In this document: positions 1-64,000 of the stretch, one piece after another | Position numbering within the stretch: position 1 is the stretch's first letter | How the letters are laid out: every line of letters begins with the position of its first letter | DNA from: Shigella phage KRT47 | Direction: 5' to 3' (one strand) | Sequence record: MN781580 | Length of the DNA: 64,000 bases | Program-made: the position numbers and the translations under genes | The notes under the pieces: model-generated | Seen by the model: only the letters and a program-made list of their open reading frames with translations | Database searches by the model: none | What the model was told of the DNA's origin: nothing

Positions 1-552
1 GATATTCGTGGTGCTCGCTGGGCAGGTGAATCCTTTAAAGCTCTGTTGTTCCAGATTGACAAAGAAGCAGTTGAAATTGCTCGTCAGACCGGTCGTGGTG
101 AAGGTAACTTCATTATCGCTTCCCGTAACGTAGTTAACGTTCTGGCTTCAGTTGATACCGGCATTTCTTATGCTGCACAGGGTCTGGCTACCGGCTTCAA
201 CACTGATACTACCAAGTCAGTATTTGCTGGTGTTCTGGGTGGTAAATACCGTGTATATATCGACCAGTATGCTAAACAGGATTATTTCACTGTAGGTTAT
301 AAAGGTCCGAACGAAATGGATGCTGGTATTTACTATGCTCCATATGTAGCTCTGACTCCGCTGCGTGGTTCCGATCCGAAGAACTTCCAACCGGTAATGG
401 GATTCAAAACTCGTTACGGTATCGGTATCAACCCATTTGCAGAATCCGCTGCTCAGGCTCCGGCTTCTCGCATCCAGAGCGGTATGCCTTCTATTCTGAA
501 TAGCCTTGGTAAAAACGCTTACTTCCGCCGTGTATATGTTAAAGGTATCTAA
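1..552 (+). CDS. 23: Major capsid protein gp23, C-terminal part (CDS begins upstream of window)
   Basis: Open frame from position 1 to stop at 552; C-terminal sequence ...GKNAYFRRVYVKGI recognised as T4 gp23; followed by hairpin terminator. Confidence 0.9.
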   Translation, partial: DIRGARWAGESFKALLFQIDKEAVEIARQTGRGEGNFIIASRNVVNVLASVDTGISYAAQGLATGFNTDTTKSVFAGVLGGKYRVYIDQYAKQDYFTVGYKGPNEMDAGIYYAPYVALTPLRGSDPKNFQPVMGFKTRYGIGINPFAESAAQAPASRIQSGMPSILNSLGKNAYFRRVYVKGI

Positions 553-565
553 TCTTTGACGATTT

Positions 566-596
566 AAGGGACCTTCGGGTCCCTTTAGTTGTTTTT
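566..596 (+). terminator. Intrinsic terminator after gene 23
   Basis: Hairpin GGGACCTTCGGGTCCC followed by T-rich tract. Confidence 0.6.
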
Positions 597-600
597 ATGG

Positions 601-608
601 TATAAATA
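601..608 (+). promoter_or_regulatory. Late promoter (TATAAATA) for gene 24
   Basis: TATAAATA 28 nt upstream of gene 24 ATG. Confidence 0.55.
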
Positions 609-635
609 AATCATATAAACCAAAAGGAAAGCGCA

Positions 636-1919
636 ATGGCTAAAATCAACGAACTTCTGCGCGAATCAACCACAACGAATAGCAACTCAATCGGTCGCCC
701 AAATCTCGTTGCTTTGACTCGCGCTACCACTAAATTAATATATTCTGACATTGTAGCAACGCAAAGAACTAATCAACCTGTTGCTGCTTTTTATGGTATC
801 AAATACCTTAACCCAGACAATGAATTTACATTTAAAACTGGTGCTACTTATGCTGGCGAAGCTGGATATGTAGACCGAGAACAAATCACAGAATTAACAG
901 AAGAGTCTAAATTAACTCTCAATAAAGGCGATTTATTCAAATATAATAATATCGTTTATAAAGTATTAGAAGATACACCATTTGCTGATATTGAAGAAAG
1001 CGATTTAGAATTGGCTCTTCAGATTGCAATTGTTCTTTTAAAGGTTCGTCTATTTTCTGACGCAGCGTCAACAAGCAAATTTGAAAGCTCTGATAGTGAA
1101 ATTGCGGATGCTAGATTCCAGATTAATAAATGGCAAACCGCAGTTAAATCTCGCAAACTTAAAACTGGTATCACAGTTGAATTAGCACAAGATTTAGAAG
1201 CAAATGGATTCGATGCTCCTAATTTCTTGGAAGATTTGCTTGCAACTGAAATGGCAGATGAAATCAATAAAGATATTCTGCAGTCTTTGATTACAGTATC
1301 AAAACGTTATAAAGTTACAGGAATTACTGATACTGGATTCATTGATTTGAGTTATGCATCTGCTCCTGAAGCAGGTCGTTCATTATACCGAATGGTATGT
1401 GAAATGGTTTCACATATCCAAAAAGAATCAACTTATACAGCAACGTTCTGTGTTGCTTCAGCTCGTGCTGCTGCGATTCTTGCTGCATCAGGTTGGTTAA
1501 AACATAAACCAGAAGATGACAAATATCTTTCACAAAATGCCTATGGGTTTTTAGCTAATGGTTTACCACTTTATTGCGATACTAACAGCCCATTAGATTA
1601 TGTAATCGTTGGCGTAGTAGAAAATATCGGTGAAAAAGAAATTGTTGGATCAATTTTCTATGCTCCGTATACAGAAGGTCTCGACTTAGATGACCCTGAA
1701 CATGTAGGTGCATTTAAAGTTGTAGTCGATCCAGAAAGCTTGCAACCGTCTATCGGTTTATTAGTTAGATATGCTTTATCTGCAAATCCTTACACCGTAG
1801 CAAAAGATGAAAAAGAAGCAAGAGTAATTGATGGTGGAGACATGGATAAAATGGCGGGTCGTTCAGATTTGTCTGTTTTATTAGGTGTTAAGCTACCAAA
1901 AATTATCATTGATGAATAA
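636..1919 (+). CDS. 24: Head vertex protein gp24
   Basis: 427 aa ORF directly after gene 23, capsid-protein-like, preceded by TATAAATA late promoter and RBS. Confidence 0.9.
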   Translation: MAKINELLRESTTTNSNSIGRPNLVALTRATTKLIYSDIVATQRTNQPVAAFYGIKYLNPDNEFTFKTGATYAGEAGYVDREQITELTEESKLTLNKGDLFKYNNIVYKVLEDTPFADIEESDLELALQIAIVLLKVRLFSDAASTSKFESSDSEIADARFQINKWQTAVKSRKLKTGITVELAQDLEANGFDAPNFLEDLLATEMADEINKDILQSLITVSKRYKVTGITDTGFIDLSYASAPEAGRSLYRMVCEMVSHIQKESTYTATFCVASARAAAILAASGWLKHKPEDDKYLSQNAYGFLANGLPLYCDTNSPLDYVIVGVVENIGEKEIVGSIFYAPYTEGLDLDDPEHVGAFKVVVDPESLQPSIGLLVRYALSANPYTVAKDEKEARVIDGGDMDKMAGRSDLSVLLGVKLPKIIIDE

Positions 1920-1920
1920 A

Positions 1921-1950
1921 ACAAAGGGACCTTTCGGTCCCTTTTTATTT
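1921..1950. terminator. Bidirectional terminator between gene 24 and rnlB
   Basis: Hairpin GGGACCTTTCGGTCCC with T-runs on both strands. Confidence 0.6.
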
Positions 1951-2953
1951 AACTTACCAATTCAATCCAAGCCGGACGAAGTACATCTTGTACCATTTTA
2001 ACTAATTCCTTTTTAATCAAAGAAGGATTATCCGCTTGAGTTAGAGTAATACCTTCACGAGAAGTTTCTTCCAAAATATCTTGAACAGTTAGTCCCATCA
2101 CCTTTCCAAAATCTTTTGGACCAATTTCGCCAATTTTAGAAATAACGTTATTTACTCGGTTTAGTGTAACGTAACAAGCTAAAATCCCCACCAATTTGTT
2201 ATCAGCTTCTGACAGTTCAACTTTAGCTTTAATAGGCTTATCAGACTTTTTCTTTTCACTAAATTTAGAATTCTTGCATTTGATGGCTACACGATTGCGA
2301 TTAGGCAGCCAAGAAGGATAACAAGGTTTCAATACATATCCTTCAGCGGTAAATACTTCGCCTTTGGCTTCAGCTTTCCAAACACATTTGTTAGCGTCAA
2401 TTAAACCTGCATTATCTACGGTAAAATTATAAGACGGAACAACAGAATCCAAATCATTTGGCAATTTAATAAGTTCTTCAAATTTACCACGACCCAAAAG
2501 TGGAGCGATTTTAAACCCAAATGAATTACAAAACGATTCCATCATGTAATCATCAACATAAGTTACATCGCCACTTTCTGTAGTGACAATAATGTCAAAT
2601 ACATAAAAATCTTTATCGCCATAATCAACATTCTTCTGAATGCCAGGTCCAGCGAATTCGCCAAAAACTTGATAAGTCACAACAGCTGAAGTTTCCATAA
2701 TTTCTTGGACAGCTTTAATAGAATCTTCGTAATTCTTTAAAATAATTTCATAACCGAAGAAATCTTCAGCAGGAAGAATCGGTCCAGTACGTTTAGCGCA
2801 AGTTACTTTATCACGCTCAATAATCAATGAGAAATTTGTGCCGTGAATCTTTTCACGAGCTACCCATTCGCCGCCAGTCAATCCCAAGCTATAAAGTTTT
2901 TCAATAAATTTAGAGTTGTAATGATTTTCAAGACTGCTATACTTTTTAAACAT
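1949..2953 (-). CDS. rnlB: RNA ligase 2
   Basis: 334 aa; N-terminus [16 protein letters not shown]...EKIHGTNFS with nucleotidyltransferase lysine motif; T4 position after gene 24. Confidence 0.9.
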
Positions 2954-2962
2954 AATTAATCC

Positions 2963-3241
2963 TCAAAATGTAATTTCTAACCAATCACCATCACGCTGAT
3001 CACTATTGACTTTAAAGCTGAATCCCTCTTTTCTCAGCCAATCACCAATTTCTTCAGTAATCAATTTATCGCGAGCAGTACAATAATAACTAAAATATGT
3101 TTTACCTTGTTCAGCTGCTTTATTAGCAAGTTCTGAAAAATCTTTAATAAAACACTCTAGCTTAAACTGTTTACTTTTTAATGCTTTTTCACGTAATTGA
3201 TTAGCAAAAGATTCATTTTCATAAAGATCATACTGTTCCAT
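2963..3241 (-). CDS. Hypothetical protein (24.2 position)
   Basis: 92 aa ORF, tightly packed between rnlB and next ORF. Confidence 0.5.
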   Translation of the reverse strand: MEQYDLYENESFANQLREKALKSKQFKLECFIKDFSELANKAAEQGKTYFSYYCTARDKLITEEIGDWLRKEGFSFKVNSDQRDGDWLEITF

Positions 3242-3443
3242 TTTTCACCTTTTTATTGATATGTCTTTTTCTATAGACAACTTTTTCTCGAGTTTCAAAT
3301 TTATTCTTAGCAGTCATAGCTCGAGCCCATAATACAGCCACTTCTTTCGCCTGTAAGTTTAATTCACGAGCAATTTCAATGAATGACTTTCCAGACTCAT
3401 GAAGAGTAAACACCACAACCTCAGTTCTCATAATCAATCTCAT
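3228..3443 (-). CDS. Hypothetical small protein with possible helix-turn-helix (24.3 position)
   Basis: 71 aa ORF; segment GKSFIEIARELNL resembles an HTH. Confidence 0.45.
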   Translation of the reverse strand: MRLIMRTEVVVFTLHESGKSFIEIARELNLQAKEVAVLWARAMTAKNKFETREKVVYRKRHINKKVKNGTV

Positions 3444-3496
3444 GTTATCGAGTTGGTGCCATTATATACATCATTTTCTGAGTGTGTTTTGTGTGC

Positions 3497-3530
3497 TTTC
3501 AAAATGAAGAAAGGGGCCGAAGCCCCTTAT
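3497..3530 (-). terminator. Terminator after hoc
   Basis: Hairpin AAGGGGCTTCGGCCCCTT followed by U-rich tract on minus strand. Confidence 0.5.
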
Positions 3531-3532
3531 GA

Positions 3533-4951
3533 TTATGGATAGGTATAGATGATACCAGTTTCTAAAGCAGTTTTATGAATGATGTATCCATTACGTGATT
3601 CTTGAACATCAACTTCTGGATAGTCTTTCATCATCTTCTGAAGGGTGTAACGATGCAGGTAGTATTTACTATCTGGATCTTCAGTTTTCCAATCTTTACC
3701 TTCTTCGGTCATTTTTTGGATTTCATCCATAACCCACCAACCGCACCAGATATAAGCCGAAGTACGATGTGGAAGAGGATGAACATAAGGCAATTCACCT
3801 TCTGGTTCTGGAGCAACTTTATCAGTTACCTGAACTTGACCTTCTGCTGTGATAGTTTTGCTATCATAATCAGTAGCAGTAACAGTTGCAGTAACTTCAA
3901 TAGTTTGACTTCCAATAGATGATGTATCAACGGTGTATACATTAGTTGACCCTTCTACTGGAGAAGAATCTTTCTTCCATGAATATTCAATTTGAGCTTC
4001 TTCTGGAGCATCAGTGACATTAGCCGTAAATGTAGCCGAAGCATCTTGCTGAACGTTAATAGAAGGAGGAGTCAATGTAACCTGTGGATTCATTGTCTTC
4101 TTATTAACCGTTAATGATACTTCATTAGAAGTAACTGTTTTTGGGTCATAATCTGTTGCTGTTACTTGGGCTACGCATTTAATTCTTTTTACTCCACTTG
4201 TAGTTGGAGTATAGCTAAATGTAGCAGAAGTTGCTTCACCAATTTGAGAATCATCTACATACCACTGATACGTAGCAGATGCTTCATCAGGTTGAGAAGC
4301 TAAGGCAGCAGTAAATTGAACTGGGGTTCCGATAACTCCCGCTGGAGGACTATCAGGAGTTACTGCCAAAGTAGTTGTCTGCGTCTTTTTATTAACAGTC
4401 AGTGACACTTCATTAGAAGTAACTTCCTTTGCATCATAATCTGCCGCAGTTACTTGAGCTACACACTTAATTGTTTTAACTCCGCTTGTGTCAGGAGTGT
4501 AATTGAATGTAGCGTCAGTTGCTTCGCCCACAGGAGAACCGTCAACGTACCATTGATACGTAGCAGATGCGCTTGGTGGCTGTGAAGCTAAGGCAGCGGT
4601 AAATTCAATTGGAGTTCCAATCACTCCAGCATCAGGGCTACCAGGAGTTACTGCCAAAGTAGTTGTTTGTGTCTTATTTTGAACTGTGATAGTTGTACTA
4701 ATTTCAGCTGTTTCGGGACTACTATCGGCAACTTGATTGGTTGCAACTACTTTAATAGTCTTTTGACCGGCAGGTCCTTTTAGTACATAACTAAAAGTTG
4801 CTTCAGCTCCATCTTGTGGAACATCGTCTACAGTCCAAGCATATGTAATAGGTCCATCTCCAGTTTGACCACTGGGTGTAGCAGTAAACTGCTGAGTCTG
4901 ATCTATAACTCCAGTAGGTGTTTTAGGAGTTATATCAACTGTAAAAGCCAT
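3533..4951 (-). CDS. hoc: Hoc, highly immunogenic outer capsid protein, with four Ig-like domains
   Basis: 472 aa; repeated Ig-like modules with YxW motifs; two near-identical 96-aa tandem modules; T4 position between 24.3 and inh. Confidence 0.85.
   Translation of the reverse strand: MAFTVDITPKTPTGVIDQTQQFTATPSGQTGDGPITYAWTVDDVPQDGAEATFSYVLKGPAGQKTIKVVATNQVADSSPETAEISTTITVQNKTQTTTLAVTPGSPDAGVIGTPIEFTAALASQPPSASATYQWYVDGSPVGEATDATFNYTPDTSGVKTIKCVAQVTAADYDAKEVTSNEVSLTVNKKTQTTTLAVTPDSPPAGVIGTPVQFTAALASQPDEASATYQWYVDDSQIGEATSATFSYTPTTSGVKRIKCVAQVTATDYDPKTVTSNEVSLTVNKKTMNPQVTLTPPSINVQQDASATFTANVTDAPEEAQIEYSWKKDSSPVEGSTNVYTVDTSSIGSQTIEVTATVTATDYDSKTITAEGQVQVTDKVAPEPEGELPYVHPLPHRTSAYIWCGWWVMDEIQKMTEEGKDWKTEDPDSKYYLHRYTLQKMMKDYPEVDVQESRNGYIIHKTALETGIIYTYP
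4100..4675 (-). repeat. Tandem duplication of about 288 bp inside hoc (two Ig-like domain copies)
   Basis: Protein modules KTQTTTLAVTPGSPDAGVIGTP...SLTVNK and KTQTTTLAVTPDSPPAGVIGTP...SLTVNK are near identical; nucleotide copies visible at about 4100-4387 and 4388-4675. Confidence 0.8.
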
Positions 4952-4960
4952 AAGTTATCC

Positions 4961-5641
4961 TTATTTTAATGTTACGAAAGAAGAATTACGTGTTTCACGA
5001 ATTAGAACTGATCCGTCACGATTAATGTAGTAAATTAAGCTAAATAAAGTTTGGTGTGCCGACGCATGTTCAAAACTAGTTGGGTGAGATTTCCAATCAG
5101 GAGTTTCAGCAATCCATTGATAAATCCACCAAGGAACAGTGCAGAATCCTGGATTTTTTCCAATCAGCTGAAGATTCGGACTAAAGTTTTCCGGAAGAGT
5201 AAATACAGACGGCTTTTCAGATTCAATAATCTCAGCTACAGCCTGTTCGAATTTTTCTTCAACAAAAGGAGTATCTTCAATTAAAACAGTGGTATTTTCA
5301 GGAATTTTATCCGTTTCTACTACTTCAATTTTAATGTCAGATTTAACCGGAGAATCAATCAGAAGTGCTGCCTCTGGATTGACTTCTTCATCGTCATATT
5401 TTAATCCGTCTGCAGCATCAGCAGCATCAATTAAGTCTTTAATAGATAACCCATCAGTCTCTGGCATAGGTTCACTAGCGAGCTTCTGGAGGGCTTCTTC
5501 AATATCAGCAACGATATTATCAAAAGATTTATTCTTTTTGACCTTTATACCAAACTGCTCAGCATATTCAGCTAATTTAGCTTTAGCTTCTTTGTTATCA
5601 TCAAGAGCCTTCAGCTCTGCAATATAATCTTTATCTATCAT
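4961..5641 (-). CDS. inh: Inh, inhibitor of prohead protease
   Basis: 226 aa acidic protein at the T4 inh position next to hoc. Confidence 0.7.
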   Translation of the reverse strand: MIDKDYIAELKALDDNKEAKAKLAEYAEQFGIKVKKNKSFDNIVADIEEALQKLASEPMPETDGLSIKDLIDAADAADGLKYDDEEVNPEAALLIDSPVKSDIKIEVVETDKIPENTTVLIEDTPFVEEKFEQAVAEIIESEKPSVFTLPENFSPNLQLIGKNPGFCTVPWWIYQWIAETPDWKSHPTSFEHASAHQTLFSLIYYINRDGSVLIRETRNSSFVTLK

Positions 5642-5654
5642 AATATTTCCTCAG

Positions 5655-5662
5655 TATAAATA
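5655..5662 (+). promoter_or_regulatory. Late promoter (TATAAATA) for uvsW
   Basis: TATAAATA about 30 nt upstream of uvsW ATG. Confidence 0.5.
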
Positions 5663-5691
5663 TAGATATATTTATTACATGGTATTTAGAC

Positions 5692-7203
5692 ATGACTGAC
5701 ATTAAAGTACATTTTTATGATTTTAGTCACGTGAGAATTGATTGTGAAGAAAGTACATTTCATGAACTCCGTGATTTCTTTAGCTTTGAAGCTGATGGGT
5801 ATCGTTTTAATCCGAAATACAAATATGGCCACTGGGATGGACGAATCCGTCTTTTAGATTATAATCGTCTTCTTCCATTCGGCTTAGTCGGGCAAATTAA
5901 AAAGTTCTGTGATAACTTTGGCTATAAAGCCTGGATTGACCCACAAATTAACGAAAAAGAAGAATTATCAAGAAAAGATTTTGATGAATGGCTTTCTAAA
6001 TTAGAAATCTATTCAGGAAATAAAAGAATTGAACCGCACTGGTATCAAAAAGATGCAGTGTTCGAAGGATTAGTTAATCGTCGTAGAATTCTTAATCTTC
6101 CAACATCCGCTGGTAAATCGTTAATTCAAGCTTTGCTTGCGCGATATTATTTGGAAAATTATGAAGGTAAAATTCTTATCATTGTTCCAACAACTGCTCT
6201 AACAACTCAGATGGCTGATGACTTCGTTGACTATCGTTTATTCAGTCATGCAATGATAAAGAAAATTGGTGGCGGAGCATCAAAAGATGATAAATATAAA
6301 AATGATGCACCAGTCGTTGTTGGTACATGGCAAACTGTAGTAAAACAACCGAAAGAATGGTTCTCACAGTTTGGAATGATGATGAATGATGAATGCCATC
6401 TTGCTACAGGAAAAAGTATTTCATCTATCATATCAGGTTTAAATAACTGCATGTTCAAATTTGGTCTATCTGGTTCATTACGTGATGGCAAAGCCAATAT
6501 CATGCAGTATGTTGGAATGTTTGGTGAAATATTTAAGCCAGTAACGACTTCTAAGTTAATGGAAGATGGACAAGTAACTGAGCTAAAAATTAATAGTATT
6601 TTTCTTCGCTATCCCGATGAGTTCACTACTAAATTAAAGGGAAAAACTTATCAAGAAGAAATAAAAATTATTACGGGGCTTAGTAAAAGAAATAAATGGA
6701 TCGCTAAATTAGCTATTAAGCTTGCGCAAAAAGATGAAAACGCTTTTGTCATGTTTAAACATGTATCACATGGTAAAGCTATTTTCGATTTAATTAAAAA
6801 TGAATACGATAAAGTTTATTACGTATCAGGGGAAGTTGATACCGAAACCCGCAATATAATGAAAACCTTAGCTGAAAATGGTAAAGGAATAATTATAGTA
6901 GCTAGTTATGGTGTATTTTCTACTGGTATTTCAGTTAAAAATCTGCATCACGTTGTTTTAGCGCACGGTGTTAAATCAAAAATCATTGTATTACAAACAA
7001 TCGGTCGTGTATTACGTAAGCATGGTTCTAAGACAATAGCAACAGTCTGGGACCTCATAGATGATTGTGGTGTTAAGCCAAAATCTGCTAATACTAAAAA
7101 GAAATATGTTCATTTGAACTATCTTTTAAAACACGGCATTGATCGTATTCAGCGCTACGCAGATGAAAAATTTAATTACGTAATGAAAACAGTTAATTTA
7201 TAA
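5692..7203 (+). CDS. uvsW: UvsW DNA/RNA helicase
   Basis: 503 aa; Walker A PTSAGKS and DECH box (NDECHLATGK); preceded by TATAAATA. Confidence 0.9.
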   Translation: MTDIKVHFYDFSHVRIDCEESTFHELRDFFSFEADGYRFNPKYKYGHWDGRIRLLDYNRLLPFGLVGQIKKFCDNFGYKAWIDPQINEKEELSRKDFDEWLSKLEIYSGNKRIEPHWYQKDAVFEGLVNRRRILNLPTSAGKSLIQALLARYYLENYEGKILIIVPTTALTTQMADDFVDYRLFSHAMIKKIGGGASKDDKYKNDAPVVVGTWQTVVKQPKEWFSQFGMMMNDECHLATGKSISSIISGLNNCMFKFGLSGSLRDGKANIMQYVGMFGEIFKPVTTSKLMEDGQVTELKINSIFLRYPDEFTTKLKGKTYQEEIKIITGLSKRNKWIAKLAIKLAQKDENAFVMFKHVSHGKAIFDLIKNEYDKVYYVSGEVDTETRNIMKTLAENGKGIIIVASYGVFSTGISVKNLHHVVLAHGVKSKIIVLQTIGRVLRKHGSKTIATVWDLIDDCGVKPKSANTKKKYVHLNYLLKHGIDRIQRYADEKFNYVMKTVNL

Positions 7204-7216
7204 GGGCTTCGGCCCT

Positions 7217-7459
7217 TTGGAGAAAAAGATGTTACTAGAATTTAAACAATTTCTTTATGAAGCTTCTATTGATGAATTTATGGGTAAAATTGCCTCTTGT
7301 CAAACATTAGAAGGTTTAGAAGAACTTGAAGCTTATTATAAGAAAAGAGTTAAAGAAACTGAATTAAAAGATACTGATGACATCTCTGTGAGAGATGCTT
7401 TGGCAGGAAAAAGAGCTGAATTAGAAGATTCAGACAATGAAGTAGAAGAAAGCTTTTAA
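7217..7459 (+). CDS. uvsW.1: UvsW.1 small acidic protein
   Basis: 80 aa ORF immediately downstream of uvsW with RBS. Confidence 0.6.
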   Translation: MEKKMLLEFKQFLYEASIDEFMGKIASCQTLEGLEELEAYYKKRVKETELKDTDDISVRDALAGKRAELEDSDNEVEESF

Positions 7460-7514
7460 ATTAAAAAAGGCCCAACCAAAAAGGAAGGGCCAAAACTATA
7501 GACTAAAGGTCACA

Positions 7515-7682
7515 CTATAGCAAAAGTTGTGTTTCATTTAATTGTTCTTCCGAACTTTCTGAAACTGGTAGTTCTTTAATGTAATTATAACAAGGCCCAG
7601 GATGTACAGGACCTTTGTCTGTTTCAACAACCAATGCAGAATCGATTGGAGTTTTACAGACAACACAAATCTTATCTGACAT
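7515..7682 (-). CDS. Small Cys-containing protein (uvsY.-2 position)
   Basis: 55 aa ORF MSDKICVVCKTP...HPGPC, found by manual translation; not in ORF track because under 60 aa. Confidence 0.35.
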   Translation of the reverse strand: MSDKICVVCKTPIDSALVVETDKGPVHPGPCYNYIKELPVSESSEEQLNETQLLL

Positions 7683-7710
7683 GATTGTCTCCTCTAAATT
7701 ATATATCTAT

Positions 7711-7935
7711 TTATATAACTCTCATATGCATATCAATGCCCATATCTTTAGAATAAAAATATTCATCAAGATATCCGGAAAATTTTCCTTTAACATAAAG
7801 TACATCTTCACCGCATGGATGGTCGGCCAGGATACGAATATCCTGACGCTTGAGATTATACTTTTTCATTAAGAATTGAATTTCCGTTTCGAATTCTTCT
7901 TCATAATTAAAAGCATCATCAATGCTATATCTCAT
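7711..7935 (-). CDS. Hypothetical protein (uvsY.-1 position)
   Basis: 74 aa ORF whose start overlaps the uvsY stop. Confidence 0.45.
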   Translation of the reverse strand: MRYSIDDAFNYEEEFETEIQFLMKKYNLKRQDIRILADHPCGEDVLYVKGKFSGYLDEYFYSKDMGIDMHMRVI

Positions 7936-8348
7936 TATTTTCCAGCCTCAAATGCTCGCATGTCTTGAATATGCTTAATAGCAAATCCGCGTGATTTAAT
8001 AGCATCAAGAGCTCCGCTACAGAAATCTAATAAAATTCCCCAATATTGTAATGAAGTATCAACTTTTAAAACATCCTTATCAGCTGATAGAACTGTCTTC
8101 ATTTCTGATTTCTCATAACGGTCCATACTAAATTCATCACCATCTCCTCGTCCCGAGTAGTAGTCTAATTTAGCTTTAAGAGCAACTTTTTTCTGTGCAT
8201 CAATTCTAAGCATTTCCTTTTTAATACTTGAATGCTTATTAAGCCATTTACTATATAACATCACATTATTAGCTGCTTCATACTGTAATTTAGTCGAATC
8301 TATAAACACATCTTTCTTCAATTCTTCTTGAAGATCTTCTAATCTCAT
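7935..8348 (-). CDS. uvsY: UvsY recombination mediator
   Basis: 137 aa, T4 UvsY-like; MotA-type middle promoter upstream. Confidence 0.85.
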   Translation of the reverse strand: MRLEDLQEELKKDVFIDSTKLQYEAANNVMLYSKWLNKHSSIKKEMLRIDAQKKVALKAKLDYYSGRGDGDEFSMDRYEKSEMKTVLSADKDVLKVDTSLQYWGILLDFCSGALDAIKSRGFAIKHIQDMRAFEAGK

Positions 8349-8388
8349 ATTGTTCTCTATTCAATTGTTATTGGATGGACTTAGATTC

Positions 8389-8416
8389 ATTATACCACGT
8401 TTATACGTGAAGCATT
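8389..8416 (-). promoter_or_regulatory. MotA-dependent middle promoter for uvsY
   Basis: Minus strand reads aaTGCTTCA, 13 nt, TATAAT; matches MotA box plus -10 spacing. Confidence 0.5.
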
Positions 8417-8813
8417 ATACTCTGTTACTGGAAGCCAGTTGTAGTTTTATCTGTTCAATATCATCAGGGTTATCGATGACCGAAAAGCGTATTTCTACTA
8501 TCAGAGTATAATCATCATAAACCGGTATTACATTAACTGCTAATTTATCAATACGTGGCTCGTAGTTTCTTACTGCGCTTTCAATGTTACGCTCAACAGT
8601 ATCAGCAGTAAGAGGAGTCATATTCTCAAAAAGCTGATCAGATAAATCGCATCCAAATTCTGGGTCAAATGGCCTTGACCCTTTCCTGGTTGTAATAATT
8701 CCCAAAAGGCTATTTTTAATTGACCTTAATCCAAGAGATCTGGAAACGTCTTTGTCCCAATCCATTTTCATTTCTGGGTCAATGTCAGAATAAAGCTTAT
8801 TAATATTTGCCAT
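8415..8813 (-). CDS. 25: Baseplate wedge protein gp25
   Basis: 132 aa, T4 gp25-like, overlaps gene 26 stop. Confidence 0.9.
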   Translation of the reverse strand: MANINKLYSDIDPEMKMDWDKDVSRSLGLRSIKNSLLGIITTRKGSRPFDPEFGCDLSDQLFENMTPLTADTVERNIESAVRNYEPRIDKLAVNVIPVYDDYTLIVEIRFSVIDNPDDIEQIKLQLASSNRV

Positions 8814-9439
8814 TACAATAGCTCAAAGAATTCTTTGAGTCCTCTTATTACATGAGCGTGAGTTTTTCCACACTCTGGACATTTAATTGGAACAGCCAAA
8901 TAAACAGTAGGCTTTAAAAGCATATCTTTTATAGCTACAATATCTGACTCTGTGATGATAGAATATAAATCTTCCAACTCTTTTTCATTTAAGTCTTCAA
9001 TTGGAATGCTTTCACCGTTAGCATGAATCGTTTCTATACATGATACTATCATGTGGGCTATATTTTTATCATCAAAAATTTTAGGGTAATGGAACTTAAT
9101 TTTAATGTCACCCAGTGTATACCAGAGGTCTTCTGGTGCATCTATTTGTGTATGTAATAGATTTATATGGGTTGGTATTTCAGTTCCGCAGGTGCACTTC
9201 CAGGAGTTTTCGTGATTAACTTCTCCAAGAGAATGTGCCCATAAATGAATCAATAGTAGTTCTGATTCTTGGCGGTTTAAATCTTTTGCATTTGTGCATT
9301 CTTTAATTAGCTTTTTAACGATCTCTTCTACTGAACCGTTCTTTTTAGCAGTAATAAGTTCTAGATATTCTTTAAGAGTAAATGCGCGACAGTTGATTAT
9401 TTTAGAACCAACTCTCACATCAAATTTGTATTCATACAT
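8813..9439 (-). CDS. 26: Baseplate hub protein gp26
   Basis: 208 aa, divergent from gene 51 as in T4. Confidence 0.85.
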
Positions 9440-9460
9440 ATTTAGCTCCTTTATTTATCA

Positions 9461-9468
9461 TATTTATA
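9461..9468 (-). promoter_or_regulatory. Late promoter (TATAAATA) for gene 26
   Basis: Minus-strand TATAAATA immediately upstream of gene 26 start. Confidence 0.5.
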
Positions 9469-9472
9469 AATA
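9465..9472 (+). promoter_or_regulatory. Late promoter (TATAAATA) for gene 51
   Basis: Plus-strand TATAAATA 18 nt upstream of gene 51 ATG. Confidence 0.55.
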
Positions 9473-9489
9473 GAATAAAAGGAGCATCT

Positions 9490-10239
9490 ATGGCAAACAT
9501 TATTCGTTGTAAATTACCAGATGGTGTTCATCGTTTTAAACCATTTACGGTAGAAGATTATCGAGATTTTTTGTTAGTTCGAAACGATATAGAACATCGG
9601 TCACCACAAGAACAAAAAGAAATAATTGCTGATTTAATTGCTGATTATTTTGGAGACTATCCGAAGACTTGGCAACCATTTATATTTTTGCAGGTATTTG
9701 TAGGGTCAATAGGTAAAACTAAAGTACCAGTCACATTTGTGTGTCCAAAATGTAAAAAAGAAAAGACAGTTCCATTTGAAATATATCAAAAAGAATTAAA
9801 GGAACCTGTTTTTGATGTAGCTAATGTTAAAATTAAATTAAAGTTTCCTTCTGAGTTTTATGAAAATAAAGCAAAGATGATTACTGAAAATATTCATTCC
9901 GTTCAAGTAGATGAAATGTGGTATGATTGGAAGGAAATTAGCGAATCGAGTCAAATAGAACTTGTTGATGCCATCGAGATAGAAACATTAGAAAAAATTC
10001 TCGATGCAATGAATCCTATTAATTTAACATTGCATATGTCGTGTTGTAATAAGTATGTAAAAAAATACACTGATATAGTAGATGTGTTTAAGCTATTAGT
10101 TAACCCAGATGAAATATTTACTTTTTATCAAATCAATCACACGCTCGTAAAAAGTAATTATAGCTTAAATTCAATAATGAAAATGATTCCTGCTGAGCGC
10201 GGATTCGTATTAAAACTGATTGAGAAGGATAAACAATAA
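9490..10239 (+). CDS. 51: Baseplate hub assembly catalyst gp51
   Basis: 249 aa, T4 gp51-like. Confidence 0.85.
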
Positions 10240-11414
10240 TGAGTATGTTGCAACGCCCCGGATATCCAAATCTCAGCGTTAAATTATTTGATAGCTACGA
10301 CGCTTGGAGTAATAATAGATTTGTTGAATTAGCTGCTACTATTACTACATTAACTATGCGGGATTCTCTTTATGGCCGAAATGAAGGAATGCTACAGTTT
10401 TATGATTCTAAAAACATCCATACAAAAATGGATGGAAATGAAATAATTCAGATTTCTGTAGCTAATGCAAACGATATTAATAATGTTAAAACACGAATTT
10501 ATGGATGTAAGCATTTTTCCGTGTCAGTAGATTCAAAAGGCGATAACATCATTGCTATTGAATTGGGAACTATTCATTCTATAGAAAATCTTAAATTTGG
10601 TAGACCATTTTTCCCTGATGCAGGTGAATCTATAAAAGAAATGCTTGGTGTCATTTATCAAGATCGCACATTATTAACTCCAGCAATAAATGCTATAAAT
10701 GCTTATGTTCCTGATATTCCATGGACTAGCACATTTGAAAACTATTTGTCATATGTAAGAGAAGTTGCTCTAGCTGTAGGAAGCGACAAATTTGTATTTG
10801 TATGGCAAGACATCATGGGAGTTAACATGATGGACTATGATATGATGATAAATCAAGAACCATACCCAATGATTGTCGGTGAGCCATCTTTAATAGGTCA
10901 ATTCATCCAAGAATTAAAATATCCATTAGCATATGATTTCGTTTGGTTGACTAAATCGAATCCTCACAAACGTGACCCAATGAAAAATGCTACTATCTAT
11001 GCTCATTCATTTTTAGATTCTTCACTGCCAATGATTACTACAGGAAAGGGCGAAAACTCTATTGTGGTGTCAAGGTCAGGTGCTTATTCTGAAATGACTT
11101 ATAGGAATGGATATGAAGAAGCTATTCGTCTTCAAACTATGGCACAATATGACGGCTATGCTAAATGTTCTACTGTCGGTAATTTTAACTTGACTCCTGG
11201 TGTTAAAATTATTTTTAATGATAGTAAAAACCAATTTAAAACAGAATTTTACGTTGATGAAGTTATCCATGAATTATCAAATAATAATTCAGTAACTCAT
11301 CTATATATGTTCACTAATGCAACGAAACTGGAAACAATAGACCCAGTTAAGGTTAAAAATGAATTTAAATCTGATACTACCACTGAAGAAAGTAGTTCTT
11401 CCAATAAGCAATAA
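10239..11414 (+). CDS. 27: Baseplate hub subunit gp27
   Basis: 391 aa, T4 gp27-like. Confidence 0.9.
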
Positions 11415-11892
11415 AGAAGTTTCTATTCCTAAAATGGGTCTTAAACATTATAACATTTTAAAAGATGTTAAAGGTCCTGATGAAAATTTAAAACTTCTTA
11501 TTGATTCTATTTGTCCGAATTTGTCACCAGCAGAAGTTGATTTCGTTTCTATTCATTTATTGGAATTTAATGGAAAGATTAAATCTCGTAAAGAAATAGA
11601 TGGTTATACTTATGACATTAATGATGTTTATGTATGCCAAAGATTAGAATTTCAATACCAAGGAAATACATTTTATTTTAGACCTCCTGGAAAATTTGAA
11701 CAATTTTTAACGGTGAGCGATATGTTATCTAAATGCTTGCTTAAGGTCAACGATGAAGTTAAAGAAATTAATTTTCTTGAGATGCCAGCATTCGTTTTAA
11801 AATGGGCAAATGATATTTTTACAACTTTAGCAATTCCTGGCCCTAATGGTCCAATAACTGGAATTGGCAATATTATTGGATTATTTGAATGA
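11359..11892 (+). CDS. 28: Baseplate hub distal subunit gp28
   Basis: 177 aa, overlaps gene 27 end in another frame. Confidence 0.8.
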
Positions 11893-13661
11893 AAAAGCCA
11901 CAAGAAATGCAAACGATGCGTAGAAAAGTTATTTCAGATAATAAACCAACACAGGAAGCGGCTAAATCCGCTTCCAACACTTTATCTGGACTTAATGATA
12001 TATCTACGAAATTGGATGATGCTCAAGCTGCTTCTGAATTAATAGCTCAAACTGTCGAAGAAAAATCGAATGAAATAGTTGGAGCAATTGGTAACGTAGA
12101 AAGCGCAGTGAGTGATACTACTGCTGGTTCTGAGTTAATTGCTGAAACTGTCGAAATTGGCAACAATATTAATAAAGAAATCGGTGAATCACTCGGAAGC
12201 AAATTAGATAAATTAACAAGTTTACTAGAGCAAAAAATCCAGACAGCTGGAATTCAACAAACAGGAACTAGTTTAGCTACGGTTGAAAGCGCTATTCCTG
12301 TTAAAGTTGTTGAGGACGATACAGCTGAATCTGTGGGTCCTTTATTACCGGCTCCTGAAGCAGTTAATAATGATCCTGATGCTGATTTTTTCCCTACCCC
12401 TCAGCCAGTTGAACCTAAACAAGAATCGCCAGAAGAAAAACAGAAAAAAGACGCATTTAACTTAAAATTATCTCAAGCTTTAGATAAATTAACAAAGACT
12501 GTTGATTTCGGATTTAAGAAATCTATTTCAATTACTGATAAAATATCAAGCATGCTATTTAAGTATACAGTCAGTGCTGCTATTGAAGCTGCTAAAATGA
12601 CTGCAATGATATTGGCTGTTGTTGTCGGAATAGACCTGCTGATGGTTCATTTCAAATATTGGTCAGATAAATTTTCACAGGCTTGGGATTTGTTTAGTAC
12701 AGACTTTACTAAATTCTCTAGCGAAACCGGAACATGGGGCCCTTTATTACAGAGCATCTTTAGTTCTATTGATAAAATTAAGAAGCTGTGGGAAGCTGGA
12801 GATTGGGGCGGATTGACAGCAGCTATTGTAGAAGGGCTTGGAAAGGTTCTTTTTAATTTAGGAGAGCTTATTCAACTTGGAATGGCTAAATTATCTGCTG
12901 CAATTCTTCGAGTCATTCCTGGCATGAAAGACACTGCTGACGAAGTAGAAGGAAGAGCACTAGAAAATTTCCAAAACACTACAAATGCTTCTCTTAGCAA
13001 AGAAGACCAAGAAAAAGTTGCAAATTATCAATATAAAAGAATGAATGGCGATCTTGGTCCAATAGCAAAAGGACTAGACAAAATTGCGAACTGGAAAACT
13101 CGTGCATCTAACTGGATTCGTGGTGTTGATAATAAAGAAGCACTAACGACTGATGAAGAGAGAGCAGAGGAAGAAGAAAAATTAAAGCAACTTTCTCCGG
13201 AGGAAGCTAAAATTGCTTTAATGAAAGCTAATGAAGCTCGCGCTGCTATGAATCGTTTTGATGAATATGCTAATTCAGCTGATATGAGTAAAGACTCAAC
13301 GGTTAAATCAGTTGAAGCTGCCTATGAAGACCTTAAAAAACGGATGGATGACCCGGATTTAAATAATTCACCGGCAGTTAAAAAAGAACTTGCTGCTAGA
13401 TTTTCTAAAATTGATGCTACTTATCAAGAGCTCAAGAAAAATCAGCCTAATGCCAAACCTGAAACTTCTGCTAAATCACCAGAAGCAAAACAAGTCCAGG
13501 TAATAGAAAAGAACAAAGCACAACAAGCTCCTGTTCAACAGGCATCTCCTTCGATCAATAATACTAATAATGTTATTAAGAAAAATACTGTCGTTCATAA
13601 TATGACACCTGTCACAAGCACAACTGCTCCTGGTGTATTTGATGCGACTGGGGTTAATTAA
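11889..13661 (+). CDS. 29: Baseplate hub / tail length determinator gp29
   Basis: 590 aa, coiled-coil and hydrophobic segments typical of tape-measure-like gp29. Confidence 0.85.
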   Translation: MKKPQEMQTMRRKVISDNKPTQEAAKSASNTLSGLNDISTKLDDAQAASELIAQTVEEKSNEIVGAIGNVESAVSDTTAGSELIAETVEIGNNINKEIGESLGSKLDKLTSLLEQKIQTAGIQQTGTSLATVESAIPVKVVEDDTAESVGPLLPAPEAVNNDPDADFFPTPQPVEPKQESPEEKQKKDAFNLKLSQALDKLTKTVDFGFKKSISITDKISSMLFKYTVSAAIEAAKMTAMILAVVVGIDLLMVHFKYWSDKFSQAWDLFSTDFTKFSSETGTWGPLLQSIFSSIDKIKKLWEAGDWGGLTAAIVEGLGKVLFNLGELIQLGMAKLSAAILRVIPGMKDTADEVEGRALENFQNTTNASLSKEDQEKVANYQYKRMNGDLGPIAKGLDKIANWKTRASNWIRGVDNKEALTTDEERAEEEEKLKQLSPEEAKIALMKANEARAAMNRFDEYANSADMSKDSTVKSVEAAYEDLKKRMDDPDLNNSPAVKKELAARFSKIDATYQELKKNQPNAKPETSAKSPEAKQVQVIEKNKAQQAPVQQASPSINNTNNVIKKNTVVHNMTPVTSTTAPGVFDATGVN

Positions 13662-13669
13662 GGAATAAT

Positions 13670-14764
13670 ATGGCAATTGTTAAAGAAATAACTGCTGATT
13701 TAATTAAAAAGTCCGGTGAGAAAATTTCAGCCGGGCAGAGTACTAAATCAGAAGTAGGAACTAAAACATACACAGCCCAGTTTCCAACTGGGCGTGCTAG
13801 TGGTAATGACACTACAGGGGACTTCCAGGTAACAGATCTATATAAGAATGGATTATTATTTACTGCATACAATATGTCATCTAGGGATTCTGGAAGTCTT
13901 AGATCGATGAGATCTAACTACTCTTCTTCATCTTCGAGTATTTTAAGTACAGCTAGAAACACTATTAGTAGTACAGTATCAAAACTATCAAATGGATTAA
14001 TATCCAACAATAATTCAGGAACAATAAGTAAAGCTCCTGTCGCAAACATTCTTTTACCGAGATCTAAATCTGACGTTGATACGTCATCACACAGATTTAA
14101 TGATGTTCAAGAAAGTCTTATCAGCAGAGGCGGAGGTACTGCTACTGGTGTGTTAAGTAATATTGCTTCAACTGCAGTATTTGGGGCACTGGAAAGTATA
14201 ACACAAGGTATAATGGCTGATAATAATGAACAGATTTATACGACAGCTAGAAGTATGTATGGCGGTGCTGAGAATAGAACTAAAGTGTTTACATGGGATT
14301 TGACGCCACGTTCAACAGAAGATTTAATGGCTATTATTAATATCTATCAGTATTTTAACTATTTTTCTTATGGTGAAACGGGTAAATCTCAATATGCTGC
14401 TGAAATAAAGGGGTATTTAGATGATTGGTATCGTTCTACTTTAATTGAACCTTTATCTCCGGAAGACGCAGCTAAAAATAAAACACTATTTGAGAAAATG
14501 ACATCGAGTTTAACTAACGTTCTAGTAGTTTCAAACCCGACAATTTGGATGGTGAAAAACTTTGGCGCAACATCTAAGTTTGATGGAAAAACGGAAATAT
14601 TTGGCCCATGCCAAATACAGAGCATCAGATTTGATAAAACACCTAATGGTAACTTTAACGGATTAGCTATTGCTCCAAACCTCCCTAGTACATTTACTCT
14701 TGAGATTACTATGAGAGAAATTATCACGTTAAACCGTGCTTCTTTATATGCGGGGACTTTTTAA
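13670..14764 (+). CDS. 48: Baseplate tail tube cap gp48
   Basis: 364 aa, T4 gp48-like. Confidence 0.85.
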   Translation: MAIVKEITADLIKKSGEKISAGQSTKSEVGTKTYTAQFPTGRASGNDTTGDFQVTDLYKNGLLFTAYNMSSRDSGSLRSMRSNYSSSSSSILSTARNTISSTVSKLSNGLISNNNSGTISKAPVANILLPRSKSDVDTSSHRFNDVQESLISRGGGTATGVLSNIASTAVFGALESITQGIMADNNEQIYTTARSMYGGAENRTKVFTWDLTPRSTEDLMAIINIYQYFNYFSYGETGKSQYAAEIKGYLDDWYRSTLIEPLSPEDAAKNKTLFEKMTSSLTNVLVVSNPTIWMVKNFGATSKFDGKTEIFGPCQIQSIRFDKTPNGNFNGLAIAPNLPSTFTLEITMREIITLNRASLYAGTF

Positions 14765-15729
14765 TGTATTCTTTAGAGGAATTTAATAATCAAGCAATAA
14801 ACGCAGATTTCCAACGTAATAATATGTTTAGCTGCGTTTTTGCGACAACTCCATCAACTAAAAGCTCTTCGTTGATAAGTTCAATTAGCAACTTTTCTTA
14901 TAATAACTTGGGTCTAAATTCAGACTGGTTAGGATTGTCTCAAGGCGATATTAATCAGGGAATTACTACGCTAATTACTGCTGGCACACAAAAACTGATA
15001 AGAAAATCAGGGGTTAGTAAATATCTTATTGGTGCCATGAGTCAACGTACAGTTCAAAGTTTATTAGGCTCATTTACAGTTGGTACATATTTAATTGACT
15101 TCTTTAACATGGCATATAACTCATCTGGATTGATGATATACTCTGTAAAAATGCCAGAGAATAGATTATCCTATGAAACTGACTGGAACTATAATTCTCC
15201 TAATATTCGTATAACTGGGAGAGAATTAGACCCTTTGGTTATTTCATTTAGAATGGATTCAGAAGCTTGTAACTATCGTGCAATGCAAGACTGGGTTAAC
15301 TCTGTTCAAGACCCAGTAACTGGACTGCGTGCTTTGCCGCAAGATGTCGAGGCAGATATTCAGGTTAATCTTCATTCTCGCAATGGATTGCCTCATACTG
15401 CGGTGATGTTCACCGGATGCATTCCAGTGTCAGTGAGCGCTCCTGAGTTATCATATGATGGAGATAACCAAATAACTACATTTGATGTTACTTTTGCGTA
15501 TAGAGTCATGCAGGCTGGGTCGGTTGATAGACAAGCTGCGCTTGAATGGCTTGAATCTGCTGCCATAAACGGTATTCAAAGCGTTCTCGGAAATAGTGGA
15601 GGTGTTACTGGACTATCTAATTCGCTTTCACGACTTAGTAGATTAGGAGGAACTGCTGGAAGCATTTCAAACATTAATACTATGACGGGAATTGTCAACT
15701 CGCAAAGTAAAATATTAGGAGCAATATAA
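14764..15729 (+). CDS. 54: Baseplate tail tube initiator gp54
   Basis: 321 aa, T4 gp54-like. Confidence 0.85.
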   Translation: MYSLEEFNNQAINADFQRNNMFSCVFATTPSTKSSSLISSISNFSYNNLGLNSDWLGLSQGDINQGITTLITAGTQKLIRKSGVSKYLIGAMSQRTVQSLLGSFTVGTYLIDFFNMAYNSSGLMIYSVKMPENRLSYETDWNYNSPNIRITGRELDPLVISFRMDSEACNYRAMQDWVNSVQDPVTGLRALPQDVEADIQVNLHSRNGLPHTAVMFTGCIPVSVSAPELSYDGDNQITTFDVTFAYRVMQAGSVDRQAALEWLESAAINGIQSVLGNSGGVTGLSNSLSRLSRLGGTAGSISNINTMTGIVNSQSKILGAI

Positions 15730-15731
15730 CA

Positions 15732-15762
15732 ATGGGGACCGAAAGGTCCCCATATTTTTATT
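15732..15762. terminator. Terminator after gene 54
   Basis: Hairpin GGGGACCGAAAGGTCCCC followed by T-run. Confidence 0.55.
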
Positions 15763-16048
15763 TACGGAATGAAATAAAAGCAGCAACTGAAGCAACTAAA
15801 CTGTCTTCAATATAAACTTCAATTTTTACCGGAGCTTCTGACTCAAATTTACCTGTTACTACACCTTGGAAAATGCTTTCAGTCTGCTGTGGCTTTGAAA
15901 AATTTTCAGAAGGAAAAATTCCGAACTTTTTATCTGTTCCAAAAATTTTGATAAATTCATCATAAACTGCTTCATTAAAAGCATTATCAGCAGGAATAAC
16001 GCCTTCAACTACAAGTTCTTGACCTAAAAAGCGCAAAGAAGATTTCAT
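15758..16048 (-). CDS. Hypothetical protein downstream of alt genes
   Basis: 96 aa ORF preceded by 53-bp repeat element. Confidence 0.5.
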   Translation of the reverse strand: MKSSLRFLGQELVVEGVIPADNAFNEAVYDEFIKIFGTDKKFGIFPSENFSKPQQTESIFQGVVTGKFESEAPVKIEVYIEDSLVASVAAFISFRK

Positions 16049-16056
16049 TTTGTGTT

Positions 16057-16109
16057 CCTCATGTTATGTCAGTAAGACTACTGTAACACAACACGAGGGA
16101 CTTGTAAAC
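16057..16109 (-). repeat. 53-bp exact repeat, copy A (promoter-like GTTTAC plus SD-sequestering hairpin)
   Basis: Identical to 31923-31975; minus strand GTTTAC, 18 nt, TGtTACAGT, then nested inverted repeats CCTCGTGTT/AACATGAGG enclosing the GAGG before the ATG. Confidence 0.8.
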
Positions 16110-18166
16110 TACATCTTGAACTTTTTAGACATTCCGTTGATGTTAACCAAAGAAGCCAAGATTTGAGAAACTTCGTTTTCCTCTTCTTTTGATTCTTCTA
16201 CAAGGAATTGATTAAACCCAGCCATTGGACGAACTTCACCAGTTTCCATTAGATGATCGCCATCATATACCGATTCTTCTAATTGTTCAGAAGGAGGAAC
16301 GATTGTGCCTTCGATTAGATACTTATTATAAGCAGTTTCTTTCATCATGTACGTGCTAACTTTATTAATCTTCAGCAAAATTCCACGCGGTAGAATAACT
16401 TCAGCTTCTGATGGAAATCCTGATAAATGACCTGGAACGATAACTTTAATTCGCTCAGCTCCTTTTATTACCATACCTACGCTAGTTTCAGCATCTTCAT
16501 TCGCATAAGCAGAATGACTGCCCATATGCATTAAATCTTCAGCATCAACAGAACCTTCTCCTTCACCAGAAAATACTGCACCGGAATCATCTAGAGTCAT
16601 ATAGTTTTTACCATGCTCACCGAAGATATTTGGTTTAAGCGATGTTGATACGAAGTTCTTGAAATAAAACATTTTATTTTCAATATTATGACGTAAAGTT
16701 TTAAAGGTAACTTCTTGTCCACGATAAAGCGTAGTTCCTGGAGGAAGAACTGATCCTTTGGCAAAGGCAGAATCCAGCGTCTCGATGTGTTTAATAGCTC
16801 GTTCCATGTATTCTTCACGGGTAGAATCTGGTTTACCCAAGAGGAACGAGTTCATTTCAACATATGAATCTGCACAATAATCTTCAATTACATCAGACTC
16901 AGCCTGAGTTAATCCTTTTGGAGTTACTTCGGTGCTTGCATATTCATATGCCTGAGCAGCAGATTCATTAATCAATTTATAAATGCCATTCATGACAAAT
17001 TGAATAATAGCTACCTTTTCGTCTGGCGTGGCTTTAGAACCTTTAACTAAATCATTGATAATTTTCTTAATAACATCAAAGCTATTAGAAATATTAATGT
17101 CAGCGAGATCGCTCAAAATTTTATCGGTTTTATAATCAAAGAATTCTTTATTCTTTAAATATTCTTGAGAACCTTGATATGTTATATCGCTCTGCAGCTT
17201 GATAGATGGATCACGTAAACGTGCATGGGCCAATGCAATATGATTTCGGAAGCTTTCTAGTTCATAATCGTTAGATTTAAAACGAGAAGCACTTCTCATA
17301 CCACCGATAGCTCCTTTGCTGAAGTTTGAACCAATCTGGATAACGCCAGAGTTCATTGGTCCTTCTGCTTTATATACCGGAACTTTAGATTCAAACTCTT
17401 GATATTTCTTAGCGGCGAAGCTATCACCCTGAAGTGAAGCATCGACAGTAGAATATTGAGCTTGTGCTGCCAATCGACGACTAATTTTAGTTTTCTGAAT
17501 AACAGCTTGATCCGTGCGCTTATCATTTTCTAGAGCAATAGAAGCGGCAACAGCAACAGCTTTAGGAACAGCATTACCTGTTTTAACGTCTACATAAACA
17601 TCACCAACCTTTGATTCAACTTTTGTGAATAACTCAGTTGAAATAGGAGGTACACCTGGAATGTCTTCTAAATTAGCATTTTTACGATAAACCATAATAT
17701 ATGCATACTTTTTATCATAGTCCCAGATTTCCTTTAAAAGAACATATCGACCTGCTCCTTTAGTACGTACTAAACGGTCAGCAATAACTTGCATTTGACG
17801 AGCAGCGCCATTTGTTTTACTTTTTAGTACGCGGAATAGGCATGCGTCAATTTTATACTGTTTCATTGTTTGAAGAGCAGTATCAAAAACCGCATTAATG
17901 ACACCAATTGGATTTCCACCCAAGTTTTTAAGTTTAACTAATGATAGTTTCTCATTAACACCTATCATTACGATATGCATCATTTTATCGCCTGGCTTAA
18001 CGTTTTTATTTGTATCACCGCCAGAGGTGTATGTACAAAATCTAAATCCAGGAAGCACACTTTCTTCACCGGCTTGAATAGCAAAAATTTGAGGTATTTT
18101 ATGCTTAGGATTTAAGTTAACAACCGGCGCCGAAGCGCCGTCAAATAATTCTGTAATAAGTTCCAT
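16109..18166 (-). CDS. alt: Alt-family ADP-ribosyltransferase (capsid-packaged), paralog 1
   Basis: 685 aa; N-terminal MELITE motif (prohead protease site); R-S-E triad LYRGQ / FVSTSL / EAEVILPRG. Confidence 0.85.
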   Translation of the reverse strand: MELITELFDGASAPVVNLNPKHKIPQIFAIQAGEESVLPGFRFCTYTSGGDTNKNVKPGDKMMHIVMIGVNEKLSLVKLKNLGGNPIGVINAVFDTALQTMKQYKIDACLFRVLKSKTNGAARQMQVIADRLVRTKGAGRYVLLKEIWDYDKKYAYIMVYRKNANLEDIPGVPPISTELFTKVESKVGDVYVDVKTGNAVPKAVAVAASIALENDKRTDQAVIQKTKISRRLAAQAQYSTVDASLQGDSFAAKKYQEFESKVPVYKAEGPMNSGVIQIGSNFSKGAIGGMRSASRFKSNDYELESFRNHIALAHARLRDPSIKLQSDITYQGSQEYLKNKEFFDYKTDKILSDLADINISNSFDVIKKIINDLVKGSKATPDEKVAIIQFVMNGIYKLINESAAQAYEYASTEVTPKGLTQAESDVIEDYCADSYVEMNSFLLGKPDSTREEYMERAIKHIETLDSAFAKGSVLPPGTTLYRGQEVTFKTLRHNIENKMFYFKNFVSTSLKPNIFGEHGKNYMTLDDSGAVFSGEGEGSVDAEDLMHMGSHSAYANEDAETSVGMVIKGAERIKVIVPGHLSGFPSEAEVILPRGILLKINKVSTYMMKETAYNKYLIEGTIVPPSEQLEESVYDGDHLMETGEVRPMAGFNQFLVEESKEEENEVSQILASLVNINGMSKKFKM

Positions 18167-18169
18167 GAT

Positions 18170-20266
18170 TTATCCTTGAACGAACTTGTAAGGCATGTTT
18201 GCAATATCTATGCAAGACGCAATAATTCCAAGAGATGATTCTACTTTTTGTTTAACATTTGATGAAACAAATGATGCAAAGTCAACTCTGTCTTCTATTT
18301 CAATATCACCTGTCATTGCAACTACTTCACCAGTTTCCATTAGACGGTCACCGTCATAAATTACTGATTCGGTGAGTTCTTCCGTAGTCATAACTTCAGC
18401 TTGAATGAGTTTTGTATTATTAGATGTTGTTCCGTCATTATTAGAAGCATCAGTTATTTTATTAACTTTGACCATCAATCCTCGTGGTAGAATAACTTCA
18501 GCTTCTGTTGCTATTCCGAGACTTCCTGGATATACAACATTAACTTTATGAGCTCCATCAATTGCCCATCCTATTTGAACTTTAACGTATTCAGGATTTT
18601 CTTTATACGCTCTTATTTCGTTTGGATTAATAGTTATTCCTTCTTCATTTTTATCAACTGTCAATTCATTACGAGCTTCTGGTTCTAAAAGACCAATACC
18701 AGCATGTGTAATTCCAAAACGTCCAAAAATGATAGGAGTTAAAGAAGTAGATACAAAATTTCTGAAATAGAACACTTTATTTTTAACTAGTGCTTCGTAT
18801 ATAGGAGCAGTCATGCTTTGAGCACGATAAACTGTAATGCCTTCTGGTATACGGTCACCATTTTCAAAAGCTGAATCTAAGTTATTTATAGCAGATTCAA
18901 TTTCTTTTTCACTCATTACATCATATCGTTCTGGATTGTAACGACCCAAAAGAAGATTATTGATGTCAGTATATCCTGAACCACAATACTCTCTAATGCC
19001 GCGCTTTTGTGATGGAGTATATTTAGAACCATCACGGGCAATAGTAATATCAATCATTGGACCTGCACCAATTCCAGAAAAGCTGTAAATCATTCTTTTG
19101 AGGAATTTAGTTTTTGCTGCGTTCCAGGAATTTTTAGTCATTTCTTCCCAGACTTCATCTGGCTGTCCTTTACGGGTTTTATTATGTTTATCAAGCCAAT
19201 TATCTTTATATTCTTCAAAGAATTGATTAACAGCTGCTGCGTATTTCTCTAAACATTTTATTGAAGTAGTTGGTTCATTTTTAATCGCATTAAGAATTAC
19301 ATCTTTAATTTTTTCAGAAACTTCATTAACCTCACTTTTTGAAAAGAATTTATAGTCATAATGAAGTTCATCTGCAGTTCCTTCAGCAATAATTTTTGCT
19401 GCTTTAGTTTTAGAAGCCAATGAATTAATTCCAAGTTTCATTTCTTCTGCTTCGGGAATTAAAGGAGCGGTAGCAGGTTTATTGAAATTAGCTGCGGTAG
19501 ATTCATACTTCTGGAATAATTCACTTTCAAATCTAGAAGATTCTAATGATTGACTTTGTGCAATTGCTCTACGGGAAATTTTAACTTTAACGATTACAGC
19601 TTGGTCAGAACGTTTATCATTTTCTTGCGCAATAGATGCAGCAATTGCCTCATTTTTAGTTACTTGAGCTCCAGTATCTTTATTGATATAAACATCACCG
19701 ACCTTCGATTCAACTTTAGTAAAGAGCTCGGTACTAATTTCCGGAACTCCTGGAATGTCTTCTAGTGATACATTTTTGCGATGTATAAGAATATATGCAT
19801 ACTTTTTATCGTAATCCCAGAGTTCCTTAAGAAGGACGTATCTGCCACCTGAACGACTGCGGATAAGTCTATCAGCAATAAGTTGAATTTGACGAGCTTG
19901 ACCAGCAGTTTTAGACTTAAGAATACGGAGCATACAGGCATCAATTTTATACTGACGCATCGTTTGCATTGCAACAGTAAAAACTGAATTGATGTAATTA
20001 ATTGGGCTTGGACCGAGACCTTTTAATTTAGCAATTGAACCTTTAGCAGTTAATGTAAAAGGAACAATATGCATCATTTTATCGCCCATCTTTAAATCGC
20101 GATTAGTATCACCTCCAGATGTATAAGTACATAAACGAAAACCTGGTTGTTCAATTGCGTCATCAACATGAACTGAAAAAATTTGCGGTATTTTCTTCTT
20201 TGGATTTAAGTTTGTAATCGGAAGAGTAGTATCTTCGTCAAATAATTCTGTAATGAGTTCCATCAT
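18170..20266 (-). CDS. alt: Alt-family ADP-ribosyltransferase, paralog 2
   Basis: 698 aa; conserved N-terminal 230 aa with paralog 1, divergent centre, R-S-E triad VYRAQ / FVSTSL / EAEVILPRG. Confidence 0.85.
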   Translation of the reverse strand: MMELITELFDEDTTLPITNLNPKKKIPQIFSVHVDDAIEQPGFRLCTYTSGGDTNRDLKMGDKMMHIVPFTLTAKGSIAKLKGLGPSPINYINSVFTVAMQTMRQYKIDACMLRILKSKTAGQARQIQLIADRLIRSRSGGRYVLLKELWDYDKKYAYILIHRKNVSLEDIPGVPEISTELFTKVESKVGDVYINKDTGAQVTKNEAIAASIAQENDKRSDQAVIVKVKISRRAIAQSQSLESSRFESELFQKYESTAANFNKPATAPLIPEAEEMKLGINSLASKTKAAKIIAEGTADELHYDYKFFSKSEVNEVSEKIKDVILNAIKNEPTTSIKCLEKYAAAVNQFFEEYKDNWLDKHNKTRKGQPDEVWEEMTKNSWNAAKTKFLKRMIYSFSGIGAGPMIDITIARDGSKYTPSQKRGIREYCGSGYTDINNLLLGRYNPERYDVMSEKEIESAINNLDSAFENGDRIPEGITVYRAQSMTAPIYEALVKNKVFYFRNFVSTSLTPIIFGRFGITHAGIGLLEPEARNELTVDKNEEGITINPNEIRAYKENPEYVKVQIGWAIDGAHKVNVVYPGSLGIATEAEVILPRGLMVKVNKITDASNNDGTTSNNTKLIQAEVMTTEELTESVIYDGDRLMETGEVVAMTGDIEIEDRVDFASFVSSNVKQKVESSLGIIASCIDIANMPYKFVQG

Positions 20267-20315
20267 ATCCTCTCTAGTGTTTATTCTATTTATAAAATTA
20301 AAGGCCCGAAGGCCT

Positions 20316-20504
20316 TTAATAATCTATTGGTAAGAGAGTACGATATATTTCAAACTTTGGACCTTTTTCATAGGCATCAAATGTTTCTGTGAATTTATTA
20401 TAAGCATATGCATCTATAAATTCAATCATAATTTGTGATACAGAAGTAGAAACATCTCCACCTTCTTTTTGAGCAACGACAATTGTTTCTAAGTAAGCTT
20501 TCAT
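20316..20504 (-). CDS. Hypothetical small protein
   Basis: 62 aa ORF between ligase and alt, stop overlaps ligase start region. Confidence 0.4.
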   Translation of the reverse strand: MKAYLETIVVAQKEGGDVSTSVSQIMIEFIDAYAYNKFTETFDAYEKGPKFEIYRTLLPIDY

Positions 20505-21964
20505 AGACCAGTTACCTCATGAAAATCACCAAATACATCCTCGAATGTATTAGCTTTAGTTTTATCTTCACGTAAACGAATCGCAATTGGAAGAAATAAT
20601 TTTACGTAATCAGTGCGGCCATCAGATTTTAGCCAACCGTTGCATTCGCACTCTAGAATTTTTCCAATATAATAATTTTGGTTTTCCATAATGCGAGTAC
20701 GGTCAAGTTCATGTGATTTTACACCGGCTTTATCTTTTAAGCCTGAACCAGCATTTACTTTAATTTTTCCACACTCTGATTCAAGAATAAATCCACCTGC
20801 TTTAGTAGGGTCTTTACGGTGAGGATAAATTCCTACAATTTTTAAATCAACATCAATTACTTCTTTAAATTTATAGAGATTTTTTGAACGAGCATTTTCC
20901 CACAATCCATCGGTATTTTTGAGAATAATACCTTCAAGACCTTGGTCAATATACTTTTTATAAATTACCTTAGCTTCATCTAGGTTATTTACTACCTGGT
21001 TTTCAATTAAAATTACTTTATCATATCCTGATGTCATTTGTTCTAGTTTAGAAAAACGTACATCATATTTTAAACGAAACGCCGGAAGACCGTATATTTC
21101 TACCAACGGGACATAATCCCAGACCTGAAACTTCATGCATTTGGCTTCTTTTTCGGAAATGGTTCCTTTTAAGGATTTATTGGCGATTCCATTAGAAGCA
21201 GTACGAGATTCCGCTACTTCGGCGAATTCTTTAGCTTTACTAATTTCAGGATAAGCATCAAAAAGAAAATCTAGGCCTTCTGGTTCCTTTTTAACTTGCT
21301 CATGGTATACCAATTCGCCATCAATTAACACACCTTCTGGATGAATCTGGCGGGCTTCAGCAGTCATTTTGATTAATTCTTCCTTAAGAAGATCTAATCC
21401 TAGATATTCATTACCAGCTCGTGATAAAAGACGAACATCATCTAATTCATCGCCTCGGACTTCAGCAAAACACCGGGCTCCATCTGCTTTTAACTGCGCA
21501 AAGGCTGGAAACTTGATATTCTTACTAATGCCCTTTTCATCATAAGAACTTGCCAGCATTTGAGGTTGTTCAGGAATTAAACCTGGCCAAACTTTGTTTG
21601 CAATAGATACTGAAGCACCGCATTCAAGGTCTCGCATCATCACTCGACGCAAAACTTCAACATCATCCTTTTTACCATCAGTGATATATCCAGTTAATTC
21701 CTCAATTGCAGCATTTCCAGTCAATTTCCGAGTAGCTAACGTGAATTCAATGAAATCAAGCATATCGGTAATGGTCAGCATTCCAAAACTCTGGGTAGCA
21801 ATACCAGGTTTAGGCCATTTCTTGATATAATACTGTAACCCACGAGAATAAGTCAGACGATATACTCGTTTAAGCAATTCATTATCTTTATTCTTTTCAA
21901 GAATTGCTTGCTTCTGCTTAGTTGATCCAATAGATGCTATTTCATTCAGAATTTTAAGAATCAT
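20501..21964 (-). CDS. 30: ATP-dependent DNA ligase gp30
   Basis: 487 aa; adenylation motif KADGARC. Confidence 0.9.
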   Translation of the reverse strand: MILKILNEIASIGSTKQKQAILEKNKDNELLKRVYRLTYSRGLQYYIKKWPKPGIATQSFGMLTITDMLDFIEFTLATRKLTGNAAIEELTGYITDGKKDDVEVLRRVMMRDLECGASVSIANKVWPGLIPEQPQMLASSYDEKGISKNIKFPAFAQLKADGARCFAEVRGDELDDVRLLSRAGNEYLGLDLLKEELIKMTAEARQIHPEGVLIDGELVYHEQVKKEPEGLDFLFDAYPEISKAKEFAEVAESRTASNGIANKSLKGTISEKEAKCMKFQVWDYVPLVEIYGLPAFRLKYDVRFSKLEQMTSGYDKVILIENQVVNNLDEAKVIYKKYIDQGLEGIILKNTDGLWENARSKNLYKFKEVIDVDLKIVGIYPHRKDPTKAGGFILESECGKIKVNAGSGLKDKAGVKSHELDRTRIMENQNYYIGKILECECNGWLKSDGRTDYVKLFLPIAIRLREDKTKANTFEDVFGDFHEVTGL

Positions 21965-22230
21965 TGTTCATCCTTCAGAGTTTGATTTACAGCTCTATTA
22001 TAAATCAATTCATCATTAAGCTCAGTTAAAGACCTATGATATGTAGTTCTAACTTTATTTCCTTGCATCCAGTGCTTGATATAAATGAAACCTTGCTCTA
22101 CACATTTTTTAAAAATTCGTTCGTCTTTTTGAGCTCGGAATTCTGGATTGCATCTAAAGAATTGATTTACGTGACCGTAATCACGCGTAGTATTACCTTC
22201 ATTTTCATAAATAGTGTGAACGACAAACAT
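21961..22230 (-). CDS. Hypothetical protein (30.1 position)
   Basis: 89 aa ORF, translationally coupled. Confidence 0.5.
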   Translation of the reverse strand: MFVVHTIYENEGNTTRDYGHVNQFFRCNPEFRAQKDERIFKKCVEQGFIYIKHWMQGNKVRTTYHRSLTELNDELIYNRAVNQTLKDEQ

Positions 22231-23069
22231 TAGAATGCTCCTTGGAAAATATTATCACCACAAGTAGGTCTATTATACAAATACTCTATGCCACCAGGTT
22301 TAATATAGTTCCATGTCTGAAACGGATGTGTCTGATATGGATGATATAGATGATTATAAGGATTAAATCCAGGCGTTCTCCAGGTAGTGTTCCAACGAAA
22401 AGAATCGTTTTTAACCATCTTCTCAATTAAATCTTTTATAGCTTTTTCACTATCAAAACTTTCTTTATTTTCCTTTGGTGAAAAAAGCTTATTTTCTACA
22501 TCATTCCATGTATAAACCCGCTGAGCAGTTTTTGGAATATTGTCACGCTCTCCTCGAGCCATCCAATAAACAGGAACATTTAATATTTCACTCGCATGAT
22601 CGCAGTGGTGAGCAAGATCGTCAATATAACAAATTACGTTATATTTCTCTTTTGCCTTTTTGAATAACTCTTCTTTTGAAGAATCATGACCACACATCAT
22701 TACTTCTGAGAAGGCACCAGGAAAAAGAGCATTCAAATTAAATTGACGATTCAACAGAGCGTCAATAGAATCACCCAATGCTGTAACAGCTACAAAATTA
22801 TAATCTTCTTTTAATTTGTTAATTACACACAGGGCATCTTTATATGGAGACAAGTAACGAATAAAATCTGATCGATTGTATTTTTCAATTAGCTTGACAC
22901 CGAGTTCTTCATCACAATTAAAGAGTTTACCTGGAGAAATAAATTTCTCATCTTGGATCATTTTTAAAATATGTTCTAACGGAAGATTATATTTCTGAGC
23001 AAAATAAGGAAGACCTGATTGCCAGCTTAAACATACTCCATCAATATCAGTTAAAATAGTAGGCTTCAT
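22230..23069 (-). CDS. HAD-superfamily hydrolase-like protein (30.2 position)
   Basis: 279 aa; N-terminal DxDGV motif (ILTDIDGVCL) and later YIDDLAHH typical of HAD phosphatases. Confidence 0.55.
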   Translation of the reverse strand: MKPTILTDIDGVCLSWQSGLPYFAQKYNLPLEHILKMIQDEKFISPGKLFNCDEELGVKLIEKYNRSDFIRYLSPYKDALCVINKLKEDYNFVAVTALGDSIDALLNRQFNLNALFPGAFSEVMMCGHDSSKEELFKKAKEKYNVICYIDDLAHHCDHASEILNVPVYWMARGERDNIPKTAQRVYTWNDVENKLFSPKENKESFDSEKAIKDLIEKMVKNDSFRWNTTWRTPGFNPYNHLYHPYQTHPFQTWNYIKPGGIEYLYNRPTCGDNIFQGAF

Positions 23070-23530
23070 AGAGAGTCTCTTAATAGGTTTAACACATCAA
23101 TAAATTCAGCTTCGGTTAGTATTGTATCATCTTTTGTTAGACCACTAGCCATGCTGTGCTTCAAAACTTTTCCTTTCGAGGCTTGTAATGCATCGCGAAA
23201 GCCCTTGTTTTGGAACGCTGCTTCAAAATATGCATTTGTGTATAATTCTTTCCACGCTGGAGAGTATCTTGAAAACGGAACTCCAAGCCAGAAGAGGGTC
23301 CCACGGTCCTGAGCTCTAGCATAAGACCTTCCAGCTTGTTGGGCGGCAATCCCGGATAACCCAAATATACGTCTTTGCTGTTCAACATTTTTCACCTTAC
23401 ATCCTTGGAGGAATCCTTCGAGACCTCCAAATTGAATGCCATCCATAACGAAAGGCCATTGGGCGAAATTACTTAATGCACATGATGGCCATTTAAAATT
23501 GCTTCTTATCTCTAGTTCAGACATTTTCAA
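23066..23530 (-). CDS. NADAR / YbiA-like (DUF1768) domain protein (30.3 position)
   Basis: 154 aa; segment LSNFAQWPFVMDGIQFGGLEGFLQGCKV resembles YbiA FSNFAAWPIKVDGKTWPTSEHYFQAQKF. Confidence 0.55.
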   Translation of the reverse strand: MKMSELEIRSNFKWPSCALSNFAQWPFVMDGIQFGGLEGFLQGCKVKNVEQQRRIFGLSGIAAQQAGRSYARAQDRGTLFWLGVPFSRYSPAWKELYTNAYFEAAFQNKGFRDALQASKGKVLKHSMASGLTKDDTILTEAEFIDVLNLLRDSL

Positions 23531-23723
23531 TACTTATAATTTCAACATCAGCCCAATGACCATAGCAAGGAAGACGAAATTCAACTGGCCAGTTAGGGTC
23601 CTTTTCTAATATAATAGACTTAACTTGTGGTTCTTCATGTTCATCGGTATACGGACCTTTATACGTTACTTTATATGTGACTTTAATGTATTGAATTCCA
23701 AAAATCTTATTAATTATATTCAT
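23517..23723 (-). CDS. Hypothetical protein
   Basis: 68 aa ORF in operon-like packing. Confidence 0.4.
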   Translation of the reverse strand: MNIINKIFGIQYIKVTYKVTYKGPYTDEHEEPQVKSIILEKDPNWPVEFRLPCYGHWADVEIISIENV

Positions 23724-23917
23724 ACTAATTCCTTTAATCCGTAAATAGGAGATAATTCATCGCCCATACGAAGGTCTTCATTTCCATCTACCCAGGAAAC
23801 AATATAAGCCTCTTTTATTTGAATACCACTCCATTTAAATGGAGGTAGAACCTTAGAAATTAATCCAGGTATACCAACTCCCTTTAATTCAACAGTTTGA
23901 CCTAAAAAGAATTTCAT
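23720..23917 (-). CDS. Hypothetical protein
   Basis: 65 aa ORF, overlapping stop/start. Confidence 0.4.
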   Translation of the reverse strand: MKFFLGQTVELKGVGIPGLISKVLPPFKWSGIQIKEAYIVSWVDGNEDLRMGDELSPIYGLKELV

Positions 23918-24204
23918 TAGAACCTCATCTGAAAACCGTGCGATTTAACATTACCGCCGCCAATATCAGAAATATTAATTTCGCGCGCAATTGAAGGATC
24001 AATGTCAATTTCACGATTGAGTTTAGTGATAGCTAAAGTATCGCGCCCATTTACAGTACGGAACTCTAAAGGACATACTACATTAACGTAGTTTTTAATC
24101 GATTCACTGGTAGGTTGCAAATGAACAGGAAGGTCTTTAGGCGCCTTAGAGAAAACCACTTCACAGAAATTTTTGCGGGTATCAAAATAAGTAGTCATAA
24201 ACAT
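23917..24204 (-). CDS. Hypothetical protein
   Basis: 95 aa ORF. Confidence 0.45.
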   Translation of the reverse strand: MFMTTYFDTRKNFCEVVFSKAPKDLPVHLQPTSESIKNYVNVVCPLEFRTVNGRDTLAITKLNREIDIDPSIAREINISDIGGGNVKSHGFQMRF

Positions 24205-24245
24205 AGTATTTTCCTCAGTAAGGGGCCGAAGCCCCTCATTTTATT

Positions 24246-24623
24246 TTAAATATCAAATTCGTTAAGAACTACATCAAAGATTGCTTCAAGATGCTCAGGT
24301 TTAGCTCTATTACTCAGAATATGACGAATCCAAGTTTTAACCAGAAGCTTGCGATTAACGCCATTCCAGCAAGGATGAGTCCCTAAATCGCGTTGACGAA
24401 AATCATCATCCAGAGCGATTTTAAAAGAAGAACCTTCCATTGTGATTGAAACCGTGATGCCATTTTCAAATCGCATATAAACGTAGTTAGGAGTCATATA
24501 CTGTTCAATTTCGCATACTGATCCATTTTGATGTTTCCAGAGGCAAATAGTATCAATAGAACCTGCAATACCATTAGAAACATATTTACGTTCAAAGTTA
24601 ATGTAGTTCATTTTATTCTCCAA
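24246..24623 (-). CDS. Hypothetical protein
   Basis: 125 aa ORF with early-type promoter upstream. Confidence 0.5.
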   Translation of the reverse strand: MENKMNYINFERKYVSNGIAGSIDTICLWKHQNGSVCEIEQYMTPNYVYMRFENGITVSITMEGSSFKIALDDDFRQRDLGTHPCWNGVNRKLLVKTWIRHILSNRAKPEHLEAIFDVVLNEFDI

Positions 24624-24647
24624 GATGTTTAATTGCGGTACAGGTAT

Positions 24648-24676
24648 ATAATATCATATCCTGTACCAAAGTAAAC
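24648..24676 (-). promoter_or_regulatory. T4-type early promoter
   Basis: Minus strand GTTTAC, 17 nt, TGaTATTAT; -10 lies in loop of 8-bp inverted repeat GGTACAGG/CCTGTACC (24637-24667). Confidence 0.45.
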
Positions 24677-24678
24677 AA

Positions 24679-25011
24679 TTATTTTACTACTTTCCAATGC
24701 TGCATGTCAAGTTTACCAACTTTTTTCATCTTCTCAATTAAGCGTTCGGCACGTTGGCGAGCTGTAACATAATACCATTCACCTAATTCATTTTGTTCAA
24801 TTTTTCCAACGATTACTGTATTCAATTCATAAATCCAACCAGTAAAGAAATTATGAACTTGAATTGTAAAGGTGAAATCTGTTCCCATACCTTCTGTTGT
24901 TTCTACTTCAATAATATCACCTTCAACTGCCATTAAGAACCACATAGTTTCATCATATTTACCGTTGAAGCATTTAGTTTTAACTGCAGCGTTCAGATTA
25001 ATCGTTTTCAT
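24679..25011 (-). CDS. Hypothetical protein
   Basis: 110 aa ORF with early-type promoter upstream. Confidence 0.5.
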   Translation of the reverse strand: MKTINLNAAVKTKCFNGKYDETMWFLMAVEGDIIEVETTEGMGTDFTFTIQVHNFFTGWIYELNTVIVGKIEQNELGEWYYVTARQRAERLIEKMKKVGKLDMQHWKVVK

Positions 25012-25038
25012 TTTATTCTCCTTTGTTTGTGTAAGATA

Positions 25039-25068
25039 ATACTATCACAAAGGAACCATACTGTAAAC
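25039..25068 (-). promoter_or_regulatory. T4-type early promoter
   Basis: Minus strand GTTTAC, 18 nt, TGaTAGTAT; flanked by 6-bp inverted repeat TTTGTG/CACAAA. Confidence 0.45.
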
Positions 25069-25084
25069 AACTTTGTGCAATCTT

Positions 25085-25116
25085 TGGAAAATAAAAAAGG
25101 ACTCCCGAAGGAGTCC
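25085..25116 (-). terminator. Intrinsic terminator
   Basis: Hairpin AGGACTCCCGAAGGAGTCCT followed by U-run on minus strand. Confidence 0.55.
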
Positions 25117-25121
25117 TCAAC

Positions 25122-25298
25122 TTATGCTTTCTGCTTACCAAAACGAGAAGCATCATCTCGAAGAACCGCACGTGCTCGGCGCATGATCTTCTCAACAGTT
25201 TGATTGATACGAGAGTTCGACCCACGCTTGTAACCAGCGCGTTTAGAATCACCAACTTTCTTTTCAACTGCTTTCTTTGCTTTAGCTTGTTTTGCCAT
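25122..25298 (-). CDS. Small basic protein
   Basis: Likely start MAKQAKAKKAVEKK inside ORF-track 25122-25340; lysine/arginine rich. Confidence 0.4.
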   Translation of the reverse strand: MAKQAKAKKAVEKKVGDSKRAGYKRGSNSRINQTVEKIMRRARAVLRDDASRFGKQKA

Positions 25299-25586
25299 TA
25301 TAAATTCTCTTTTAAATGAAAATGCAGGACTTATTGGCATTGCCTGCGCAAGCCCTCAAGGGGTACTTAGGTTTTGAATATTTACCGACAGGATAACCAT
25401 AAACCTCGTCATCATACCACCAAGACTTACACAGATAACACTTTTCTGACGCATGATAGTAACATTCAAGAGGTACACCGTAAAACTGCCGGGGTCTTAA
25501 AACTATAATGATTCGCAAATCATTAATCAGACAGTTCGATGGCTCCTCGATTTTAGCTCACACTAAGGCAGTGAATCTCCAATAAA

Positions 25587-25835
25587 TTACTTCAGTGTTA
25601 CCACAAAGTGACGAACTGCTTTTCGTGCAGCAGAAGCCAGAGGCTTAGCATATTTAAGTTCATCTTTTTCCTGAAGCTCAGCAGCTAATGCAGTTTGAGC
25701 AGGATTCAGATGTTTGAAATAACGCAGGATTTCAAGAGCTTCGGCTTCAACATCAATAGATGCGCCATAGTTTTCGTGACCATTATTCCATGCGTTTCGT
25801 TGCAGTTCAAGAGCGTGTTGTAATTGTTTAATCAT
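25587..25835 (-). CDS. rIII: rIII lysis inhibition accessory protein
   Basis: 82 aa ORF at T4 rIII position immediately downstream of gene 31. Confidence 0.6.
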   Translation of the reverse strand: MIKQLQHALELQRNAWNNGHENYGASIDVEAEALEILRYFKHLNPAQTALAAELQEKDELKYAKPLASAARKAVRHFVVTLK

Positions 25836-25982
25836 TTAAAAATTCTCGTTAGAGATTAAAACTCGGTAGTCACGTTCTTCTGAATTTCATCTTCTTTCGA
25901 CAGATCTCTCAGTTGTAGACTACCACATAGAATTGTTCGGTTAACTTATTATTCCGACACCCAATTCATATTATTATTTATA

Positions 25983-26318
25983 TCACTTATAAAGACACGG
26001 AATAGCTTTATAGTGACAAGTAACGAATTTTTGTTTAATTTCTTTTGGCTGCTTAAGACCCAGAGCTACAAAAGGATGCGGAACGTTTCGAATTTGACCA
26101 ACTGGAAGAGAAGTCAAATCACCAACTTCGCAGAAACCTTCAGGAACATCAGGACCAACAGAGTGAACTACACACAGTTCAGGAACTTCACCTTGAACAC
26201 GTTTACCGATAATAAGTCCTGATTCTGTAACTTCTTCATCACCGGCTTGTGCAGGTTCAGAAACTAAAATAACATATTCACCGACAGCACGAATTGGTAG
26301 CTGTTGTACTTCAGACAT
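25983..26318 (-). CDS. 31: Co-chaperonin gp31 (GroES analogue)
   Basis: 111 aa; T4 gp31-like sequence [30 protein letters not shown]. Confidence 0.85.
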
Positions 26319-26374
26319 CGTTTTTCCTTTTTGTTAGCAGATGAATTAATAATAACAAATAATTCTTAAAGCAT

Positions 26375-26683
26375 TTATTTACCAATAAATTGAAGCAAAT
26401 GCTCAACTTTCATACCATTAACAGAAATCAATTTGTCAATAGAAAAACCTCGCCATGCACCAAGCTCAACATCAAATACTGGAATCATATCAGTAGATTC
26501 TTTCCGAGCAGATTCAGTCAATTTACCAGTTTGCATGGTTGGCATAAAGTCCGCATCACGAGTGCCTTTCATAGTACGAATAGTACCATCAGACTTTTCA
26601 AAAACCACGTTTGAAATACCCATGGACAATTTAGTTTTCAAAATTTCACGAATTGCTACTTTCTGTTCAGTTGTCAGTTTCAT
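26375..26683 (-). CDS. Hypothetical protein (31.1 position)
   Basis: 102 aa ORF. Confidence 0.5.
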   Translation of the reverse strand: MKLTTEQKVAIREILKTKLSMGISNVVFEKSDGTIRTMKGTRDADFMPTMQTGKLTESARKESTDMIPVFDVELGAWRGFSIDKLISVNGMKVEHLLQFIGK

Positions 26684-26920
26684 TTATTTACCTATTACAG
26701 TTTTAATATGGGTTGTTCCACGCTCTTTAAGAGTGGAAAGCAATTTTTGGCATTTTTCTAAATCAGATTTCCAACTATACGGTCTATCAATACTAGTCCA
26801 ATCAGTTTTATAATACTGTTTCCATTTAGAGAAAAAATATTTCTTATACTCTACAGCAAATGAGATGTTCTCGTTAGAATAAGAACTAATTGCTGTGAGC
26901 TTTACCAAACGAAATTTCAT
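26684..26920 (-). CDS. Hypothetical protein (31.2 position)
   Basis: 78 aa ORF. Confidence 0.45.
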   Translation of the reverse strand: MKFRLVKLTAISSYSNENISFAVEYKKYFFSKWKQYYKTDWTSIDRPYSWKSDLEKCQKLLSTLKERGTTHIKTVIGK

Positions 26921-27501
26921 TATTCACCACAGAATTCGTTGATATTTTCCCAGTTTAACTTATTCAAGTTTTTCTTAGGAACATTAAACACTTCAATACC
27001 TGCATTTCGCAGAATATCATCCCAGCCAGGTTTATTTTTATCGTATGTTTCGCAATAAACCAGCTTTTTAATACCAGATTGAGCTATCGCTTTTGCACAA
27101 TCTGGACAAGGAGAAAGTGTTACATACATAGTAGCACCTTCAATAGAAGAACCATTTCGTGCAGCAAACAAAATTGCATTTAGTTCAGCATGAATTTCAT
27201 TTTTAGACGACCATTCAGAGTGAGCGCTACGGTGTTCTTTCGCCAAGACAAAGCGATCAGTTGAACCAAATGATACGCATTCAGGCTTATGGCCTTGGAT
27301 GATAGTATGTTTAGGTTTATTCAGCAACCAACCTTGCTCAGCGGCATAATCACAACAGTTCACACCTCCTGCGGGTGAACCATTATACCCAGTAGAAATA
27401 ATACGTCCATTCTTTTCAATTACTGCTCCTACCTTCCAGGAGCAACATTTTGATTCTTGTGATACTAAATATGCAATTTGAAGTACTGTACTCGCTTTCA
27501 T
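26920..27501 (-). CDS. cd: dCMP deaminase
   Basis: 193 aa; zinc-binding deaminase motifs HAELNAI and PCPDC. Confidence 0.9.
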   Translation of the reverse strand: MKASTVLQIAYLVSQESKCCSWKVGAVIEKNGRIISTGYNGSPAGGVNCCDYAAEQGWLLNKPKHTIIQGHKPECVSFGSTDRFVLAKEHRSAHSEWSSKNEIHAELNAILFAARNGSSIEGATMYVTLSPCPDCAKAIAQSGIKKLVYCETYDKNKPGWDDILRNAGIEVFNVPKKNLNKLNWENINEFCGE

Positions 27502-27836
27502 TTCATAATCACCAGATAAGCAGATTTAGCAGTTTCAACACGATAAATTTCATGACGAAGTTTAGTTATACTTTTAATAACAGAACTAATTATATTCTGT
27601 CCGTCTTTAAAGCGGTTTTTCTTATCAATAAAAATTGCGCCAACCATCTTTTTGTGAAGCTCAACTGGATACTTCGTCACAATAATAGCATCATATACAG
27701 AAGGATGAATACTATTTACTAGAGTGTCATTCATTAAAGTTATTCTAATGAACTGTGCTGTTTCAGAGTCAAGCGCTCTATGATCGCCAGTATCATTTTC
27801 AAGACAATTATTAATTATATCAGTTAAATTCATCAT
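27498..27836 (-). CDS. Hypothetical protein (cd.1 position)
   Basis: 112 aa ORF. Confidence 0.45.
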   Translation of the reverse strand: MMNLTDIINNCLENDTGDHRALDSETAQFIRITLMNDTLVNSIHPSVYDAIIVTKYPVELHKKMVGAIFIDKKNRFKDGQNIISSVIKSITKLRHEIYRVETAKSAYLVIMK

Positions 27837-28069
27837 AGTACGCCATACACCCTTTGTGCTTCAACTAATCCATCAAAATCCAATTTAAGATGTGTTATTT
27901 GATCACCATCACCTGGATTCACAATTACTAATACTGAACGAGGAGTTTCGGTAATAACACGAACCGATGTTTCAGGAAATCGTTCAGAAACCTTATTTAC
28001 CAATTCCTGTGCAAATAGCTTAACTTTTTCTTGGAATTCTTTAACAGTAATCGGTTTTTCACTTAGCAT
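27833..28069 (-). CDS. Hypothetical protein
   Basis: 78 aa ORF. Confidence 0.45.
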   Translation of the reverse strand: MLSEKPITVKEFQEKVKLFAQELVNKVSERFPETSVRVITETPRSVLVIVNPGDGDQITHLKLDFDGLVEAQRVYGVL

Positions 28070-28605
28070 GTTGATCCCAGCTCCTTACTTTCAACGTTTT
28101 TAACTAATTTGATAGAAACTAATTCAGCATCTTGAGTAATCATTACCGGGCCTTCTTCATACTCTTCAAGATATTCTAGAGCTTTCTTTTTAGCTTCTTC
28201 CTTCGTATCAGTTTGAGCATAGATATAAAACATACAACCAGTAATACCTACTACTTTCCATTTAATTTCTTTATCAGTTTTAATTTCAAATTTACTGACA
28301 GAATCATCTTTTTGAACTTCTTCGAAAAAAGAATATTCTAACATATAAGCAATTGAAAATAACGGGCTAACTTTATAGGATTCGCCCATTACATCAACAG
28401 CTTTATACCAGCAGTCATCAATTTCGCGTTTAATGCTAATAACATTTTTCGCAGGATCTATTTTTACTTTAAATGAATTTTCCCCAATAAACTGAGCAAT
28501 TCGTTTATTAGCCCCGCAAGTTTCATTAAAAATATCTTTATATCCAGCTTTAAAGCGATAAACCTTATCTTCTTCAAACCATTCGCTCATTTTCAATTTC
28601 CTCAT
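28063..28605 (-). CDS. Hypothetical protein
   Basis: 180 aa ORF with early-type promoter upstream. Confidence 0.5.
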   Translation of the reverse strand: MRKLKMSEWFEEDKVYRFKAGYKDIFNETCGANKRIAQFIGENSFKVKIDPAKNVISIKREIDDCWYKAVDVMGESYKVSPLFSIAYMLEYSFFEEVQKDDSVSKFEIKTDKEIKWKVVGITGCMFYIYAQTDTKEEAKKKALEYLEEYEEGPVMITQDAELVSIKLVKNVESKELGSTC

Positions 28606-28620
28606 TTGTTTGGTAGAGCC

Positions 28621-28650
28621 ATAATATCACAACTCTACCGTAAAGTAAAC
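28621..28650 (-). promoter_or_regulatory. T4-type early promoter
   Basis: Minus strand GTTTAC, 18 nt, TGaTATTAT; -10 sits between 7-bp inverted repeat GGTAGAG/CTCTACC (28612-28639). Confidence 0.45.
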
Positions 28651-28652
28651 TA

Positions 28653-28928
28653 TTAAATCGCTTTGAATTCCGCAGTTTGAGATTCAAAGCGAATGTCGCC
28701 TTTGATAACTAACTCAGCATCAAGACCGAATACGACAATGATATGCGCGGAACCTGGATACAGCGTAATGGCAACAGAATCCACCTGGTCTGGAAGCAAA
28801 GTGTTTAATACATGAGTCACTTGAGCATGGATTCGAAGTTCGGCTGCGTTATCAAGCTTTTCAAACATATTATTAGCGATAATTTGACTAAACACTACTT
28901 CTACGATTTTAGAATAAGTCGGAAACAT
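28653..28928 (-). CDS. Hypothetical protein
   Basis: 91 aa ORF. Confidence 0.45.
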   Translation of the reverse strand: MFPTYSKIVEVVFSQIIANNMFEKLDNAAELRIHAQVTHVLNTLLPDQVDSVAITLYPGSAHIIVVFGLDAELVIKGDIRFESQTAEFKAI

Positions 28929-28930
28929 AT

Positions 28931-29131
28931 TTACCTCACATAATTTTCTTCAAGCCAATCAATAACATCCAAAGCGTTATCAAAAGTTGAACCATCTACT
29001 TTGTCTTCTGTTTCATAATCAAGAACATCTAAGCCTACTCTTCCGTCAACAATAGGCCATAAACAAAATAGATATTTCTTTTCTTTTTCAATTTTATCAC
29101 AAAGACGATAAATCTTTTCTATGTTATTCAT
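28931..29131 (-). CDS. Hypothetical protein
   Basis: 66 aa ORF. Confidence 0.4.
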   Translation of the reverse strand: MNNIEKIYRLCDKIEKEKKYLFCLWPIVDGRVGLDVLDYETEDKVDGSTFDNALDVIDWLEENYVR

Positions 29132-29320
29132 AAGTTTTCCATGGTAAAGGCAGTTTAGTTTTCTTTACTGTTAGTTCAACATCAGGATTCTTTTCTCTCA
29201 ATTTAAGACATTCCTCCCAAGCTCTGATTTCACTAGTGAATACACAAAATTGCCCATTACTAGTACCGACTAAACCACTATTTACAATAATAATAGCCCA
29301 AGTTTCATGATGCCACGCCA

Positions 29321-29321
<1 letters not shown>
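29124..29321 (-). CDS. Hypothetical protein
   Basis: 65 aa ORF. Confidence 0.4.
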
Positions 29322-30546
<1,225 letters not shown>

Positions 30547-30549
30547 TTA

Positions 30550-30780
30550 TTATTTCTCAACCAATGATTGAATATAATCATGCAGGTCTTTAGATGCTTT
30601 ACCCCACTTATTTTGGTATTCATTTTTAAGATTAGCCCGAGATTGAGCTAATAAAACATCATTAGTTGGAGGTAAAGATTCTAACCGTTGAATCTGGCGT
30701 CCATAAATCATTGCAGCCATCTCGGATTCATAAATCAATCCTTTGAGATGTTCAAATTGATGCCATGAAATCATTTGCAT
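30550..30780 (-). CDS. Hypothetical protein
   Basis: 76 aa ORF. Confidence 0.4.
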   Translation of the reverse strand: MQMISWHQFEHLKGLIYESEMAAMIYGRQIQRLESLPPTNDVLLAQSRANLKNEYQNKWGKASKDLHDYIQSLVEK

Positions 30781-31070
30781 TTATCCTCTTTTAACTCTTG
30801 GCGATAATAACATATCATAGTTTTCTGATCATGTATATATCGTTTTACATCATTAAGCCAAATACGAAATTCCTGAGAATCTTCAAATGGCATACCGACC
30901 CAAGCTTTACCATCAATAACTTTAACTTGCCAGGATAGTTTAGCTTCATCATATGACTTTATTTGTACTGGCCAATTAGGATGAACTGTTTCTTTCTTTA
31001 CTTCTAGAGGCTTTGTCGAACAACCAACTAGAAGACCAATAGATAATATTACTGCTGATAGTTTAATCAT
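30771..31070 (-). CDS. pseT.2: Outer-membrane spanin (o-spanin lipoprotein)
   Basis: 99 aa; signal peptide with lipobox LLVGC; immediately downstream of and overlapping i-spanin candidate. Confidence 0.65.
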   Translation of the reverse strand: MIKLSAVILSIGLLVGCSTKPLEVKKETVHPNWPVQIKSYDEAKLSWQVKVIDGKAWVGMPFEDSQEFRIWLNDVKRYIHDQKTMICYYRQELKEDKCK

Positions 31071-31420
31071 TTAGAAAGGTCCTGGATGTCTTCTGCGAAC
31101 TTGTTGAAGGAGTTGTTGATTTGTTTTTCAACCAATCCTGGCTTATGAGCCACCACATCCGCCTTCTTTGCGTCTTTGCGCAGTTTTTCATTTTCACGCT
31201 CAATAGCAGCAATTGCCTCACGATTTTTATTATTCATCGCATCAATATAATTATACTGAATTCGCAAATTATTTAATGCTAAAGCGTTTTCATTGGCCGT
31301 TTTTGTAATTTCTACGACAGACGTTTCTAATCTTTCAATTTTATTTTTTAAAATTAAAGAAGTTCCGCCCAATGCAATTACAATTAATAGCAAGCCTGCT
31401 GTCGTATTACTTAATTGCAT
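31067..31420 (-). CDS. pseT.3: Inner-membrane spanin (i-spanin)
   Basis: 117 aa; N-terminal transmembrane helix followed by coiled-coil-like periplasmic region. Confidence 0.65.
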   Translation of the reverse strand: MQLSNTTAGLLLIVIALGGTSLILKNKIERLETSVVEITKTANENALALNNLRIQYNYIDAMNNKNREAIAAIERENEKLRKDAKKADVVAHKPGLVEKQINNSFNKFAEDIQDLSK

Positions 31421-31917
31421 AAAGTTTTAATAACCTCTATAATATCGTCTTGAGAAAGACCGTTAATTAAAATATGATGTTCAGCCGGAGATTTAGAAAT
31501 TTTAAAGCATGCCTCAACATCTTCTGCCATATCCGATGCGCTACGATTTGGATTACTAATTCCAAGACGATGTTTTCCCGTTAAAGGATTAACGATGATA
31601 TAGCATTTACAGTTGTTAATATGAACATTAGGTTGAGTCTGATTAATGAACACATCACAATCATATTTCGCAAGCTGATTTTCTAAAAAGACTTTCATCT
31701 CCTCAACCGCATCAGGAAGCATATCACGGGCTTGCTCAAGACGACGATTTCGATATTCTTTAATGGTCGTTTTCCGCTTGACTTGCTTAGCTAAATCTTT
31801 CTTAAGATCGGTGATATATCCAACTCGACGATTTCCTTTAAATACAGAAATCCCATCTGTAGTATCACCGTATGCTTCAACGACCATTTCAGTAGTAATA
31901 AGCTGTAAATCCATCAT
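31411..31917 (-). CDS. alc: Alc-like transcription termination factor (host transcription shutoff)
   Basis: 168 aa ORF at T4 alc position between rnlA and pseT.3. Confidence 0.55.
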   Translation of the reverse strand: MMDLQLITTEMVVEAYGDTTDGISVFKGNRRVGYITDLKKDLAKQVKRKTTIKEYRNRRLEQARDMLPDAVEEMKVFLENQLAKYDCDVFINQTQPNVHINNCKCYIIVNPLTGKHRLGISNPNRSASDMAEDVEACFKISKSPAEHHILINGLSQDDIIEVIKTLCN

Positions 31918-31922
31918 AAAGT

Positions 31923-31975
31923 CCTCATGTTATGTCAGTAAGACTACTGTAACACAACACGAGGGACTTGTAAAC
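31923..31975 (-). repeat. 53-bp exact repeat, copy B
   Basis: Identical to 16057-16109; lies between rnlA stop and alc start. Confidence 0.8.
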
Positions 31976-31978
31976 AGC

Positions 31979-33566
<1,588 letters not shown>

Positions 33567-33590
33567 AATAAAATGGGCCTTGCGGCCCAC
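33567..33590 (-). terminator. Hairpin terminator/attenuator between nrdB and denA
   Basis: GGGCCTTGCGGCCC hairpin, then U-rich tract on minus strand that includes the denA ATG. Confidence 0.45.
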
Positions 33591-33593
33591 TCC

Positions 33594-34763
33594 TTAAAAA
33601 TATTTTTTAAAACTCATCATAACTTTATCATCAACATCATTATCAATCTGTGCTACAAGGTAAGATGACAGTTCTACTTCTTGCGGCGCGGATTGAACAT
33701 TATCAGAATTAAGGTATTCACGAATCCAAGGATATGGATGTTTAACCGGAGCATCGGTAATTGGACATGGAAGACCACACTGTTTCATACGAGATACAGT
33801 TAAGTAATCAATAAAGCTCCACATGCTATTTGTATTTAATCCAGGAACATCGCCATCTTTAAATAAATGAACTGCCCAATCTTTTTCTTGGCGGTTAACT
33901 TCCATGAAAATATCAACTGCTTCTTGTTCACACTCTTGAGCAATTTTAACCCATTCATCGCCATCAGTACCGGATTGAAGTTGACGAATAATATATTGGG
34001 TGCCTTTAAGGTGAAGCTGCTCATCACGTGCAATGAACTTCATAATCTTGGCATTACCTTCCATGATTTCCATGTTCTTATGGAAGTTAAAGGTACATGC
34101 GAAAGATACATAAAAACGAATAGCTTCCAATGCGTTGATTACATGCAGGCAGAGGTAAAGAGATTTCATTAGTGCTCGTTTAGTACATTCAACAACTTTG
34201 CCTAACTCTTCTTTACGAAATCCTTCTGATAAAATTCCTTCATAATCTTCAACCGCATTCTGATATTCACGAGTCTTAACTAGAACGTCATCATAATAAC
34301 GACCAATAGATTCAGCGCGTTTCATGATAGCTTTATCTAATACAATCTCATCAAATACCTTTGATGGATCAGTATAAAGATTTCGCATAATATGAGTATA
34401 TGAACGGCTGTGAATAGTTTCGCTAAAAGTCCATGTAGCAACCCATGTATCAAGACTTGGGTCTGAAATTAACGACATAAGTACAGCAGACGGCGCACGA
34501 CCCTGAATGCTATCCAAAAGTGATTGATACTTCAGGTTATTAGTAAAAATATCTTGCTGATATTGAGGAAGCTTGTTAAATTGTGCAGCATCCATCATCA
34601 AGTTTACTTCTTCAGGACGCCAGAAAAATGACAACTGTTTTTCGGTTAAATCTTCAAAAACTTTATGGCGTTGAATATCATAACGCGCAATACCAAGACC
34701 TGAACCGAAGAACATAGGTTCTTTTAAAACATCAACTGGATTTGTATTAAAAACTGTGCTCAT
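33594..34763 (-). CDS. nrdB: Ribonucleotide reductase small subunit (uninterrupted, no intron)
   Basis: 389 aa continuous ORF, class I RNR beta sequence. Confidence 0.9.
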   Translation of the reverse strand: MSTVFNTNPVDVLKEPMFFGSGLGIARYDIQRHKVFEDLTEKQLSFFWRPEEVNLMMDAAQFNKLPQYQQDIFTNNLKYQSLLDSIQGRAPSAVLMSLISDPSLDTWVATWTFSETIHSRSYTHIMRNLYTDPSKVFDEIVLDKAIMKRAESIGRYYDDVLVKTREYQNAVEDYEGILSEGFRKEELGKVVECTKRALMKSLYLCLHVINALEAIRFYVSFACTFNFHKNMEIMEGNAKIMKFIARDEQLHLKGTQYIIRQLQSGTDGDEWVKIAQECEQEAVDIFMEVNRQEKDWAVHLFKDGDVPGLNTNSMWSFIDYLTVSRMKQCGLPCPITDAPVKHPYPWIREYLNSDNVQSAPQEVELSSYLVAQIDNDVDDKVMMSFKKYF

Positions 34764-34814
34764 AAATTTTCCGCTTAGTTAATAGATAGTGACTCGTCCG
34801 TGAGTCAAATTATA

Positions 34815-37079
34815 TCATAATTTACAGGATGAACAATCTTCAGCTTTTGGAGTTTCTATTTCATAATCATCAGTACCAGAACCGTCACGGGTATTATGAT
34901 AATAGAAATTTTTTCCGCCAAAATACCAAAAATACAAAAGGTCATCAATCATTATTGACATTGGAACCTTTCCTTTTGGAAAAATCTGCGGGTCATAATA
35001 TGTATTTGCTGAAGCTGATTGACACACCCATTTAAGCATAATAGCTACTTGCGTAAGATAAGGTTTATTGCCTTTCTTAGCTAATTTCCACGTATAATCA
35101 TAGAGGTCTATGTTATGCTCAATATTGGGCACGACTTGATTAAAGGAACCCTCTTTTGATTCTTTAACAGAGACTGGTCCACGTGGAGGCTCGATACCGT
35201 TTGTACTGTTAGAAACTTGGGAAGATGACTCACATGGCATAAGTGCTGATAATGTGCTATTACGGATGCCAAAGAGCTTAAGGTCTTCCCGCAGCGACGA
35301 CCAGTCACAAACGTATTTTGGAGCTGCGATTTGGTCAATCTTTTTATTGTACCAGTCGATAGGTAATTCGCCTCGAGACCAACGAGTGTCTGAATAATAT
35401 TCGCAAGGTCCTTTTTCTTTGGCGAGCTTAATGGATGCTTTAATGAGTCCATACTGTAATCTCTCAAATAGTTCATGTGTTAAATCGTTAGCATCTTCAT
35501 AAGAAGCAAAATTACTTGCCAGCCAAGCTGCATAGTTAGTAACACCTACACCAAGATTTCGACGCTTTTTAGCTTTTTCTGCTTCAGGAACTGGATATCC
35601 TTGGTAATCCAAAAGATTATCAAGAGCACGAACTTGGACTTCTGCCAATTCATTAATTTTATCTTGGTCTTGCCAATCAAAGTTATCTAACACAAATGCA
35701 GATAACGTACACAATCCAATTTCAGCATCAGGACTATTCACATCATTTGTTGGAATAGCAATTTCACAGCACAAGTTGCTCTGACGAATAGGTGCCTTTT
35801 CACGAATAAACGGAGTATAGTTATTCGTATTATCTATGAACTGTACATAAATCCTTGCTGTTCCTGAGCGTTCAGTCATGAGCAATTCAAACAGTTCACG
35901 GGCTTTAATGCGCTTTTTACGAATATTAGGGTCTTTTTCTGCGGCTTCGTATAATTCACGGAAACGGTCTTGGTCTTTAAAATAAGAATAATAAAGTTCG
36001 CCACCCATTTCATGCGGACTGAACAAAGTAATGTAATCATTCTTTCCGAATCGTTCCATCATTAGGTCATTCAGTTGAACGCCATAATCCATATGACGGA
36101 TACGGTTTTCTTCTACACCTTTGTTATTTTTCAAAACGAGAAGATTTTCAACTTCCAAATGCCAAATAGGATAATAAGCAGTAGCAGCGCCGCCACGAAT
36201 TCCACCCTGTGAACATGATTTAACAGCAGTCTGAAAATGTTTCCAAAAAGGAATAACACCAGTATGGCGTACTTCACCTGTGCCAATCTTAGAACCTTCG
36301 GCACGAATCATACCAACGTTAATACCAATTCCAGCGCGTTTGGAGATATATTCAACAATTGAAGCGGAAGCCTTATTGATAGACTTCAGCGAATCACCTG
36401 CCTCAATAACAACGCATGAACTAAACTGTCGAGTCGGAGTACGACAGCCAGCCATAATAGGAGTTGGCAATGAAATCTGTCGAGTAGATACTGCTTCATA
36501 AAAACGAATAACATGTTTTAATCTATCAACAGGTTCATCTTGATGCAATGCCATTCCAATAGTCATAAATGCAAACTGCGGAGTTTCATAAATTTGACCA
36601 GTGGTTTTATCTTTAACGAGATATTTTTCTTTTAATTGCATCGCCCCGGAATAAGTAAATTCCATATCCCGCTCGTGCTTAATTTTTGATTCTAAAAATG
36701 TAATTTCTTCTGCTGAATATTTTGACAGCAGTTCAGGGTCATATTTACCTTCATTTACACAGTAAGAAATATGGTCAATAAATGAACGTGGTTCATATTG
36801 TCCGTAAACATGCTTACGAAGAGCAAACATTAAACAGCGAGCGGCTACGTATTGATAATCAGGCTCTTCAACTGAAATAGAATTCGCAGCAGCCTTAATT
36901 ACAATGGTTTGAATGTCATCAGTGGTCATTCCATCACGGAGATATGATTTAATATTTTCATATAATTCATAAGGATCTACAGATGTTCCTTCAGCTGCCC
37001 AGGATAAAACTTTAATAATTTTTTGCGGGTCAAAGCTCTGAGAAACACCACTACTTTTGATAACATTAATTAATTGCAT
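34815..37079 (-). CDS. nrdA: Ribonucleotide reductase large subunit
   Basis: 754 aa; class Ia RNR alpha. Confidence 0.9.
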   Translation of the reverse strand: MQLINVIKSSGVSQSFDPQKIIKVLSWAAEGTSVDPYELYENIKSYLRDGMTTDDIQTIVIKAAANSISVEEPDYQYVAARCLMFALRKHVYGQYEPRSFIDHISYCVNEGKYDPELLSKYSAEEITFLESKIKHERDMEFTYSGAMQLKEKYLVKDKTTGQIYETPQFAFMTIGMALHQDEPVDRLKHVIRFYEAVSTRQISLPTPIMAGCRTPTRQFSSCVVIEAGDSLKSINKASASIVEYISKRAGIGINVGMIRAEGSKIGTGEVRHTGVIPFWKHFQTAVKSCSQGGIRGGAATAYYPIWHLEVENLLVLKNNKGVEENRIRHMDYGVQLNDLMMERFGKNDYITLFSPHEMGGELYYSYFKDQDRFRELYEAAEKDPNIRKKRIKARELFELLMTERSGTARIYVQFIDNTNNYTPFIREKAPIRQSNLCCEIAIPTNDVNSPDAEIGLCTLSAFVLDNFDWQDQDKINELAEVQVRALDNLLDYQGYPVPEAEKAKKRRNLGVGVTNYAAWLASNFASYEDANDLTHELFERLQYGLIKASIKLAKEKGPCEYYSDTRWSRGELPIDWYNKKIDQIAAPKYVCDWSSLREDLKLFGIRNSTLSALMPCESSSQVSNSTNGIEPPRGPVSVKESKEGSFNQVVPNIEHNIDLYDYTWKLAKKGNKPYLTQVAIMLKWVCQSASANTYYDPQIFPKGKVPMSIMIDDLLYFWYFGGKNFYYHNTRDGSGTDDYEIETPKAEDCSSCKL

Positions 37080-37396
37080 AAGTCCTCAACTTGAAAATCG
37101 TCTTTAAACAATCGGTTAACTATATGAGCTATTATATCACCATGACACGGCTTTGGTTTACATGTGCATCCTAGCCTCATTCCACGTAAAGGCTCTAAAT
37201 GTGCTTTAGTTATTTCTCCGGATTTAATTCGACGTATAAAATCTTTTTTGAATAATTCAATGGCAGCCTCCCGGCTGCCAGCATCTTTACCGACGTAATT
37301 TCCCCAAAATGTACCACGGTGAATATTAACATCAAAGTCGGATTTATATTTATTCACTACCCGGCATAGACGGCCCGCGTGGTAATAATTCGTCAT
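37070..37396 (-). CDS. Hypothetical Cys/His-containing protein
   Basis: 108 aa ORF with [11 protein letters not shown] motif. Confidence 0.45.
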
Positions 37397-37613
37397 ATTG
37401 TTTTTCCGTTAAAACAGTAATATCATAATAACAATCAGAAGAAGTTTTAACTGTAGAAATTTTATTATCAAAATACTCACGAGTCATTTTATGAGTATAA
37501 TATTTTTTGCCATAAATGATAATAGGCTGTTCTGGTCCTGGAACTTCTAACTCGCTTGGATTAGGAAGTGTAAAAAGAACGACACCAGAAGTATCCTTAA
37601 ATCGTAAAATCAT
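37350..37613 (-). CDS. Hypothetical protein
   Basis: 87 aa ORF overlapping td stop. Confidence 0.4.
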
Positions 37614-38470
37614 ATTGCCATTTTCCCTTTAATTGCTGGATGCGATTCATAATTTTCAAGGATAAAATCTTTCGGTTTCATGTATTCAGTTAACCAGTAA
37701 AGCTGTGTTTCGGTGTCACAATTTCCAAACTCTATAGGCCAATCAATTTTAAGTTCACACAGTTCTTTAGGCTCACGACGTAAAATTTCTTTACATTGCG
37801 CAGTATGATTCATATAGATGTGAGTATTACCACCAGAAAATATCAAATCTCCTGGGATAAGATTACACATCTTAGCCACAATATGCGTCAAGGCAGCGTA
37901 CGAGGCAATGTTGAATGGCAAGCCCAAGAAAACATCTACACTTCTTTGGTACCATTGTAAATCAAGATAACCATTACGCACATTAAACTGATAGAACATA
38001 TGACAGGGCGGTAATGCCATTTGATTGATTTCAGCTGGATTCCATGCTGAAACGATTTGACGTCGATCAGTTGGTAATTTTTTAATACGATCAATAGTTT
38101 CAACTAATTGATCCACACCACCGAAATCACGCCATTGTTTACCATATATAGGACCAAGTTCACCACTATGATATCCTAGGTCTTTAGCTTGGTTTTCATA
38201 ATTGTCATCCCAGATAGTTTTACCTTGAATAAGACTACCGTGAGTAAGAAGACGTAAATCATTAACATTGGTAGAACCGGAAATAAACCATAAAAGCTCA
38301 GCAATGCATGCATTCCAGGCGAGCTTCTTAGTTGTTACTGCAGGAAAACCTTTAGTTAAATCCCAGCGTAATTTAGTACCGAACAGAGCAATTGTTCCTA
38401 TGCCTGTTCGGTCATCGGTTTCATAGCCATTTTCAAAAATGTCTTTAATTAAATCTTGGTATTGTTTCAT
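37610..38470 (-). CDS. td: Thymidylate synthase (uninterrupted, no intron)
   Basis: 286 aa continuous; N-terminus [23 protein letters not shown]; active-site ALPPCH. Confidence 0.9.
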
Positions 38471-38515
38471 TTAGTACCTTATATAAATTATAATACATTT
38501 TATGAAGCTGAATAA

Positions 38516-38875
38516 TCAATACGGTTTAGCATCAAATTTTCTTTCGATTTCAGGAGTGAAATATAATTCTTTACCACGTTTGGAAAAACGACCAATAATA
38601 TGATAATTATTCTCATCAAACGTGATATTACCAATATCCATAGCTTTCAACCAAATATCGATATTTCTATCTAGTTTTATATCAAAATTCCAATACGGAG
38701 AACTATTACCAAAAATACTACAAGCGGATTCAGTGAAACAACTGCTATAAATCTTGTCTTTAGGAACTACTAATTGATAGACGCCTTTAATAAACTGAGG
38801 ACCCTGCCATTTTGGTTGTTTCGCGTCTTTTTCTAATAGAATAGGGTAATAATTAAAATTCATATTTTCCGCCAC
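38516..38875 (-). CDS. Hypothetical protein inserted between frd and td
   Basis: 119 aa ORF with its own RBS; occupies a position where, as I recall, T4 frd and td abut. Confidence 0.5.
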   Translation of the reverse strand: MAENMNFNYYPILLEKDAKQPKWQGPQFIKGVYQLVVPKDKIYSSCFTESACSIFGNSSPYWNFDIKLDRNIDIWLKAMDIGNITFDENNYHIIGRFSKRGKELYFTPEIERKFDAKPY

Positions 38876-38883
38876 GTGTTATT

Positions 38884-39713
<830 letters not shown>

Positions 39714-39724
39714 ATTATCTCCTA

Positions 39725-40057
39725 TTAAAAAGGATCAGGAACATATCCACTAGCTTTAATCATTTTAACTAATGTTACCATTCCTTTGTTAACTGCTTGT
39801 GAGATTTCATCAAAAACTTCATCATTAAAAAGTTCTAGCACACCCTTCTGAACTTTTAATTTACAGCCAACAATTTCGTCATCGCCTATAGTAAATTCAT
39901 TACCGCCAATTCCACCGAAAAACTTAATTATCCCAGTTAACTGTCTTCCACGAGAATATGGGTCATGTGATAAAGTAATATGAGTCACCCCAGGTACAGT
40001 TTTAAATTGACAGCGAATGTTTACTTGAGAAATTCCAGTTACATGAATGTCAGACAT
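39725..40057 (-). CDS. Hypothetical protein
   Basis: 110 aa ORF. Confidence 0.45.
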   Translation of the reverse strand: MSDIHVTGISQVNIRCQFKTVPGVTHITLSHDPYSRGRQLTGIIKFFGGIGGNEFTIGDDEIVGCKLKVQKGVLELFNDEVFDEISQAVNKGMVTLVKMIKASGYVPDPF

Positions 40058-40067
40058 AATATTTTCC

Positions 40068-40310
40068 TCAAACAGACTTTTTCACAGTTTTCCAATCAGC
40101 TTTAAACTGATCAACATCAGAATGGTAAATCCAAAACCCTGCGCTTTCTCCATCTTCATAAAGAGGACATCCATCGCATTCATCTTCCCATCCCATATCA
40201 CGCAAAAGACGTTCAGCTTTTTCAACAAGTTCAGAATCTTTACCGATGATATTAAAATACCATTTACCCCTAACTTCTGAATCTTTAATGCTCTGACGTT
40301 GTAATCTCAT
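40068..40310 (-). CDS. Hypothetical protein
   Basis: 80 aa ORF with early promoter upstream. Confidence 0.45.
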   Translation of the reverse strand: MRLQRQSIKDSEVRGKWYFNIIGKDSELVEKAERLLRDMGWEDECDGCPLYEDGESAGFWIYHSDVDQFKADWKTVKKSV

Positions 40311-40335
40311 TTTATTCTCCTTAGTTGATAGGGTA

Positions 40336-40365
40336 ATAGTATCACACTACTACCCTACTGTAAAC
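40336..40365 (-). promoter_or_regulatory. T4-type early promoter
   Basis: Minus strand GTTTAC, 18 nt, TGaTACTAT; -10 in loop of 7-bp inverted repeat TAGGGTA/TACCCTA (40329-40357). Confidence 0.45.
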
Positions 40366-40745
40366 TACTTTTTGAAAGTTTTTCGCAAAAGTTCAATGAT
40401 TTCGTCTACATTATTTTCGTCAACAATGCAGTGAATTTTTGTTACGCCAGAAACCTTGTCTTCGACTTCATCTTCTTCGGAAGTCGATTCTTTATACTCA
40501 CGAAAACAATGAAATTCATCTTCACAAATTTCTAAAAGTCTATCTTTGAGATAAAAATGCTTTCCATTTGCGCATTCAATGTGTTTTACTGCTTTGTATC
40601 CATTGGCGACGGAAACTTCTTTAACTTCAAACCATCCGCCATTATCTCGAATAGCTTTAACTATTGATGAATTGGAACGTGGGCTATAATTAATAAATGT
40701 ATCAATAAGTCTTGGAACAAGTTCATATTTTCTACCAGTATACAT
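40365..40745 (-). CDS. Hypothetical protein
   Basis: 126 aa ORF. Confidence 0.45.
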   Translation of the reverse strand: MYTGRKYELVPRLIDTFINYSPRSNSSIVKAIRDNGGWFEVKEVSVANGYKAVKHIECANGKHFYLKDRLLEICEDEFHCFREYKESTSEEDEVEDKVSGVTKIHCIVDENNVDEIIELLRKTFKK

Positions 40746-40790
40746 TGCATTTTCCTCATTTTAATGGGGGCTTGATAGCCCCCTTGATAA

Positions 40791-41039
40791 TTATTGTTCA
40801 ATCAGTCCCATGTAAAATTCTGCGTCTTCAGAATCCATGCCATCACAATATTCATTAGCCATAAAGCGGGTGAGGTCTTCAAGAGGACCTTCAATAACGA
40901 TTTGAATACTCCAAAACTTAGAATCTTGCACGCTTGTGATACTAAGTTCAGGATAACGATTACGAATAATTTCTTCAATATATTCAAAATCAACGATGTC
41001 AATATCAACTTTAGCCATATTATTTTCCTCTTTAATCAT
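40791..41039 (-). CDS. Hypothetical acidic protein
   Basis: 82 aa ORF downstream of early promoter. Confidence 0.45.
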
Positions 41040-41060
41040 CAGCAGTATTGCTGATAGTTG

Positions 41061-41090
41061 TATAGTACCACAGTCCTTGTGGTATGTAAA
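41061..41090 (-). promoter_or_regulatory. T4-type early promoter (part of repeated cassette)
   Basis: Minus strand GTTTAC, 18 nt, TGgTACTAT; spacer contains inverted repeat TACCACA/TGTGGTA. Confidence 0.45.
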
Positions 41091-41111
41091 CCGTTTTGTG
41101 AAAAAATTTTG

Positions 41112-41141
41112 AAATAAAAAAAGGGGACCTCTAGGGTCCCC
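41112..41141 (-). terminator. Intrinsic terminator after gene 32
   Basis: Hairpin GGGGACCCTAGAGGTCCCC followed by U7 on minus strand. Confidence 0.6.
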
Positions 41142-41163
41142 AATTAATTAGTAATATAATCTA

Positions 41164-42072
41164 TTAAAGGTCATTCAAAAGGTCATCCAGGTCCGTGTCA
41201 TCAGCACTAGATGAACTGCCAGAGCTTGAGCTCATAAAATCATCTTCAGTTTTTGTTTTGAAGTCATCAACATTGAATGCATCCAAATCATCAGCAACTT
41301 TATCAGCTTTCTTAGCGGCAGTTGCTGCGGCACCACCCATAGCAGCAGTTCCCATAACTTGACCGAATTTAGTATTCAGTTCTTCAAACGATTTGAATTT
41401 ATCTTTAGAAGTCATTTCAGAAAGGTCAACCATTTGTTCGAACAGTTCTTTCTGGAAAGATTCATCGTCAATGTTTGGAATCGCAGATTGATTCAGGAAT
41501 TTAGATTCGTCGTAGTTACTAAATCCAGAAACTTGTTTAACTTTCAGTACAAAGTTAGCACCTTCCCACGGACAAGTTACATCAACCGGAGTTTCACCCA
41601 TTTCAACATCAACTGCAATCATTGCGTTGATTTTATCCCAGATTTTCTTACCGAAACGGTATTTAAATACTTTACCTTCATTTTCTGGAGCAGCTGGGTC
41701 TTTTACTACAAGAATGTTAGCCCAGTAAGAAGTTTTACGTTTAACAAGACTGTACTCTTTATTGTCAGTGTTGTACAAATCATTTTTACTAATGTACTGA
41801 CATACTGGACAAGAATCGTAATCACCGTGGGTAGATGAGCAATTTTCGATATACCATTTACCGTTTTTCTTGAAACCGTGATTTACAAGAATTGCGAATG
41901 GTGCTTGTTCATCATTTTTAGACGGAAGAAAACGAATTACTGCTTGACCGTTACCCGCATTGTCGAGTTTCAGTTTCCACTCGCCTTTATCTTCAGAAGA
42001 AAAACCACCTTTATTTCCAGCCAATTTAGCCATTTGTGCAGCGAGTTCAGCAGTAGATTTACGTTTAAACAT
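41164..42072 (-). CDS. 32: Single-stranded DNA-binding protein gp32
   Basis: 302 aa; N-terminus [17 protein letters not shown], zinc site [14 protein letters not shown], acidic C-terminal tail. Confidence 0.9.
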
Positions 42073-42145
42073 TTTTATTTCCTTTTTAATTTAATTAACA
42101 GTTGGTGCTATGACGATGTATGACCTCATAGCTGGTCAGTGAGAT
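42073..42145 (-). promoter_or_regulatory. Gene 32 translational operator (pseudoknot plus A/U-rich unstructured leader)
   Basis: Minus strand reads UGACCAGCUAUGAGGUCAUACAUCGUCAUAGCAC followed by UUAAAUUAAAAAGGAAAUAAAA AUG; matches known gp32 autoregulatory leader. Confidence 0.7.
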
Positions 42146-42171
42146 AATTATAATCTATTTATAATAAGCAA

Positions 42172-42825
42172 TTAATACTTACAAGATTTCACAGTTTCAA
42201 TAAAAACTTTTTTAGCTTCCTGTGAATCAATATTTAAAATTTTTCTATAAGCCTTTAATTTTATAGAATAATTATTCCAGACTAAATTATCAGTCTGTTC
42301 ATCATGTTTATCAATTATATTTAAAAACGAATCAAGCAAGATAAACGTCTCAAACGAAATTATATTTGATTGAAGTAGTTTAAAAATATAACTTGATTGA
42401 ACTTTTGGATTATACTCAAAAATTTCTTTAAAAGCAGAAACTTCAACTTTTTTACTAAAATAATAAATGTTGCGAATATCTTCTTCAAACTTAAATTTAA
42501 TTTGCTTTAAGCGTCCGATATATTCACGATAAAACACAAGTGCATCAGCGTCAGAGATGTCACCAATCCAAGCATCTTGGTTAGCAACCAGATTGCTTAT
42601 AAAGATTAAAGCAAGTTCCTTTAATTTATATTTTTCTGATAACTTCTGGAAAAAATACTTATCCCTTCGCTTTTGATAAGCGGCATCAGACACCCGCATG
42701 CACCAATTATACTTAATTACATCATACTTTCCATTCATATGTTGTTTTATCATTAAGTATAATTTATAAACTGATTTACCATCAATATATCTTTCACCAC
42801 CAGCAGGCATGCGGAGTTTAATCAT
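42172..42825 (-). CDS. 59: Helicase loader gp59
   Basis: 217 aa, T4 gp59-like. Confidence 0.85.
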   Translation of the reverse strand: MIKLRMPAGGERYIDGKSVYKLYLMIKQHMNGKYDVIKYNWCMRVSDAAYQKRRDKYFFQKLSEKYKLKELALIFISNLVANQDAWIGDISDADALVFYREYIGRLKQIKFKFEEDIRNIYYFSKKVEVSAFKEIFEYNPKVQSSYIFKLLQSNIISFETFILLDSFLNIIDKHDEQTDNLVWNNYSIKLKAYRKILNIDSQEAKKVFIETVKSCKY

Positions 42826-43169
42826 AGCAGAAAATCTAATGTATTAGTTTTTTCACAACGAACAACAGAAGGACGTAAAAGATTTTCGTCAATAGCTTCT
42901 GACTGAATTTTTTCAATTATACCCGAAGGAATAAATTTAGCAAATTGAGTTTCAGGAATAGAGTTTTCTTCTAAGAATGCTGTCGTAGCTTCAAGATAAC
43001 TCATTCCAAACTCTTCTACCATTTTTTCAATAATAAATCCATTTTCTTGACGATCAAGAAGCTTTGCTATTTCATCCTTTTCTTTCTTGATTGAAAGTTC
43101 TTTTTCTGAAAGACCGGTCTCATCGACCGGACGAATATCATTTAGAGAAAACTGTGTCATAAAGTTCAA
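42822..43169 (-). CDS. 33: Late transcription co-activator gp33
   Basis: 112-115 aa acidic protein (start may be second Met) at T4 gene 33 position. Confidence 0.75.
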   Translation of the reverse strand: MNFMTQFSLNDIRPVDETGLSEKELSIKKEKDEIAKLLDRQENGFIIEKMVEEFGMSYLEATTAFLEENSIPETQFAKFIPSGIIEKIQSEAIDENLLRPSVVRCEKTNTLDFLL

Positions 43170-43407
43170 CTACCTCTTCAGTTTCAGCTTCAAACACATC
43201 ACGGTTATCTTTATGATACAAAGCTAACAGACGATTAAACATCTTACCATCAACGCCAAGTTCATCTTTAGCACGAATTCGAATATCTTTAATCAGTTCA
43301 TTATAACCGGAAATTTTCAGTTTATGATCAGATGCTTCTTTAATAAATTTAGCCAAGTCTTCGCCATGGATAGCTTCATCAAATTCAACCATTTCTTTTT
43401 TAGCCAT
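43138..43407 (-). CDS. dsbA: Double-stranded DNA-binding protein DsbA
   Basis: 89 aa ORF at T4 dsbA position. Confidence 0.7.
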   Translation of the reverse strand: MAKKEMVEFDEAIHGEDLAKFIKEASDHKLKISGYNELIKDIRIRAKDELGVDGKMFNRLLALYHKDNRDVFEAETEEVVELYDTVFSK

Positions 43408-43415
43408 TATTCACC

Positions 43416-44333
43416 TCAAAATTCATTAATGCTATTAGTTAATTTAGAAAGACCCGCTTTTACAAAATATGAATAAATTTTGCCACGCGGTGGTAATTTA
43501 TATGAATTATAGTAATTCACAATGTTTGAAGCAATATTATCAGGAATATAATCAAAATCAATTAGAACTAAATTTTCTTTATAACGATTATATTCAGATT
43601 CTGTGAGAAGCACCTTAGCTTGCTCACGGTCATTAGCAATAGCTTCAACGATTGAAGTTTTCATTGAAGGAGTTCGTTCACCTTCAACTTTGGTAAACCA
43701 AAAGTCAGATCGTACTTTAACTGAAGCAACGTTATCCTTTTTGTCACCTTTAAGGATTTTAGTCATACAGTCAATTTCAGCAGAACCGCTTTTAATTTTA
43801 ACCCATTTCTTGTGCATCGGTGACCATTGCTTAACATTTGGATATTTGTGAAGCTGTGTAAAGTCACCATCCGACGAAATGATTAAAATCTTGTGTCCTT
43901 CTAAAGAGAACTTTTTAACCAAAACAGCAATATGGTCATCTGCTTCATACTTATCAATATCCATAACGATGTATGGCATATAAGCTTTCAATTCATCTAT
44001 AACTTTATGACTGGATTCAAAATAACCTTCCCAGTCCCAAGTAGATTCTTCTCGTGCTTTTCCACGGTTTTTCTTATAATAATAAGCAAAATCACGACGC
44101 CAGTATCCAGATTTCGCGTTATCAATACACAATACAATTTTAGTGTATCCAAGAGCTTTTGCTTTTTTGACATTAAACTTAATTGAGTTCAATATCAAAT
44201 GACGAACCATTGATAAATTAATTTTTTCTTTATCTGGAAAATTTACTAAAGCCGTAGAAAGTGCAATCTGACTAAAGTCAATAAAGCAAATTCCTTCTTT
44301 GTAATCTTCATCCAGCATCATTTCTAAATCCAT
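43416..44333 (-). CDS. rnh: RNase H (5'-3' exonuclease / flap endonuclease)
   Basis: Start taken at MDLEMMLDEDYKEGIC; 305 aa. Confidence 0.85.
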   Translation of the reverse strand: MDLEMMLDEDYKEGICFIDFSQIALSTALVNFPDKEKINLSMVRHLILNSIKFNVKKAKALGYTKIVLCIDNAKSGYWRRDFAYYYKKNRGKAREESTWDWEGYFESSHKVIDELKAYMPYIVMDIDKYEADDHIAVLVKKFSLEGHKILIISSDGDFTQLHKYPNVKQWSPMHKKWVKIKSGSAEIDCMTKILKGDKKDNVASVKVRSDFWFTKVEGERTPSMKTSIVEAIANDREQAKVLLTESEYNRYKENLVLIDFDYIPDNIASNIVNYYNSYKLPPRGKIYSYFVKAGLSKLTNSINEF

Positions 44334-44393
44334 ATGAACCTCGTTCAATTAGTGAGAATTTTATTATAACATCTTAAATCTTAAAGTAAATAA

Positions 44394-44401
44394 GTATAAA
44401 T
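44394..44401 (+). promoter_or_regulatory. Late promoter (TATAAATA) for gene 34
   Basis: TATAAATA about 36 nt upstream of gene 34 ATG. Confidence 0.55.
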
Positions 44402-44436
44402 ACTTATTATTGAAAACACAATAGGAGCCCGGGAGA

Positions 44437-47400
44437 ATGGCCGAGATTAAAAGAAAGTTCAGAGCAGAAGATGGTCTGGACGCAGGTGGTGATAAGATTA
44501 TTAATGTCGCGTTAGCTGATCGTACCGTAGGAACTGACGGTGTAAACGTTGACTACTTAATCCAAGAAAACACAGTTCAACAATATGATCCAACTCGTGG
44601 ATATTTAAAAGATTTCGTAATCATTTATGATAACCGTTTTTGGGCTGCTATAAATGATATTCCAAAACCGGCAGGAGCTTTTAATAGCGGACGCTGGAGA
44701 GCATTACGTACCGATGCTAACTGGATTACAGTCTCATCTGGTTCATATCAATTAAAATCAGGTGAAGCTATTTCGGTTAACACTGCAGCTGGTAATGATA
44801 TTACATTTACTTTACCATCTACTCCAATTGACGGTGATACTATCATTCTCCAAGATATTGGAGGAAAACCTGGAGTTAACCAAGTTTTAATTGTAGCTCC
44901 AGTGCAAAGTATTGTAAACTTCAGAGGCGAGCAAGTACGTTCAGTACTAATGACTCATCCAAAGTCACAGTTAGTTTTAATTTTTAGTAATCGTCTGTGG
45001 CAAATGTATGTAGCTGATTATAGTAGAGAAGCTGTAGTTGTAACACCAGCGAATACTTATCAAGCACAATCCAACGATTTTATCGTACGTAGATTTACTT
45101 CTGCTGCACCGATAAATATTAAACTTCCGAGATTTGCTAATCACGGCGATATTATTAATTTCGTCGATTTGGATAAATTAAACCCTCTTTATCATACAAT
45201 TGTTACGACATATGATGAAACAACATCAGTACAAGAAGATGGAACTCATTCCATTGAAGGCCGTACATCGATTGACGGTTTCTTGATGTTTGATGATAAT
45301 GAGAAATTATGGAGATTGTTTGACGGGGACAGTAAAGCACGTTTACGTATCATAACGACTAATTCAAATATTCGTCCAAACGAAGAAGTTATGGTATTTG
45401 GTGCAAATAACGGAACAACTCAAACGATTGAGCTTCAGCTTCCAACTAATATTTCTGTTGGTGATACTGTTAAAATTTCCATGAATTACATGAGAAAAGG
45501 ACAAACAGTTAAAATCAAAGCTGCAGGTGAAGATAAAATTGCTTCTTCAGTTCAATTGCTGCAATTCCCAAAACGTTCAGAATATCCGCCTGAAGCTGAA
45601 TGGGTGACTGTTCAAGAATTGGTTTTTAATGGCGAAACTAATTATGTTCCAGTTTTACAACTTGCTTATATAGAAGATTCTGACGGAAAATACTGGGTTG
45701 TACAACAAAACGTTCCAACCGTAGAAAGAGTTGATTCTTTAAACGATTCTACTAGAGCAAGATTAGGCGTGATTGCTTTAGCTACACAAGCGCAAGCTAA
45801 TGTCGATTTAGAAAATTCTCCACAAAAAGAATTAGCAATTACTCCAGAAACATTAGCTAACCGTACTGCTACAGAAACTCGTAGAGGTATCGCGAGAATA
45901 GCAACCACTGCTCAAGTAAATCAGAACACCACATTCTCTTTTGCTGATGATATTATCATTACTCCTAAAAAGCTGAATGAAAGAACTGCTACAGAAACTC
46001 GTAGAGGTGTCGCTGAAATTGCTACACAACAGGAAACTAATGCAGGTACTGATGATACTACAATCATCACTCCTAAAAAGCTTCAAGCTCGACAAGGTTC
46101 TGAATCATTATCTGGTATTGTAACCTTTGTATCTACCGCAGGAGCTACTCCAGCTTCTAGTCGTGAATTAAATGGTACAAACGTTTATAATAAAAACACT
46201 AATAATTTAGTTGTTTCGCCTAAAGCTCTGGATCAGTATAAAGCTACTCCAACACAACAAGGTGCAGTAATTTTAGCAGTTGAAAGTGAAGTAATTGCTG
46301 GACAAAGCCAAGAAGGATGGGCAAATGCGGTTGTAACGCCAGAAACGTTACATAAAAAGACATCAACTGATGGAAGAATTGGTTTAATTGAAATTGCTAC
46401 GCAAAGTGAAGTTAATACAGGAACTGATTATACTCGTGCAGTCACTCCTAAAACTTTAAATGACCGTAAAGCAACTGAAAGTTTAAGTGGTATAGCTGAA
46501 CTTGCTACGCAAGTTGAATTCGACGCAGGCGTCGACGATACTCGTATCTCTACACCATTAAAAATTAAAACCAGATTTAATAGTACTGATCGTACTTCTG
46601 TTGTTGCTCTATCTGGATTAGTTGAATCAGGAACTCTCTGGGACCATTATACCCTTAATATTCTTGAAGCAAATGAGACACAGCGTGGTACACTTCGTGT
46701 AGCTACACAAGTTGAAGCTGCTGCAGGAACATTAGATAATGTTTTAATAACTCCTAAAAAGCTTTTAGGTACTAAATCTACTGAAGCACAGGAAGGTGTT
46801 ATTAAAGTTGCAACTCAGTCTGAAACTGTGGCTGGAACGTCAGCAAATACTGCTGTATCTCCAAAAAATTTAAAATGGATTGTGCAGAGTGAACCTACTT
46901 GGGCAGCTACTACTGCGATAAGAGGCTTTGTTAAAACTTCATCTGGTTCAATTACATTCGTTGGTAACGATACAGTTGGTTCAACACAGTCGTTAGAATT
47001 ATACGAGAAAAATAGCTATGCAGTATCACCATATGAATTAAACCGTGTATTAGCAAATTATTTGCCATTAAAAGCAAAAGCTGCTGATACAAATTTATTG
47101 GATGGTCTAGATTCATCTCAATTCATTCGTAGGGATATTGCACAGACAGTTAATGGTTCACTAACCTTAACTCAACAAACGAATCTGAGTGCCCCTCTTG
47201 TATCATCTAGTACTGCTACGTTTGGCGGATCAGTTTCGGCAAACAGCACATTAACTATTTCTAATACTGGAACGGCAACTCGTCTGATTTTTGAGAAAGG
47301 ACCTCAAACTGGAACTAACCCAGTACAGACGATGACTATCAGAGTTTGGGGAAATCAGTTTGGTGGCGGTTCAGATACAACACGTTCTACTGTATTTGAA

Positions 47401-48306
47401 GTTGGTGATGAAACGTCTAATCACTTTTATTCTCAACGTAATAAAGCTGGGAATATAACGTTTAGTATCAATGGTACTGTAATGCCAATAAATGTTAATG
47501 CTTCGGGTTCTTTGAATGCGAACGGCGTTGCAACATTTGGTAGTTCAGTTACAGCCAATGGCGAATTCATCAGCAAGTCTGCAAATGCTTTCAGAGCAAT
47601 AAATGGCGACTATGGATTCTTTATTCGCAATGATGCTGCTAACACCTATTTTATGCTTACTGCATCGGGTGATCAGACTGGCGGATTTAATGGATTACGT
47701 CCTTTAGCTATTAACAATACATCTGGCCAAGTAACGATTGGTGAAAGCTTAATCATTGCCAAAGGTGCTACTATAAATTCAGGTGGTTTAACTGTTAACT
47801 CGAGAATTCGTTCTCAGGGCACTAAAACATCTGACTTATATACCCGTGCGCCAACATCTGATACTGTAGGATTCTGGTCAATCGATATTAATGATTCAGC
47901 TACTTATAACCAGTTCCCAGGTTATTTTAAAATGGTTGAAAAAACTAATGAAGTGACTGGGCTTCCGTACTTAGAACGTGGCGAAGAAGTTAAATCTCCT
48001 GGTACATTGACTCAGTTTGGTAACACACTTGATTCGCTTTACCAAGATTGGATTACTTATCCAACGACTCCAGAAGCACGTACCACTCGCTGGACACGTA
48101 CATGGCAGAAAACCAAAAACTCTTGGTCAAGTTTTGTTCAGGTATTTGATGGAGGTAACCCTCCTCAGCCGTCTGATATCGGTGCTTTACCATCTGATAA
48201 TGCTACAATGGGGAATCTTACTATTCGTGATTTCTTACGAATTGGTAATGTTCGCATTATTCCTGACCCAGTGAATAAAACGGTTAAATTTGAATGGGTT
48301 GAATAA
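44437..48306 (+). CDS. 34: Long tail fibre proximal subunit gp34
   Basis: 1289 aa; repeated TATETRRG(I/V)A(E/R)IAT motifs typical of gp34. Confidence 0.9.
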   Translation: MAEIKRKFRAEDGLDAGGDKIINVALADRTVGTDGVNVDYLIQENTVQQYDPTRGYLKDFVIIYDNRFWAAINDIPKPAGAFNSGRWRALRTDANWITVSSGSYQLKSGEAISVNTAAGNDITFTLPSTPIDGDTIILQDIGGKPGVNQVLIVAPVQSIVNFRGEQVRSVLMTHPKSQLVLIFSNRLWQMYVADYSREAVVVTPANTYQAQSNDFIVRRFTSAAPINIKLPRFANHGDIINFVDLDKLNPLYHTIVTTYDETTSVQEDGTHSIEGRTSIDGFLMFDDNEKLWRLFDGDSKARLRIITTNSNIRPNEEVMVFGANNGTTQTIELQLPTNISVGDTVKISMNYMRKGQTVKIKAAGEDKIASSVQLLQFPKRSEYPPEAEWVTVQELVFNGETNYVPVLQLAYIEDSDGKYWVVQQNVPTVERVDSLNDSTRARLGVIALATQAQANVDLENSPQKELAITPETLANRTATETRRGIARIATTAQVNQNTTFSFADDIIITPKKLNERTATETRRGVAEIATQQETNAGTDDTTIITPKKLQARQGSESLSGIVTFVSTAGATPASSRELNGTNVYNKNTNNLVVSPKALDQYKATPTQQGAVILAVESEVIAGQSQEGWANAVVTPETLHKKTSTDGRIGLIEIATQSEVNTGTDYTRAVTPKTLNDRKATESLSGIAELATQVEFDAGVDDTRISTPLKIKTRFNSTDRTSVVALSGLVESGTLWDHYTLNILEANETQRGTLRVATQVEAAAGTLDNVLITPKKLLGTKSTEAQEGVIKVATQSETVAGTSANTAVSPKNLKWIVQSEPTWAATTAIRGFVKTSSGSITFVGNDTVGSTQSLELYEKNSYAVSPYELNRVLANYLPLKAKAADTNLLDGLDSSQFIRRDIAQTVNGSLTLTQQTNLSAPLVSSSTATFGGSVSANSTLTISNTGTATRLIFEKGPQTGTNPVQTMTIRVWGNQFGGGSDTTRSTVFEVGDETSNHFYSQRNKAGNITFSINGTVMPINVNASGSLNANGVATFGSSVTANGEFISKSANAFRAINGDYGFFIRNDAANTYFMLTASGDQTGGFNGLRPLAINNTSGQVTIGESLIIAKGATINSGGLTVNSRIRSQGTKTSDLYTRAPTSDTVGFWSIDINDSATYNQFPGYFKMVEKTNEVTGLPYLERGEEVKSPGTLTQFGNTLDSLYQDWITYPTTPEARTTRWTRTWQKTKNSWSSFVQVFDGGNPPQPSDIGALPSDNATMGNLTIRDFLRIGNVRIIPDPVNKTVKFEWVE

Positions 48307-48314
48307 GAGGTATT

Positions 48315-49430
48315 ATGGAAAAATTTATGGCAGAGTTTGGACAAGGATATGTCCAAACGCCATTTTTATCGGAAAGTAATTCAGTAAGATATAAAATAAG
48401 TATAGCGGGTTCTTGCCCGCTTTCTACGGCAGGACCATACGTTAAATTTCAAGATAATCCTGTTGGAAGTCAAACATTTAGCGCAGGTCTTCATCTAAGA
48501 GTTTTTGACCCTTCCACCGGAGCATTAGTTGATAGTAAGTCATATGCTTTTTCTACTTCAAATGATACTACATCAGCTGCTTTTGTTAGTTTCATGAATT
48601 CTTTGACGAATAACAGACTTGTTGCTATATTAACTAGCGGAAAGGTTAATTTTCCTCCTGAAGTAGTATCTTGGCTAAGAGCCGCAGGAACGTCTGCTTT
48701 TCCATCTGATTCTTTATTGTCAAGATTTGACGTATCATATGCTGCTTTTTACACTTCTTCTAAAAGAGCTATTGCATTGGAGCATGTTAAACTAAGTAAT
48801 AGAAAAAGCACAGATGACTATCAAACTATTTTAGATGTTGTATTTGACAGTTTAGAAGACGTTGGAGCTACGGGATTTCCTAAAAGAACATATGAAAGCG
48901 TTGAGCAATTTATGTCAGCGGTTGGTGGAACTAATAACGAAATTGCACGTCTACCAACTTCAGCTGCGATAAGTAAATTATCTGACTATAATTTAATCCC
49001 TGGTGATGTTCTTTATCTTAAAGCACAGTTATATGCTGATGCCGATTTACTTGCTCTTGGAACTACAAATATATCCATCCGTTTTTATAACGCATCTAAT
49101 GGATATATTTCCTCGACACAAGCTGAGTTTACCGGGCAAGCTGGGTCTTGGGAATTAAAGGAAGATTATGTGGTTGTTCCAGAAAACGCTGTTGGATTTA
49201 CGATATATGCACAAAGAACAGCACAAGCTGGTCAAGGTGGTATGAGAAGTTTAAGCTTTTCTGAAGTGTCAAGAAATGGAGGTATTTCGAAACCTGCTGA
49301 ATTTGGCGTCAATGGTATTCGTGTTAATTATATCTGTGAATCTGCTTCACCTCCGGATATAATGGTACTTCCTACGCAAGCATCGTCTAAAACTGGTAAA
49401 GTGTTTGGGCAAGAATTTAGAGAAGTATAA
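48315..49430 (+). CDS. 35: Long tail fibre hinge connector gp35
   Basis: 371 aa downstream of gene 34. Confidence 0.8.
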   Translation: MEKFMAEFGQGYVQTPFLSESNSVRYKISIAGSCPLSTAGPYVKFQDNPVGSQTFSAGLHLRVFDPSTGALVDSKSYAFSTSNDTTSAAFVSFMNSLTNNRLVAILTSGKVNFPPEVVSWLRAAGTSAFPSDSLLSRFDVSYAAFYTSSKRAIALEHVKLSNRKSTDDYQTILDVVFDSLEDVGATGFPKRTYESVEQFMSAVGGTNNEIARLPTSAAISKLSDYNLIPGDVLYLKAQLYADADLLALGTTNISIRFYNASNGYISSTQAEFTGQAGSWELKEDYVVVPENAVGFTIYAQRTAQAGQGGMRSLSFSEVSRNGGISKPAEFGVNGIRVNYICESASPPDIMVLPTQASSKTGKVFGQEFREV

Positions 49431-49433
49431 ATT

Positions 49434-49462
49434 GAGGGAGCCTTCGGGTTCCCTTTTTCTTT
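49434..49462 (+). terminator. Intrinsic terminator after gene 35
   Basis: Hairpin GGGAGCCTTCGGGTTCCC followed by T-run. Confidence 0.55.
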
Positions 49463-49470
49463 ATAAATAC
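49463..49470 (+). promoter_or_regulatory. Late promoter (TATAAATA) for genes 36-37
   Basis: TATAAATA about 22 nt upstream of gene 36 ATG. Confidence 0.55.
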
Positions 49471-49492
49471 TATTAAAATAAAGGGGCATACA

Positions 49493-50158
49493 ATGGCTGA
49501 TTTAAAAGTAGGTTCAACAACTGGAGGCTCTGTCATTTGGCATCAAGGAAATTTTCCATTGAATCCAGCCGGTGACGATGTACTCTATAAATCATTTAAA
49601 ATATATTCAGAATACAATAAACCACAAGCTGCGGATAACGATTTCGTTTCTAAAGCTAATGGTGGTACTTTTGCATCAAAGGTAACATTTAATGCTGGTG
49701 TTCAAGTACCATATGCTGTAAACAATACAAACCCGTGCGGTATTTATCCAGGTAATGGCGATGCAGCTACTTTTGCTACAGCAAATATTGATATTGTTTC
49801 GTGGTATGGTATTGGTTTTAAATCATCACAGGGTTCAGCAGCCCGAACTGTGGTAATTAACACACGTAATGGTGATATTAGCACAAAAGGTGTTGTGTCG
49901 GCGACTGGTCAAGTAAGAAGTGATGCGGCCGCTCCTATAGCAGCGAATGACCTTACTAGAAAGGACTATGTTGATGGAGCAATAAATACTGTTACGGCAA
50001 ATGCGGATTCTAGAGTTTTCCGTAAAGGAGACACTATGACTGGAAACTTAACCGCACCAAACTTTTTCTCACAGAATCCTGCATCTCAACCTTCACATGT
50101 TCCACGATTTGACCAAATCGTAATTAAGGATTCTGTTCAAGATTTCGGCTATTATTAA
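49493..50158 (+). CDS. 36: Long tail fibre distal connector gp36
   Basis: 221 aa. Confidence 0.8.
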
Positions 50159-50166
50159 GAGGACTT

Positions 50167-53100
50167 ATGGCTACTTTAAAACAAATACAATTTAAAAGAA
50201 GCAAAACCGCAGGTGCACGTCCTGCTGCTTCAGTATTAGCCGAAGGTGAATTGGCTATAAACTTAAAAGATAGAACAATTTTTACTAAAGATGATTCAGG
50301 AAATATCATTGATCTAGGTATTGCTAAAGGCGGTCAAATTGATGGAAATGTGACTATTGATGGAACTTTACGCGTCAATGGACCAATAAACAACTTTGGA
50401 AATTTTTCTACAAGTGGTACTATTACGGCAAGTAATATTGTTTCTGCTACAGTATTCAGATCAACATCCGGTTCATTTTATACAAGAGCAGTAAATGATA
50501 CATCAAATGCCCATCTTTGGTTTGAAAATACAAATGGATCGGAGAGAGGTGTTTTATATTCAAAACCACAGTCTGAAAATGAAGGCGTAATCACAATGCG
50601 TGTTCGTCAAGGAACCGCAGCAGGGGCTCAAAATTCAGAATTTCATTTCATTTCTACTGATGGTGGTATTTTCCAGGCACGTAAATTAACTGCTTTAACT
50701 TCTATTAGTACACCAACTATTAGTGTTAATTTAATTAATCATGATTCTAAAGCCTTTGGGCAATACGATTCACAATCGTTGGTTCAGTATGTTTATCCTG
50801 GAACCGGTGAAACTAACGGAGTAAACTATCTTCGTAAAGTTCGTGCTAAATCTGGCGGCACTATGTGGCATGAAATCTGTACAGCTCAGACTGGACAAGC
50901 TGATGAAATGTCATGGTGGACTGGTAATACTCCTCAATCTAAACAGTATGGTATTCGTAATGATGGCCGAATAGCTGGCCGTAATAGCCTTGCATTAGGT
51001 ACATTCACTACGGGTTTCCCGTCTAGTGATTATGGAAATACTGGGGTAATGGGTGATAAGTATCTTGTTCTCGGTGACACTGTAACTGGTCTGAAATATA
51101 TTAAACAAGGTGTTTATGATTTAGTTGGTGGAGGTTATTCCGTTGCATCTATTACGCCTGATAGTTTCCGTAGTACTCGTAAAGGTATATTTGGTCGCTC
51201 AGAAGATCAAGGTACAACATGGACTATGCCTGGAACGAATGTTGCATTTTTATCAGTTCAAACACAGGCTGATGAAAACGCTGCTGGAGACGGCCAGACA
51301 CATATTGGCTATAACTCAGGCGGAAAAATGAACCACTATTTCCGTGGTAAAGGCAAAACTAATATTAATACTCAAGAAGGCATGGAAGTTAACCCGGGTA
51401 TTCTTAAAATAGTAACCGGTGCAAATAATGTAATGTTTTATGCTGATGGCGGTATTACATCCACTAAGCAGCTTTCAATATATAATGGTGTATATTTAGC
51501 AGCTAATAATTCTACTGCTGGGCTAACATTCGCTCCAACTACTACAGTTGACGGCACTAAGCAAATTTTGTGGGAAGGTGGTAAGCGTGCTGGACAGAAT
51601 AAAAGCTATGTAACTGTTAAAGCGTGGGGTAATTCATTTAACGCATCTGGCGATCGTAATCGTGAAACGGTTTTTGAAGTAGCTGACGGACAAGGTTATT
51701 ATTTTTATGCGCAGCGTGTAGCTCCTGCATCAGGTTCAACAACTGGAGTAATTCAATTTAGAATTGCTGGAGCATTATTAACCGGTGGGGGTATTACATC
51801 ATCAGGTTCTATTGTTACTGAGTCAAGTTTAGTTGCAAATAATGGATTGTCTGTAAATGGACAAGCTAAATTTGGTGGAACAGCAGATGCATTAAGAATT
51901 TGGAATGCTGAATACGGTGCTATTTTCCGCCGTTCGGAAACTAACTTTTATATTATTCCAACTTTACAAAATGCTGGAGAATCGGGCGGTATAAGTAATT
52001 TACGCCCATTTACCATCAATCTCGCAAATGGTAGTGTTATGATGGGCAATCATACACAAGCCGGAAAAAATTTGCTTACTATTGATAACGTATCAAAATT
52101 CGTTCAAACCGATGTTAGACTTCGAGTTAATATGGATTCTGACGCTATTGTGGTAAATGCTTCATCTCAAGCTGCATCTAACTTTATTCAAGGACGTAAG
52201 GCTGATGTTACAAAATGGTATTTAGGTATTGGCGATGGCGGAAACGTCGTTCGTATGCATAATTACACCTACTCTCACGGTATTGCATTAAACTCTGATA
52301 CTGTCGATATTACTAAGCCTCTTAAAATTAATGATATTCGAATTGGTACTGATGGCAACATCACAGGCGGTACTGGTAATTTTGCCAACTTAAATACAAC
52401 GTTAAATCGTAAAACCAGCGTGGGCGGTTGGGCTGGTAGTTCTGTTGACGGATGGTATAAATTTGCTACGGTAACAATTCCTCAGGGTACTGGTACAGTG
52501 ACTTTTAAGATTTCCGGCGGCGCTGGTTTTAATTTTAAAAGCTATAGCCAAGCTTCTGTTGCAGAAATAGTTCTTCGCACGGGTAATAATAATCCTAAAG
52601 GCATAAACGCTGTACTGTGGAATAGGTCAGACCTGAGTTTTAATCAGATAGCTACTATGAATACATCTGGCGATACTTATGATGTATACGTGTTCTGTGC
52701 CGGTTATACAAATGCATTAGTGGTTGAATATTCCTGTAGTGAAAACTCTTCGGTAACCGTAGTCGGTCTTAACGGAGGCATTCAGCCAGTTGTTGATGCA
52801 TTGCCTGATGGACATGTTGTAGGTAAAACAGTTCGTCTGTTAAATAATATTGGCGGAACTTTCGCAGCTGGAGAATCTAGCATTGTTACTCGCGGTGAAT
52901 ACGTTACTGATAATCAAAGAGGCATGCGTATTAAATCTAACGGTAATAATATCGGTTCTAACGCAGCTTTAATTAGAAATGATGGCGGAAGTTTTTATAT
53001 TTTAGCTACAGATAAAAATACGGAAGAAAAACCCGATGCAGCTAATGGTGATTGGAATGGCTTAAGACCTTTCTCTATTAATATGGCTGATGGTCGCGTT

Positions 53101-53997
53101 GGTATGAACCACGGGTTGAATATTACTGGTGGTGGATTAAACGTTACTGGTGGTAATACTAACTTAGGTAATATTAGCTCAAGACTAGTTTCATACGCCC
53201 GCGCGCCATCTGGATGGGGAGATACCTCAGATGCCATGAAATCTAAAATCACCTTTATGGCAGATCATGGTGATTTATCTAATTCAGGTAGTTATTATCC
53301 TATTGTCGGTGCATGGAGTAACTATGGTTCAGCGGGTTATCGTCAAACCTTTGAGTTCGGATGGGTCGGTTCCGGCACTACAGCTGGTTGGCGCGATGGT
53401 ATTATTCGTATTCGCGGAGATAATGCTAATGGCCAGCAAGCAAGATGGCGCTTTACAATGGACGGTACTTTAGATTGCCCTGGTAAAGTACTGCTACCAC
53501 AAACAGGTGCCTTTGGTGTCAATACATCAAATGGTCTCGGTGGAAATAGTATAACATTTGGTGATAATGATACTGGTATTAAGCAAAATGGTGATGGATT
53601 ATTAGACATATATGCGAACAGCGTACAAGTATTCCGTTTCCAAAACGGTGATTTGTACTCATACAAAAATATAAATGCTCCAAACGTTTATATTCGTTCT
53701 GATATTCGTTTAAAATCCAACTTCAAACCTATCGAAAATGCGCTTGATAAAGTTGAAAAACTTAACGGTGTCATTTACGATAAAGCTGAATACATCGGTG
53801 GAGAGGCAATTGAAACTGAAGCGGGTATTGTGGCTCAAACGTTACAAGACGTTTTACCAGAAGCTGTCCGTGAAACAGAAGACAGTAAGGGTAATAAAAT
53901 ACTCACTGTTTCTTCTCAAGCCCAGATTGCTCTTCTAGTTGAAGCTGTGAAAACACTTTCTGCTCGTGTAAAAGAACTTGAATCTAAACTTATGTAA
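50167..53997 (+). CDS. 37: Long tail fibre distal subunit gp37 with C-terminal intramolecular chaperone-like domain
   Basis: 1276 aa; C-terminal ...[15 protein letters not shown]...VKELESKLM resembles autoproteolytic chaperone domains of T2-type gp37. Confidence 0.85.
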
Positions 53998-53998
53998 A

Positions 53999-54027
53999 AG
54001 AGGGCTTCGGCCCTCTAAGGATTTTTA
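53999..54027 (+). terminator. Intrinsic terminator after gene 37
   Basis: Hairpin AGAGGGCTTCGGCCCTCT followed by T-rich tract. Confidence 0.5.
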
Positions 54028-54822
54028 ATGGCAATTGTAGGTGTTCCTGGCTGGATTGGTGAATCTGCCGTGAATGAAACTGGACAACGTTGGATGGATG
54101 CTGCGATGAAAGCTGTTCGTGTTTCAGTTCCTGGTTGGATGAGCTCAATGGCTGGACAATCTAAAGAAGTATATTACAGTATTGGTGCTAGCAATTCTTA
54201 TAATAAAGACACACTAATAAATTATCTCAAATCTCAAGGTAGTACTCCTGTTGTTGTTACTATTACTGGTAACCTAGTTTCTTCATCTGCAGGGCAACCT
54301 TGCTTAGATTTTCCTAGCTCATTAACTAATGCTTATGTAACGCTTATTATAAATGGCGGTGTAACAGTATATGGTCGCGGAGGACGCGGCGCGCAAGCGG
54401 GAAACCAGGCGGGTGAAGCTGGTGGTACTGCAATTAACAATGGTATAGGTACTCGTCTACGAATCACTAACAATGGAGCAATCGCTGGCGGCGGTGGTGG
54501 TGGTGGCGCCCAATCAACTGATAATGGATGGGGAGGTAAATATGTTTCTGGCGGCGGCGGCGGACGTCCTTTCGGAGCTGGTGGTAATAATGGAGCAAAA
54601 GCTCCGGGTGCATCAGCATCTTTAACATCTCCAGGCGCAGGCGGAAAAATGTATTCCGGCGTTGGATACTATGGTGGTGACGGTGGTAATGTTGGTGAAC
54701 GAGGTAAGGATGCGGTTAGATTGAACGGCTATTCGAACTCACCTGGCGCAGCTGGTAAAGCTGTTACTGGAAACGCTCCAACTTGGACTAAAGTTGGTAC
54801 AATATATGGTGCAAGAGTATAA
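54028..54822 (+). CDS. 38: Tail fibre tip adhesin gp38 (T2 type)
   Basis: 264 aa; multiple glycine-rich motifs (GGGGGGAQ, GGGGGRPFGAGG) separated by variable segments. Confidence 0.75.
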   Translation: MAIVGVPGWIGESAVNETGQRWMDAAMKAVRVSVPGWMSSMAGQSKEVYYSIGASNSYNKDTLINYLKSQGSTPVVVTITGNLVSSSAGQPCLDFPSSLTNAYVTLIINGGVTVYGRGGRGAQAGNQAGEAGGTAINNGIGTRLRITNNGAIAGGGGGGGAQSTDNGWGGKYVSGGGGGRPFGAGGNNGAKAPGASASLTSPGAGGKMYSGVGYYGGDGGNVGERGKDAVRLNGYSNSPGAAGKAVTGNAPTWTKVGTIYGARV

Positions 54823-54853
54823 TTTTGAATAAATATCCTTAAAAGGAGGGTCT

Positions 54854-55510
54854 ATGGCAGCACCTAGAATATCATTTTCGCCCTCTGATATTCTATTTGG
54901 TGTTCTAGATCGCTTGTTCAAAGATAACGCTACCGGGAAAGTTCTTGCTTCCCGGGTAGCTGTCGTAATTCTTTTATTTATGATGGCGATTGTTTGGTAT
55001 AGGGGAGATAGTTTCTTTGAGTACTATAAGCAATCAAAGTATGAAACATACAGTGAAATTATTGAAAAGGAAAGAAATGCACGCTTTGAATCTGTCGCCC
55101 TGGAACAACTCCAGATAGTTCATATATCATCTGAGGCAGACTTTAGTGCGGTGTATTCTTTCCGCCCTAAAAACTTAAACTATTTTGTTGATATTATAGC
55201 ATACGAAGGAAGATTACCTTCAACAATAACTGAAAAATCACTTGGAGGATATCCTGTTGATAAAACTATGGATGAATATATAGTTCATTTAAATGGACGT
55301 CATTATTATTCTGACTCAAAATTTGCTTTTTTACCAACTAAAAAGCCTACTCCCGAAATAAACTACATGTACAGTTGTCCATATTTTAATTTGGATAATA
55401 TCTATGCTGGAACGATAACCATGTACTGGTATAGAAATGATCATATAAGTAATGACCGCCTTGAATCAATATGCGCTCAGGCGGCCAGAATATTAGGAAG
55501 GGCTAAATAA
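54854..55510 (+). CDS. t: Holin T
   Basis: 218 aa; N-terminal TM segment VAVVILLFMMAIVWY and large periplasmic domain. Confidence 0.85.
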   Translation: MAAPRISFSPSDILFGVLDRLFKDNATGKVLASRVAVVILLFMMAIVWYRGDSFFEYYKQSKYETYSEIIEKERNARFESVALEQLQIVHISSEADFSAVYSFRPKNLNYFVDIIAYEGRLPSTITEKSLGGYPVDKTMDEYIVHLNGRHYYSDSKFAFLPTKKPTPEINYMYSCPYFNLDNIYAGTITMYWYRNDHISNDRLESICAQAARILGRAK

Positions 55511-55783
55511 TTATTTGTTCGTATACATCTCTAGATATCGATATACACCCTCAAAACCCTCGTTGAATTCGTCGATGAGGGTTTTCTTATCTTCTTGAGT
55601 TAATTCAGAAACAATTTTACGGAATGAATTCTGATTTAATTTTCTACCTTCATGCGTTACTCCAATCTCATTCAAAAATGCAATAAAATTAGCACGATTT
55701 TCAACAATATCTTCTCTGGAAAATTTAATCAAAATAGACGCAACAGTAATAATTTCACGAACTGTATCAATGTTTTTATTCAT
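55511..55783 (-). CDS. asiA: Anti-sigma70 factor AsiA
   Basis: 90 aa; MNKNIDTVREIITVASILIKFSREDIVENRANFIAFLNEIG. Confidence 0.85.
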   Translation of the reverse strand: MNKNIDTVREIITVASILIKFSREDIVENRANFIAFLNEIGVTHEGRKLNQNSFRKIVSELTQEDKKTLIDEFNEGFEGVYRYLEMYTNK

Positions 55784-55814
55784 TAACTATACCACTCAAT
55801 TAGTTGACTTTGTT

Positions 55815-55844
55815 ATAATATCATCAGACGCTTGATTTGTAAAC
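55815..55844 (-). promoter_or_regulatory. T4-type early promoter for asiA
   Basis: Minus strand GTTTAC, 18 nt, TGaTATTAT about 30 nt upstream of asiA. Confidence 0.45.
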
Positions 55845-55944
55845 TGGTCTGTGTTATTTTCTTCAAAAATTTTTTCTACGAATTCCTTGAACGACTTACG
55901 TTCCTGAGCTACATTATGCTCGATTACTTTTTCAAGATTATAAC

Positions 55945-56223
55945 TCATTCGAAATAATCTTCAATTTCATAATCATGGACATAAATCATTATAGTTTTTA
56001 ATACATCATCAATACTTTTTCCTGGAGCTGGAATTACGTAAAAATATCCTGATTTTGAGAGGTCTTTATAAGTTCCAATCAAGAAATCATTATTCTCGAG
56101 ATGTAGTTCTTCAACTAATTCATTAACAATTGAGTGGTATAAATTTGGTAAAAACTTATATAGCTTTTCTAGAATATCAATTTTGATTGTGTATTGAACC
56201 ACAGACTGAGAATCAATAATCAT
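55945..56223 (-). CDS. arn: Arn-like anti-restriction protein
   Basis: 92 aa acidic protein at T4 arn position. Confidence 0.6.
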   Translation of the reverse strand: MIIDSQSVVQYTIKIDILEKLYKFLPNLYHSIVNELVEELHLENNDFLIGTYKDLSKSGYFYVIPAPGKSIDDVLKTIMIYVHDYEIEDYFE

Positions 56224-56306
56224 AGACCTTCCCCTTATGTTTCTGTTTGCGATTAGATTCTTTAAACGCTTTCTTCTTATCCTTATGAACAGAAGCTTTA
56301 TTAAAA

Positions 56307-56525
56307 TTATGTTTTGCGACTAAATTGTTCATAGTGCTGAATTACCTCTCTCAAACATTTGCATGTGAATGAAAACTTTTTAGCTACACCACATTCAAAT
56401 ATGTGTTCTCTTAAATCACGTGTATCAATATATCCCATCTCAACAATAAAATGCCGTATTAGATTTTTATCTTTATCATTGAGAGAATTAAAATAGTCAG
56501 ATTTTGAATTAATTTCCCTGGCCAA
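56307..56525 (-). CDS. Hypothetical protein
   Basis: 72 aa ORF. Confidence 0.4.
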   Translation of the reverse strand: MAREINSKSDYFNSLNDKDKNLIRHFIVEMGYIDTRDLREHIFECGVAKKFSFTCKCLREVIQHYEQFSRKT

Positions 56526-56805
56526 ATTGAATCACCTTCAGTTGACGTTTTAATTCTTTTATCATTTCTTCGTTCATCGCAATATAAAGATCGCGTAAAG
56601 CAGGTTTTAACATTCCATTTACTGGAGAACTAAATGGGCATACATAATCTTTTCCTACAAGCTTTTTAGTGAATTCCATATCGCAGAACTTAAATCCCGG
56701 TTCATTGGCATAAATTCCCCAATTAGTTGACATCATTTTATTAGCATATTCCAACGCCTGGATTTGATTCTTAATTCCATCAATTTGAAACTTTTTAATA
56801 TTCAT
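56509..56805 (-). CDS. Hypothetical protein
   Basis: 98 aa ORF. Confidence 0.4.
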   Translation of the reverse strand: MNIKKFQIDGIKNQIQALEYANKMMSTNWGIYANEPGFKFCDMEFTKKLVGKDYVCPFSSPVNGMLKPALRDLYIAMNEEMIKELKRQLKVIQFGQGN

Positions 56806-57266
56806 TAGTAAAGGTCCTCAGAGTAAAGTTCTTTTTCACTACCACCGCGTTCAATACGTACTTGTCCAGCATAAGTTGCAATAATCATTGCTTCTTCGCG
56901 GGTCCAATAATTACTATATTGGTCAATAAACCCTTGGTCATCATCACAAACTTGTTGAGTAACTAATTGAGGTTTAACTACATCTAAAACTTCTGCCATA
57001 TCTTTAGAATAATGACGAGCACCTGGAATAACAAGAGTTCGTCCATCTTTTAATTTAAAGCGGTTGGCTGCGCAAACAATTCGTCGTTGATACTTTTGGT
57101 TTTCATCCCAGTATGCAGACTGCCAACAGATTTCAGGAACTTCTGTAAGAATATCTTCTTCTGTGCATTTATAACCATGTGCTTTAAATTTTTCAACAAG
57201 ACTTTCTGGAGTTTCACGAGATAAAGGAACATTCAGCATTTTTAAGCGATTAATAAATGGATTCAT
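56805..57266 (-). CDS. Hypothetical protein
   Basis: 153 aa ORF. Confidence 0.45.
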
Positions 57267-57592
57267 TTAAACCATCCTTTAATACGCTGCCACAAAGTTT
57301 TCTGTTGAGCTTTGTTAACACCAATTGAGCGAATAACTGGTTGAGATTCCTGGAATTCTTTATAATCAGCAAGGTAAATTTCGTAAGCTGAATCCGTAAA
57401 GGAACTTATCGCTGCCATGAAATTATTGCGAATACCTACTGGAGCATCTTTACTTTCACGAATAATCATGTATTTACCAGTCTTAATCTTTACGATAGTT
57501 CCAAGATAAGCTCCATGGTACCAGATATCCCACCCCTCTTGAGTGGGTTCTGCACAACGACGAAGTTCATTGATAATTTCTAACTTGTTCAT
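57263..57592 (-). CDS. Hypothetical protein
   Basis: 109 aa ORF. Confidence 0.45.
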
Positions 57593-57602
57593 TATTTATT
57601 CC

Positions 57603-58238
57603 TCACAGTTCAGATGCTACGGTGATTACTGCTTCAATGTTTTCTGCCGAGCGTTTAATGTCAAGATACACATTACCATTTTTAGCGATTTTACATGACA
57701 TTCCGATATCAGTAAATTTCTGAATATGATGTTCCATCATTTTGTATCCAAAAATTCGCATATTTCCATTGTTATTAATTTCAAAATTACGAATTCCGTG
57801 AGTGCGTTTTTCTAAAATAGCGAGATAGTTACTACGATAAGTTTCAACCTTTTTAAGAACAAATCCATTTTCATCTAAAAGTTTTAACATGAAGTCTTTA
57901 TCTTCTTCCATATCGGAAGTAATCTCACGAGCTTTACGAGTTGCTCGTTTTTTCAGTAGTTCAGGAGCATTTTCCTGCGCATATAAAGTTGCTGCATTTG
58001 AAATAATATCCTGAGCTTCACCAGTAATGATTAATCCATCACCAGATTTCTCCACCAGGCCTTTTTTAATCAATACCCCAATATTACTATTAACTACTGC
58101 GTTACCTAAATCTGGATGCACCTCACGAACTTCTGCAGCTGTAATGAAATCTTTCTTAGCAATGGTAATTAAAATCGCAGCAGTTTTTTCATTCAGAACA
58201 TCGTTAGAAGCTTTGATGATGTAAGTTACTTTAGACAT
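57603..58238 (-). CDS. motA: Middle transcription activator MotA
   Basis: 211 aa; MSKVTYIIKASNDVLNEKTAAILITIAKKDFITAAEV. Confidence 0.85.
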   Translation of the reverse strand: MSKVTYIIKASNDVLNEKTAAILITIAKKDFITAAEVREVHPDLGNAVVNSNIGVLIKKGLVEKSGDGLIITGEAQDIISNAATLYAQENAPELLKKRATRKAREITSDMEEDKDFMLKLLDENGFVLKKVETYRSNYLAILEKRTHGIRNFEINNNGNMRIFGYKMMEHHIQKFTDIGMSCKIAKNGNVYLDIKRSAENIEAVITVASEL

Positions 58239-58279
58239 TTTCTAATCTCCGTAATTCTGTATCAGTAGTTGATAGTTGT

Positions 58280-58309
58280 ATAGTACCACAGTATGCTTTG
58301 GTTGTAAAC
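58280..58309 (-). promoter_or_regulatory. T4-type early promoter for motA (part of repeated cassette)
   Basis: Minus strand GTTTAC, 18 nt, TGgTACTAT. Confidence 0.5.
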
Positions 58310-58331
58310 CGTTTTGTGAAAAAAATTTTGA

Positions 58332-58361
58332 AATAAAAAAAGGGAGAGCCTCGGCTCTCCC
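58332..58361 (-). terminator. Intrinsic terminator
   Basis: Hairpin GGGAGAGCCGAGGCTCTCCC followed by U-run on minus strand. Confidence 0.6.
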
Positions 58362-58366
58362 TAAAA

Positions 58367-58516
58367 TTACCGTTCAATCGCGATAACTATCGTGATAACA
58401 CGTTGAATTCCGAACGCAAGAAGACCTCCTGCTACGGCAGGAACAACACCTAAACCCGCCAGTAAAATGCCACCAGATACTAATGCAGCGCTTGTAATAC
58501 CTATAAATGGACTCAT
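58367..58516 (-). CDS. Small hydrophobic protein
   Basis: 49 aa ORF MSPFIGITSAALVSGGILLAGLGVVPAVAGG..., ATG overlaps gene 52 stop (ATGA); found by manual translation. Confidence 0.35.
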   Translation of the reverse strand: MSPFIGITSAALVSGGILLAGLGVVPAVAGGLLAFGIQRVITIVIAIER

Positions 58517-59841
58517 TTGATTTCCTCTAAATCTTTGGTGTATTCTGTAACTACATCAGTAGTTTTCCAATATTCGTTTTCTTCTTTTTTAGCTTTAGCT
58601 TCTTCAGCAAGTTTCTTTGCTTCGTCGGAAGTCATATGAAAAATGTTCATTCCAACTAGTTTATCAACATAAGAAGAATACATATCAATTTTAGAAAGTT
58701 CTTCGGTCAGTTCTTTGCGAGTTTTACCTTGTACAACAATTTCACCTGAAATTACTTTCTTAATGAAATGCGCCTTGGCAAAAGCTAAACGAAATGCTGA
58801 TTCAGTTTCTTTGATTTTGCTATCAATTCGTTTTTGGACATAAGTTTTACGAACTTCAACGAAGTCTTTGATTAAATCAACTACATTATCGTAAACTTGC
58901 AGTTTTCCTTTCTCATTAATAACGGTAATATTCTGGGAACGCCGCTCAATCAACCCGAAGTCTTTCATAATTTTTGCATGGCGTTCTTCTTCGTTATCAC
59001 TCAAAGAGTATTCTTTACGGAATTTAACTTTGAAGCCAAAACCATGCTCACCGCAAGCATCATCCCACGTAATGAAGCCTTTATCTTCAAGCGGGTCTAA
59101 AATTTTGCTCACGTAAGTTTCACGATCATACTTATACGGAATCTCAGTGATATTCATTTGAGTTCGTGAAGTAAACTTGTATGTTCCACGAATTTCATAT
59201 TGACCGTCAATTTCAACGACTTCACCACGAAATTCTGGGAATTCAACCTTCGGTTTAGTTACTTTCTTTCCTTGAAGAGCTTGCAGTACAGCTTTCTTGA
59301 CAGAAGAAACGCTATGAGGAAGAATGTAAGTTGCATAACCAGTTGCAATACCGGAAACACCATTAAGAAGAACAGTAGGAATAATAGGCAAATAAAAAGC
59401 AGGCGGAATGTGTTCTTTATCTTGATGTACCGGAGCATATTCAGTATCTTTATATACGCTATAGAAATTTTTACTTACACGAGCAAAAATATAACGACTC
59501 GCAGCTGCCTTTTGAACGGTACGAGAACCAAAGTTTCCTTGACCATCTAACAGAGGAAAGTTATTATTCCAAGTATTAGCCATCAAAGCGCCTGCGTCTT
59601 GTGCGGAGTTTTCACCATGATGATATCCAAGGTCCGCTACACCACCTGCGATAGAAGCGAGTTTGTGAAACTTATCTTTATTTCCTCGTGCCAAATCAAG
59701 AGCTCGAGCAATAACAAATCGTTGAACTGGCTTAAATCCATCAATCATATTTGGGATAGCACGATTTTCAACCGTGTACATAGCATAAGCCAATGCTTCA
59801 TTATCAATGATACTTTTTAAATCGCGATTATTCAGTTGCAT
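58513..59841 (-). CDS. 52: DNA topoisomerase II medium subunit gp52
   Basis: 442 aa; type II topoisomerase A-subunit-like sequence. Confidence 0.85.
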   Translation of the reverse strand: MQLNNRDLKSIIDNEALAYAMYTVENRAIPNMIDGFKPVQRFVIARALDLARGNKDKFHKLASIAGGVADLGYHHGENSAQDAGALMANTWNNNFPLLDGQGNFGSRTVQKAAASRYIFARVSKNFYSVYKDTEYAPVHQDKEHIPPAFYLPIIPTVLLNGVSGIATGYATYILPHSVSSVKKAVLQALQGKKVTKPKVEFPEFRGEVVEIDGQYEIRGTYKFTSRTQMNITEIPYKYDRETYVSKILDPLEDKGFITWDDACGEHGFGFKVKFRKEYSLSDNEEERHAKIMKDFGLIERRSQNITVINEKGKLQVYDNVVDLIKDFVEVRKTYVQKRIDSKIKETESAFRLAFAKAHFIKKVISGEIVVQGKTRKELTEELSKIDMYSSYVDKLVGMNIFHMTSDEAKKLAEEAKAKKEENEYWKTTDVVTEYTKDLEEIK

Positions 59842-59845
59842 AAAT

Positions 59846-59986
59846 TTACCATACTAGTGAATGTAGTGCCATAATAACATCAGAAATGAAAAGCACGACT
59901 TGAATTAATCCGAACATTACTCCATAATATAGTGCTACCAATAAAGTAGCAAGGGCTAATGAATAGCCCAAGATTTTCTTAATCAT
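59846..59986 (-). CDS. Small hydrophobic protein
   Basis: 46 aa ORF MIKKILGYSLALATLLVALYYGVMFGL..., manual translation. Confidence 0.3.
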   Translation of the reverse strand: MIKKILGYSLALATLLVALYYGVMFGLIQVVLFISDVIMALHSLVW

Positions 59987-60137
59987 TAGTAGATAACAAT
60001 ACAAATGTTAAATATGCACACATACCCTGGGCTAAAGCTTGTGAAAACACACTGCTAGCATCGATACAGATAGTTAAAACACATGCTACTATCCAACAAA
60101 TAAATGAAATAACTCCTAATAATTTTGCAATATTCAT
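59979..60137 (-). CDS. ac: Ac-like small membrane protein (acridine sensitivity)
   Basis: 52 aa hydrophobic ORF MNIAKLLGVISFICWIVACVLTICIDASS... between stp and gene 52. Confidence 0.5.
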   Translation of the reverse strand: MNIAKLLGVISFICWIVACVLTICIDASSVFSQALAQGMCAYLTFVLLSTND

Positions 60138-60144
60138 ATTTTCC

Positions 60145-60225
60145 TCACTGGCGTCCGAAGACGCCTTTTGTTTTAAGATTGTTACGATAGAACTGCATCA
60201 CATGTTCGTTATGGAAATTACTCAT
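60145..60225 (-). CDS. stp: Stp peptide (activator of host anticodon nuclease)
   Basis: 26 aa ORF translating to [26 protein letters not shown], matching T4 Stp as I recall it; ATG overlaps ndd stop. Confidence 0.8.
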
Positions 60226-60680
60226 TAATATGCCTGCAAAACAAATTTAAAGTTATCAGCTAACATGCGGTTCATTTCTTCAAGTGTTTGATACTCAGAA
60301 TGATGATTACGAGTAAACGCTAAAGCTAACTGACCTTTTCCAAATCCTGTCGTCAGAGGTTTCATCTTAGAAGCAGGAAGATAAAATACTGTGTATGGAA
60401 CATTGTTATTTGCAATAGTACGCGCAAGCTGAGACCGACGCTGACGAATATGACTTAGAACTGCACTGAACCCTTGTTTAGAACGCTGATTACCTACATA
60501 AAATCGTGCAGATACACACGGACTATCAAATGGACCACCAAATTTGCTCACTAAAAAGTAAAATCCAGGGTTAGACAAAATGTCTTTATGCGGAGTTCCA
60601 AAAACCCATTCACCGCCCTTGATTGTACCAATAACAGTTGCGCCTGCATTATTCAAATCAGTAACAGTCATATATTTCAT
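60225..60680 (-). CDS. ndd: Nucleoid disruption protein Ndd
   Basis: 151 aa at T4 ndd position. Confidence 0.75.
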
Positions 60681-60739
60681 GTTAATTTCCTCTAATTATT
60701 TTCTACTCCAAGGCCGCATGAATACACACGGCCGATAAA

Positions 60740-60955
60740 TTAATCGTCGCAGTCGACGCTCAATTCCCAGAACTCTTCTACGGTATAAGTTTCAGTATCA
60801 TTTTCAATACAGAAACGTTCATTACTGTTGTTTGCTAAAGTAGCATTAACTGTCATTTTCTCGCTAGTGCTCTTAAGAGGTGAAATACGAATTAACTGAT
60901 CGCCACTATCCAAGCAAAAAATTTCGCCAACTTTTACATCTTTAAAAATTTTCAT
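60740..60955 (-). CDS. Hypothetical protein
   Basis: 71 aa ORF. Confidence 0.4.
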   Translation of the reverse strand: MKIFKDVKVGEIFCLDSGDQLIRISPLKSTSEKMTVNATLANNSNERFCIENDTETYTVEEFWELSVDCDD

Positions 60956-61070
60956 AATTCACCTCAAGGAGTATAAAATCCAAACGCAGTTGTTGACCAT
61001 CCCATCCAATACGGAAAATTTGCACCGACGTAAAACATGAGAATATAAAACCAACCACTCAACAAATTTA

Positions 61071-61289
61071 TCATTTTACACCATTCCAAATTGTTTCAAC
61101 CACAGATTTTAAGCCATTTTGATGAATGTCCATTCCTACAACCGCCATCAAATAAATTCCAACTACAACTGAACCTAAGGCAAAAATCAGCATGAAAATG
61201 AATAAAGCTGGAAAAATATTATCGAAAAACCATTCAATAAATGTAAAAGCACTGCGTTTACGCTTCATATTTTCCTCACATAAATCCAA
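61071..61289 (-). CDS. Hypothetical membrane protein
   Basis: 72 aa ORF with hydrophobic segment LFIFMLIFALGSVVVGIYLMAVV. Confidence 0.4.
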   Translation of the reverse strand: MDLCEENMKRKRSAFTFIEWFFDNIFPALFIFMLIFALGSVVVGIYLMAVVGMDIHQNGLKSVVETIWNGVK

Positions 61290-61417
61290 AGTAAGCGTTT
61301 AATACATCAATCATTAAAACGATTGGGAATATACTCAAAACTATTAGTATTATAACTGCATTCCATATAGCTTTAACAATCTTTTTCATTTTCTGTTCCT
61401 CCGTAGTTGATAGTTGT

Positions 61418-61447
61418 ATAGTACCACAGAGGAACAGTCTTGTAAAC
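61418..61447 (-). promoter_or_regulatory. T4-type early promoter
   Basis: Minus strand GTTTAC, 18 nt, TGgTACTAT. Confidence 0.45.
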
Positions 61448-61632
61448 AACTTTTTTAAAAATATTCGTAATAAATGTGAATACCAACTACTACTGCTGAA
61501 ACTTGCGCAACCCACCACGCACAAGCAATAAGTACAGAATTCAAAATTTTCATAATAACCTCATCACAAAAGTAAATGTTAAACAAATTAATGGAATACT
61601 AATTAACCAAACAAAACACCACCACAATGAAC

Positions 61633-61896
61633 TCATAGTTCAATCTCAGCGATTTTCATTTCATTACTATTAATAGCCGCTTTAAGACTATCTGAAAGAA
61701 TTACACACCAGTGGTCATTCATATGACCATTAACTAAGCGTGTAATTTCTTCGGGAGTTGAAAAATAAGGCGTATCAGACTCCCAATGCGATAATCCCAA
61801 GCGAGTATAAATCATACCTTCATCATCGCTAGAATATTCAACTGACACAAACTCATCAGTTATTTTATGTTTAGCGTAATAAAATTTAAATTTCAT
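61633..61896 (-). CDS. Hypothetical protein
   Basis: Start taken at MKFKFYYAKHK with GGAGG RBS, downstream of early promoter; ORF track extends further upstream. Confidence 0.4.
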   Translation of the reverse strand: MKFKFYYAKHKITDEFVSVEYSSDDEGMIYTRLGLSHWESDTPYFSTPEEITRLVNGHMNDHWCVILSDSLKAAINSNEMKIAEIEL

Positions 61897-61923
61897 TTTT
61901 ACTCCTCCGTAGCTGATAGTTGT

Positions 61924-61953
61924 ATAGTACCACAGTCCTTGTGGTATGTAAAC
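61924..61953 (-). promoter_or_regulatory. T4-type early promoter
   Basis: Minus strand GTTTAC, 18 nt, TGgTACTAT; 42 bp identical to promoter at 41049-41090. Confidence 0.45.
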
Positions 61954-61969
61954 TTTTTTGTGAAAATTT

Positions 61970-62527
61970 TTAAATGTAAAGATACCATCCATTGTAGTTG
62001 CTTTTTCTCACAACCTTACGAAGGTCTTCTCTATCACCAATGAACTTCGGAGTGTACTGGATGACACCTGGATGAATTTCTTTAGTGTTGAATATAATTA
62101 TACAGTCAGCGACCTGATGATTCAGAATGGGCCCTAGATTTATTCCAGAACCATATGGATACTCTCCGCTGCATCCTGTTGTTACAGAAATCCAACGTGA
62201 GTCAGTTTGATGTGTCTTAACTTCTACACGAAGCCCGCAGTATCTTGGATGCGCCAATACGTCCCATGCGTATGTATACGGATCATTAACATCCTCTTGG
62301 CCTTTGTTAACATACCCGCTTAGCCAATCTGCTACAAAAAACTCTGCGTACACCGCGATACGGCATCTTTCGATAACTTCTGCTTTATCCTGATTTGGAT
62401 TTTGTTTTAAAGAGTATCTTGCTGTATCAGCAATTTTGACCTTCATTTCACTAGTCAAGTCACTGTTCGATAGGGTAAATGTCGGAATCTGAAATAGTCT
62501 CTGTAAACCCGGATTCGTTTTCTGCAT
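61970..62527 (-). CDS. denB: Endonuclease IV DenB
   Basis: 185 aa at T4 denB position. Confidence 0.7.
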   Translation of the reverse strand: MQKTNPGLQRLFQIPTFTLSNSDLTSEMKVKIADTARYSLKQNPNQDKAEVIERCRIAVYAEFFVADWLSGYVNKGQEDVNDPYTYAWDVLAHPRYCGLRVEVKTHQTDSRWISVTTGCSGEYPYGSGINLGPILNHQVADCIIIFNTKEIHPGVIQYTPKFIGDREDLRKVVRKSNYNGWYLYI

Positions 62528-62789
62528 TTAGACTTTCCTTTTTACCGCTGAGATAAGCGTTATATACTTTAAGAGTGCCGTAATAAATTCGGTCATTTTC
62601 ATCTAAAGACTCATGGTCAAGTTCATCGAGTTCCTTTTTATCCATGACTATAATATCATTGCAGTAAAGAAACCCAAGTTTTTCGTGACCAAACTCAAAT
62701 TTATTGCAGTACACAATATTAGCGTGATGATTTCCGTGCAGTTTAATCTCTTTTATGTCGGAATCACCGATATTCATACAATAAATCAT
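62460..62789 (-). CDS. Hypothetical protein
   Basis: 109 aa ORF. Confidence 0.4.
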   Translation of the reverse strand: MIYCMNIGDSDIKEIKLHGNHHANIVYCNKFEFGHEKLGFLYCNDIIVMDKKELDELDHESLDENDRIYYGTLKVYNAYLSGKKESLNAENESGFTETISDSDIYPIEQ

Positions 62790-62797
62790 AATTTTTC

Positions 62798-62833
62798 CTT
62801 AAAACAAAAGGGCCGAAGCCCCTTATTTTATTT
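62798..62833. terminator. Bidirectional hairpin terminator
   Basis: GGGCCGAAGCCC hairpin flanked by A-run and T-run. Confidence 0.5.
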
Positions 62834-63022
62834 GAATTGTGCAATTCTTTTCTCTAGACATTCAGCATAAGATTTCATTGAGATGAACTGTGAAAGCAGT
62901 AATTCTTGCTCAACTTCATTAATCGTTAGAAACTTTGTGCTTTCTAAAAATTTGCTCAGTGCATTAATTTTGAGCATTAATTGATCGTATTCTTCTTTTA
63001 CTCGTGCTTGATAACCTAACAT
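62828..63022 (-). CDS. Hypothetical protein
   Basis: 64 aa ORF. Confidence 0.4.
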   Translation of the reverse strand: MLGYQARVKEEYDQLMLKINALSKFLESTKFLTINEVEQELLLSQFISMKSYAECLEKRIAQFK

Positions 63023-63050
63023 AATTTTCCTTAGTTAAGGGCCGAAGCCC

Positions 63051-63989
63051 TTATTTAAATTGTTCAGTAACGTCTTCAACTACTTCGTATTGGCAGGTAC
63101 GCATTTTAGCATCGTTGTAATCAATCGGAATTGATACTACATCACGCGGATGCACTTTAACTTTTACAACTCGACTGGTTGAACTGCCAAAGTGACGAAT
63201 ATAAGATTTAGAACACACATGAAGACCACGAGAACAAGTTTGTGTATCATCGTCATTCACACGAGTACGTGGCATTTTAACTACTTTACCAGGACTGTTA
63301 TCAAAAGTATTTGAATGACAGTCAAAGTAATTACTGCGAACTACTTTCCAAGCATAGAAGTAACCATCTTCTGTAATTTCAATATCGTTTGCTACCAAGA
63401 AATCAAAGAGTCGAGATACCGCTTTCTGGCTTGGGTTTTCCAGCAGATTTTCCAAGAACGGAAAATAAAATTCAAAGTTTTCGCCTTTTTCCATCGAATC
63501 GAGAATACGATCAACTAAACCAGACCGCAATTCAATATTTTGATAGAACAAGCTTCCACCTTCAATTCTAACATCACCGGAAATATATTTTTCAACAGCG
63601 CGACGAACATTAATTTTTTGCGCCGCTTCTTCCAATTTATCTGCAACAAGCAGATTAAGAATTTCCTGGAAGTTTGAATGAGTATTAGGAGTTGCGTTAT
63701 AAGTTACACCATCAACAGTAATTGAAATGAATTTTTTAGATGCATTCCAAATAATGTCAGATTTAGCAACTGGAGCAATAACTGCATCGCTATTAACTTT
63801 AACTGTAATATCACCGCTAATAGTAACTTTAGGGCGTTTAGCTTCTTCAGCATTTTTCAAAACACGACGGATTGTGTCAACCGATACATCCTTCCAATAA
63901 GCCAATTCCTGTTGGGTGTAATTACCGCTTGAATACAGTTTAACAATTTCAGCTTGTTCGTTTTTGGTCAGGCATTTAATATTGTACAT
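63051..63989 (-). CDS. rIIB: rIIB membrane-associated protein
   Basis: 312 aa; N-terminus MYNIKCLTKNEQAEIVKLYSSGNYTQQELA. Confidence 0.85.
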   Translation of the reverse strand: MYNIKCLTKNEQAEIVKLYSSGNYTQQELAYWKDVSVDTIRRVLKNAEEAKRPKVTISGDITVKVNSDAVIAPVAKSDIIWNASKKFISITVDGVTYNATPNTHSNFQEILNLLVADKLEEAAQKINVRRAVEKYISGDVRIEGGSLFYQNIELRSGLVDRILDSMEKGENFEFYFPFLENLLENPSQKAVSRLFDFLVANDIEITEDGYFYAWKVVRSNYFDCHSNTFDNSPGKVVKMPRTRVNDDDTQTCSRGLHVCSKSYIRHFGSSTSRVVKVKVHPRDVVSIPIDYNDAKMRTCQYEVVEDVTEQFK

Positions 63990-64000
63990 AATTTTCCTTA

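Follow-up and report, generated by a model that had tools for sequence, protein, structure and literature searches.

Shigella phage KRT47 carries a four-Ig-domain form of the head fibre protein Hoc that is very probably old and widespread among tequatroviruses

We analysed a stretch of 64,000 nucleotides from Shigella phage KRT47 (sequence record MN781580), hereafter the window, which is a Tequatrovirus (T4-like) stretch. Near one end of it lies an open reading frame that, among solved structures, matches T4 Hoc (5vf3_Z, 376 aa) with E=1e-223. It is flanked by an inh homologue (4961..5641) on one side and by homologues of 24.3, 24.2 and rnlB on the other, so that the inh-hoc-24.3 order annotated in T4, RB27, RB51 and other phages is conserved. 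The signals around the gene are listed in Table 1. The hairpin directly 3' of the stop codon has a counterpart in phage NBG2, where a terminator is annotated at the equivalent site. A search of the minus strand upstream of inh and of hoc for an exact match to the T4 late-promoter motif TATAAATA gave none, and neither tRNA genes nor Rfam matches were found within the 64-kb window. We read the gene as an ordinary hoc allele; in a Tequatrovirus, hoc encodes the dispensable fibre that decorates the head.

Table 1. Features of the hoc locus, in positions of the window.
Feature	Position	Strand	Basis and remarks
Terminator-like hairpin and T-tract	3501..3528	-	Scan match AAGGGGCTTCGGCCCCTT then TCTTCATTTT; consensus match only
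hoc CDS, 472 aa	3533..4951	-	ORF list; stop codon at 3533-3535
C-terminal capsid-binding domain (aa 381-472)	3536..3811	-	Near-identical to T4 residues 285-376
Ig-like domain 3 (aa 285-380)	3812..4099	-	Pfam Ig_3 and I-set at 289-373; AF2 beta-sandwich at 285-376
Domain-2 unit b (aa 189-284), T4 domain 2 orthologue	4100..4387	-	Identity, diagnostic sites, clade bootstrap 94
Domain-2 unit a (aa 93-188), absent from T4	4388..4675	-	TRF and repeat search; clade bootstrap 100
Ig-like domain 1 (aa 1-92)	4676..4951	-	AF2 beta-sandwich at 1-91; 36-37% identical to domain-2 units
Shine-Dalgarno-like AAGGA	4958..4962	-	Read from sequence; 6 nt before the hoc ATG, overlaps the inh stop codon

Alignment of this Hoc with that of T4 falls into two stretches: T4 residues 1-122 align to residues 1-122 of the window protein, and T4 residues 93-376 to residues 189-472. 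This means that the window Hoc carries exactly one extra module of 96 aa. At the DNA level, TRF reports a repeat with a 288-nt period (2.0 copies, 4095-4675, 79% matches, score 731), the sole long tandem repeat within the window, and the two units that form it, a and b, follow each other head-to-tail, are equal in length and stay in frame without disruption. A preliminary description of this DNA, made from the letters alone, had already put the ORF at 472 aa, one 96-aa module more than the 376 aa of T4 Hoc, and had placed the two adjacent modules within it. The ORF list, the T4 structure and locus, the alignment and the TRF period confirm this reading, down to the exact unit boundaries.

The same description had proposed counting the Ig domains by structure prediction. 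We modelled the protein twice with AlphaFold2 (AF2), once from its sequence alone and once from an alignment of 30 sequences, and both models contain four beta-sandwich modules, at residues 1-91, 93-187, 189-283 and 285-376. In the model from 30 sequences, pLDDT is ~85-95 over residues 1-376; for domain 3 it is 85-94 over 285-376. An alpha/beta domain of lower confidence follows the Ig modules at the C-terminus. A Foldseek search of the PDB returned four-Ig chains (Dscam1, ICAM-5 D1-D4), the crystal structure of RB49 Hoc (3shs) and a Ca2+-stabilised bacterial ice-binding adhesin, and Pfam gave generic PKD, Ig_3, Ig_2 and BiPBP_C matches above cut-offs. Pfam, AF2 and Foldseek thus all find the N-terminal string of Ig-like beta-sandwich domains that is characteristic of Hoc. 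Domains 1, 2 and 3 are distant paralogues of each other (29-40% aa identity, z = 5-11; domain 3 is 39-40% identical to the domain-2 units), which indicates that the fibre was built by serial duplication and that the domain-2 units are its youngest tier.

The other end of the protein is the capsid anchor. Residues 377-472 align almost identically to T4 281-376. In T4, the residues that contact gp23 are Y293, H295, H299, R300, W309 and W310 (PMC10385173); their equivalents in the window Hoc (Y389, H391, H395, R396, W405 and W406) do not vary among 30 sequences, as expected of a capsid-binding Hoc. Domains 1 and 2 are far more variable than domain 3 and the anchor domain.

From two adjacent, in-frame units of exactly 288 nt each, in a gene of which T4 has a version with only one, it is easy to suspect a recent tandem duplication of domain 2 in the phage's own lineage, and this is how the preliminary description read them, calling the copies near identical at protein level. 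That wording overstates their likeness: 80 of 96 residues are identical (83%), and the DNA is 78-82% identical. By the Nei-Gojobori method (NG86), the two units of the window differ by dN = 0.125 and dS = 0.92 (dN/dS = 0.13), a synonymous divergence that contradicts a recent origin. Other genomes give a similar picture, with dS = 1.1 in phiD1, RB27 and YUEEL01, and ranges of 0.92-1.14 for dS and 0.11-0.13 for dN/dS over all genomes tested. As a yardstick, dS (NG86) between unit b of the window and the single unit of T4 is 0.235, and domain 1 and the C-terminal domain give 0.24 for the same pair of phages. Since dS is 0.92 between a and b and only ~0.24 between the window and T4, the duplicate pair is, in terms of synonymous divergence, several-fold older than the split between these two hoc genes. 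By the dN/dS values, both copies have evolved under purifying selection.

To place the two units among those of other phages, we compared 15 genomes, i.e.: the window and 14 GenBank phage loci. The panel was drawn from GenBank phage records because a scan of IMG/VR for related loci gave only ~4 close relatives. In nucleotides, unit a of the window shares 84-93% identity with the unit that comes first in each multi-unit Hoc of the panel, and 78% with the unit of T4. For unit b, the identity is 88-95% with the second unit where a Hoc has two or three and with the third in slur03, and 90% with the only unit of T4. Within each panel genome, a and b share only 76-78% identity. A set of 33 diagnostic sites splits a from b types consistently across genomes; by these, T4 and RB51 each have a single unit of pure b-type. 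Genes with three or four units end in a third type, c. A neighbour-joining tree of the units (200 bootstraps) supports clades a (100), c (100) and b (94, including T4, RB51 and unit 2 of slur03), with the single units of ELT1 and phiC600P9 on a separate branch beside b (bootstrap 80). Genes with two units have the types in the order a-b, and those with three in the order a-b-c; slur03 has a-(b-like)-b-c, and in T4 and RB51 b stands alone.

Units therefore cluster by position and not by genome, which implies that the duplication predates the divergence of the panel phages. This positional orthology refutes a recent duplication in the KRT47 lineage: each copy is much closer (93-95%) to the same-position unit of other phages than to its own neighbour, and we regard such an event as scarcely credible. 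A clean a/b chimera, the mark of a deletion by unequal crossover, was not found in the single-unit phages of the panel. Within slur03, unit 2 falls in the b clade and may represent a secondary duplication of b.

How common each form is was estimated from 60 evenly spaced records out of the 658 phage records that match hoc, and from protein clusters at 90%. We scored length by the span of the gene in each record, since megablast coverage is blind to the number of units: both units of the query align to a single one (e.g. in ELT1). In this sample, a hoc of ~1419 nt occurs in 16 of the 60 records (~27%) and one of ~1131 nt in ~35, the rest being other forms or partial matches. Among the best 120 protein clusters, 79 are of 376 aa, 29 of 472 aa and 8 of 568-570 aa, and there are large clusters of the 472-aa form, with 68, 167, 72 and 58 members. 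The best one-piece DNA matches to the window hoc in the phage collection are all of about 1419 nt (1418-1422 nt), and the best whole-gene match is 94.4% identical in nucleotides and 95% in amino acids. The two-unit form is also that of RB27 and phiD1. Longer forms exist too: in a tblastn search with a 570-aa Hoc, genes of ~1704 nt turned up in at least 22 phage records, and Escherichia phage slur03 has a gene of 1995 nt that encodes 664 aa and four domain-2 units. This last protein (NC_042129, 1210-3204 of the extracted locus) is the longest Tequatrovirus Hoc in this analysis.

The phages whose flanking sequences are nearest to those of the window tell the same story. The gene was checked in 13 of the 15 nearest: in 12 its length is 1418-1422 nt (A2, with 1422 nt, phiD1, in two records, Kelasse, 101117BS1, teqsoen, QOTSP, KMB23, BGP, Some, LF73P1, teqhal and slur11), and NR1 has the one-unit form. 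The sharing of the architecture by nearly all of them again speaks against a duplication private to KRT47. The preliminary description had itself asked whether a four-domain Hoc is common in close relatives; it is, in these neighbours as in the wider sample. What stands of its central claim is an extra Ig-like domain relative to T4, a tandem paralogue of domain 2; that the duplication should be recent or notable does not.

Tandem repeats are known to cause assembly errors, and an artificial expansion of the repeat could in principle also produce a 472-aa Hoc. At 78% identity, however, the copies differ about every 4-5 bases, which leaves no ambiguity in the placement of reads; the frame is uninterrupted, and the signature of purifying selection noted above is present in both copies; and the 1419-nt gene is found in dozens of independently sequenced phages, e.g. 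RB27, phiD1, KMB23 and Sf23. An assembly artefact is hence a very unlikely source of this protein, and we assign it a virtually negligible probability.

Some records deserve a separate mention. In MZ501066.1 (FriedrichMiescher), MK327940.1 (G29) and MZ234018.1 (101117BS1), hoc is annotated in two parts or CDSs, under labels such as 'Hoc part 1 / part 2' or 'PKD domain protein x2', which suggests that the repeats in those assemblies contain frameshifts or sequencing errors. A 1419-nt hoc with 93.6% identity to that of the window is found in MG010123.1 ('Staphylococcus phage SAJK-IND', 32 kb); this record probably represents a T4-like coliphage fragment and is mislabelled or contaminated. Two IMG/VR contigs of ~170 kb encode Hocs of 471-472 aa that are ~49% identical to that of the window (at 2501-3910 of locus L005 and 2501-3907 of locus L006). 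They have a ~95-aa repeat of their own, with starts near aa 185-192 and 279-287 and 58-80% aa identity between copies. The different position of this repeat suggests that Ig domains were duplicated independently in other lineages of T4-like phages.

We observed a marked difference in diversity between hoc and its surroundings: across the panel, the flanking genes are 96-99.7% identical, and the Ig part of hoc 78-98%. Within the gene, the nearest allele switches by segment. Domain 1 is nearest to A2, ELT1 and phiC600P9 (98%), units a and b to phiD1, ESh33 and YUEEL01 (93-95%), domain 3 to KMB23 (98%) and the C-terminal domain again to KMB23 (100%). From this switching we infer recombination. 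Set against A2, whose flanks are closest to those of the window, the central part of hoc resembles a patch that has been replaced; the window gene as a whole combines known segment alleles into a new mosaic.

Nearest relatives also switch at a larger scale. Over positions 1-12000, the window shares 97-98% identity with Shigella phage A2, Yersinia phage phiD1 and many more; from 12 to 37 kb the nearest phages are ECP2301 and Shfl2 (~97%); and from 37 to 62 kb, tail fibres included, the nearest is ime09 (96%, 98% coverage). No record in the phage collection matches throughout positions 1-62000. This is typical Tequatrovirus mosaicism. A homing-endonuclease gene found between inh and uvsW, which encodes a helicase, in T4, ELT1, phiC600P9 and NBG2 is absent from the window (4961-7203), as well as from phiD1, RB27 and RB51, and in the panel its presence does not follow the number of hoc units.

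The mosaic structure of hoc allows for a different origin of the array, in which a and b were brought together by unequal recombination between already diverged hoc alleles of different lineages, so that the copies were ~20% different from the start. Several observations are in line with it: the gene is visibly mosaic, with an Ig part far more diverse than its flanks; the single-unit alleles of ELT1 and phiC600P9 represent a further distinct lineage; and the amino acid differences between a and b sit at columns that are polymorphic in the population (mean entropy of 1.24 vs 0.21 bits, over 160 domain-2 units). Yet orthologous b-type units differ by at most ~12% in the panel, compared to 22-24% between a and b, and a pure a-type unit occurs in no single-unit phage of the panel. 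This scenario, which differs from our preferred explanation only on the question of origin, seems rather unlikely to us.

The explanation that we favour, and hold to be very probably correct, is that the window carries an old and widespread a-b two-unit allele of hoc, in a genus with variable domain-2 arrays. On this view, domain 2 of Tequatrovirus Hoc is a tandem array of 96-aa modules that varies in copy number, with one to four units in the 15-genome panel. The modules are old types in a fixed positional order, of which the KRT47 phage has the common a-b form. Copy numbers may have spread, or been interconverted, through homologous or unequal recombination between co-infecting phages.

What a second unit does to the fibre can be approached from T4, where one Hoc monomer sits at the centre of each gp23 hexamer via its C-terminal domain and projects as a fibre (PMC9958956, PMC10385173). 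The near-identity of the anchor domain leads us to expect the same stoichiometry here, with the C-terminal domain of the window Hoc likewise attached at the centre of gp23 hexamers. The additional Ig module should extend the fibre accordingly beyond the 180 Å of T4. The domain-2 surface has been implicated in binding mucin fucose and E. coli surfaces. In phage PNJ-9, domain-2 residues S183-L184-T185 are reported to bind MUC2 fucose (PMC11853027), and the NEVSLTVNK segment is present in both units of the window protein, with the equivalent residues at 183-185 and 279-281. A two-unit Hoc would hence show the domain-2 surface twice. The longer fibre and the doubled surface plausibly raise reach or avidity, and the idea of the preliminary description that a lengthened fibre could alter adhesion is a reasonable one.

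One can go further and propose that domain 2 is an ordered cassette array, whose modules are shuffled by recombination in an adaptive, niche-linked tuning of fibre length and glycan avidity. We consider this a tentative and somewhat doubtful reading. If it were true, the near-saturated dS between neighbours (~1, with dN/dS ~0.12) would persist because it guards the array against recombinational collapse.

The Hoc of KRT47 is a real, ordinary and already documented kind of variation. A four-Ig Hoc is a frequent allele class that has long been sequenced (RB27, phiD1) and carries little weight as a discovery, and variation in the number of Ig domains of Hoc is already known from published work (Fokine 2023, PMC10385173; Fu 2024). 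In the literature searched we found neither a description specific to the 472-aa form nor a systematic account of an ordered module organisation within the genus. The only mildly novel aspect is the series itself: one to four units, ordered and positionally conserved in a single genus, with near-saturated dS between neighbours. The practical consequences are modest. Hoc is a display platform and is implicated in mucus adherence, so those who work with tequatroviruses other than T4 should expect from 2 to 6 Ig modules; and the natural series of one to four units is a ready-made set for relating fibre length and domain-2 copy number to mucin or cell binding.

Compared with T4 Hoc, the window protein is encoded by the same gene at the same locus, has the same C-terminal anchor, and its domains 1, 2b and 3 are orthologous to those of T4. 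It differs by unit a, situated between domain 1 and the T4-like domain 2, and its Ig part is 78-92% identical to T4 in nucleotides, depending on the segment. The closest parallels are RB27, Yersinia phage phiD1, Shigella phage ESh33, vB-Eco-KMB23 and many other tequatroviruses, which share the arrangement of domain 1, units a and b, domain 3 and the C-terminal domain in 1419 nt; their Hocs are 91-95% identical overall to that of the window, with allelic differences only. At the short end, the T4-like phage PNJ-9 has a Hoc of 283 aa with only two Ig domains (PMC11853027). At the long end, Hoc homologues reach up to 10 Ig domains, the number found in Serratia phage Muldoon (PMC10385173). UGKSEcP2 and YUEEL01 (568-570 aa) and slur03 (664 aa) resemble the window in combining a conserved capsid anchor with a variable number of tandem Ig modules, and these three- and four-unit forms differ from it by extra module types (c, and b-like) set in the same a...b order.

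Follow-up and report, generated by a model that had tools for sequence, protein, structure and literature searches.

Two Alt-family ADP-ribosyltransferase genes in tandem in a T-even phage

Why does a T-even phage carry two Alt-family genes side by side, and would their products do the same work in the host? Alt, the classic case of a phage enzyme that enters the cell along with the DNA and reprograms the host, is a NAD-dependent arginine ADP-ribosyltransferase (ART) of host proteins, including RNA polymerase alpha, MazF and others. In T4, it resides in the virion head at about 40 copies and is injected with the DNA (PMC9026906, PMC5694885), and it is cut by gp21 at two sites, ITE-6 and LTE-619 (PMC5694885). 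Here we have analysed a 64,000-nucleotide stretch of Shigella phage KRT47 (the window), in which two adjacent minus-strand genes are, almost beyond doubt, alt (copy A, 18170–20266) and a tandem paralogue, Alt2 (copy B, 16109–18166).

The gene pair and its neighbours

The window derives from a Tequatrovirus, a T-even phage, and is 98–99% identical at the nucleotide level to many GenBank phages, which annotate two Alt-like genes. Both genes are placed between gene 30/alt.1 and alt.-3/gp54, the position of the Alt family, and T4 shares the synteny of the locus (gp29-gp48-gp54 / alt.-3 / ... / alt / alt.1 / gene 30). Together, alt, Alt2 and alt.-3 apparently form one transcription unit, of which alt.-3 (DUF5498; 15758–16048, minus strand) is the last gene, and a bidirectional terminator-like hairpin (15732–15753) lies between it and gp54. 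The original prediction of two minus-strand open reading frames of 685 and 698 aa is exact in coordinates and lengths, with one refinement. Copy A opens with ATGATG, a feature shared with T4, whose annotation begins at the second of these codons and so yields MELITE; the 698 aa counted from the first ATG are right, but the gene is better taken as 18170–20263, encoding 697 aa.

The two-gene arrangement is the usual state of most T-even phages and has been annotated before in hundreds of genomes, with both genes present in ~400 phage records, phage T2 included. An explanation of copy B as a pseudogene or assembly artefact was rejected, given an open reading frame intact in ~400 independent genomes, a low dN/dS and the presence of the pair in T2. 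GenBank names for the second gene vary ("Alt2", "alt.-2", "alt.-1", "Alt-like"); we follow the BASEL phage collection in calling it Alt2. Indeed, bas37_0032 ("ADP-ribosyltransferase Alt2", 99.7% identical to copy B), bas38_0034, bas40_0032, the 685-aa "alt.-1" reading frame of T2 and "alt.-2" of ime09 are all the copy B gene, at 98–99.7% amino acid identity, with equal length, like neighbours and no substantive difference, such that the window holds a further allele. Functional divergence of the Alt/Alt2 pair has been proposed before, in a 2026 paper. A literature search combining "Alt2", ADP-ribosyltransferase and phage found no papers, a search for virion proteomics, enzymology or targets of Alt2 or of two-Alt phages found nothing relevant, and the whole word "Alt" is absent from PMC12373910 and PMC9958956.

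Domain architecture and catalytic residues

That the two products are diverged Alt-family ARTs, as first proposed, is borne out by their 40% identity (BLASTP, E = 6e-162), by matches above the gathering cut-off to PF03496 (ADPrib_exo_Tox; E = 1.9e-37 for A and 3e-20 for B), and by full-length matches to PHROG 802, "Alt-like RNA polymerase ADP-ribosyltransferase" (E = 4.6e-273 for A and 1e-255 for B). The Tevenvirinae_ADPRT family, PF26846, is precomputed on a protein 99% identical to B and on every full-length homologue listed; a local Pfam scan of the two proteins did not return this model, and PADLOC and NCBIfam models matched neither protein. Pairwise alignment upheld the predicted contrast between a conserved N-terminus of ~230 aa and a divergent centre: identity is 66.9% over residues 1–238 and 16.8% over residues 239–415, then 35.5% over residues 416–625 and 35.7% at the C-terminus. 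The bodies are only 26–32% identical.

Each protein has a fast-evolving helical central domain and a C3/VIP2/Vis-like R-S-ExE mono-ADP-ribosyltransferase domain. These are flanked by what, from sequence comparison, appear to be an N-terminal Tevenvirinae_ADPRT module of ~235 aa, opening with a 6-residue propeptide that ends in I-T-E, and, after an L-x-E site, a C-terminal propeptide. The predicted R-S-E triad is intact and aligned in both copies, neither of which is without catalytic residues. In copy A it comprises the catalytic arginine of VYRAQ (18824–18826), which aligns with the YR of the CdtA catalytic region, the S-T-S of FVSTSL (18743–18751) and the E-A-E of EAEVILPRG (18497–18505), which aligns with E-Y-E of CdtA. 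The copy B counterparts, placed by alignment, are Arg482 in LYRGQ (16721–16723), S507-T-S509 (16640–16648) and E587-A-E589 (16400–16408), all on the minus strand; R482, S507, S509, E587 and E589 are invariant in a 17-sequence family alignment.

A sequence search of solved structures yielded no match for copy B and only weak matches to CdtA/iota for copy A, so structure prediction and fold search were used instead. The catalytic domain is predicted to adopt the ART fold with a C3/VIP2-like R-S-E set, and the best structural match of the fold predicted for copy B is the arginine-specific ART Vis. Together with the E-x-E motif, this match suggests that Alt2 may perform NAD-dependent arginine ADP-ribosylation. 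The resemblance to bacterial ART toxins of the C3, VIP2, iota and Vis types extends to only 14–25% sequence identity. Unlike those toxins, the phage proteins have in addition the N-terminal Tevenvirinae module, the helical domain and protease-removed propeptides, and they are delivered by ejection from the phage head, with neither secretion nor a binary toxin partner involved. T4 also encodes ModA and ModB, R-S-E ARTs whose substrates are host proteins too; unlike Alt, they are ~200 aa long, expressed early, unpackaged and encoded at a different locus.

Relative to T4 Alt (682 aa), global identity is 72% for copy A and 46% for copy B, while the N-domains are 67–99% identical to it across the two copies. 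Copy A shares with T4 Alt its locus and promoter context, an N-domain that is 99% identical, a C-terminal propeptide that is ~95% identical, the ITE and LTE gp21 sites and the R, STS and ExE motifs. It differs in residues ~246–590, comprising the central domain and most of the ART domain, which form another cassette at ~43–52% identity; the underlying DNA is only ~72% identical or unalignable. This cassette is nearer to Dhakavirus QL01 gp200 (77–81%) than to T4 Alt.

Processing, expression and the proposed role of Alt2

The proposal that MELITE is a prohead-protease signal is well founded, as the motif contains ITE-6, at which gp21 cleavage of T4 Alt was mapped by experiment (PMC5694885). Predicted gp21 sites stand at both ends of both proteins, as ITE and LTE in copy A and as ITE and LEE in copy B. 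In copy A, the I-T-E motif (20246–20254, minus strand) is equivalent to the site mapped in T4, and the L-T-E motif (18368–18376, minus strand), followed by a 65-aa propeptide, is equivalent to LTE-619 (PMC5694885). In copy B, the putative N-terminal site is the I-T-E motif at 18149–18157 (minus strand), whose E6 does not vary across the family alignment; the putative C-terminal site is the L-E-E motif at 16274–16282 (minus strand), which aligns with LTE-619 and precedes a 54-aa tail of low model confidence (pLDDT < 50). More broadly, [LIM]-x-E-[SA] stands before YDGD in 8 of 10 family members checked, and the mature mass computed for T4 Alt, 68.2 kDa, reproduces the published value.

Candidate expression signals lie ahead of alt. 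A T4-type late promoter box, TATAAATA (20287–20294, minus strand), lies ~20 nt upstream of the alt start and is identical to the T4 alt box; judged by its fit to the consensus, it presumably works as a late promoter, although the 8-mer occurs across the window at chance frequency (11 found against 9.4 expected). Just upstream of it, a stem-loop read from the sequence, AAAGGCCTTCGGGCCTTT (20300–20317, minus strand), overlaps the alt.1 stop codon, and T4 has the same element. A second TATAAATA within alt (18883–18890) was considered as an internal late promoter for Alt2 and rejected, its count being inside chance expectation. A sigma-70 promoter scan was likewise at chance level (20 found, 19.3 expected), and hence we claim no early promoter. 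Copy B starts 3 nt after the copy A stop, and its AAGGA ribosome-binding site (18173–18177, minus strand) overlaps the end of copy A.

We propose a scheme in which the TATAAATA promoter ahead of alt would drive late transcription of alt and Alt2 as a single unit; Alt2, like Alt, would be packaged, cleaved and injected; and the two enzymes would ADP-ribosylate arginines on host proteins, each with its own set of targets, which the divergent central domain and the ART surface would determine. From the processing motifs at its ends, the late promoter, purifying selection and its old, separate body (the latter two discussed below), we infer that packaging, injection and distinct targets of Alt2 have somewhat the better of the argument; its cleavage and enzymatic activity are likewise predicted from sequence features. 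Identity and mechanism blended, this is the best explanation overall and one that we regard as quite probable.

Copy B could instead be made but left unpackaged, acting late in the producing cell in the manner of ModA and ModB, and its C-terminal tail does differ from that of Alt (43% identity). Such a role is unlikely for a protein that keeps the MELITE propeptide, an N-domain with 67–68% identity and, where T4 Alt is cut near its C-terminus, an L-x-E, and whose gene follows alt in translational adjacency downstream of a late promoter box. Natural hybrids in which an A N-domain is joined to a B body further suggest that the N-domains are interchangeable.

Decay, selection and cassettes at the alt locus

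The original prediction was open to the objection that T4 itself might have the same two-gene arrangement; in T4, in fact, the second gene survives only as a decayed relic. Where copy B lies in the window, T4 has alt.-1 and alt.-2, hypothetical reading frames of 61 and 67 aa that are identical to B at 53 of 54 positions (residues 1–54) and 54 of 55 positions (residues 62–116), respectively; B is also a far better match than A to PHROGs 23015 and 15247. A -1 frameshift splits alt.-1 from alt.-2 in an A-run at copy B codons 54–55, where the window has A5 (18003–18007, minus strand) and T4 has A4. Furthermore, T4 is without 1,699 bp lying between 9-bp direct repeats, ACTTTTTAG on the plus strand, both of which the window has; the upstream copy (17819–17827) marks one endpoint of the T4 deletion, and the downstream copy is at 16120–16128. 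The T4 RefSeq record describes alt.-1/alt.-2 as "an old duplication of the first part of gene alt"; the sequence of the window shows, rather, that they are the remnant of a full-length gene, with copy B as the full-length form, and not of a partial alt duplication. The deletion junction is common to 90 records, T4 and 89 others, and single hybrid genes exist; Alt2 is thus dispensable in nature.

Could the copy in the window be a decaying or catalytically dead paralogue too, as in T4? Loss through frameshift and deletion in T4 and 89 other records sets a precedent, yet we consider this extremely improbable here. The 685-aa reading frame is intact in ~400 records, and in all six phages compared both the frame and every motif are intact. 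Purifying selection on both genes is strong: among five phages, dN/dS is 0.018–0.044 for B and 0.011–0.066 for A, and in one case B shows 85 synonymous differences but only 8 non-synonymous ones. A dN/dS of 0.02–0.04, a predicted ART fold and invariant catalytic residues do not fit a dead enzyme. For both genes, amino acid variation among six close phages is concentrated in the central domain (Fisher p = 0.0006 and 0.002).

Published Bas37 library data from HIDEN-SEQ, a transposon-insertion screen, also bear on this point, as insertions are tolerated less in Alt2 than in alt. Alt2 has insertions at 116 of 164 TA sites (mean count 44.5) and is classed as "Intermediate", against 164 of 179 TA sites (mean count 203.6) and "Non-essential" for Alt. 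In two competition conditions, Alt2 insertions had no conditional effect (log2FC of 0.11 and 0.19).

Copy B might also be a redundant duplicate that raises the dose of Alt activity on Alt's own targets, e.g., RNA polymerase alpha. Architecture and catalytic and processing motifs are common to both copies, and many phages manage with one; even so, bodies at 26–32% identity, with central domains at 17%, render mere redundancy improbable, as does the differing insertion tolerance of Alt and Alt2. T4 Alt and Bas37 Alt variants are, moreover, not interchangeable against Mokosh type I defence (preprint 10.1101/2025.11.20.689424). The two body types also persist as separate lineages, the B body being 51–54% identical to Dhakavirus QL01 gp198, the third Alt copy of that phage, and the A body 77–81% identical to QL01 gp200. 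As the B body is closer to the QL01 third copy than to A, the two bodies appear to be old, separately maintained lineages, distinct since before the split of Tequatrovirus and Dhakavirus.

Comparison across genera suggests a wider setting for the pair. N-domains tend to resemble the co-resident copy (68–90% in Dhakavirus), and bodies match by type across genera; this discordance points to swappable ART cassettes on a conserved module. Only tentatively, and doubting it slightly more than we believe it, we suggest that the alt locus may be a polymorphic injected-effector array of 1–3 copies with exchangeable central and ART cassettes, in which a conserved N-terminal head-delivery module and protease-removed propeptides would carry cassettes moving between genera, and Alt2 would join Alt as another injected ART, aimed at a host target of its own. 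That target might be a defence system, as the action of T4 Alt against Mokosh type I would suggest by analogy. If this were true, the injected ART repertoire of T-even phages would have been under-counted owing to the loss of Alt2 from T4 by frameshift and deletion. Most natural T-even phages keep a strongly conserved Alt paralogue that T4 lost, and hence work on T4 alone cannot reveal the role of that enzyme; to identify its targets would add, modestly but in a well-defined way, to the biology of phage-host takeover and anti-defence.

Tandem Alt arrays occur elsewhere, with three copies in Dhakavirus QL01 and two each in Biquartavirus SW69-9 / 44RR and Moonvirus KM16, and alt duplications were remarked on by Nolan et al. 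2006 (PMC1524935). These arrays, like the pair in the window, are flanked by the ligase region and gp54, and their copies have the same architecture; they differ from it in copy number and cassette types.

Two Alt-family genes at the alt locus

The two-ORF region is the T4 alt locus: its neighbours are gp29, gp48, gp54, alt.-3 (DUF5498, 96 aa), alt.1 ('Phage_blade', 62 aa) and a DNA ligase gene (487 aa), and many Tequatrovirus genomes match the 4.9-kb alt stretch of the window at 98-98.6% DNA identity, with at least 80% coverage in 340 of the 543 matching phage records. As the original prediction held, two adjacent ORFs lie here on the minus strand, copy A (alt, 18170-20266, 698 aa) and copy B (Alt2, 16109-18166, 685 aa), separated by 3 nt. 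The alt start codon context (20261-20266) is ATGATG, identical to T4; the first ATG gives MMELITE and 698 aa, as chosen by ORF callers and some GenBank records, and the second gives MELITE and 697 aa, as in T4 and others. Since T4 is annotated at the second ATG, copy A is better read as 697 aa from 20263, and the ITE-6 cleavage numbering mapped in T4 Alt agrees with this start.

Aligned with one another (E = 6e-162), the two proteins bear out the proposed conserved N-terminus, with 66.9% identity over residues 1-238 and MELITE in both, as well as the proposed divergent central region, where identity falls to 16.8% (residues 239-415) before rising to 35.5% over residues 416-625 and 35.7% at the C-terminus. 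Both copies match PF03496 above cut-off and PHROG 802 over their full length. The R-S-E triad of the ADP-ribosyltransferase (ART) fold, predicted to be intact in each, is indeed complete, neither copy lacking catalytic residues when aligned with the other and with T4 Alt: the catalytic arginine lies in VYRAQ (A) or LYRGQ (B) opposite LYRSQ of T4 Alt, FVSTSL is present in register in all three, and EAEVILPRG of both copies stands in register with EMEVILPRG. Furthermore, R482, S507, S509, E587 and E589 (copy B numbering) are invariant across a 17-member family alignment, and the YR and E-x-E of CdtA align with the copy A equivalents. An AlphaFold2 model of copy B (mean pLDDT 75.1) resolves four regions, namely an N-domain of alpha/beta type, helices over residues 250-470, the ART domain at 480-625 and a tail modelled with low confidence (629-685). 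By every feature tested, known here from sequence and model, A and B are members of the Alt family, and the alignment, domain, motif and model evidence together fully confirms the observation of two such genes.

The observation is correct but ordinary. Hundreds of records already annotate the pair, most matching records carry two 'Alt-like RNA polymerase ADP-ribosyltransferase' genes at the locus, annotations of the BASEL phage collection name the second 'ADP-ribosyltransferase Alt2', and a published proposal has the two diverging in function and covering a wider range of targets (PMC13600099), almost verbatim the interpretation first offered here; the two-gene finding is therefore already known. 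Our literature search found no paper on the functional characterisation of Alt2, presumably a second injected ART.

The T4 remnant of Alt2 and probable exchange of Alt cassettes

Copy B is the full-length counterpart of the small T4 ORFs alt.-1 and alt.-2 (T4 locus L002, 3066-3451), which match its residues 1-54 (53/54) and 62-116 (54/55), respectively, and resemble it far more than they do T4 Alt itself; likewise, B outscores A by a wide margin as a match to the PHROG families of both ORFs. Relative to the window, T4 has lost one nucleotide from an A5 run spanning codons 54-55 (18003-18007), a -1 frameshift, as well as 1,699 bp between two 9-bp direct repeats, ACTTTTTAG (16120-16128 and 17819-17827), one of which is kept in T4. 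T4 thus does not share the two-gene arrangement, its second gene being broken by frameshift and deletion. The window shows alt.-1/alt.-2, at the level of sequence, to be the remains of an entire second gene, contrary to the T4 RefSeq note of 'an old duplication of the first part of gene alt'; we found no description of this exact origin in the literature searched. A 71-nt probe across the deletion junction found the T4-type state in 90 phage records, and about 402 encode an intact copy B (at least 80% identity, full length). Phage T2 also has both genes intact, its Alt2 annotated merely as 'hypothetical protein, alt.-1'. Given these counts and T2, the two-gene state is the norm and T4 the exception.

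Copy A, by position the orthologue of T4 alt, is nonetheless mosaic: the N-domain is 99% identical and the C-terminal tail ~95%, whereas identity drops to about 43-52% across residues ~246-590, and the underlying DNA (18500-19524) reaches only ~72% identity or cannot be aligned. In 316 phage records, a cassette of this window type is present at 95% identity or more.

Tandem arrays of Alt genes are a general feature of T4-like phages. Three copies are present in Dhakavirus QL01 and two each in Biquartavirus SW69-9 and Moonvirus KM16; the arrays of two or three genes in these other genera sit at the same locus (L010 of QL01, 466-6726; L011, 2549-6426; L012, 3696-7987). Duplication of alt, full-length in the case of 44RR, was noted previously (Nolan et al., 2006; PMC1524935). 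We cut each protein where its N-domain ends and compared N-domains and bodies (central helical plus ART domains) separately. Copy A shares 99% of its N-domain and 52% of its body with T4 Alt, as against 46% and 77-81% with QL01 copy 1 (gp200); copy B shares 44% and 51-54% with QL01 copy 3 (gp198). Within one genome, bodies are only 26-38% identical and N-domains 57-90%; N-domains resemble those of co-resident copies, whereas bodies match by type across genera. These discordant relationships, of which we found no description in the literature searched, indicate recombination at the domain boundary, with exchangeable effector cassettes on a conserved N-terminal module. In line with such exchange, single-gene alt loci on metagenome contigs (L007, 4001-6055; L008, 4001-6061) encode hybrids of an A-type N-terminus and a B-type body (P0003, P0005, P0007) whose crossovers differ in position, near residues 55, 190 and 222. 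An assembly artefact keeps a small residual likelihood as the source of these loci; the hybrid genes are as would be expected from unequal recombination between tandem paralogues. Cassettes do differ in function, as phage growth under Mokosh type I is rescued by T4 Alt but not by the window-type Alt of Bas37 (10.1101/2025.11.20.689424).

Selection and insertion tolerance of Alt2

Among five phages (the window, ime09, Bas37, Bas38 and Bas40), dN/dS ranges from 0.018 to 0.044 in B and from 0.011 to 0.066 in A (in one example, 8 non-synonymous vs 85 synonymous differences), and all motifs are retained in 6/6 phages compared, T2 among them. Variable amino-acid sites concentrate in the central helical domain (12/22 in B, 18/25 in A; p = 0.002 and 0.0006, respectively, against synonymous-only variable codons), a pattern that fits a possible role as a specificity surface.

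Bas37 (phage KarlGJung) encodes an Alt2 (bas37_0032) 99.7% identical to copy B. In the HIDEN-SEQ transposon-insertion screen of this phage (10.1101/2025.11.20.689424, Extended Data Table 7), Alt2 was hit at 116/164 TA sites (saturation 0.707, mean count 44.5, 'Intermediate') vs 164/179 for Alt (bas37_0033; 0.916, 203.6, 'Non-essential') and a saturation of about 0.95 for the small flanking genes. These data suggest that Alt2 contributes to Bas37 fitness on E. coli K-12; the literature searched did not describe this differing tolerance, nor does Alt2 appear in the preprint's main text. In two of the competition sheets of the supplement, Alt2 insertions are without host-specific effect. Directly downstream in the same apparent transcription unit lies alt.-3 (15758-16048, DUF5498); for its orthologue bas37_0031, the supplementary sheets list insertions as depleted on uropathogenic E. 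coli CFT073 vs K-12 (log2FC -2.70, adjusted p 0.02), a depletion absent from the main text.

Expression, processing and other features of the window

Upstream of copy A, a stem-loop at the alt.1 stop is followed by a candidate late promoter box, TATAAATA (20287-20294, minus strand), ~20 nt from the alt start, as in T4. The AAGGA for copy B overlaps the end of copy A, with B starting 3 nt past the A stop, and a terminator-like hairpin scoring on both strands (15732-15753; GC-rich, 9-bp stem) lies between the convergent gp54 and alt.-3. From the promoter box, the 3-nt spacing and the terminator past alt.-3 we infer a single late transcript, on which alt, Alt2 and alt.-3 would be expressed as one unit. 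Within alt, ~715 nt before Alt2 begins, there is a second TATAAATA (18883-18890, minus strand); it may act as an internal late promoter, but its occurrence is within chance expectation in the AT-rich window.

T4 Alt is present at ~40 copies in the prohead core and mature head and is ejected into the host (PMC9026906). The gp21 prohead protease, which cuts following L/I-x-E, cleaves it at ITE-6 and LTE-619 to a 68.2-kDa mature protein (PMC5694885), in agreement with the 68.2 kDa that we calculate for these cuts. Both motifs are present in copy A; copy B retains MELITE, with L-E-E in the column of LTE-619, directly preceding a conserved S-x-YDGD-x-LMETGE block, and its residues beyond this putative site form the tail that was modelled with low confidence. 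After processing, A would have a mass of 70.2 kDa and B one of 69.1 kDa. Both proteins would thus co-assemble into the head core, be trimmed by gp21 at both ends, enter the host by injection and ADP-ribosylate arginines of different host proteins; for Alt2, packaging, cleavage, activity and targets are putative.

Elsewhere in the window, a distal long-tail-fibre gene (50167-53997, 1276 aa) with a C-terminal Peptidase_S74 intramolecular-chaperone domain is followed by a Gp38 adhesin gene (54028-54822, 264 aa) and then the T holin. The fibre tip is of the Gp38-adhesin type, an arrangement distinct from that of the T4 tip.

Follow-up and report, generated by a model that had tools for sequence, protein, structure and literature searches.

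The alt.-3 and alc genes of Shigella phage KRT47 (record MN781580) are each preceded by the same 54-nt cassette, which probably joins an early promoter, a leader and a Shine-Dalgarno (SD) sequence to a promoter spacer that encodes an anti-SD mask against read-through RNA. The window analyzed here is the whole stretch of 64,000 nt in which both copies lie.

The repeated cassette and its predicted early promoter

A repeat search of the window detected a 54-nt exact direct repeat on the minus strand (repeat family D10), with positions 16056-16109 identical to 31922-31975. The source genome is a Tequatrovirus (T4-like); 800-bp pieces around both sites match approximately 500 phage records at 95%–99% identity. 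The two sites are 15.9 kb apart and are the only copies of the cassette in the window. Sequences flanking them are unrelated on either side, and each intergenic gap (alt paralog/alt.-3 and rnlA/alc) is filled by one cassette. Unrelated early-promoter cassettes of T4-type phages share only 63%–78% identity over the cassette length, and an exact match of 54 nt is much more than chance would give. Other promoter families in the window (D1 and D7) are multi-copy. The initial annotation, made from the sequence of the window, had described an exact repeat of 53 bp; the identity is real, although the true length is 54 nt, the additional base being the final A of the minus-strand GAGGA. It had also named the downstream genes correctly, with the 96-aa ORF being Alt.-3 (DUF5498) and the ORF ending at 31411 being Alc (PF17527). 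Features of the two loci are as follows.

16056..16109, minus strand: copy A of the cassette (54 bp), opening on the final base of the stop codon of the alt paralog and closing on GAGGA, with 7 nt left before the ATG of alt.-3
31922..31975, minus strand: copy B of the 54-bp cassette, from 3 nt past the rnlA stop codon to 7 nt before the ATG annotated for alc (31914)
16104..16109 (copy A) and 31970-31975 (copy B), minus strand: -35 element GTTTAC, at -36 to -31 in the T4 early consensus (PMC1524935)
16080..16088 (copy A) and 31946-31954 (copy B), minus strand: extended -10 element, TGT-TACAGT
A16073 (copy A) and A31939 (copy B), minus strand: predicted +1, element position 37, placed by consensus 7 nt past the -10 element and 36 nt past the G of GTTTAC
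16079..16098 (copy A) and 31945-31964 (copy B), minus strand: 5' half of the hairpin, element positions 12-31, from MFE structures, contained in the promoter spacer and -10 element
16095-16098 (copy A), minus strand: anti-SD, CCUC, element positions 12-15
16057..16074 (copy A) and 31923-31940 (copy B), minus strand: 3' half of the hairpin, element positions 36-53
16057-16060 (copy A) and 31923-31926 (copy B), minus strand: SD, GAGG, within the 3' half of the hairpin
15758..16048, minus strand: alt.-3 (96 aa, Pfam DUF5498), served by copy A
31411..31914, minus strand: alc (167 aa, PF17527), served by copy B, with an extra in-frame ATG at 31917
16109..18166, minus strand: second full-length alt paralog, the read-through source for copy A, whose stop codon TAG overlaps the G of GTTTAC
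31979..33139, minus strand: rnlA ORF (RNA ligase 1), the read-through source for copy B
15732..15753: bidirectional hairpin resembling a terminator, separating alt.-3 from gene 54 (convergent) and marking the end of the unit, outside the repeat

On the minus strand, the cassette reads GTTTAC AAGTCCCTCGTGTTGTGT TACAGT AGTCTTACTGACATAACATGAGGA. In both copies, GTTTAC is followed by an 18-nt spacer and TACAGT (16085-16080 in copy A), the latter preceded by TGT, and a generic promoter scan detected both copies, including the TG. The consensus for T4 early promoters comprises GTTTAC at -36 to -31, TGn and a -10 element ending at -7 (PMC1524935, PMC2988021). The cassette shares with these promoters the position of GTTTAC, a spacer in the range of 17–18 nt, a GT-rich spacer end, TGn, a TAnnnT -10 element and an A start 7 nt downstream, but has TACAGT at -10 where T4 has TATAGT. 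It also differs in that the upstream stop codon abuts the -35 element, meaning that any UP element would be in coding sequence, and in its spacer-leader complementarity, which goes unmentioned in published consensus descriptions of T4 early promoters. T4 early promoters may also have an A-rich UP element at about -40 to -55; as a candidate for it, AAAAAG is located about 15 nt before the -35 element of copy A, inside the alt paralog, and the A-run of copy B is farther off.

Comparison of 18 diverged alc cassettes from many genera revealed that the invariant columns are those of the promoter, while the hairpin arms are variable. Invariant positions comprise the -35 element, C12 of the anti-SD, T22 (the T of TGn), T25, A26 and T30 (T-A---T of the -10 element), and A37, the predicted +1. 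The site is annotated as a 'predicted early promoter' in the record of phage fPS-65; T4 GenBank records carry no promoter features at the cassette sites. The promoter-like motif first noticed in the window fits the T4 early consensus, with -35, TGn, -10 and +1 positions that are invariant across genera, and the cassette is, judged by consensus, a sigma-70-type T4 early promoter.

Predicted pairing of the spacer with the leader at alc and at other early promoters

In RNA that reads in from upstream, the cassette is predicted to fold as an 18-bp hairpin, in which positions 12-24 pair with 41-53 and, beyond a 2-nt bulge, positions 27-31 pair with 36-40 around a loop at 32-35. The outer helix, in which CCUCGUGUUGUGU pairs with ACAUAACAUGAGG, includes two G.U pairs. 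MFE values of the read-through RNA were -25.9 and -28.6 kcal/mol for the two copies (z = -4.6 and -5.8 versus dinucleotide shuffles, none of the 200 being as stable), and RNA starting at the predicted +1 was nearly unstructured (about -1 to -2 kcal/mol). When folded with 200 nt of natural upstream context, GAGG had a P(unpaired) of 0.00 in read-through RNA. The predicted cost of opening the region from SD to start codon was 15.5 (alt.-3) and 17.9 (alc) kcal/mol in read-through RNA, compared to 2.3 (alt.-3) and 4.4 (alc) kcal/mol in own-promoter RNA.

GAGG is thus paired within the predicted hairpin, as the initial annotation had proposed. The same annotation had placed the hairpin in the leader of the downstream gene, and in this respect only the SD pairing stands, because the 5' half (positions 12-31) is upstream of the predicted +1 (position 37) and absent from the gene's own transcript. 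Own-promoter RNA accordingly cannot form the hairpin, and only read-through from alt or rnlA can. Transcript starts downstream of the stem at all times had been named as a refutation, yet a start past the 5' arm is what a masking model expects. RNA initiated at the cassette promoter is predicted to be the only translatable form, with RNA reading in from upstream genes silenced.

An intrinsic terminator was rejected as an identity for the hairpin: no U-tract follows it (the tails read AACACAAAAUG and ACUUUAUGAUG), and a terminator scan found no match between the upstream genes and the cassettes. Membership of a known RNA family was rejected as well, as Rfam covariance models gave zero matches at gathering score in the whole window, and only chance-level matches to miRNA precursors (E ≥ 0.2).

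Alc homologs are found throughout the Straboviridae, at 33%–60% identity, with the rnlA-alc synteny and a gap of about 60 nt kept. The same gap layout was identified in six of seven other genera from GenBank (Gelderland-, Karam-, Jiaoda-, Braga-, Dhaka- and Winklervirus), consisting of GTTTACA, a spacer opening with an anti-SD, TGn-TAnnAT, and a leader that carries the SD in its 3' part, which is also the part complementary to the spacer. The arms vary in sequence from genus to genus (for example, UCUCCAUUUGGUU / AACCAAAUGGAGA, AACCUCUCAUUUUUA / UGAAAAUGAGAGGUU and UCCUCAUUUCGUU / AACGAAAUGAGGA). A scan of IMG/VR with an alignment of Alc added 41 loci, most of which have the same architecture. 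At least 12 independent sequence variants at alc have the SD within the 3' arm, and the anti-SD is at fixed position 9 after GTTTACA. Some alc cassettes from other lineages (L067, L072, L070, L085 and L086) have a hairpin that ends before the SD or is wholly intra-spacer.

Pairing between the spacer and its own leader is far stronger than expected from arbitrary combinations. Across the 18 distinct alc cassettes, the own leader was the best partner of the spacer in 14, and duplex energies averaged -17.8 kcal/mol for self versus -9.7 kcal/mol for cross pairings, with 0 of 200,000 permutations as good; an earlier spacer-leader permutation test across 7 genera had given 1 of 5040. As the arms are in different registers, RNAalifold returned no structure on a plain MAFFT alignment of 18 cassettes, which was replaced by these duplex-energy permutations and by a register-anchored arm alignment. 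The latter comprised 19 cassettes and 12 pairs, anchored at the last G of the SD, with one register parameter fitted per sequence. Paired cells made up 92.1% of this alignment versus 70.1% in shuffles (0/500), and compensatory cells numbered 53 versus 17 expected (0/500). Both sides change in 9 of the 12 pairs, and sliding the partner by 1–3 columns reduced pairing to 37%–57%. Based on conservation across genera and compensatory covariation, the alc architecture is ancient and under selection.

Helix contacts comprised 242 Watson-Crick, 12 G.U, 2 A.C and 3 other. In Tequatrovirus, the sense strand folds more stably than the antisense strand, by about 8 kcal/mol, although the sense fold is the more stable of the two in only 5 of 7 genera. 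The excess of G.U over A.C contacts, together with sense fold stability, would favor a helix in sense-strand RNA over a DNA cruciform.

Such hairpins form a broader pattern in the window, where 12 strong early-promoter-like sites with a downstream start codon are present on the minus strand. Seven of these carry a strong hairpin that joins a 5' arm located in the spacer to a 3' arm beyond the -10 element, and two more have a hairpin that is wholly intra-spacer. RNA from the predicted +1 is unstructured at nearly all 12 sites. The hairpins of the early promoters at 40365, 28650 and 24676 straddle the -10 element and stop short of the SD, and those at 61953 and 41091 are wholly in the spacer. 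Complementarity of the spacer to its own leader exceeded that of permuted pairings among 11 independent window promoters (28 of 100,000 as good). Hairpins at early promoters may have a more general role that is independent of the SD. The alc/alt.-3 cassette is thus the strongest, and the duplicated, member of a wider promoter-hairpin class, of which we found no description in the accessible literature, although the older T4 literature might hold one.

Variation within Tequatrovirus and the copy at alt.-3

A 66-nt query matched 999 places in 501 records, that is, two per genome, T4 and T2 included. The two T4 copies differ at 1 position, and pair 27-40, which is C-G in the window, is U.G in the T4 copy at alc and U-A in the one at alt.-3. 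Among 18 genomes from which both copies were recovered, the two copies differ by 0–5 nt and are identical in 3. Copy distance was 2.1 within genomes versus 2.2 between genomes (of 54 nt), a difference that was not significant (34,047 of 100,000 permutations), and orthologous copies differ by only 1.5–2.4 of 54 nt across the genus. Exact identity had originally been taken to suggest conservation or gene conversion; ongoing gene conversion was rejected as its source given the equality of within- and between-genome distances in the 18 genomes. Owing to the shallow divergence of Tequatrovirus, exact identity in the window is unremarkable. Polymorphic sites common to both copies (11, 16, 27 and 32) would leave room for rare exchange between them. 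The window variant (C27, -10 element TACAGT) was present in 110 of 499 records at alc and only 6 of 501 at alt.-3, and C27 at alt.-3 in the window lineage could have been either acquired by mutation or copied from alc.

Each of the 18 genomes had a stable alc hairpin (-24.5 to -28.6 kcal/mol), and 17 had a stable alt.-3 hairpin, which was weakened to -13.9 kcal/mol in the remaining one. Pair-breaking changes in the 5' arm within the genus (12, 14, 19 and 29) are approximately as frequent as pair-keeping changes (13, 15 and 16), and within-genus covariation is too sparse to decide the matter. Scans of sequence collections for further copies had a thin yield, comprising 10 stretches in IMG/VR and 11 in metagenomes.

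In other genera, a cassette of a different type occupies the alt.-3 locus, indicating cassette replacement. In five of these, alt.-3 homologs have an early promoter right after the alt stop codon, with a hairpin that is wholly intra-spacer (e.g., GCACATGGATGTGT and CCACAAGGACGTGG), leaving the SD free. Karam- and Dhaka-type alc cassettes have cores that are single-copy in their genomes, and the alc-type architecture is found at alt.-3 only in Tequatrovirus. The two copies are related by duplication, one of them being specific to the genus, and are most simply explained by copying of the cassette from one locus to the other in a Tequatrovirus ancestor. Borders of the copied segment would be GTTTACA(A) and (C)ATGAGGA, which are common to all these cassettes. 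Architecture alone suggests that alc was the source; sequence gives no direction, because all early cassettes are 63%–78% alike. A Mosigvirus has a cassette with an intra-spacer hairpin at alc, which implies that cassette exchange between loci recurs, in the spirit of PeSL shuffling (PMC2839356, PMC4122927).

Proposed early-only expression and alternative roles of the hairpin

We propose that the cassette contains a sigma-70-type promoter, a leader of 20–25 nt and an SD, and that its non-transcribed spacer serves as the anti-SD/anti-leader strand. Directly after infection, host RNA polymerase would start at approximately A16073 and A31939, generating short RNA that lacks the masking strand and has an open ribosome site, from which Alc and Alt.-3 would be made immediately. 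RNA arriving later from upstream, whether by extension of early transcripts or by middle-mode or late transcription of alt or of nrdA-nrdB-denA-rnlA, would contain both strands and form the 18-bp hairpin that buries GAGG, leaving alc and alt.-3 untranslated from long RNAs. The net outcome would be translation tied to the gene's own early promoter, and thus early-only, insulated expression. In this model, we infer the start site, hairpin formation in vivo and the effect on translation.

Read-through into the cassettes is plausible, based on the lack of a terminator-like site in between and the presence of middle and late promoters upstream. The T4 middle promoters PnrdA, PnrdB and PI-TevIII are located upstream of rnlA-alc in the same direction, and the middle promoter P30 is a read-through source for the alt unit (PMC2988021 Table 1). 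In the window, the late-promoter motif TATAAATA is present at 20294, before the first alt paralog, and the extension of early transcripts has been established for T4 (PMC2988021). T4 omics data classify alc and alt.-3 as early RNA and early protein, alt.-1 and alt.-2 as middle, alt and denA as middle RNA and late protein, and rnlA as early RNA and late protein (PMC9697503 supplements). The masking mechanism fits this timing.

Hairpins that mask the RBS and have an internal promoter have been described for T4 e, soc, 49 and I-TevI (PMC3014915). This type, which also includes I-TevII/III, Aeh1 mobE and segB, resembles the proposed system in having two transcript classes, the long one of which folds a helix over the SD/AUG, and a promoter inside the 5'-strand region, such that the short, translated transcript is without that strand (PMC3014915). 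Similarly, the cassette SD is paired in the long transcript by prediction, in a helix backed by covariation, and its own transcript starts 3' of the masking strand when the consensus-predicted +1 is used. However, the internal promoter of the known hairpins is late (gp55, TATAAATA) or middle, and translation is late-only, whereas the cassette has a sigma-70 early promoter, an anti-SD in the -35/-10 spacer and predicted early-only translation. Neither TATAAATA nor a MotA box is present in the cassette, which in this respect departs from the late-promoter type. Accessible reviews of RBS-masking hairpins list neither alc nor alt.-3, nor any early-promoter case. Our literature search likewise found no mapped alc/alt.-3 promoter, early-promoter hairpins or T4 TSS maps for the case, although older T4 literature could differ, and in the CmdTAC paper alt.-3 appears only for C-terminal extension mutants, with regulation not covered. 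By analogy, the cassette would be a new, early-promoter version of the T4 masking-hairpin device and the mirror image of the known e/soc/49/I-TevI hairpins.

The cassette also resembles PeSL cassettes (Arbiol 2010; Comeau 2014), which combine a short intergenic early promoter with a stem-loop and SD, and which are repeated and exchanged between loci. As in PeSLs, an intergenic strong sigma-70-like early promoter is followed by an SD and ATG. Nonetheless, the PeSL stem-loop is a terminator that lies upstream of the -35 element and behind a tract rich in AT (PMC4122927 Fig. 3 legend), whereas the stem of the cassette extends across the spacer, -10 element and leader, ends in the SD and has no U-tract. 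PeSLs occur as many dispersed copies in hyperplastic regions and are associated with indels and mini-circles. The cassette has only two copies, 15.9 kb apart and flanking essential genes, making mini-circle excision an implausible role, and cassette replacement relative to other genera does occur at alt.-3.

It could be argued from the PeSL precedent, in which an early promoter is joined to a stem-loop terminating upstream transcription (PMC2839356, PMC4122927), that the hairpin serves the upstream RNA, either as a PeSL-like attenuator or terminator, or as a site at which the 3' ends of alt and rnlA messages are stabilized or processed. The SD would then be part of the stem only incidentally, a gap of 60 nt having to accommodate both a hairpin and a promoter, and the equally strong hairpins that leave out the SD, at other early promoters and in some alc cassettes, do suggest an SD-independent role. 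We regard this as unlikely, given the missing U-tract, the blank terminator scan and the location of the PeSL stem-loop upstream of the -35 element rather than across the promoter. Moreover, a mere stabilizer would need neither an SD in the alc 3' arm, where it recurs in at least 12 variants, nor a fixed anti-SD. Very unlikely, in our view, is a role of the inverted repeat as DNA, whether as a cruciform, as an operator for a phage or host protein modulating the early promoter (e.g., during shut-off), or in recombination. The repeat does flank the -10 element, the mechanism of T4 early-promoter shut-off is unknown (PMC2988021), protein binding to PeSL stems has been speculated on by Arbiol et al., and the antisense fold is at least as stable as the sense fold in 2 of 7 genera. 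Against this, the arms are wholly different between genera while pairing is kept, which argues against a sequence-specific protein site, and both the ratio of G.U to A.C contacts (12 versus 2) and the 8 kcal/mol advantage of the Tequatrovirus sense fold point to sense-strand RNA.

In other systems, ribosomes are known to couple translation by melting hairpins, and a ribosome whose A site holds a stop codon extends only about 10 nt past the stop. Ribosomes finishing alt or rnlA could conceivably melt the anti-SD and permit translation of alt.-3 and alc from long RNAs, as, of all stem segments, the anti-SD is the closest to the preceding stop codon, at a distance of 10 nt for the alt paralog and 14 nt for rnlA. 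Such ribosomes would, however, reach only element position 11 (alt) or 7 (rnlA), with the anti-SD beginning at position 12 and the stem comprising 18 bp. The distance from stop codon to anti-SD is similar or larger in other genera, and Alt is a late protein in T4 where Alt.-3 is an early one, rendering coupling highly improbable. There remains the view that the complementarity is a functionless, neutral by-product and the repeat a recent, undiverged duplication. In so shallow a genus, with orthologs differing by 1.5–2.4 of 54 nt, copy identity indeed needs no special force, but neutrality leaves unexplained both the compensatory covariation across genera and the excess of spacer/own-leader complementarity among the window promoters, and we give it hardly any credence.

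If the masking model is true, early-only expression would apply to Alc, an inhibitor of host transcription, and to Alt.-3, and would account for both being early proteins despite lying directly downstream of middle/late transcription units. Masking would thereby contribute, after transcription, to turning off early genes. The model would also assign a function to promoter spacer sequence, which is usually seen as free to vary, and the cassette of about 54 bp, combining promoter, insulator and RBS, would be a ready-made part for synthetic operon design. More tentatively, self-insulating early-promoter cassettes, in which the spacer is complementary to its own leader and often to the SD, could be a general design rule of T-even-type phages, a possibility that we consider open to real doubt. 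Under such a rule, RNA from upstream would be folded shut at the gene and only promoter-proximal RNA would be translated, and early gene shut-off, which is still unexplained, would gain a post-transcriptional component. The rule would also explain how cassettes can change locus (in Tequatrovirus, from alc to alt.-3) and leave their neighbors undisturbed. For the cassette itself, the masking model would mean that T4-type phages apply one RNA trick in both temporal directions, with a late promoter giving late-only expression and an early promoter giving early-only expression.

Hairpins at further early-promoter-like sites

Further strong early-promoter-like sites were found on the minus strand of the window with the pattern GTTTAC-17/18-TGnTAnnnT, and they are listed below with the position of the hairpin relative to the promoter and the Shine-Dalgarno (SD) sequence.

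Early-promoter-like sites with hairpins
61447, minus strand: 5' arm in the -35/-10 spacer, SD inside the 3' arm
25068, minus strand: 5' arm in the -35/-10 spacer, SD inside the 3' arm
40365, minus strand: 5' arm in the -35/-10 spacer, 3' arm stopping near +1 to +10
28650, minus strand: 5' arm in the -35/-10 spacer, 3' arm stopping near +1 to +10
24676, minus strand: 5' arm in the -35/-10 spacer, 3' arm stopping near +1 to +10
61953 and 41091, minus strand: entire hairpin (CCACAAGGACTGTGG) within the spacer

Among 11 independent promoters of the window, complementarity between the spacer and the promoter's own leader was significant (permutation test, 28/100,000). The ORFs 3' of the listed sites belong to PHROGs of unknown function.

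Terminator-like hairpins and the region before alc

Terminator-like GC hairpins were also detected in the window, at the following positions.

15732-15753: apparently bidirectional, in the gap where alt.-3 and gene 54 converge
24208-24245
62795-62832
63024-63061

Among these hairpins is a repeat family (D8) of three copies sharing the core GGGGCCGAAGCCCC. In three IMG/VR relatives (L059, L060 and L087), alc is preceded by a GC-rich terminator-like hairpin (GGGGTGTACAAGCCCC, then a T-run) instead of an early promoter. Because the alc match in these loci extended to ~740 nt, its length suggests a putative insertion within or adjoining the gene.

Separately, non-enterobacterial host names were attached to records carrying the Tequatrovirus cassette or a 98%-identical Alc, namely MG010123.1 (Staphylococcus phage SAJK-IND) and the Pseudomonas phages PV654520.1 and OR584013.1, which are probably contaminated or mislabelled entries.

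Repeated genes, possible protein modules and promoter cassettes

Direct repeats within coding regions (4095-4687 and 45838-46763), with 288-nt spacing at 79-82% identity and 33-68-nt units at 65-82% identity, look like repeated protein modules, perhaps of fibre type. The gene alt is present as two full-length tandem paralogs (16109-18166, 685 aa; 18170-20266, 698 aa) sharing repeats D3, D4, D11 and D12 at a spacing of 2.09 kb and 73-80% identity, whereas in T4 the second copy is reduced to the remnants alt.-1 and alt.-2.

Repeat D1 occurs in four copies of ~76 nt each (63-82% identity), recovered by the repeat search.

41052-41127
58270-58345
61408-61483
61914-61989

These copies are early-promoter cassettes, A/T-rich upstream region included, and one lies upstream of motA (start 58238). 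As a multi-copy regulatory cassette, the D1 family resembles PeSL, the promoter-early stem-loop cassette of T4-type phages.

Follow-up and report, generated by a model that had tools for sequence, protein, structure and literature searches.

Introduction

A pair of overlapping genes near the DNA ligase gene of Shigella phage KRT47 raises the question whether their products act together or only lie side by side. An earlier note on this DNA described the pair as a HAD-like hydrolase and a relative of E. coli YbiA, and suggested that they might form a module for nucleotide salvage or for counter-defence against DarT-type toxins. The window analysed here is the whole stretch of 64,000 nucleotides (MN781580). 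The account that best explains the locus, and in which we place good though not complete confidence, is that one gene product (AdfN) acts against the toxin DarT1, that the other (gp30.2) is an NT5C-type phosphatase, and that the two do not constitute a module.

Gene order and genomic context

The window belongs to a Tequatrovirus (T4-type) genome, and megablast matched the region in hundreds of Tequatrovirus genomes with 95–98% identity. Both open reading frames described before are present on the minus strand at the positions given for them, and they correspond to T4 30.2 and 30.3 as orthologues, with 97% identity to T4 in both cases. The T4 gene order is reproduced, with 30.4, 30.3, 30.2 and 30.1 preceding gene 30 (ligase), all co-oriented (Table 1). 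From 30.4 to 30 the genes are tightly packed, with overlapping start and stop codons between successive genes; 30.1 shares 1 nt with the 30.2 stop (TAATG), and at its other end an ATGA overlap joins it to the ligase start. The pair had been placed adjacent to the DNA ligase gene, and both genes are indeed near it, but 30.2 does not adjoin it directly, as the 89-aa gene 30.1 intervenes.

A scan of positions 20000–27000 for promoters and terminators did not rise above background (28 sites where 24.6 were expected, and 5 where 3.9 were), and an Rfam scan of positions 20000–26000 returned no match. Short plus-strand open reading frames within the interval (65 aa or shorter) were considered as genes and rejected as unsupported.

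Table 1. Genes and protein features at the locus, with positions in the window
Feature	Position	Strand	Basis or remark
Gene 30.4, 68 aa	23517..23723	-	PHROG 2042; directly upstream of adfN
Gene 30.3 / adfN, 152-aa gp30.3-type NADAR DNA ADP-ribosylglycohydrolase (predicted)	23066..23524	-	T4 identity, PF08010, hhalign to YbiA
AdfN codons E36 to K43 (LEGFLQGCK), with both catalytic residues altered in the T4 work	23396..23419	-	
AdfN H123 codon	23156-23158	-	
Gene 30.2, 279-aa HAD-superfamily NT5C-like phosphatase (predicted)	22230..23069	-	start overlaps adfN stop (ATGA)
gp30.2 residues 1-200, HAD Rossmann-like core and inserted helical (C1-type) cap (predicted)	22470..23069	-	pLDDT, conserved motifs
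gp30.2 motif I, D8-I-D10-G-V	23034-23048	-	
gp30.2 residues 201-279, variable C-terminal tail	22233..22469	-	low pLDDT, length variation
Gene 30.1, DUF3045, 89 aa	21961..22230	-	Pfam PF11243, E 1.2e-64
Gene 30, ATP-dependent DNA ligase, 487 aa	20501..21964	-	matches T4 gene 30 by order and length

Identity of AdfN and its relationship to NADAR proteins

The length of 154 aa first given for the 30.3 product reflects the reading of an ORF finder from a TTG at 23530 (23066–23530). The start annotated in T4 is an ATG, here at 23524 and 2 codons downstream of the TTG, which yields 152 aa, and with this start the published numbering of E36 and K43 fits exactly. The protein has the same length as T4 AdfN (gp30.3; NP_049816), is identical to it at 148 of 152 residues (97%) and occupies the same slot between 30.4 and 30.2; the differences K11R, I59L, F104I and M125I (window to T4) spare the conserved catalytic positions. 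Pfam PF08010 (Phage_30_3) was matched with 231.8 bits (cutoff 36; E 2.6e-69) across profile positions 1–138 of 138. The C-terminus (...EAEFIDVLNLLRDSL) is identical to that of T4 and the C-terminal helix is intact at 152 aa, whereas in the inactive RB69 allele this helix has been lost by a frameshift.

The YbiA-like segment noticed in this open reading frame proved to be real by BLASTP, hhalign and a profile search of the PDB. BLASTP aligned AdfN to E. coli K-12 YbiA with 34% identity over 56 residues (pairwise E 1e-5), the aligned segments being SNFAQWPFVMDG in the window and SNFAAWPIKVDG in YbiA. With the AdfN family profile, hhalign gave 93.7% probability to YbiA (E 2e-7, 102 columns), and YbiA (2b3w) was the sole PDB sequence matched (E 0.0017). 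The Pfam NADAR model (PF08719) was matched by 17 of 43 family members (best E 1.5e-7); AdfN of the window gave no direct match to it at E up to 1, and phmmer of AdfN against PDB sequences returned chance-level matches only. A core of the form SNF-x-x-x-P/F...DG...E-x-x-x-Q-x-x-K is common to AdfN, the NADAR domain of DarG1 and E. coli YbiA (PF08719).

Among the 43 aligned family sequences, E36 and H123 occur in all and K43 in 42, and AdfN of the window has all three. Catalytic roles of E36 and K43 were reported for T4 AdfN (PMC11825919), from which the NADAR fold of AdfN is also taken. A histidine in the last strand is a hallmark of phage NADARs (PMC11125620), whereas YbiA carries Glu and DarG1-type NADARs carry Asp there. 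The NADAR of the DarG1 antitoxin and YbiA are reported to carry out the reaction of AdfN on guanine-linked ADP-ribose in DNA (PMC11125620, PMC11543638); unlike the DarG1 antitoxin, the phage protein is an orphan without a partner toxin. The 152-aa protein is assigned to the gp30.3 branch of the NADAR superfamily.

Function of AdfN against DarTG1

That the NADAR protein serves as an anti-DarT counter-defence enzyme has already been published, with experimental proof for the 97%-identical T4 AdfN. T4 AdfN strips ADP-ribose from guanine in DNA in vitro (PMC11825919; PMC11125620), and the activity is reduced in the E36A and K43A mutants (PMC11825919). An adfN deletion mutant of T4 is sensitive to DarTG1, and T4 requires the gene to grow on hosts with DarTG1 (PMC11825919, PMC11125620). 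In the transposon screen HIDEN-SEQ of T4 (preprint 10.1101/2025.11.20.689424), 30.3 showed a log2FC of -7.25 on a DarTG1 host (adjusted p 0), and its loss had no fitness cost without DarTG1. In T4, the host toxin DarT1 adds ADP-ribose to guanine in phage DNA, AdfN cuts the ADP-ribose–guanine bond as a NADAR-fold glycohydrolase, and this removal allows phage replication in DarTG1-carrying cells. Given the 97% identity, the intact catalytic residues and the full length, AdfN of the window probably removes guanine-linked ADP-ribose and confers resistance to DarTG1.

In uninfected E. coli, AdfN(T4) gives no rescue from DarT1 (PMC11825919; PMC11125620), so the mechanism depends on T-even infection. 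The same failure to detoxify DarT1 lends some weight to the idea that the main natural substrates of AdfN, besides or instead of DNA, are soluble ADP-ribose derivatives, intermediates of the riboflavin pathway, as with YbiA, or ADP-ribose adducts that the phage itself makes through Alt and Mod. Alt paralogues lie nearby, and a comparative-genomics survey (PMC9503650) argued mainly for low-molecular-weight ADP-ribose derivatives as substrates of phage NADARs and described their early expression together with ADP-ribosyltransferases. However, two independent studies reported removal of ADP-ribose from DNA in vitro together with a strong DarTG1-specific phenotype of T4, and the absence of any fitness cost of 30.3 loss outside DarTG1 hosts also speaks against a main substrate of this kind, which is considered quite improbable. 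Removal of ADP-ribose from phage DNA, already shown for T4 AdfN, is retained as its function.

HAD motifs and predicted fold of gp30.2

The DxDGV motif at the start of the 279-aa open reading frame, which had been read as a HAD signature, is not a chance occurrence: its two Asp residues are invariant in 98 homologues, and a HAD fold is predicted for the protein. The N-terminus reads MKPTILTDIDGVCLSW, with DxDGV at residues 8–12. Each of D8, D10, K132, D150 and D151 was found in all 98 aligned homologues, and position 96 is T in 95 of them and S in three, which makes a complete HAD set of motif I (DxD), motif II (T96), motif III (K132) and motif IV (D150–D151).

Structure prediction returned a HAD fold. 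A single-sequence AlphaFold run (pLDDT 38.6) was superseded by an AF2 model built with the 98-sequence alignment (mean pLDDT 84; block means of 82–98 over residues 1–200 and at least 93 for residues 1–190), in which a Rossmann-like HAD core carries a helical cap inserted after motif I. The tail (201–279) is rich in Trp, Tyr and Pro and has block-mean pLDDT values of 40–60, with one helix block at 86; most of it is missing in 40 of the 98 homologues because these are 235 aa long or shorter. The C-terminal DNIFQGAF was considered as a sliding-clamp-binding peptide because of a resemblance and rejected, since the end is unconserved among homologues.

Profile searches, which the earlier note proposed for both proteins, recognised AdfN through PF08010 but gave no Pfam HAD match for gp30.2 itself; against Pfam and NCBIfam at E up to 1, gp30.2 matched no model. 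Within its family, PF00702 was matched by 9 of 35 members and PF13419 by 6 of 35, all sub-threshold, and phmmer of gp30.2 against PDB sequences gave chance-level matches only. The family comprises about 1,400 cluster representatives at E up to 1e-3. All homologues with a visible source come from T4-like phages, and when the family profile was used in a second, word-index search for homologues, no annotated relatives outside this group were added. From the model and the conserved motifs, the 279-aa protein is a HAD-fold phosphatase by predicted activity.

Similarity of gp30.2 to 5'(3')-deoxyribonucleotidases

The best PDB match of the gp30.2 family profile was the 5'(3')-deoxyribonucleotidase 2jao (E 0.035). 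In this alignment the invariant W16 of the family faces a Phe of 2jao that stacks on the base. The closest structures to the gp30.2 model are NT5C enzymes, with 3bwv as the top match (163 residues aligned), and the name 5' nucleotidase is frequent among viral structural neighbours that lie outside its own family. The NT5C family (human cdN and mdN; S. epidermidis 3bwv; PF06941) has the same HAD core with a helical cap and, as in gp30.2, DxDGV followed by an aromatic residue 8 positions past the nucleophile, together with the T, K and DD set. In contrast to these enzymes, to which it is only 14–21% identical, gp30.2 of the T-even branch continues into an additional tail of about 80 residues.

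Pfam NT5C (PF06941) was matched by 6 of 35 family members (best E 1.2e-4), and its 24.8-bit gathering cutoff was passed only by the distant relatives P0360 (25.7 bits) and P0372 (37.3 bits). For gp30.2 of the window there was no match to PF06941 at E up to 1. As it lacks a profile match of its own and only distant relatives pass, gp30.2 is described as NT5C-like and not as a scored member of the family; the proposed link comes from the predicted fold, marginal profile matches and chains of relatives.

A literature search found no paper mentioning gp30.2. The protein would be a HAD phosphatase of the 5'(3')-deoxyribonucleotidase (NT5C) type that depends on Mg. In it, D8 would act as the nucleophile that accepts the phospho group, D10 would serve as acid/base residue, and the helical cap would restrict substrates to small molecules. 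(Deoxy)nucleoside monophosphates are the most likely substrates, both substrate and role being inferred, and nucleotide salvage is a possible role for 30.2 alone.

Do 30.2 and 30.3 form a module?

The proposed functional pairing of 30.2 with 30.3 found no support in transposon and genomic data: 30.2 is neutral on a DarTG1 host, and the adjacency is not conserved. In HIDEN-SEQ (Data S6), 30.2 had a log2FC of -0.12 (p 0.61) on the DarTG1 host, where exactly two genes were significant, 30.3 and 30.4. Insertions in 30.2 showed no phenotype in the LB essentiality, DarTG1 host and LB versus M9 data, although a transposon screen leaves room for a redundant or subtle part of 30.2 in ADP-ribose handling. 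Among 77 loci with a 30.2 homologue, gp30.3 was directly adjacent in 22 and was not found within 6 kb in 41. Seen from the other gene, a 30.2 homologue was present within 6 kb in 21 of 80 gp30.3 loci and absent in 59, and in several T4-like genomes the two genes are about 60 kb apart.

In a joint function, gp30.2 might dephosphorylate or detoxify ADP-ribose-derived products from AdfN, Alt, ModA or ModB, or might supply the additional T-even factor required by AdfN; a T-even cofactor of AdfN has been postulated (PMC11825919). The two genes are co-oriented with an ATGA overlap, two Alt-type ADP-ribosyltransferase genes lie about 2–6 kb away, and the 22 adjacent loci include Tequatrovirus, Mosigvirus-type and some Acinetobacter T4-like phages (among them locus L002). 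Each gene is present in about 1,450–1,500 phage records with similar host-genus counts, but such co-occurrence is expected for two genes widespread in the same phage family. The screen in which 30.2 was neutral recovered 30.3 strongly, the genes are mostly unlinked as counted above, and AdfN alone removes ADP-ribose from DNA in vitro. A joint function is thus regarded as very improbable, and 30.2 as the missing cofactor of AdfN was rejected on the HIDEN-SEQ data. The evidence does not point to a common role: 30.2 and 30.3 would be two separate genes whose adjacency was inherited within one branch of T4-like phages.

Association of 30.2 with the DNA ligase gene

The position of 30.2 tracks the ligase gene more than it tracks 30.3. 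A ligase gene was found within 6 kb in 71 of the 77 loci, and in 67 of them it lay directly downstream in the same orientation, compared with 22 for an adjacent 30.3, and the link is kept where the neighbourhood is without 30.3 (loci L004 and L005). One reading is that gp30.2 acts together with the ligase, either by cleaning nick termini (a 3'-phosphatase activity would be one example) or by disposing of a by-product of ligation such as AMP; this would account for the position of its gene a short way upstream of gene 30 in T4-like phages. A weak PHROG match of gp30.2 to polynucleotide kinase/phosphatase (E 0.002) also favours this reading. However, HAD helical caps usually exclude polymer substrates, and gp30.2 has such a cap after motif I and finds its best-matching structures among capped small-molecule enzymes.

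Pnkp has no cap and works on the ends of polynucleotides. Compared with the 3'-phosphatase domain of T4 PseT (Pnkp), gp30.2 has the helical insertion after motif I, and its match to the T4 Pnkp phosphatase is shorter (126–129 residues against 163 for 3bwv) and of lower Z than those to capped enzymes. T4 already possesses the 3'-phosphatase PseT, and two related loci, L002 and L005, have a gene assigned to AAA_33 plus HAD_PNKP in the neighbourhood of 30.2. Moreover, the ligase is essential whereas 30.2 is non-essential, the four most distant 30.2 loci (25–28% identity) have no ligase nearby, and the linkage could be plain inherited gene order. Processing of nick termini or of a ligase by-product by gp30.2 is hence judged unlikely, and the NT5C-type phosphatase is preferred.

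In a broader, tentative and rather doubtful proposal, gp30.2 would represent a phage HAD family without a Pfam or NCBIfam model and would work as a partner of the ligase, or else in nucleotide metabolism linked to replication. Its task might be to clear a specific (deoxy)nucleotide that is harmful or non-canonical, or a by-product of ligation, and its variable aromatic tail could dock to a replication or repair complex. In a weaker variant, gp30.2 might redundantly back up counter-defence related to ADP-ribose or NAD, so that single-gene transposon screens miss it.

Gene 30.4 and implications

The last 8 nt of 30.4 are shared with the adfN start (ATGTCTGA). This gene is confined to T-even-type phages, where it always adjoins 30.3, and besides 30.3 it is the sole DarTG1-conditional gene of T4 (HIDEN-SEQ Data S6). 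It is thus 30.4, and not 30.2, that is the only other T4 gene mattering on DarTG1 hosts, which bears on the T-even-only action of AdfN(T4).

For the counter-defence part of the initial idea, adfN is a published phage counter-defence gene, and its anti-DarT role was already known. The transposon data add a clear negative result, namely that the anti-DarTG1 function does not include 30.2. T4 30.2, usually recorded as a hypothetical protein, can now be described as a predicted HAD-fold, NT5C-like phosphatase with a complete active site. Two leads emerge from the locus: the position of 30.2, strongly tied to that of the ligase gene, and the part of 30.4 on DarTG1 hosts. With an intact copy of adfN, the phage studied here should resist DarTG1-type defence.

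Gene content of the locus

The genome in the window is that of a T4-type phage (Tequatrovirus). Around 30.2 and 30.3, a 1.9 kb segment has matches in 673 phage records, of which 340 show 95–99% identity, and Escherichia phage ECP2301 gives a full-length match to a 24 kb stretch of the window (97.5% identity). From 30.4 through 30 the genes are packed end to end, with the junctions ATGTCTGA, ATGA, TAATG and ATGA in this order, and these overlaps are consistent with a single co-translated run. Scans for promoters and terminators around the locus gave background level only, and an Rfam scan matched no family.

Features of the locus in the window
Feature	Position	Strand	Assigned against	Remarks
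First Alt-type gene	16109-18166	-		685 aa; tandem with alt
alt (second Alt-type gene)	18170-20266	-	T4 reference	698 aa
alt.1	20316-20504	-	T4 reference	
30	20501-21964	-	T4 reference	DNA ligase
30.1	21961-22230	-	T4 reference	DUF3045
30.2	22230-23069	-	T4 reference	97% identical to T4 gp30.2
30.2 tail (residues 201-279)	22233-22469	-		low-confidence, Trp/Tyr/Pro-rich
30.3 (adfN)	23066-23524	-	T4 reference	97% identical to T4 gp30.3
30.3' reading frame	23161-23388	-		open
30.4	23517-23723	-	T4 reference	68 aa; directly upstream of adfN

The reading frame of the T4-annotated 30.3' (an out-of-frame internal ORF of 75 aa) is also open here. Both Alt-type paralogues are full length and share 40% identity; alt has only 70% identity to T4 Alt and is divergent in its middle part. 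In the T4 reference, the first copy has decayed to alt.-1 and alt.-2.

AdfN and resistance to DarTG1

Judged by its sequence, 30.3 is adfN, the orthologue of an already characterised protein. Johannesman et al. 2025 (PMC11825919) mapped gene 30.3 as the T-even determinant of resistance to the host defence DarTG1 and renamed it adfN. AdfN(T4), once purified, strips ADP-ribose from DNA modified by DarT1; the substitutions E36A and K43A and a C-terminal truncation impair it (PMC11825919). In the T4 transposon-insertion screen HIDEN-SEQ (10.1101/2025.11.20.689424), 30.3 was dispensable on plain K-12, and insertions were lost on a DarTG1 host (log2FC -7.25, Data S6). The anti-DarT counter-defence that the earlier note had suggested for the pair of proteins is, for the NADAR protein, already published on the 97% identical T4 orthologue (PMC11825919; HIDEN-SEQ). 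In T4, DarT1 attaches ADP-ribose to guanine of single-stranded phage DNA and blocks replication, and AdfN hydrolyses the guanine-ADP-ribose N-glycosidic bond so that replication resumes; both steps would proceed likewise in this phage.

Counted from a TTG, the ORF has the 154 aa first assigned to it; the T4 start is an ATG two codons downstream, giving 152 aa and placing the published catalytic residues E36 and K43 on LEGFLQGCK. Pfam Phage_30_3 (PF08010) covers AdfN end to end (E 2.6e-69). The expected match to Pfam NADAR (PF08719) was not obtained directly for the window protein and appeared in 17 of 43 homologues. The suspected YbiA-like segment gave 34% identity over 56 residues in BLASTP (pairwise E 1e-5), the YbiA structure 2b3w was the sole PDB match of the AdfN family profile (E 0.0017), and hhalign of this profile with YbiA reached 93.7% probability over 102 columns; on these alignments the likeness is genuine, though local. 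All 43 sequences have E36 and H123, and 42/43 have K43. This histidine is the reported mark of phage-branch NADARs, whereas the same site is Glu in YbiA and Asp in DarG1-type proteins (PMC11125620).

The DarTG1 sensitivity of RB69 is due to a frameshift that costs AdfN its last 15 residues (PMC11825919), whereas adfN in the window is full length. Many close relatives in public data are truncated to 83–126 aa or apparently fused (homologous proteins P0104-P0107, P0113-P0118, P0121, P0159, P0201), the fusions being with neighbouring small genes, as suggested by Pfam PF06919, PF11097 and PF06019. This pattern is reminiscent of the inactivating frameshift of RB69 and suggests that natural T-even phages often lose or break adfN.

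The upstream gene 30.4

Gene 30.4 shares 8 nt with the start of adfN. On the DarTG1 host, 30.3 and 30.4 (log2FC -1.79, adjusted p 0.014) were the only conditionally essential T4 genes (HIDEN-SEQ Data S6); 30.4 is not discussed in the main text of either DarTG1-resistance paper (PMC11825919; HIDEN-SEQ). Polarity or translational coupling could account for its signal. An additional T-even protein has also been proposed, since AdfN(T4) works only in T-even infection (PMC11825919), and 30.4 could be this protein. Gene 30.4 is restricted to T-even-type phages (710 records) and adjoins T-even-type adfN in 13/13 loci.

Relation of 30.2 to 30.3 and to the ligase gene

The suggestion that 30.2 and 30.3 form a functional module was not supported, and the evidence indicates that they do not act together. 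On the DarTG1 host 30.2 was neutral (log2FC -0.12, p 0.61; HIDEN-SEQ Data S6); in T4 it is non-essential, with insertions at 72/72 sites, and neutral in LB versus M9 (log2FC -0.10; HIDEN-SEQ). Gene order was counted in viral loci sampled per query, up to 80 each (77 for 30.2, 80 for gp30.3), which share ancestry, so that the counts are not independent observations. In 36/77 loci a gp30.3 gene is no more than 6 kb from the 30.2 homologue, and in 22/77 the two are directly adjacent; conversely, only 21/80 gp30.3 loci have a 30.2 homologue nearby. Several T4-like genomes, such as IMGVR_UViG_2974718797 (loci L030 and L156), have 30.2 adjoining the ligase gene and gp30.3 about 60 kb away. The two genes, each present in about 1,450–1,500 phage records, have similar counts per host genus, which only shows that both are widespread in the T4-type family.

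A ligase gene lies within 6 kb of 30.2 in 71/77 sampled loci (L010-L086); in 67/77 it is the next gene downstream, on the strand of 30.2. The pairing is kept in two divergent loci with no gp30.3 called nearby, and an Acinetobacter phage retains the order 30.3, 30.2, ligase. The loci with ligase directly downstream appear to span several host genera of T4-like phages, with differing small genes around some of them; the four most distant loci (25–28% identity) have no ligase gene nearby.

gp30.2 as a predicted nucleotidase

The DxDGV motif recognised near the start of the 279-aa gp30.2 is DIDGV at residues 8-12. D8, D10, K132, D150 and D151 occur in every one of 98 homologues, and position 96 holds T or S; in the alignment, D8/D10, position 96, K132 and D150/D151 correspond to HAD motifs I to IV, and a second Asp is a typical phosphatase feature. 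An AlphaFold model built with the alignment has a mean pLDDT of 84, with no block mean below 93 across residues 1-190. The best PDB match of the family profile was the 5'(3')-deoxyribonucleotidase 2jao (E 0.035), in which a Phe, presumably stacking on the base, aligns with the invariant W16. No Pfam or NCBIfam model matched window gp30.2; the matches of family members to Hydrolase, NT5C and HAD_2 of Pfam stayed below threshold. An exhaustive profile search gave 1,433 cluster representatives (E <=1e-3), two distant members of which passed the Pfam NT5C cutoff; the protein is therefore termed NT5C-like and not scored as an NT5C member. PHROG lists its family (420) without a function, and "5' nucleotidase" is a frequent name among viral structural neighbours outside the family. 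From sequence and model, gp30.2 is predicted to be a nucleotidase-type HAD phosphatase.

The last ~80 residues are aromatic and Pro-rich, poorly predicted and absent from many homologues; 58/98 exceed 235 aa and are long enough for this tail, and 16/98 carry G..IEYL..QPT, a motif that is conserved in part. The tail may be a docking segment. In the wider family, P0281 (591 aa), P0345 (660 aa), P0233 (430 aa) and P0270 (365 aa) carry large additional fused regions, for which a Pfam scan gave no match; these partners might hint at the function of the family.

Implications

A few database records already name gp30.2 family members HAD, 5'(3')-deoxyribonucleotidase or "haloacid halogenase". AdfN is the orthologue of a characterised protein, and the locus holds no new kind of system. 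The analysis establishes the active site and fold of gp30.2 at the level of conserved motifs and predicted structure. D8 would attack the phosphate of a small phospho-ester under the cap and D10 would protonate the leaving group, after which water would free the phosphate; we infer that (deoxy)nucleoside monophosphates are the likeliest substrates. The proximity of the ligase gene is the best lead to the biological role of gp30.2.

Follow-up and report, generated by a model that had tools for sequence, protein, structure and literature searches.

The early promoters of bacteriophage T4 are the textbook model of very strong promoters. According to a study by Repoila et al. from 1994, elements of about 70 bp reportedly flank the internal-protein genes of T-even phages, and each of them holds a T4 early promoter that is overlapped by an inverted repeat. 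Hairpins serve phages and bacteria in other ways as well. In T7 early mRNA, stable intercistronic hairpins processed by RNase III define or protect 3' ends, as do the REP-type 3' stabilisers, and the virion RNA polymerase of N4, a phage RNA polymerase, uses hairpin promoters with stems of 5-7 bp and 3-nt loops that require supercoiling and SSB.

Hinton's 2010 review describes early promoters as carrying extra conserved information of unexplained role (PMC2988021). Dyads at early promoters are mentioned neither there nor in the review by Uzan and Miller (PMC2988021, PMC3014915). For late genes the situation is different: in T4 e, soc, 49 and I-TevI, the late promoter lies within a translationally inhibitory hairpin, in its 5' arm or loop, while the 3' arm covers the Shine-Dalgarno sequence or the AUG, and the long upstream-initiated RNA is silent and the local RNA open (PMC3014915). 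In a second arrangement, termed PeSL (promoter-early stem-loop; Arbiol 2010, Comeau 2014), a stem-loop sits just upstream of an early promoter and acts as a terminator (PMC2839356, PMC4122927). Finally, in the account of Arbiol 2010, the elements of Repoila et al. are built on T4 early promoters, have AT-rich stem-loops that vary in size, concern two internal-protein loci and were interpreted as recombination homology (PMC2839356).

Here we analyzed a stretch of 64,000 nt from Shigella phage KRT47 (MN781580), referred to below as the window. An initial annotation had singled out four early promoters in it, each with the -10 hexamer in the loop of a perfect inverted repeat. We conclude that this dyad pattern is real and selected, and only partly new. 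Already known are a local glimpse of it at the internal-protein loci and, for late promoters, the logic of the dyads that we designate class B below. The enrichment at early promoters genome-wide, the fixed geometry of class A dyads and the RNA-level evidence were not found described in the literature, in which Repoila et al. 1994 was known to us through Arbiol 2010.

Results

Inverted repeats are enriched at early promoters

The whole window is collinear with positions 105,959-168,903 of T4 (AF158101) at about 96% identity in the alignment, which identifies it as Tequatrovirus, and bases 24000-29000 are 95-99% identical to hundreds of Tequatrovirus genomes. Alignment gaps relative to T4 mark the absence of segD, of the nrdB intron with I-TevIII and of mobE (window 563-621, 34096-34819 and 37615-38900), and the td intron with I-TevI is apparently absent too. 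No Rfam match to a group I intron was obtained in the window, and no Rfam family matched anywhere in it at the gathering threshold.

The early genes of the window lie on the minus strand. The pattern GTTTAC-N16-18-TAnnnT has 13 exact matches, all on this strand, compared to 2.6 expected; 12 of them were kept as credible early promoters based on an A/T-rich upstream region and a Shine-Dalgarno sequence and ATG that follow. Promoters are named by the position of the G of GTTTAC. All four sites of the initial annotation conform to the T4-type early (sigma-70) promoter pattern GTTTAC-N17/18-TAnnnT, often with TGn, and all four inverted repeats are present, each bracketing the -10 of such a minus-strand promoter. 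By alignment to T4 and its annotation, promoter 24676 lies upstream of 30.7, 25068 upstream of 30.8, 28650 in the cd.3/cd.2 gap and 40365 upstream of frd.1; the T4 record names the homologue of 28650 as early promoter Pe133295. The coordinates given at the outset were right for three of the repeats, while the TTTGTG arm starts at 25026 and not, 2 nt off, at 25024.

At each promoter, we determined the longest perfect repeat whose two arms lie on opposite sides of the -10, both within 25 nt of it. At the 12 window promoters, its length was 4, 9, 4, 4, 4, 3, 7, 4, 7, 8, 8 and 4 bp. Repeats of at least 7 bp surround the -10 of 5 of the 12, compared to 0.036 per site with shuffled flanks and 0.043 per site with random anchors. 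The initial annotation had proposed a comparison with shuffled controls; just 1 in 2000 shuffled window sets reached 5 of 12, which excludes a chance expectation.

The same search was applied to 37 T4 promoters and 37 promoters of RB69 (Mosigvirus), called by criteria blind to repeats. Repeats of at least 6, 7, 8 and 9 bp were present at 20, 13, 8 and 5 of the T4 promoters, compared to 5.9, 1.2, 0.4 and 0.17 expected when downstream flanks were swapped among promoters (observed counts in 0 of 3000 permutations), and at 14, 9, 7 and 6 of the RB69 promoters, compared to 6.8, 2.1, 0.64 and 0.31 expected, counts that are not fully independent because the promoters of the two phages are homologous and several are paralogous cassettes. 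Since the flank swap keeps all position-specific consensus, the complementarity is particular to each promoter. Complementarity built into the consensus itself was considered and rejected; it is weak about -12/-11 (permuted pairing of 0.27-0.50 per position), and the swap still abolishes long repeats.

Among control sites in T4, repeats of at least 7 bp were found at 4.7% of generic TATAAT sites (n = 297) and at 0 of 34 MotA-type sites. They bracket 6 of 32 late TATAAATA sites, in agreement with the known hairpins that hold late promoters. About 14-15% of control sites have a repeat of 6 bp, so that TTTGTG/CACAAA would be unremarkable by itself. Roughly one third of strong early promoters lie within a promoter-specific inverted repeat; about two thirds of equally consensus promoters in T4 and RB69 are without any dyad. 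The strongest T4 dyads, of 10, 14 and 8 bp, are found at ipI, ipII and ipIII. Compared to this genome-wide property, the elements of Repoila et al., as rendered by Arbiol 2010, concern two loci and have no RNA-level reading (PMC2839356).

Dyads fall into two classes

Based on their anatomy, we distinguish two classes of dyad, for which folding energies below refer to read-through RNA folded from the -35 to the ATG. Class A consists of tight dyads with loops of 8-18 nt and arms in the spacer and the discriminator, and is represented in the window by 24676, 28650 and 40365. Class A has one dominant dyad axis at -12/-11. At 13 of 74 promoters, a run of at least 5 pairs starts precisely 4 nt before the -10 on one side and right after it on the other, and the 10-nt loop of these 13 is composed of TGn and the -10. 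The arms fill positions in spacer and discriminator that RNA polymerase does not read, which is enough to explain the fixed axis.

The class A dyad of the 30.7 early promoter (24637-24667, minus strand) has the plus-strand arms GGTACAGG (24637-24644) and CCTGTACC (24660-24667). Its 15-nt loop contains the -10 TATTAT (24648-24653), the -35 GTTTAC is located at 24671-24676, and the right arm covers about -3 to +5; the read-through RNA folds with -20.1 kcal/mol (z = -5.2). At the frd.1 early promoter (40329-40357, minus strand), TAGGGTA (40329-40335) and TACCCTA (40351-40357) are part of a 14-pair RNA hairpin in which GUAGUG of the spacer is paired to the -10 UACUAU (40336-40341), with -19.2 kcal/mol (z = -3.7). 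The dyad in the cd.3/cd.2 gap (28612-28639, minus strand) pairs GGTAGAG (28612-28618) with CTCTACC (28633-28639) around the -10 TATTAT (28621-28626) and forms 12 pairs as RNA, including U·G, with -15.6 kcal/mol (z = -3.2). For the corresponding loop, the T4 record (AF158101, 133300-133313, equivalent to window 28620-28632) notes that 14 bp are the "inverted complement of previously reported sequence". This stretch is nearly exactly the loop between the two arms, so that the old discrepancy amounts to a flip of the loop between them, as either a sequencing artefact at the hairpin or a real inversion variant.

Class A hairpins are located directly 3' of the stop codon of the upstream cistron. 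In the window, 19-26 nt separate the end of the right arm from the ATG (12-43 nt across T4), and the arm thus lies about 8-13 nt 5' of an unpaired Shine-Dalgarno sequence, which reads GGAGAAUAAAAUG at 30.7 and frd.1. The initiation region GGAGAATAAAATG is identical at 24598-24611, 24998-25011 and 40297-40310, that is, in the genes of three of the four promoters. We take GGAGAAUAAAAUG and GGAGAATAAAATG to resemble the preferred context of the RegB endoribonuclease; if so, cutting by RegB would produce an upstream fragment with the class A hairpin close to its 3' end.

Class B consists of anti-Shine-Dalgarno spacers with loops of 20-35 nt. The right arms follow the -10 at a distance of 13-25 nt, and the 3' arm covers the ribosome-binding site, overlapping the Shine-Dalgarno sequence or start codon at 25068, 61447, 31975 and 16109 and at none of the three class A promoters of the window. 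At 8 of 73 promoters, at least 7 nt of the spacer are complementary to the translation initiation region of the same promoter's gene, compared to 0.9 (shuffled) to 1.8 (swapped) expected. At the 30.8 early promoter (25019-25054, minus strand; -10 TAGTAT at 25039-25044), TCCTTTGT in the spacer pairs over 8 bp with ACAAAGGA, which overlies the Shine-Dalgarno sequence AAGGAG. The repeat that had placed this promoter among the first four, TTTGTG (25026-25031)/CACAAA (25046-25051), exists as a weaker alternative nested in this dyad and using the same spacer, and the site is better explained by the TCCTTTGT/ACAAAGGA pairing. Its fold is the weakest of the seven sites (-12.5 kcal/mol, z = -1.6).

Three class B dyads, one perfect (61447) and two with long imperfect stems (31975 and 16109), add to the four noted first. 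At promoter 61447 (dyad at 61393-61437, minus strand; -35 at 61442-61447), the spacer sequence CTGTTCCTC pairs with GAGGAACAG over the Shine-Dalgarno sequence, with 9 bp perfect and 15 pairs as RNA (-23.2 kcal/mol, z = -4.7). The imperfect dyad of the alc promoter 31975 (31919-31969, minus strand) pairs AAGTCCCTCGTGTTGTG with AACATGAGGACTT, so that both the Shine-Dalgarno sequence and the start-codon region are occluded (-28.8 kcal/mol, z = -5.7). Upstream of alt.-3, promoter 16109 has a paralogous copy of the alc promoter and hairpin cassette (16054-16101, minus strand), which again occludes the Shine-Dalgarno sequence (-25.9 kcal/mol, z = -3.9).

The class B dyads of 30.8, 61447, alc and alt.-3 have the same anatomy as the hairpins of e, soc, 49 and I-TevI. 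The difference is that the internal promoter is an early sigma-70 promoter here and that class A leaves the ribosome-binding site untouched. With an early internal promoter, both types of transcript would be present simultaneously, so that they would be discriminated by their origin and not by time.

Stems in related phages

The promoters of relatives, which the initial annotation had proposed for comparison, support the dyads at three loci and lack that of P30.8 when diverged. Relatives were found by single-protein queries, and all have at least 71% amino-acid identity. At P30.7, a single arm position was changed among 14 IMG/VR relatives, in one relative, by a C-to-T change that creates a G·U pair. 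Of the 9 loop positions outside the hexamer, by contrast, 5 are variable, as is nearly the entire downstream flank. The stem at the cd.2 site reads GGTAGAGTT/GGCTCTACC in the window, GGTAGAGTT/AGCTCTACC in T4 and GGTGGAGTT/AACTCTACC in RB69, and all differences are wobble-compatible exchanges between U-A and U·G or between A-U and G·U. At Pfrd.1, five different stems occur in different phages: TAGGGTA/TACCCTA, AGGCTAT/ATAGCCT, AAGGCTAT/ATAGCCTT, GATAGGGCT/AGCCCTATC and AUGGGGCU/GGUCCCAU. Judging from these stems, the sequence turns over while the structure is retained. Because the frd.1 dyad axis shifts (t-2, t-2.5, t+0.5), the pairs are not positionally homologous, and we list the stems without a column-wise covariation analysis. 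The P30.8 dyad is absent in the diverged relatives L013 and L016-18, and the feature is thus common but not obligatory.

That each promoter has its own stem sequence at a conserved position had been apparent from the first four sites. This is borne out by the flank swaps, which destroy the arms, and by the frd.1 orthologues with their different complementary stems. Varied, promoter-specific stems at a conserved position exclude a shared protein-binding sequence and favour a structural role.

Predicted read-through RNAs fold and presumed local leaders do not

The read-through RNAs of the seven dyad sites fold with -12.5 to -28.8 kcal/mol and z-scores of -3.2 to -5.7 in six of the seven. G·U pairs lengthen the stems in RNA. 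The -10 lies in the loop, as initially annotated, with respect to the perfect arms; in RNA with G·U pairs, the hexamer is partly paired at 40365, 28650 and 24676. At 61953, 58309, 55844 and 44391, there was no hairpin across the -10 and the fold of the read-through RNA was not significant. The fold at 41091 is significant (z = -3.5) and consists of two hairpins, one in the spacer and one in the leader, neither of which brackets the -10. The former corresponds to a repeat, ACCACA-aggac-TGTGGT, that promoters 41062-41091 and 61924-61953 (minus strand) carry entirely within the spacer and that pairs the TGn/extended -10 region. The latter is an extra 8-bp hairpin, AUCAGCA(A)-uac-UGCUGAU, located 3' of the presumed start and retained in the promoter's own transcript.

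The 5' arm lies within the spacer at every site, which puts the +1 expected from sigma-70 geometry 3' of the 5' arm, between the arms or inside them. A local start at such a position would yield an mRNA without the 5' arm and hence an open leader. When the same leaders were folded from the presumed start (+1, set 7 nt beyond the -10), they gave -0.3 to -4.2 kcal/mol and z-scores of +0.8 to +1.7 and are less structured than their shuffles.

We also compared both strands. In T4, sense RNA had a mean of -14.05 kcal/mol and antisense RNA one of -10.88 kcal/mol, and sense was the more stable in 28 vs. 9 cases (p = 1.8e-4); the means for random segments were -9.5 (sense) and -8.9 kcal/mol (antisense). 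In RB69, sense was the more stable in 23 vs. 14 cases (p = 0.048; z-score difference, p = 2.5e-4). Among pairs adjoining perfect stems, G·U occurs on the sense strand in 17 of 68, compared to 14% expected, and A·C, which equals G·U on the antisense strand, occurs at expectation. Total G·U pairs in the minimum-energy folds of RB69 showed no strand difference (66 vs. 65). These asymmetries are modest but consistent.

Terminators and promoter cassettes

An intrinsic terminator scan of 22001-42000 listed none of the four initially noted dyads, and none of these has a U-tract after the 3' arm, window tails being gcaattaaac and aaacaaatgagg. We therefore rejected the idea that the dyads are intrinsic terminators, which they cannot be without U-tracts. 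The scan found no terminator upstream of 24676, 28650 or 40365, and among the four sites one is present solely at 25068. The stop codon of 30.8 abuts the -35 of P30.7 with no terminator upstream, and read-through is therefore expected there. Strong terminators precede 25068 (25097-25118, minus strand, GAGGACTCC-TTCG-GGAGTCCTT followed by a T-run, a PeSL-like arrangement just upstream of the 30.8 promoter) and 41091 (41123-41141), and together with P30.8 and P41091 they form classic PeSLs. Like PeSLs, the dyads are composites of a stem-loop and an early promoter in intergenic gaps of variable regions, and they may likewise be associated with indels and cassette exchange. In contrast to PeSLs, their arms interleave with the core promoter and bracket the -10, and they have no U-tract. 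Identity of the dyads with PeSL stem-loops was rejected, since the PeSL loop lies upstream and terminates and the scan puts such terminators elsewhere. The two arrangements tend to be mutually exclusive: in T4 and RB69 combined, a terminator lies just upstream of 10 promoters, 1 of which carries a dyad of at least 7 bp, compared to 21 of the remaining 64, a difference that has the fitting direction but is not significant (hand-estimated Fisher p of about 0.13-0.14).

Near-identical promoter cassettes are present at unrelated loci. One pair is located at 16050-16115 (alt.-3) and 31915-31981 (alc), the other at 41040-41097 (an ORF of the frd region) and 61900-61959 (an ORF of the ndd region); the cassette at 61385-61451 is 97% identical to the T4 nrdC.8 promoter (53881-53947) and not to the syntenic T4 position. 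The sequence of these copies suggests cassette exchange or gene conversion. Directly downstream of promoter 28650, the window has an insertion of 528 bp where T4 has 9 bp. An ORF, MSEWFEEDKVYRF... (28063-28605, minus strand; start at 28590, 175 codons), separates the Pe133295-type promoter from cd.2 here, and its stop overlaps the start of cd.2 (ATGCTAA); this ORF is found in the IMG/VR relatives L036-L039 and neither in L040 nor in T4.

Such traffic raises the possibility that the repeats are a non-adaptive record of cassette history, in which PeSL-like recombination shuffled the cassettes and templated mutation perfected quasi-palindromes. The promoter and leader cassettes shared by 31975/16109 and 61953/41091, the resemblance of the 61447 cassette to the nrdC.8 promoter, the gene inserted immediately 3' of 28650, a repeated family in RB69 (...TAGGACT-N10-AGTCCTATC...) and the PeSL-mediated shuffling on record (PMC2839356, PMC4122927) would all fit this explanation. 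It leaves unexplained, however, the complementarity within and difference between promoters seen in the swap controls, the conservation of the 30.7 arms while adjacent non-coding bases diverge, the location of many right arms on the Shine-Dalgarno sequence and the preference for the sense strand. We consider it unlikely, although it fares best among the alternatives.

The structure probably resides in RNA

The structural role favoured by the initial annotation stands, but the implied location in promoter DNA is not supported: the DNA hairpins are weak, the sense strand folds better, the changes in relatives are G·U-compatible and the hairpin would be limited to read-through RNA. The structure therefore probably sits in RNA. 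A role at the DNA level would require that a hairpin or cruciform is extruded, or that the dyad facilitates melting in some other way, so that sigma-70 meets a single-stranded -10; this would add to the exceptional strength of early promoters. The axis at -12/-11 indeed falls on the upstream boundary of the transcription bubble, the loop corresponds exactly to the extended -10, and the enrichment is particular to early (and late) promoters and missing at MotA-type sites. As single-stranded DNA hairpins, however, the four first-noted dyads reach merely -5 to -8.4 kcal/mol with spacers of 10-15 nt, and from cruciform energetics such hairpins are far too weak for extrusion from duplex. The axis is trivially expected if the sole unconstrained promoter positions are used. 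Neither the sense-strand bias nor wobble-type substitutions are expected for DNA pairing, class B right arms are placed on the ribosome-binding site well downstream of the -10, and the dyad-free majority of promoters is equally consensus. The sense bias, the G·U-compatible substitutions and the turnover of stems in orthologues favour, as far as sequence comparison goes, pairing in RNA, and we regard a contribution of the DNA form as rather improbable.

A more specific DNA-level variant, for which the position of the axis at the bubble edge likewise speaks, seems quite improbable to us. On freshly injected, torsionally stressed DNA the dyads might extrude or breathe, offer the extended -10 to sigma-70 in single-stranded form and thereby make some early promoters structure-dependent for the host polymerase, as at N4 promoters, which likewise have key promoter bases in the loop of a DNA hairpin and a variable stem sequence. 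Here, however, the loops are 8-35 nt, transcription is by the sigma-70 holoenzyme of the host, and our evidence speaks for pairing in RNA. If this reading were true, a subset of T4 early promoters would be structure-dependent promoters for the host polymerase.

Dyad symmetry centred on a core promoter is typical of operators, and the repeats could in principle be sites for a dimeric DNA-binding regulator, such as a factor that shuts off early promoters. Some stems also hold TGTGA...TCACA, as in the T4 ipII and ipIII promoters. Arm sequence, arm length (6-14 bp) and spacing (8-35 nt) nevertheless vary between promoters and orthologues without a common half-site, in line with the earlier view that no single protein site is shared, and a regulator site appears very improbable to us. 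The ipII and ipIII dyads at T4 65799 and 66498, the longest with 14 and 8 bp, read AATTGTGA-N8-TCACAATT; their TGTGA...TCACA resembles a pair of CRP half-sites at 8-bp instead of 6-bp spacing, a likeness that probably results by coincidence from the TGTGA extended -10. In AT-rich sequence, complementarity by chance would suffice for the 6-bp repeats at control sites, but as an explanation of the dyads it can practically be dismissed, given that repeats of at least 7, 8 and 9 bp are about 10-fold or more above each of the nulls, which were shuffled sequence, random anchors, swapped flanks and generic TATAAT sites.

Discussion

Non-random occurrence, promoter specificity, geometry, the contrast between read-through and local folds and the strand bias are the observations that an explanation of the dyads has to accommodate. 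We propose, with moderate confidence, that the dyads are selected RNA-level elements placed in unconstrained positions of early promoters, where the hairpin forms solely in read-through RNA and marks it as such. One arm would be provided by the spacer and the other by the discriminator and initial transcribed region, or by the downstream ribosome-binding site. Read-through RNA, begun at an early promoter further upstream, would contain both arms and fold, whereas a transcript started locally, presumably about 7 nt after the -10, would not.

For class B (30.8, 61447, alc and alt.-3), the hairpin would hide the Shine-Dalgarno sequence in read-through RNA. By analogy with the late genes, translation would then proceed mainly from the transcript of the gene's own promoter. 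For class A (30.7, the cd.2 site and frd.1), the hairpin may act as an intercistronic decay barrier, a processing element or an insulator of polycistronic RNA, a suggestion that we make with low confidence. The T7 RNase III hairpins and REP-type stabilisers may provide a functional model for it, with the difference that the T4-type hairpins have shorter stems, of 7-14 bp perfect, and share their sequence with a promoter. Our literature search returned no paper on the mapping of T4 transcript ends.

If the dyads are RNA switches, part of the extra conserved information of early promoters would not be meant for RNA polymerase, and the conserved spacer and discriminator sequence of some promoters would be accounted for. 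There would be a second code laid over the promoter, by which local and read-through copies of a cistron are handled differently in translation, decay or processing. The principle described for e, soc, 49 and I-TevI, so far confined to a few late genes, would then apply to a third of the early promoters as well. The dyads would further be relevant to annotation and to the engineering of T4-like therapeutic phages, in which promoter cassettes are swapped.
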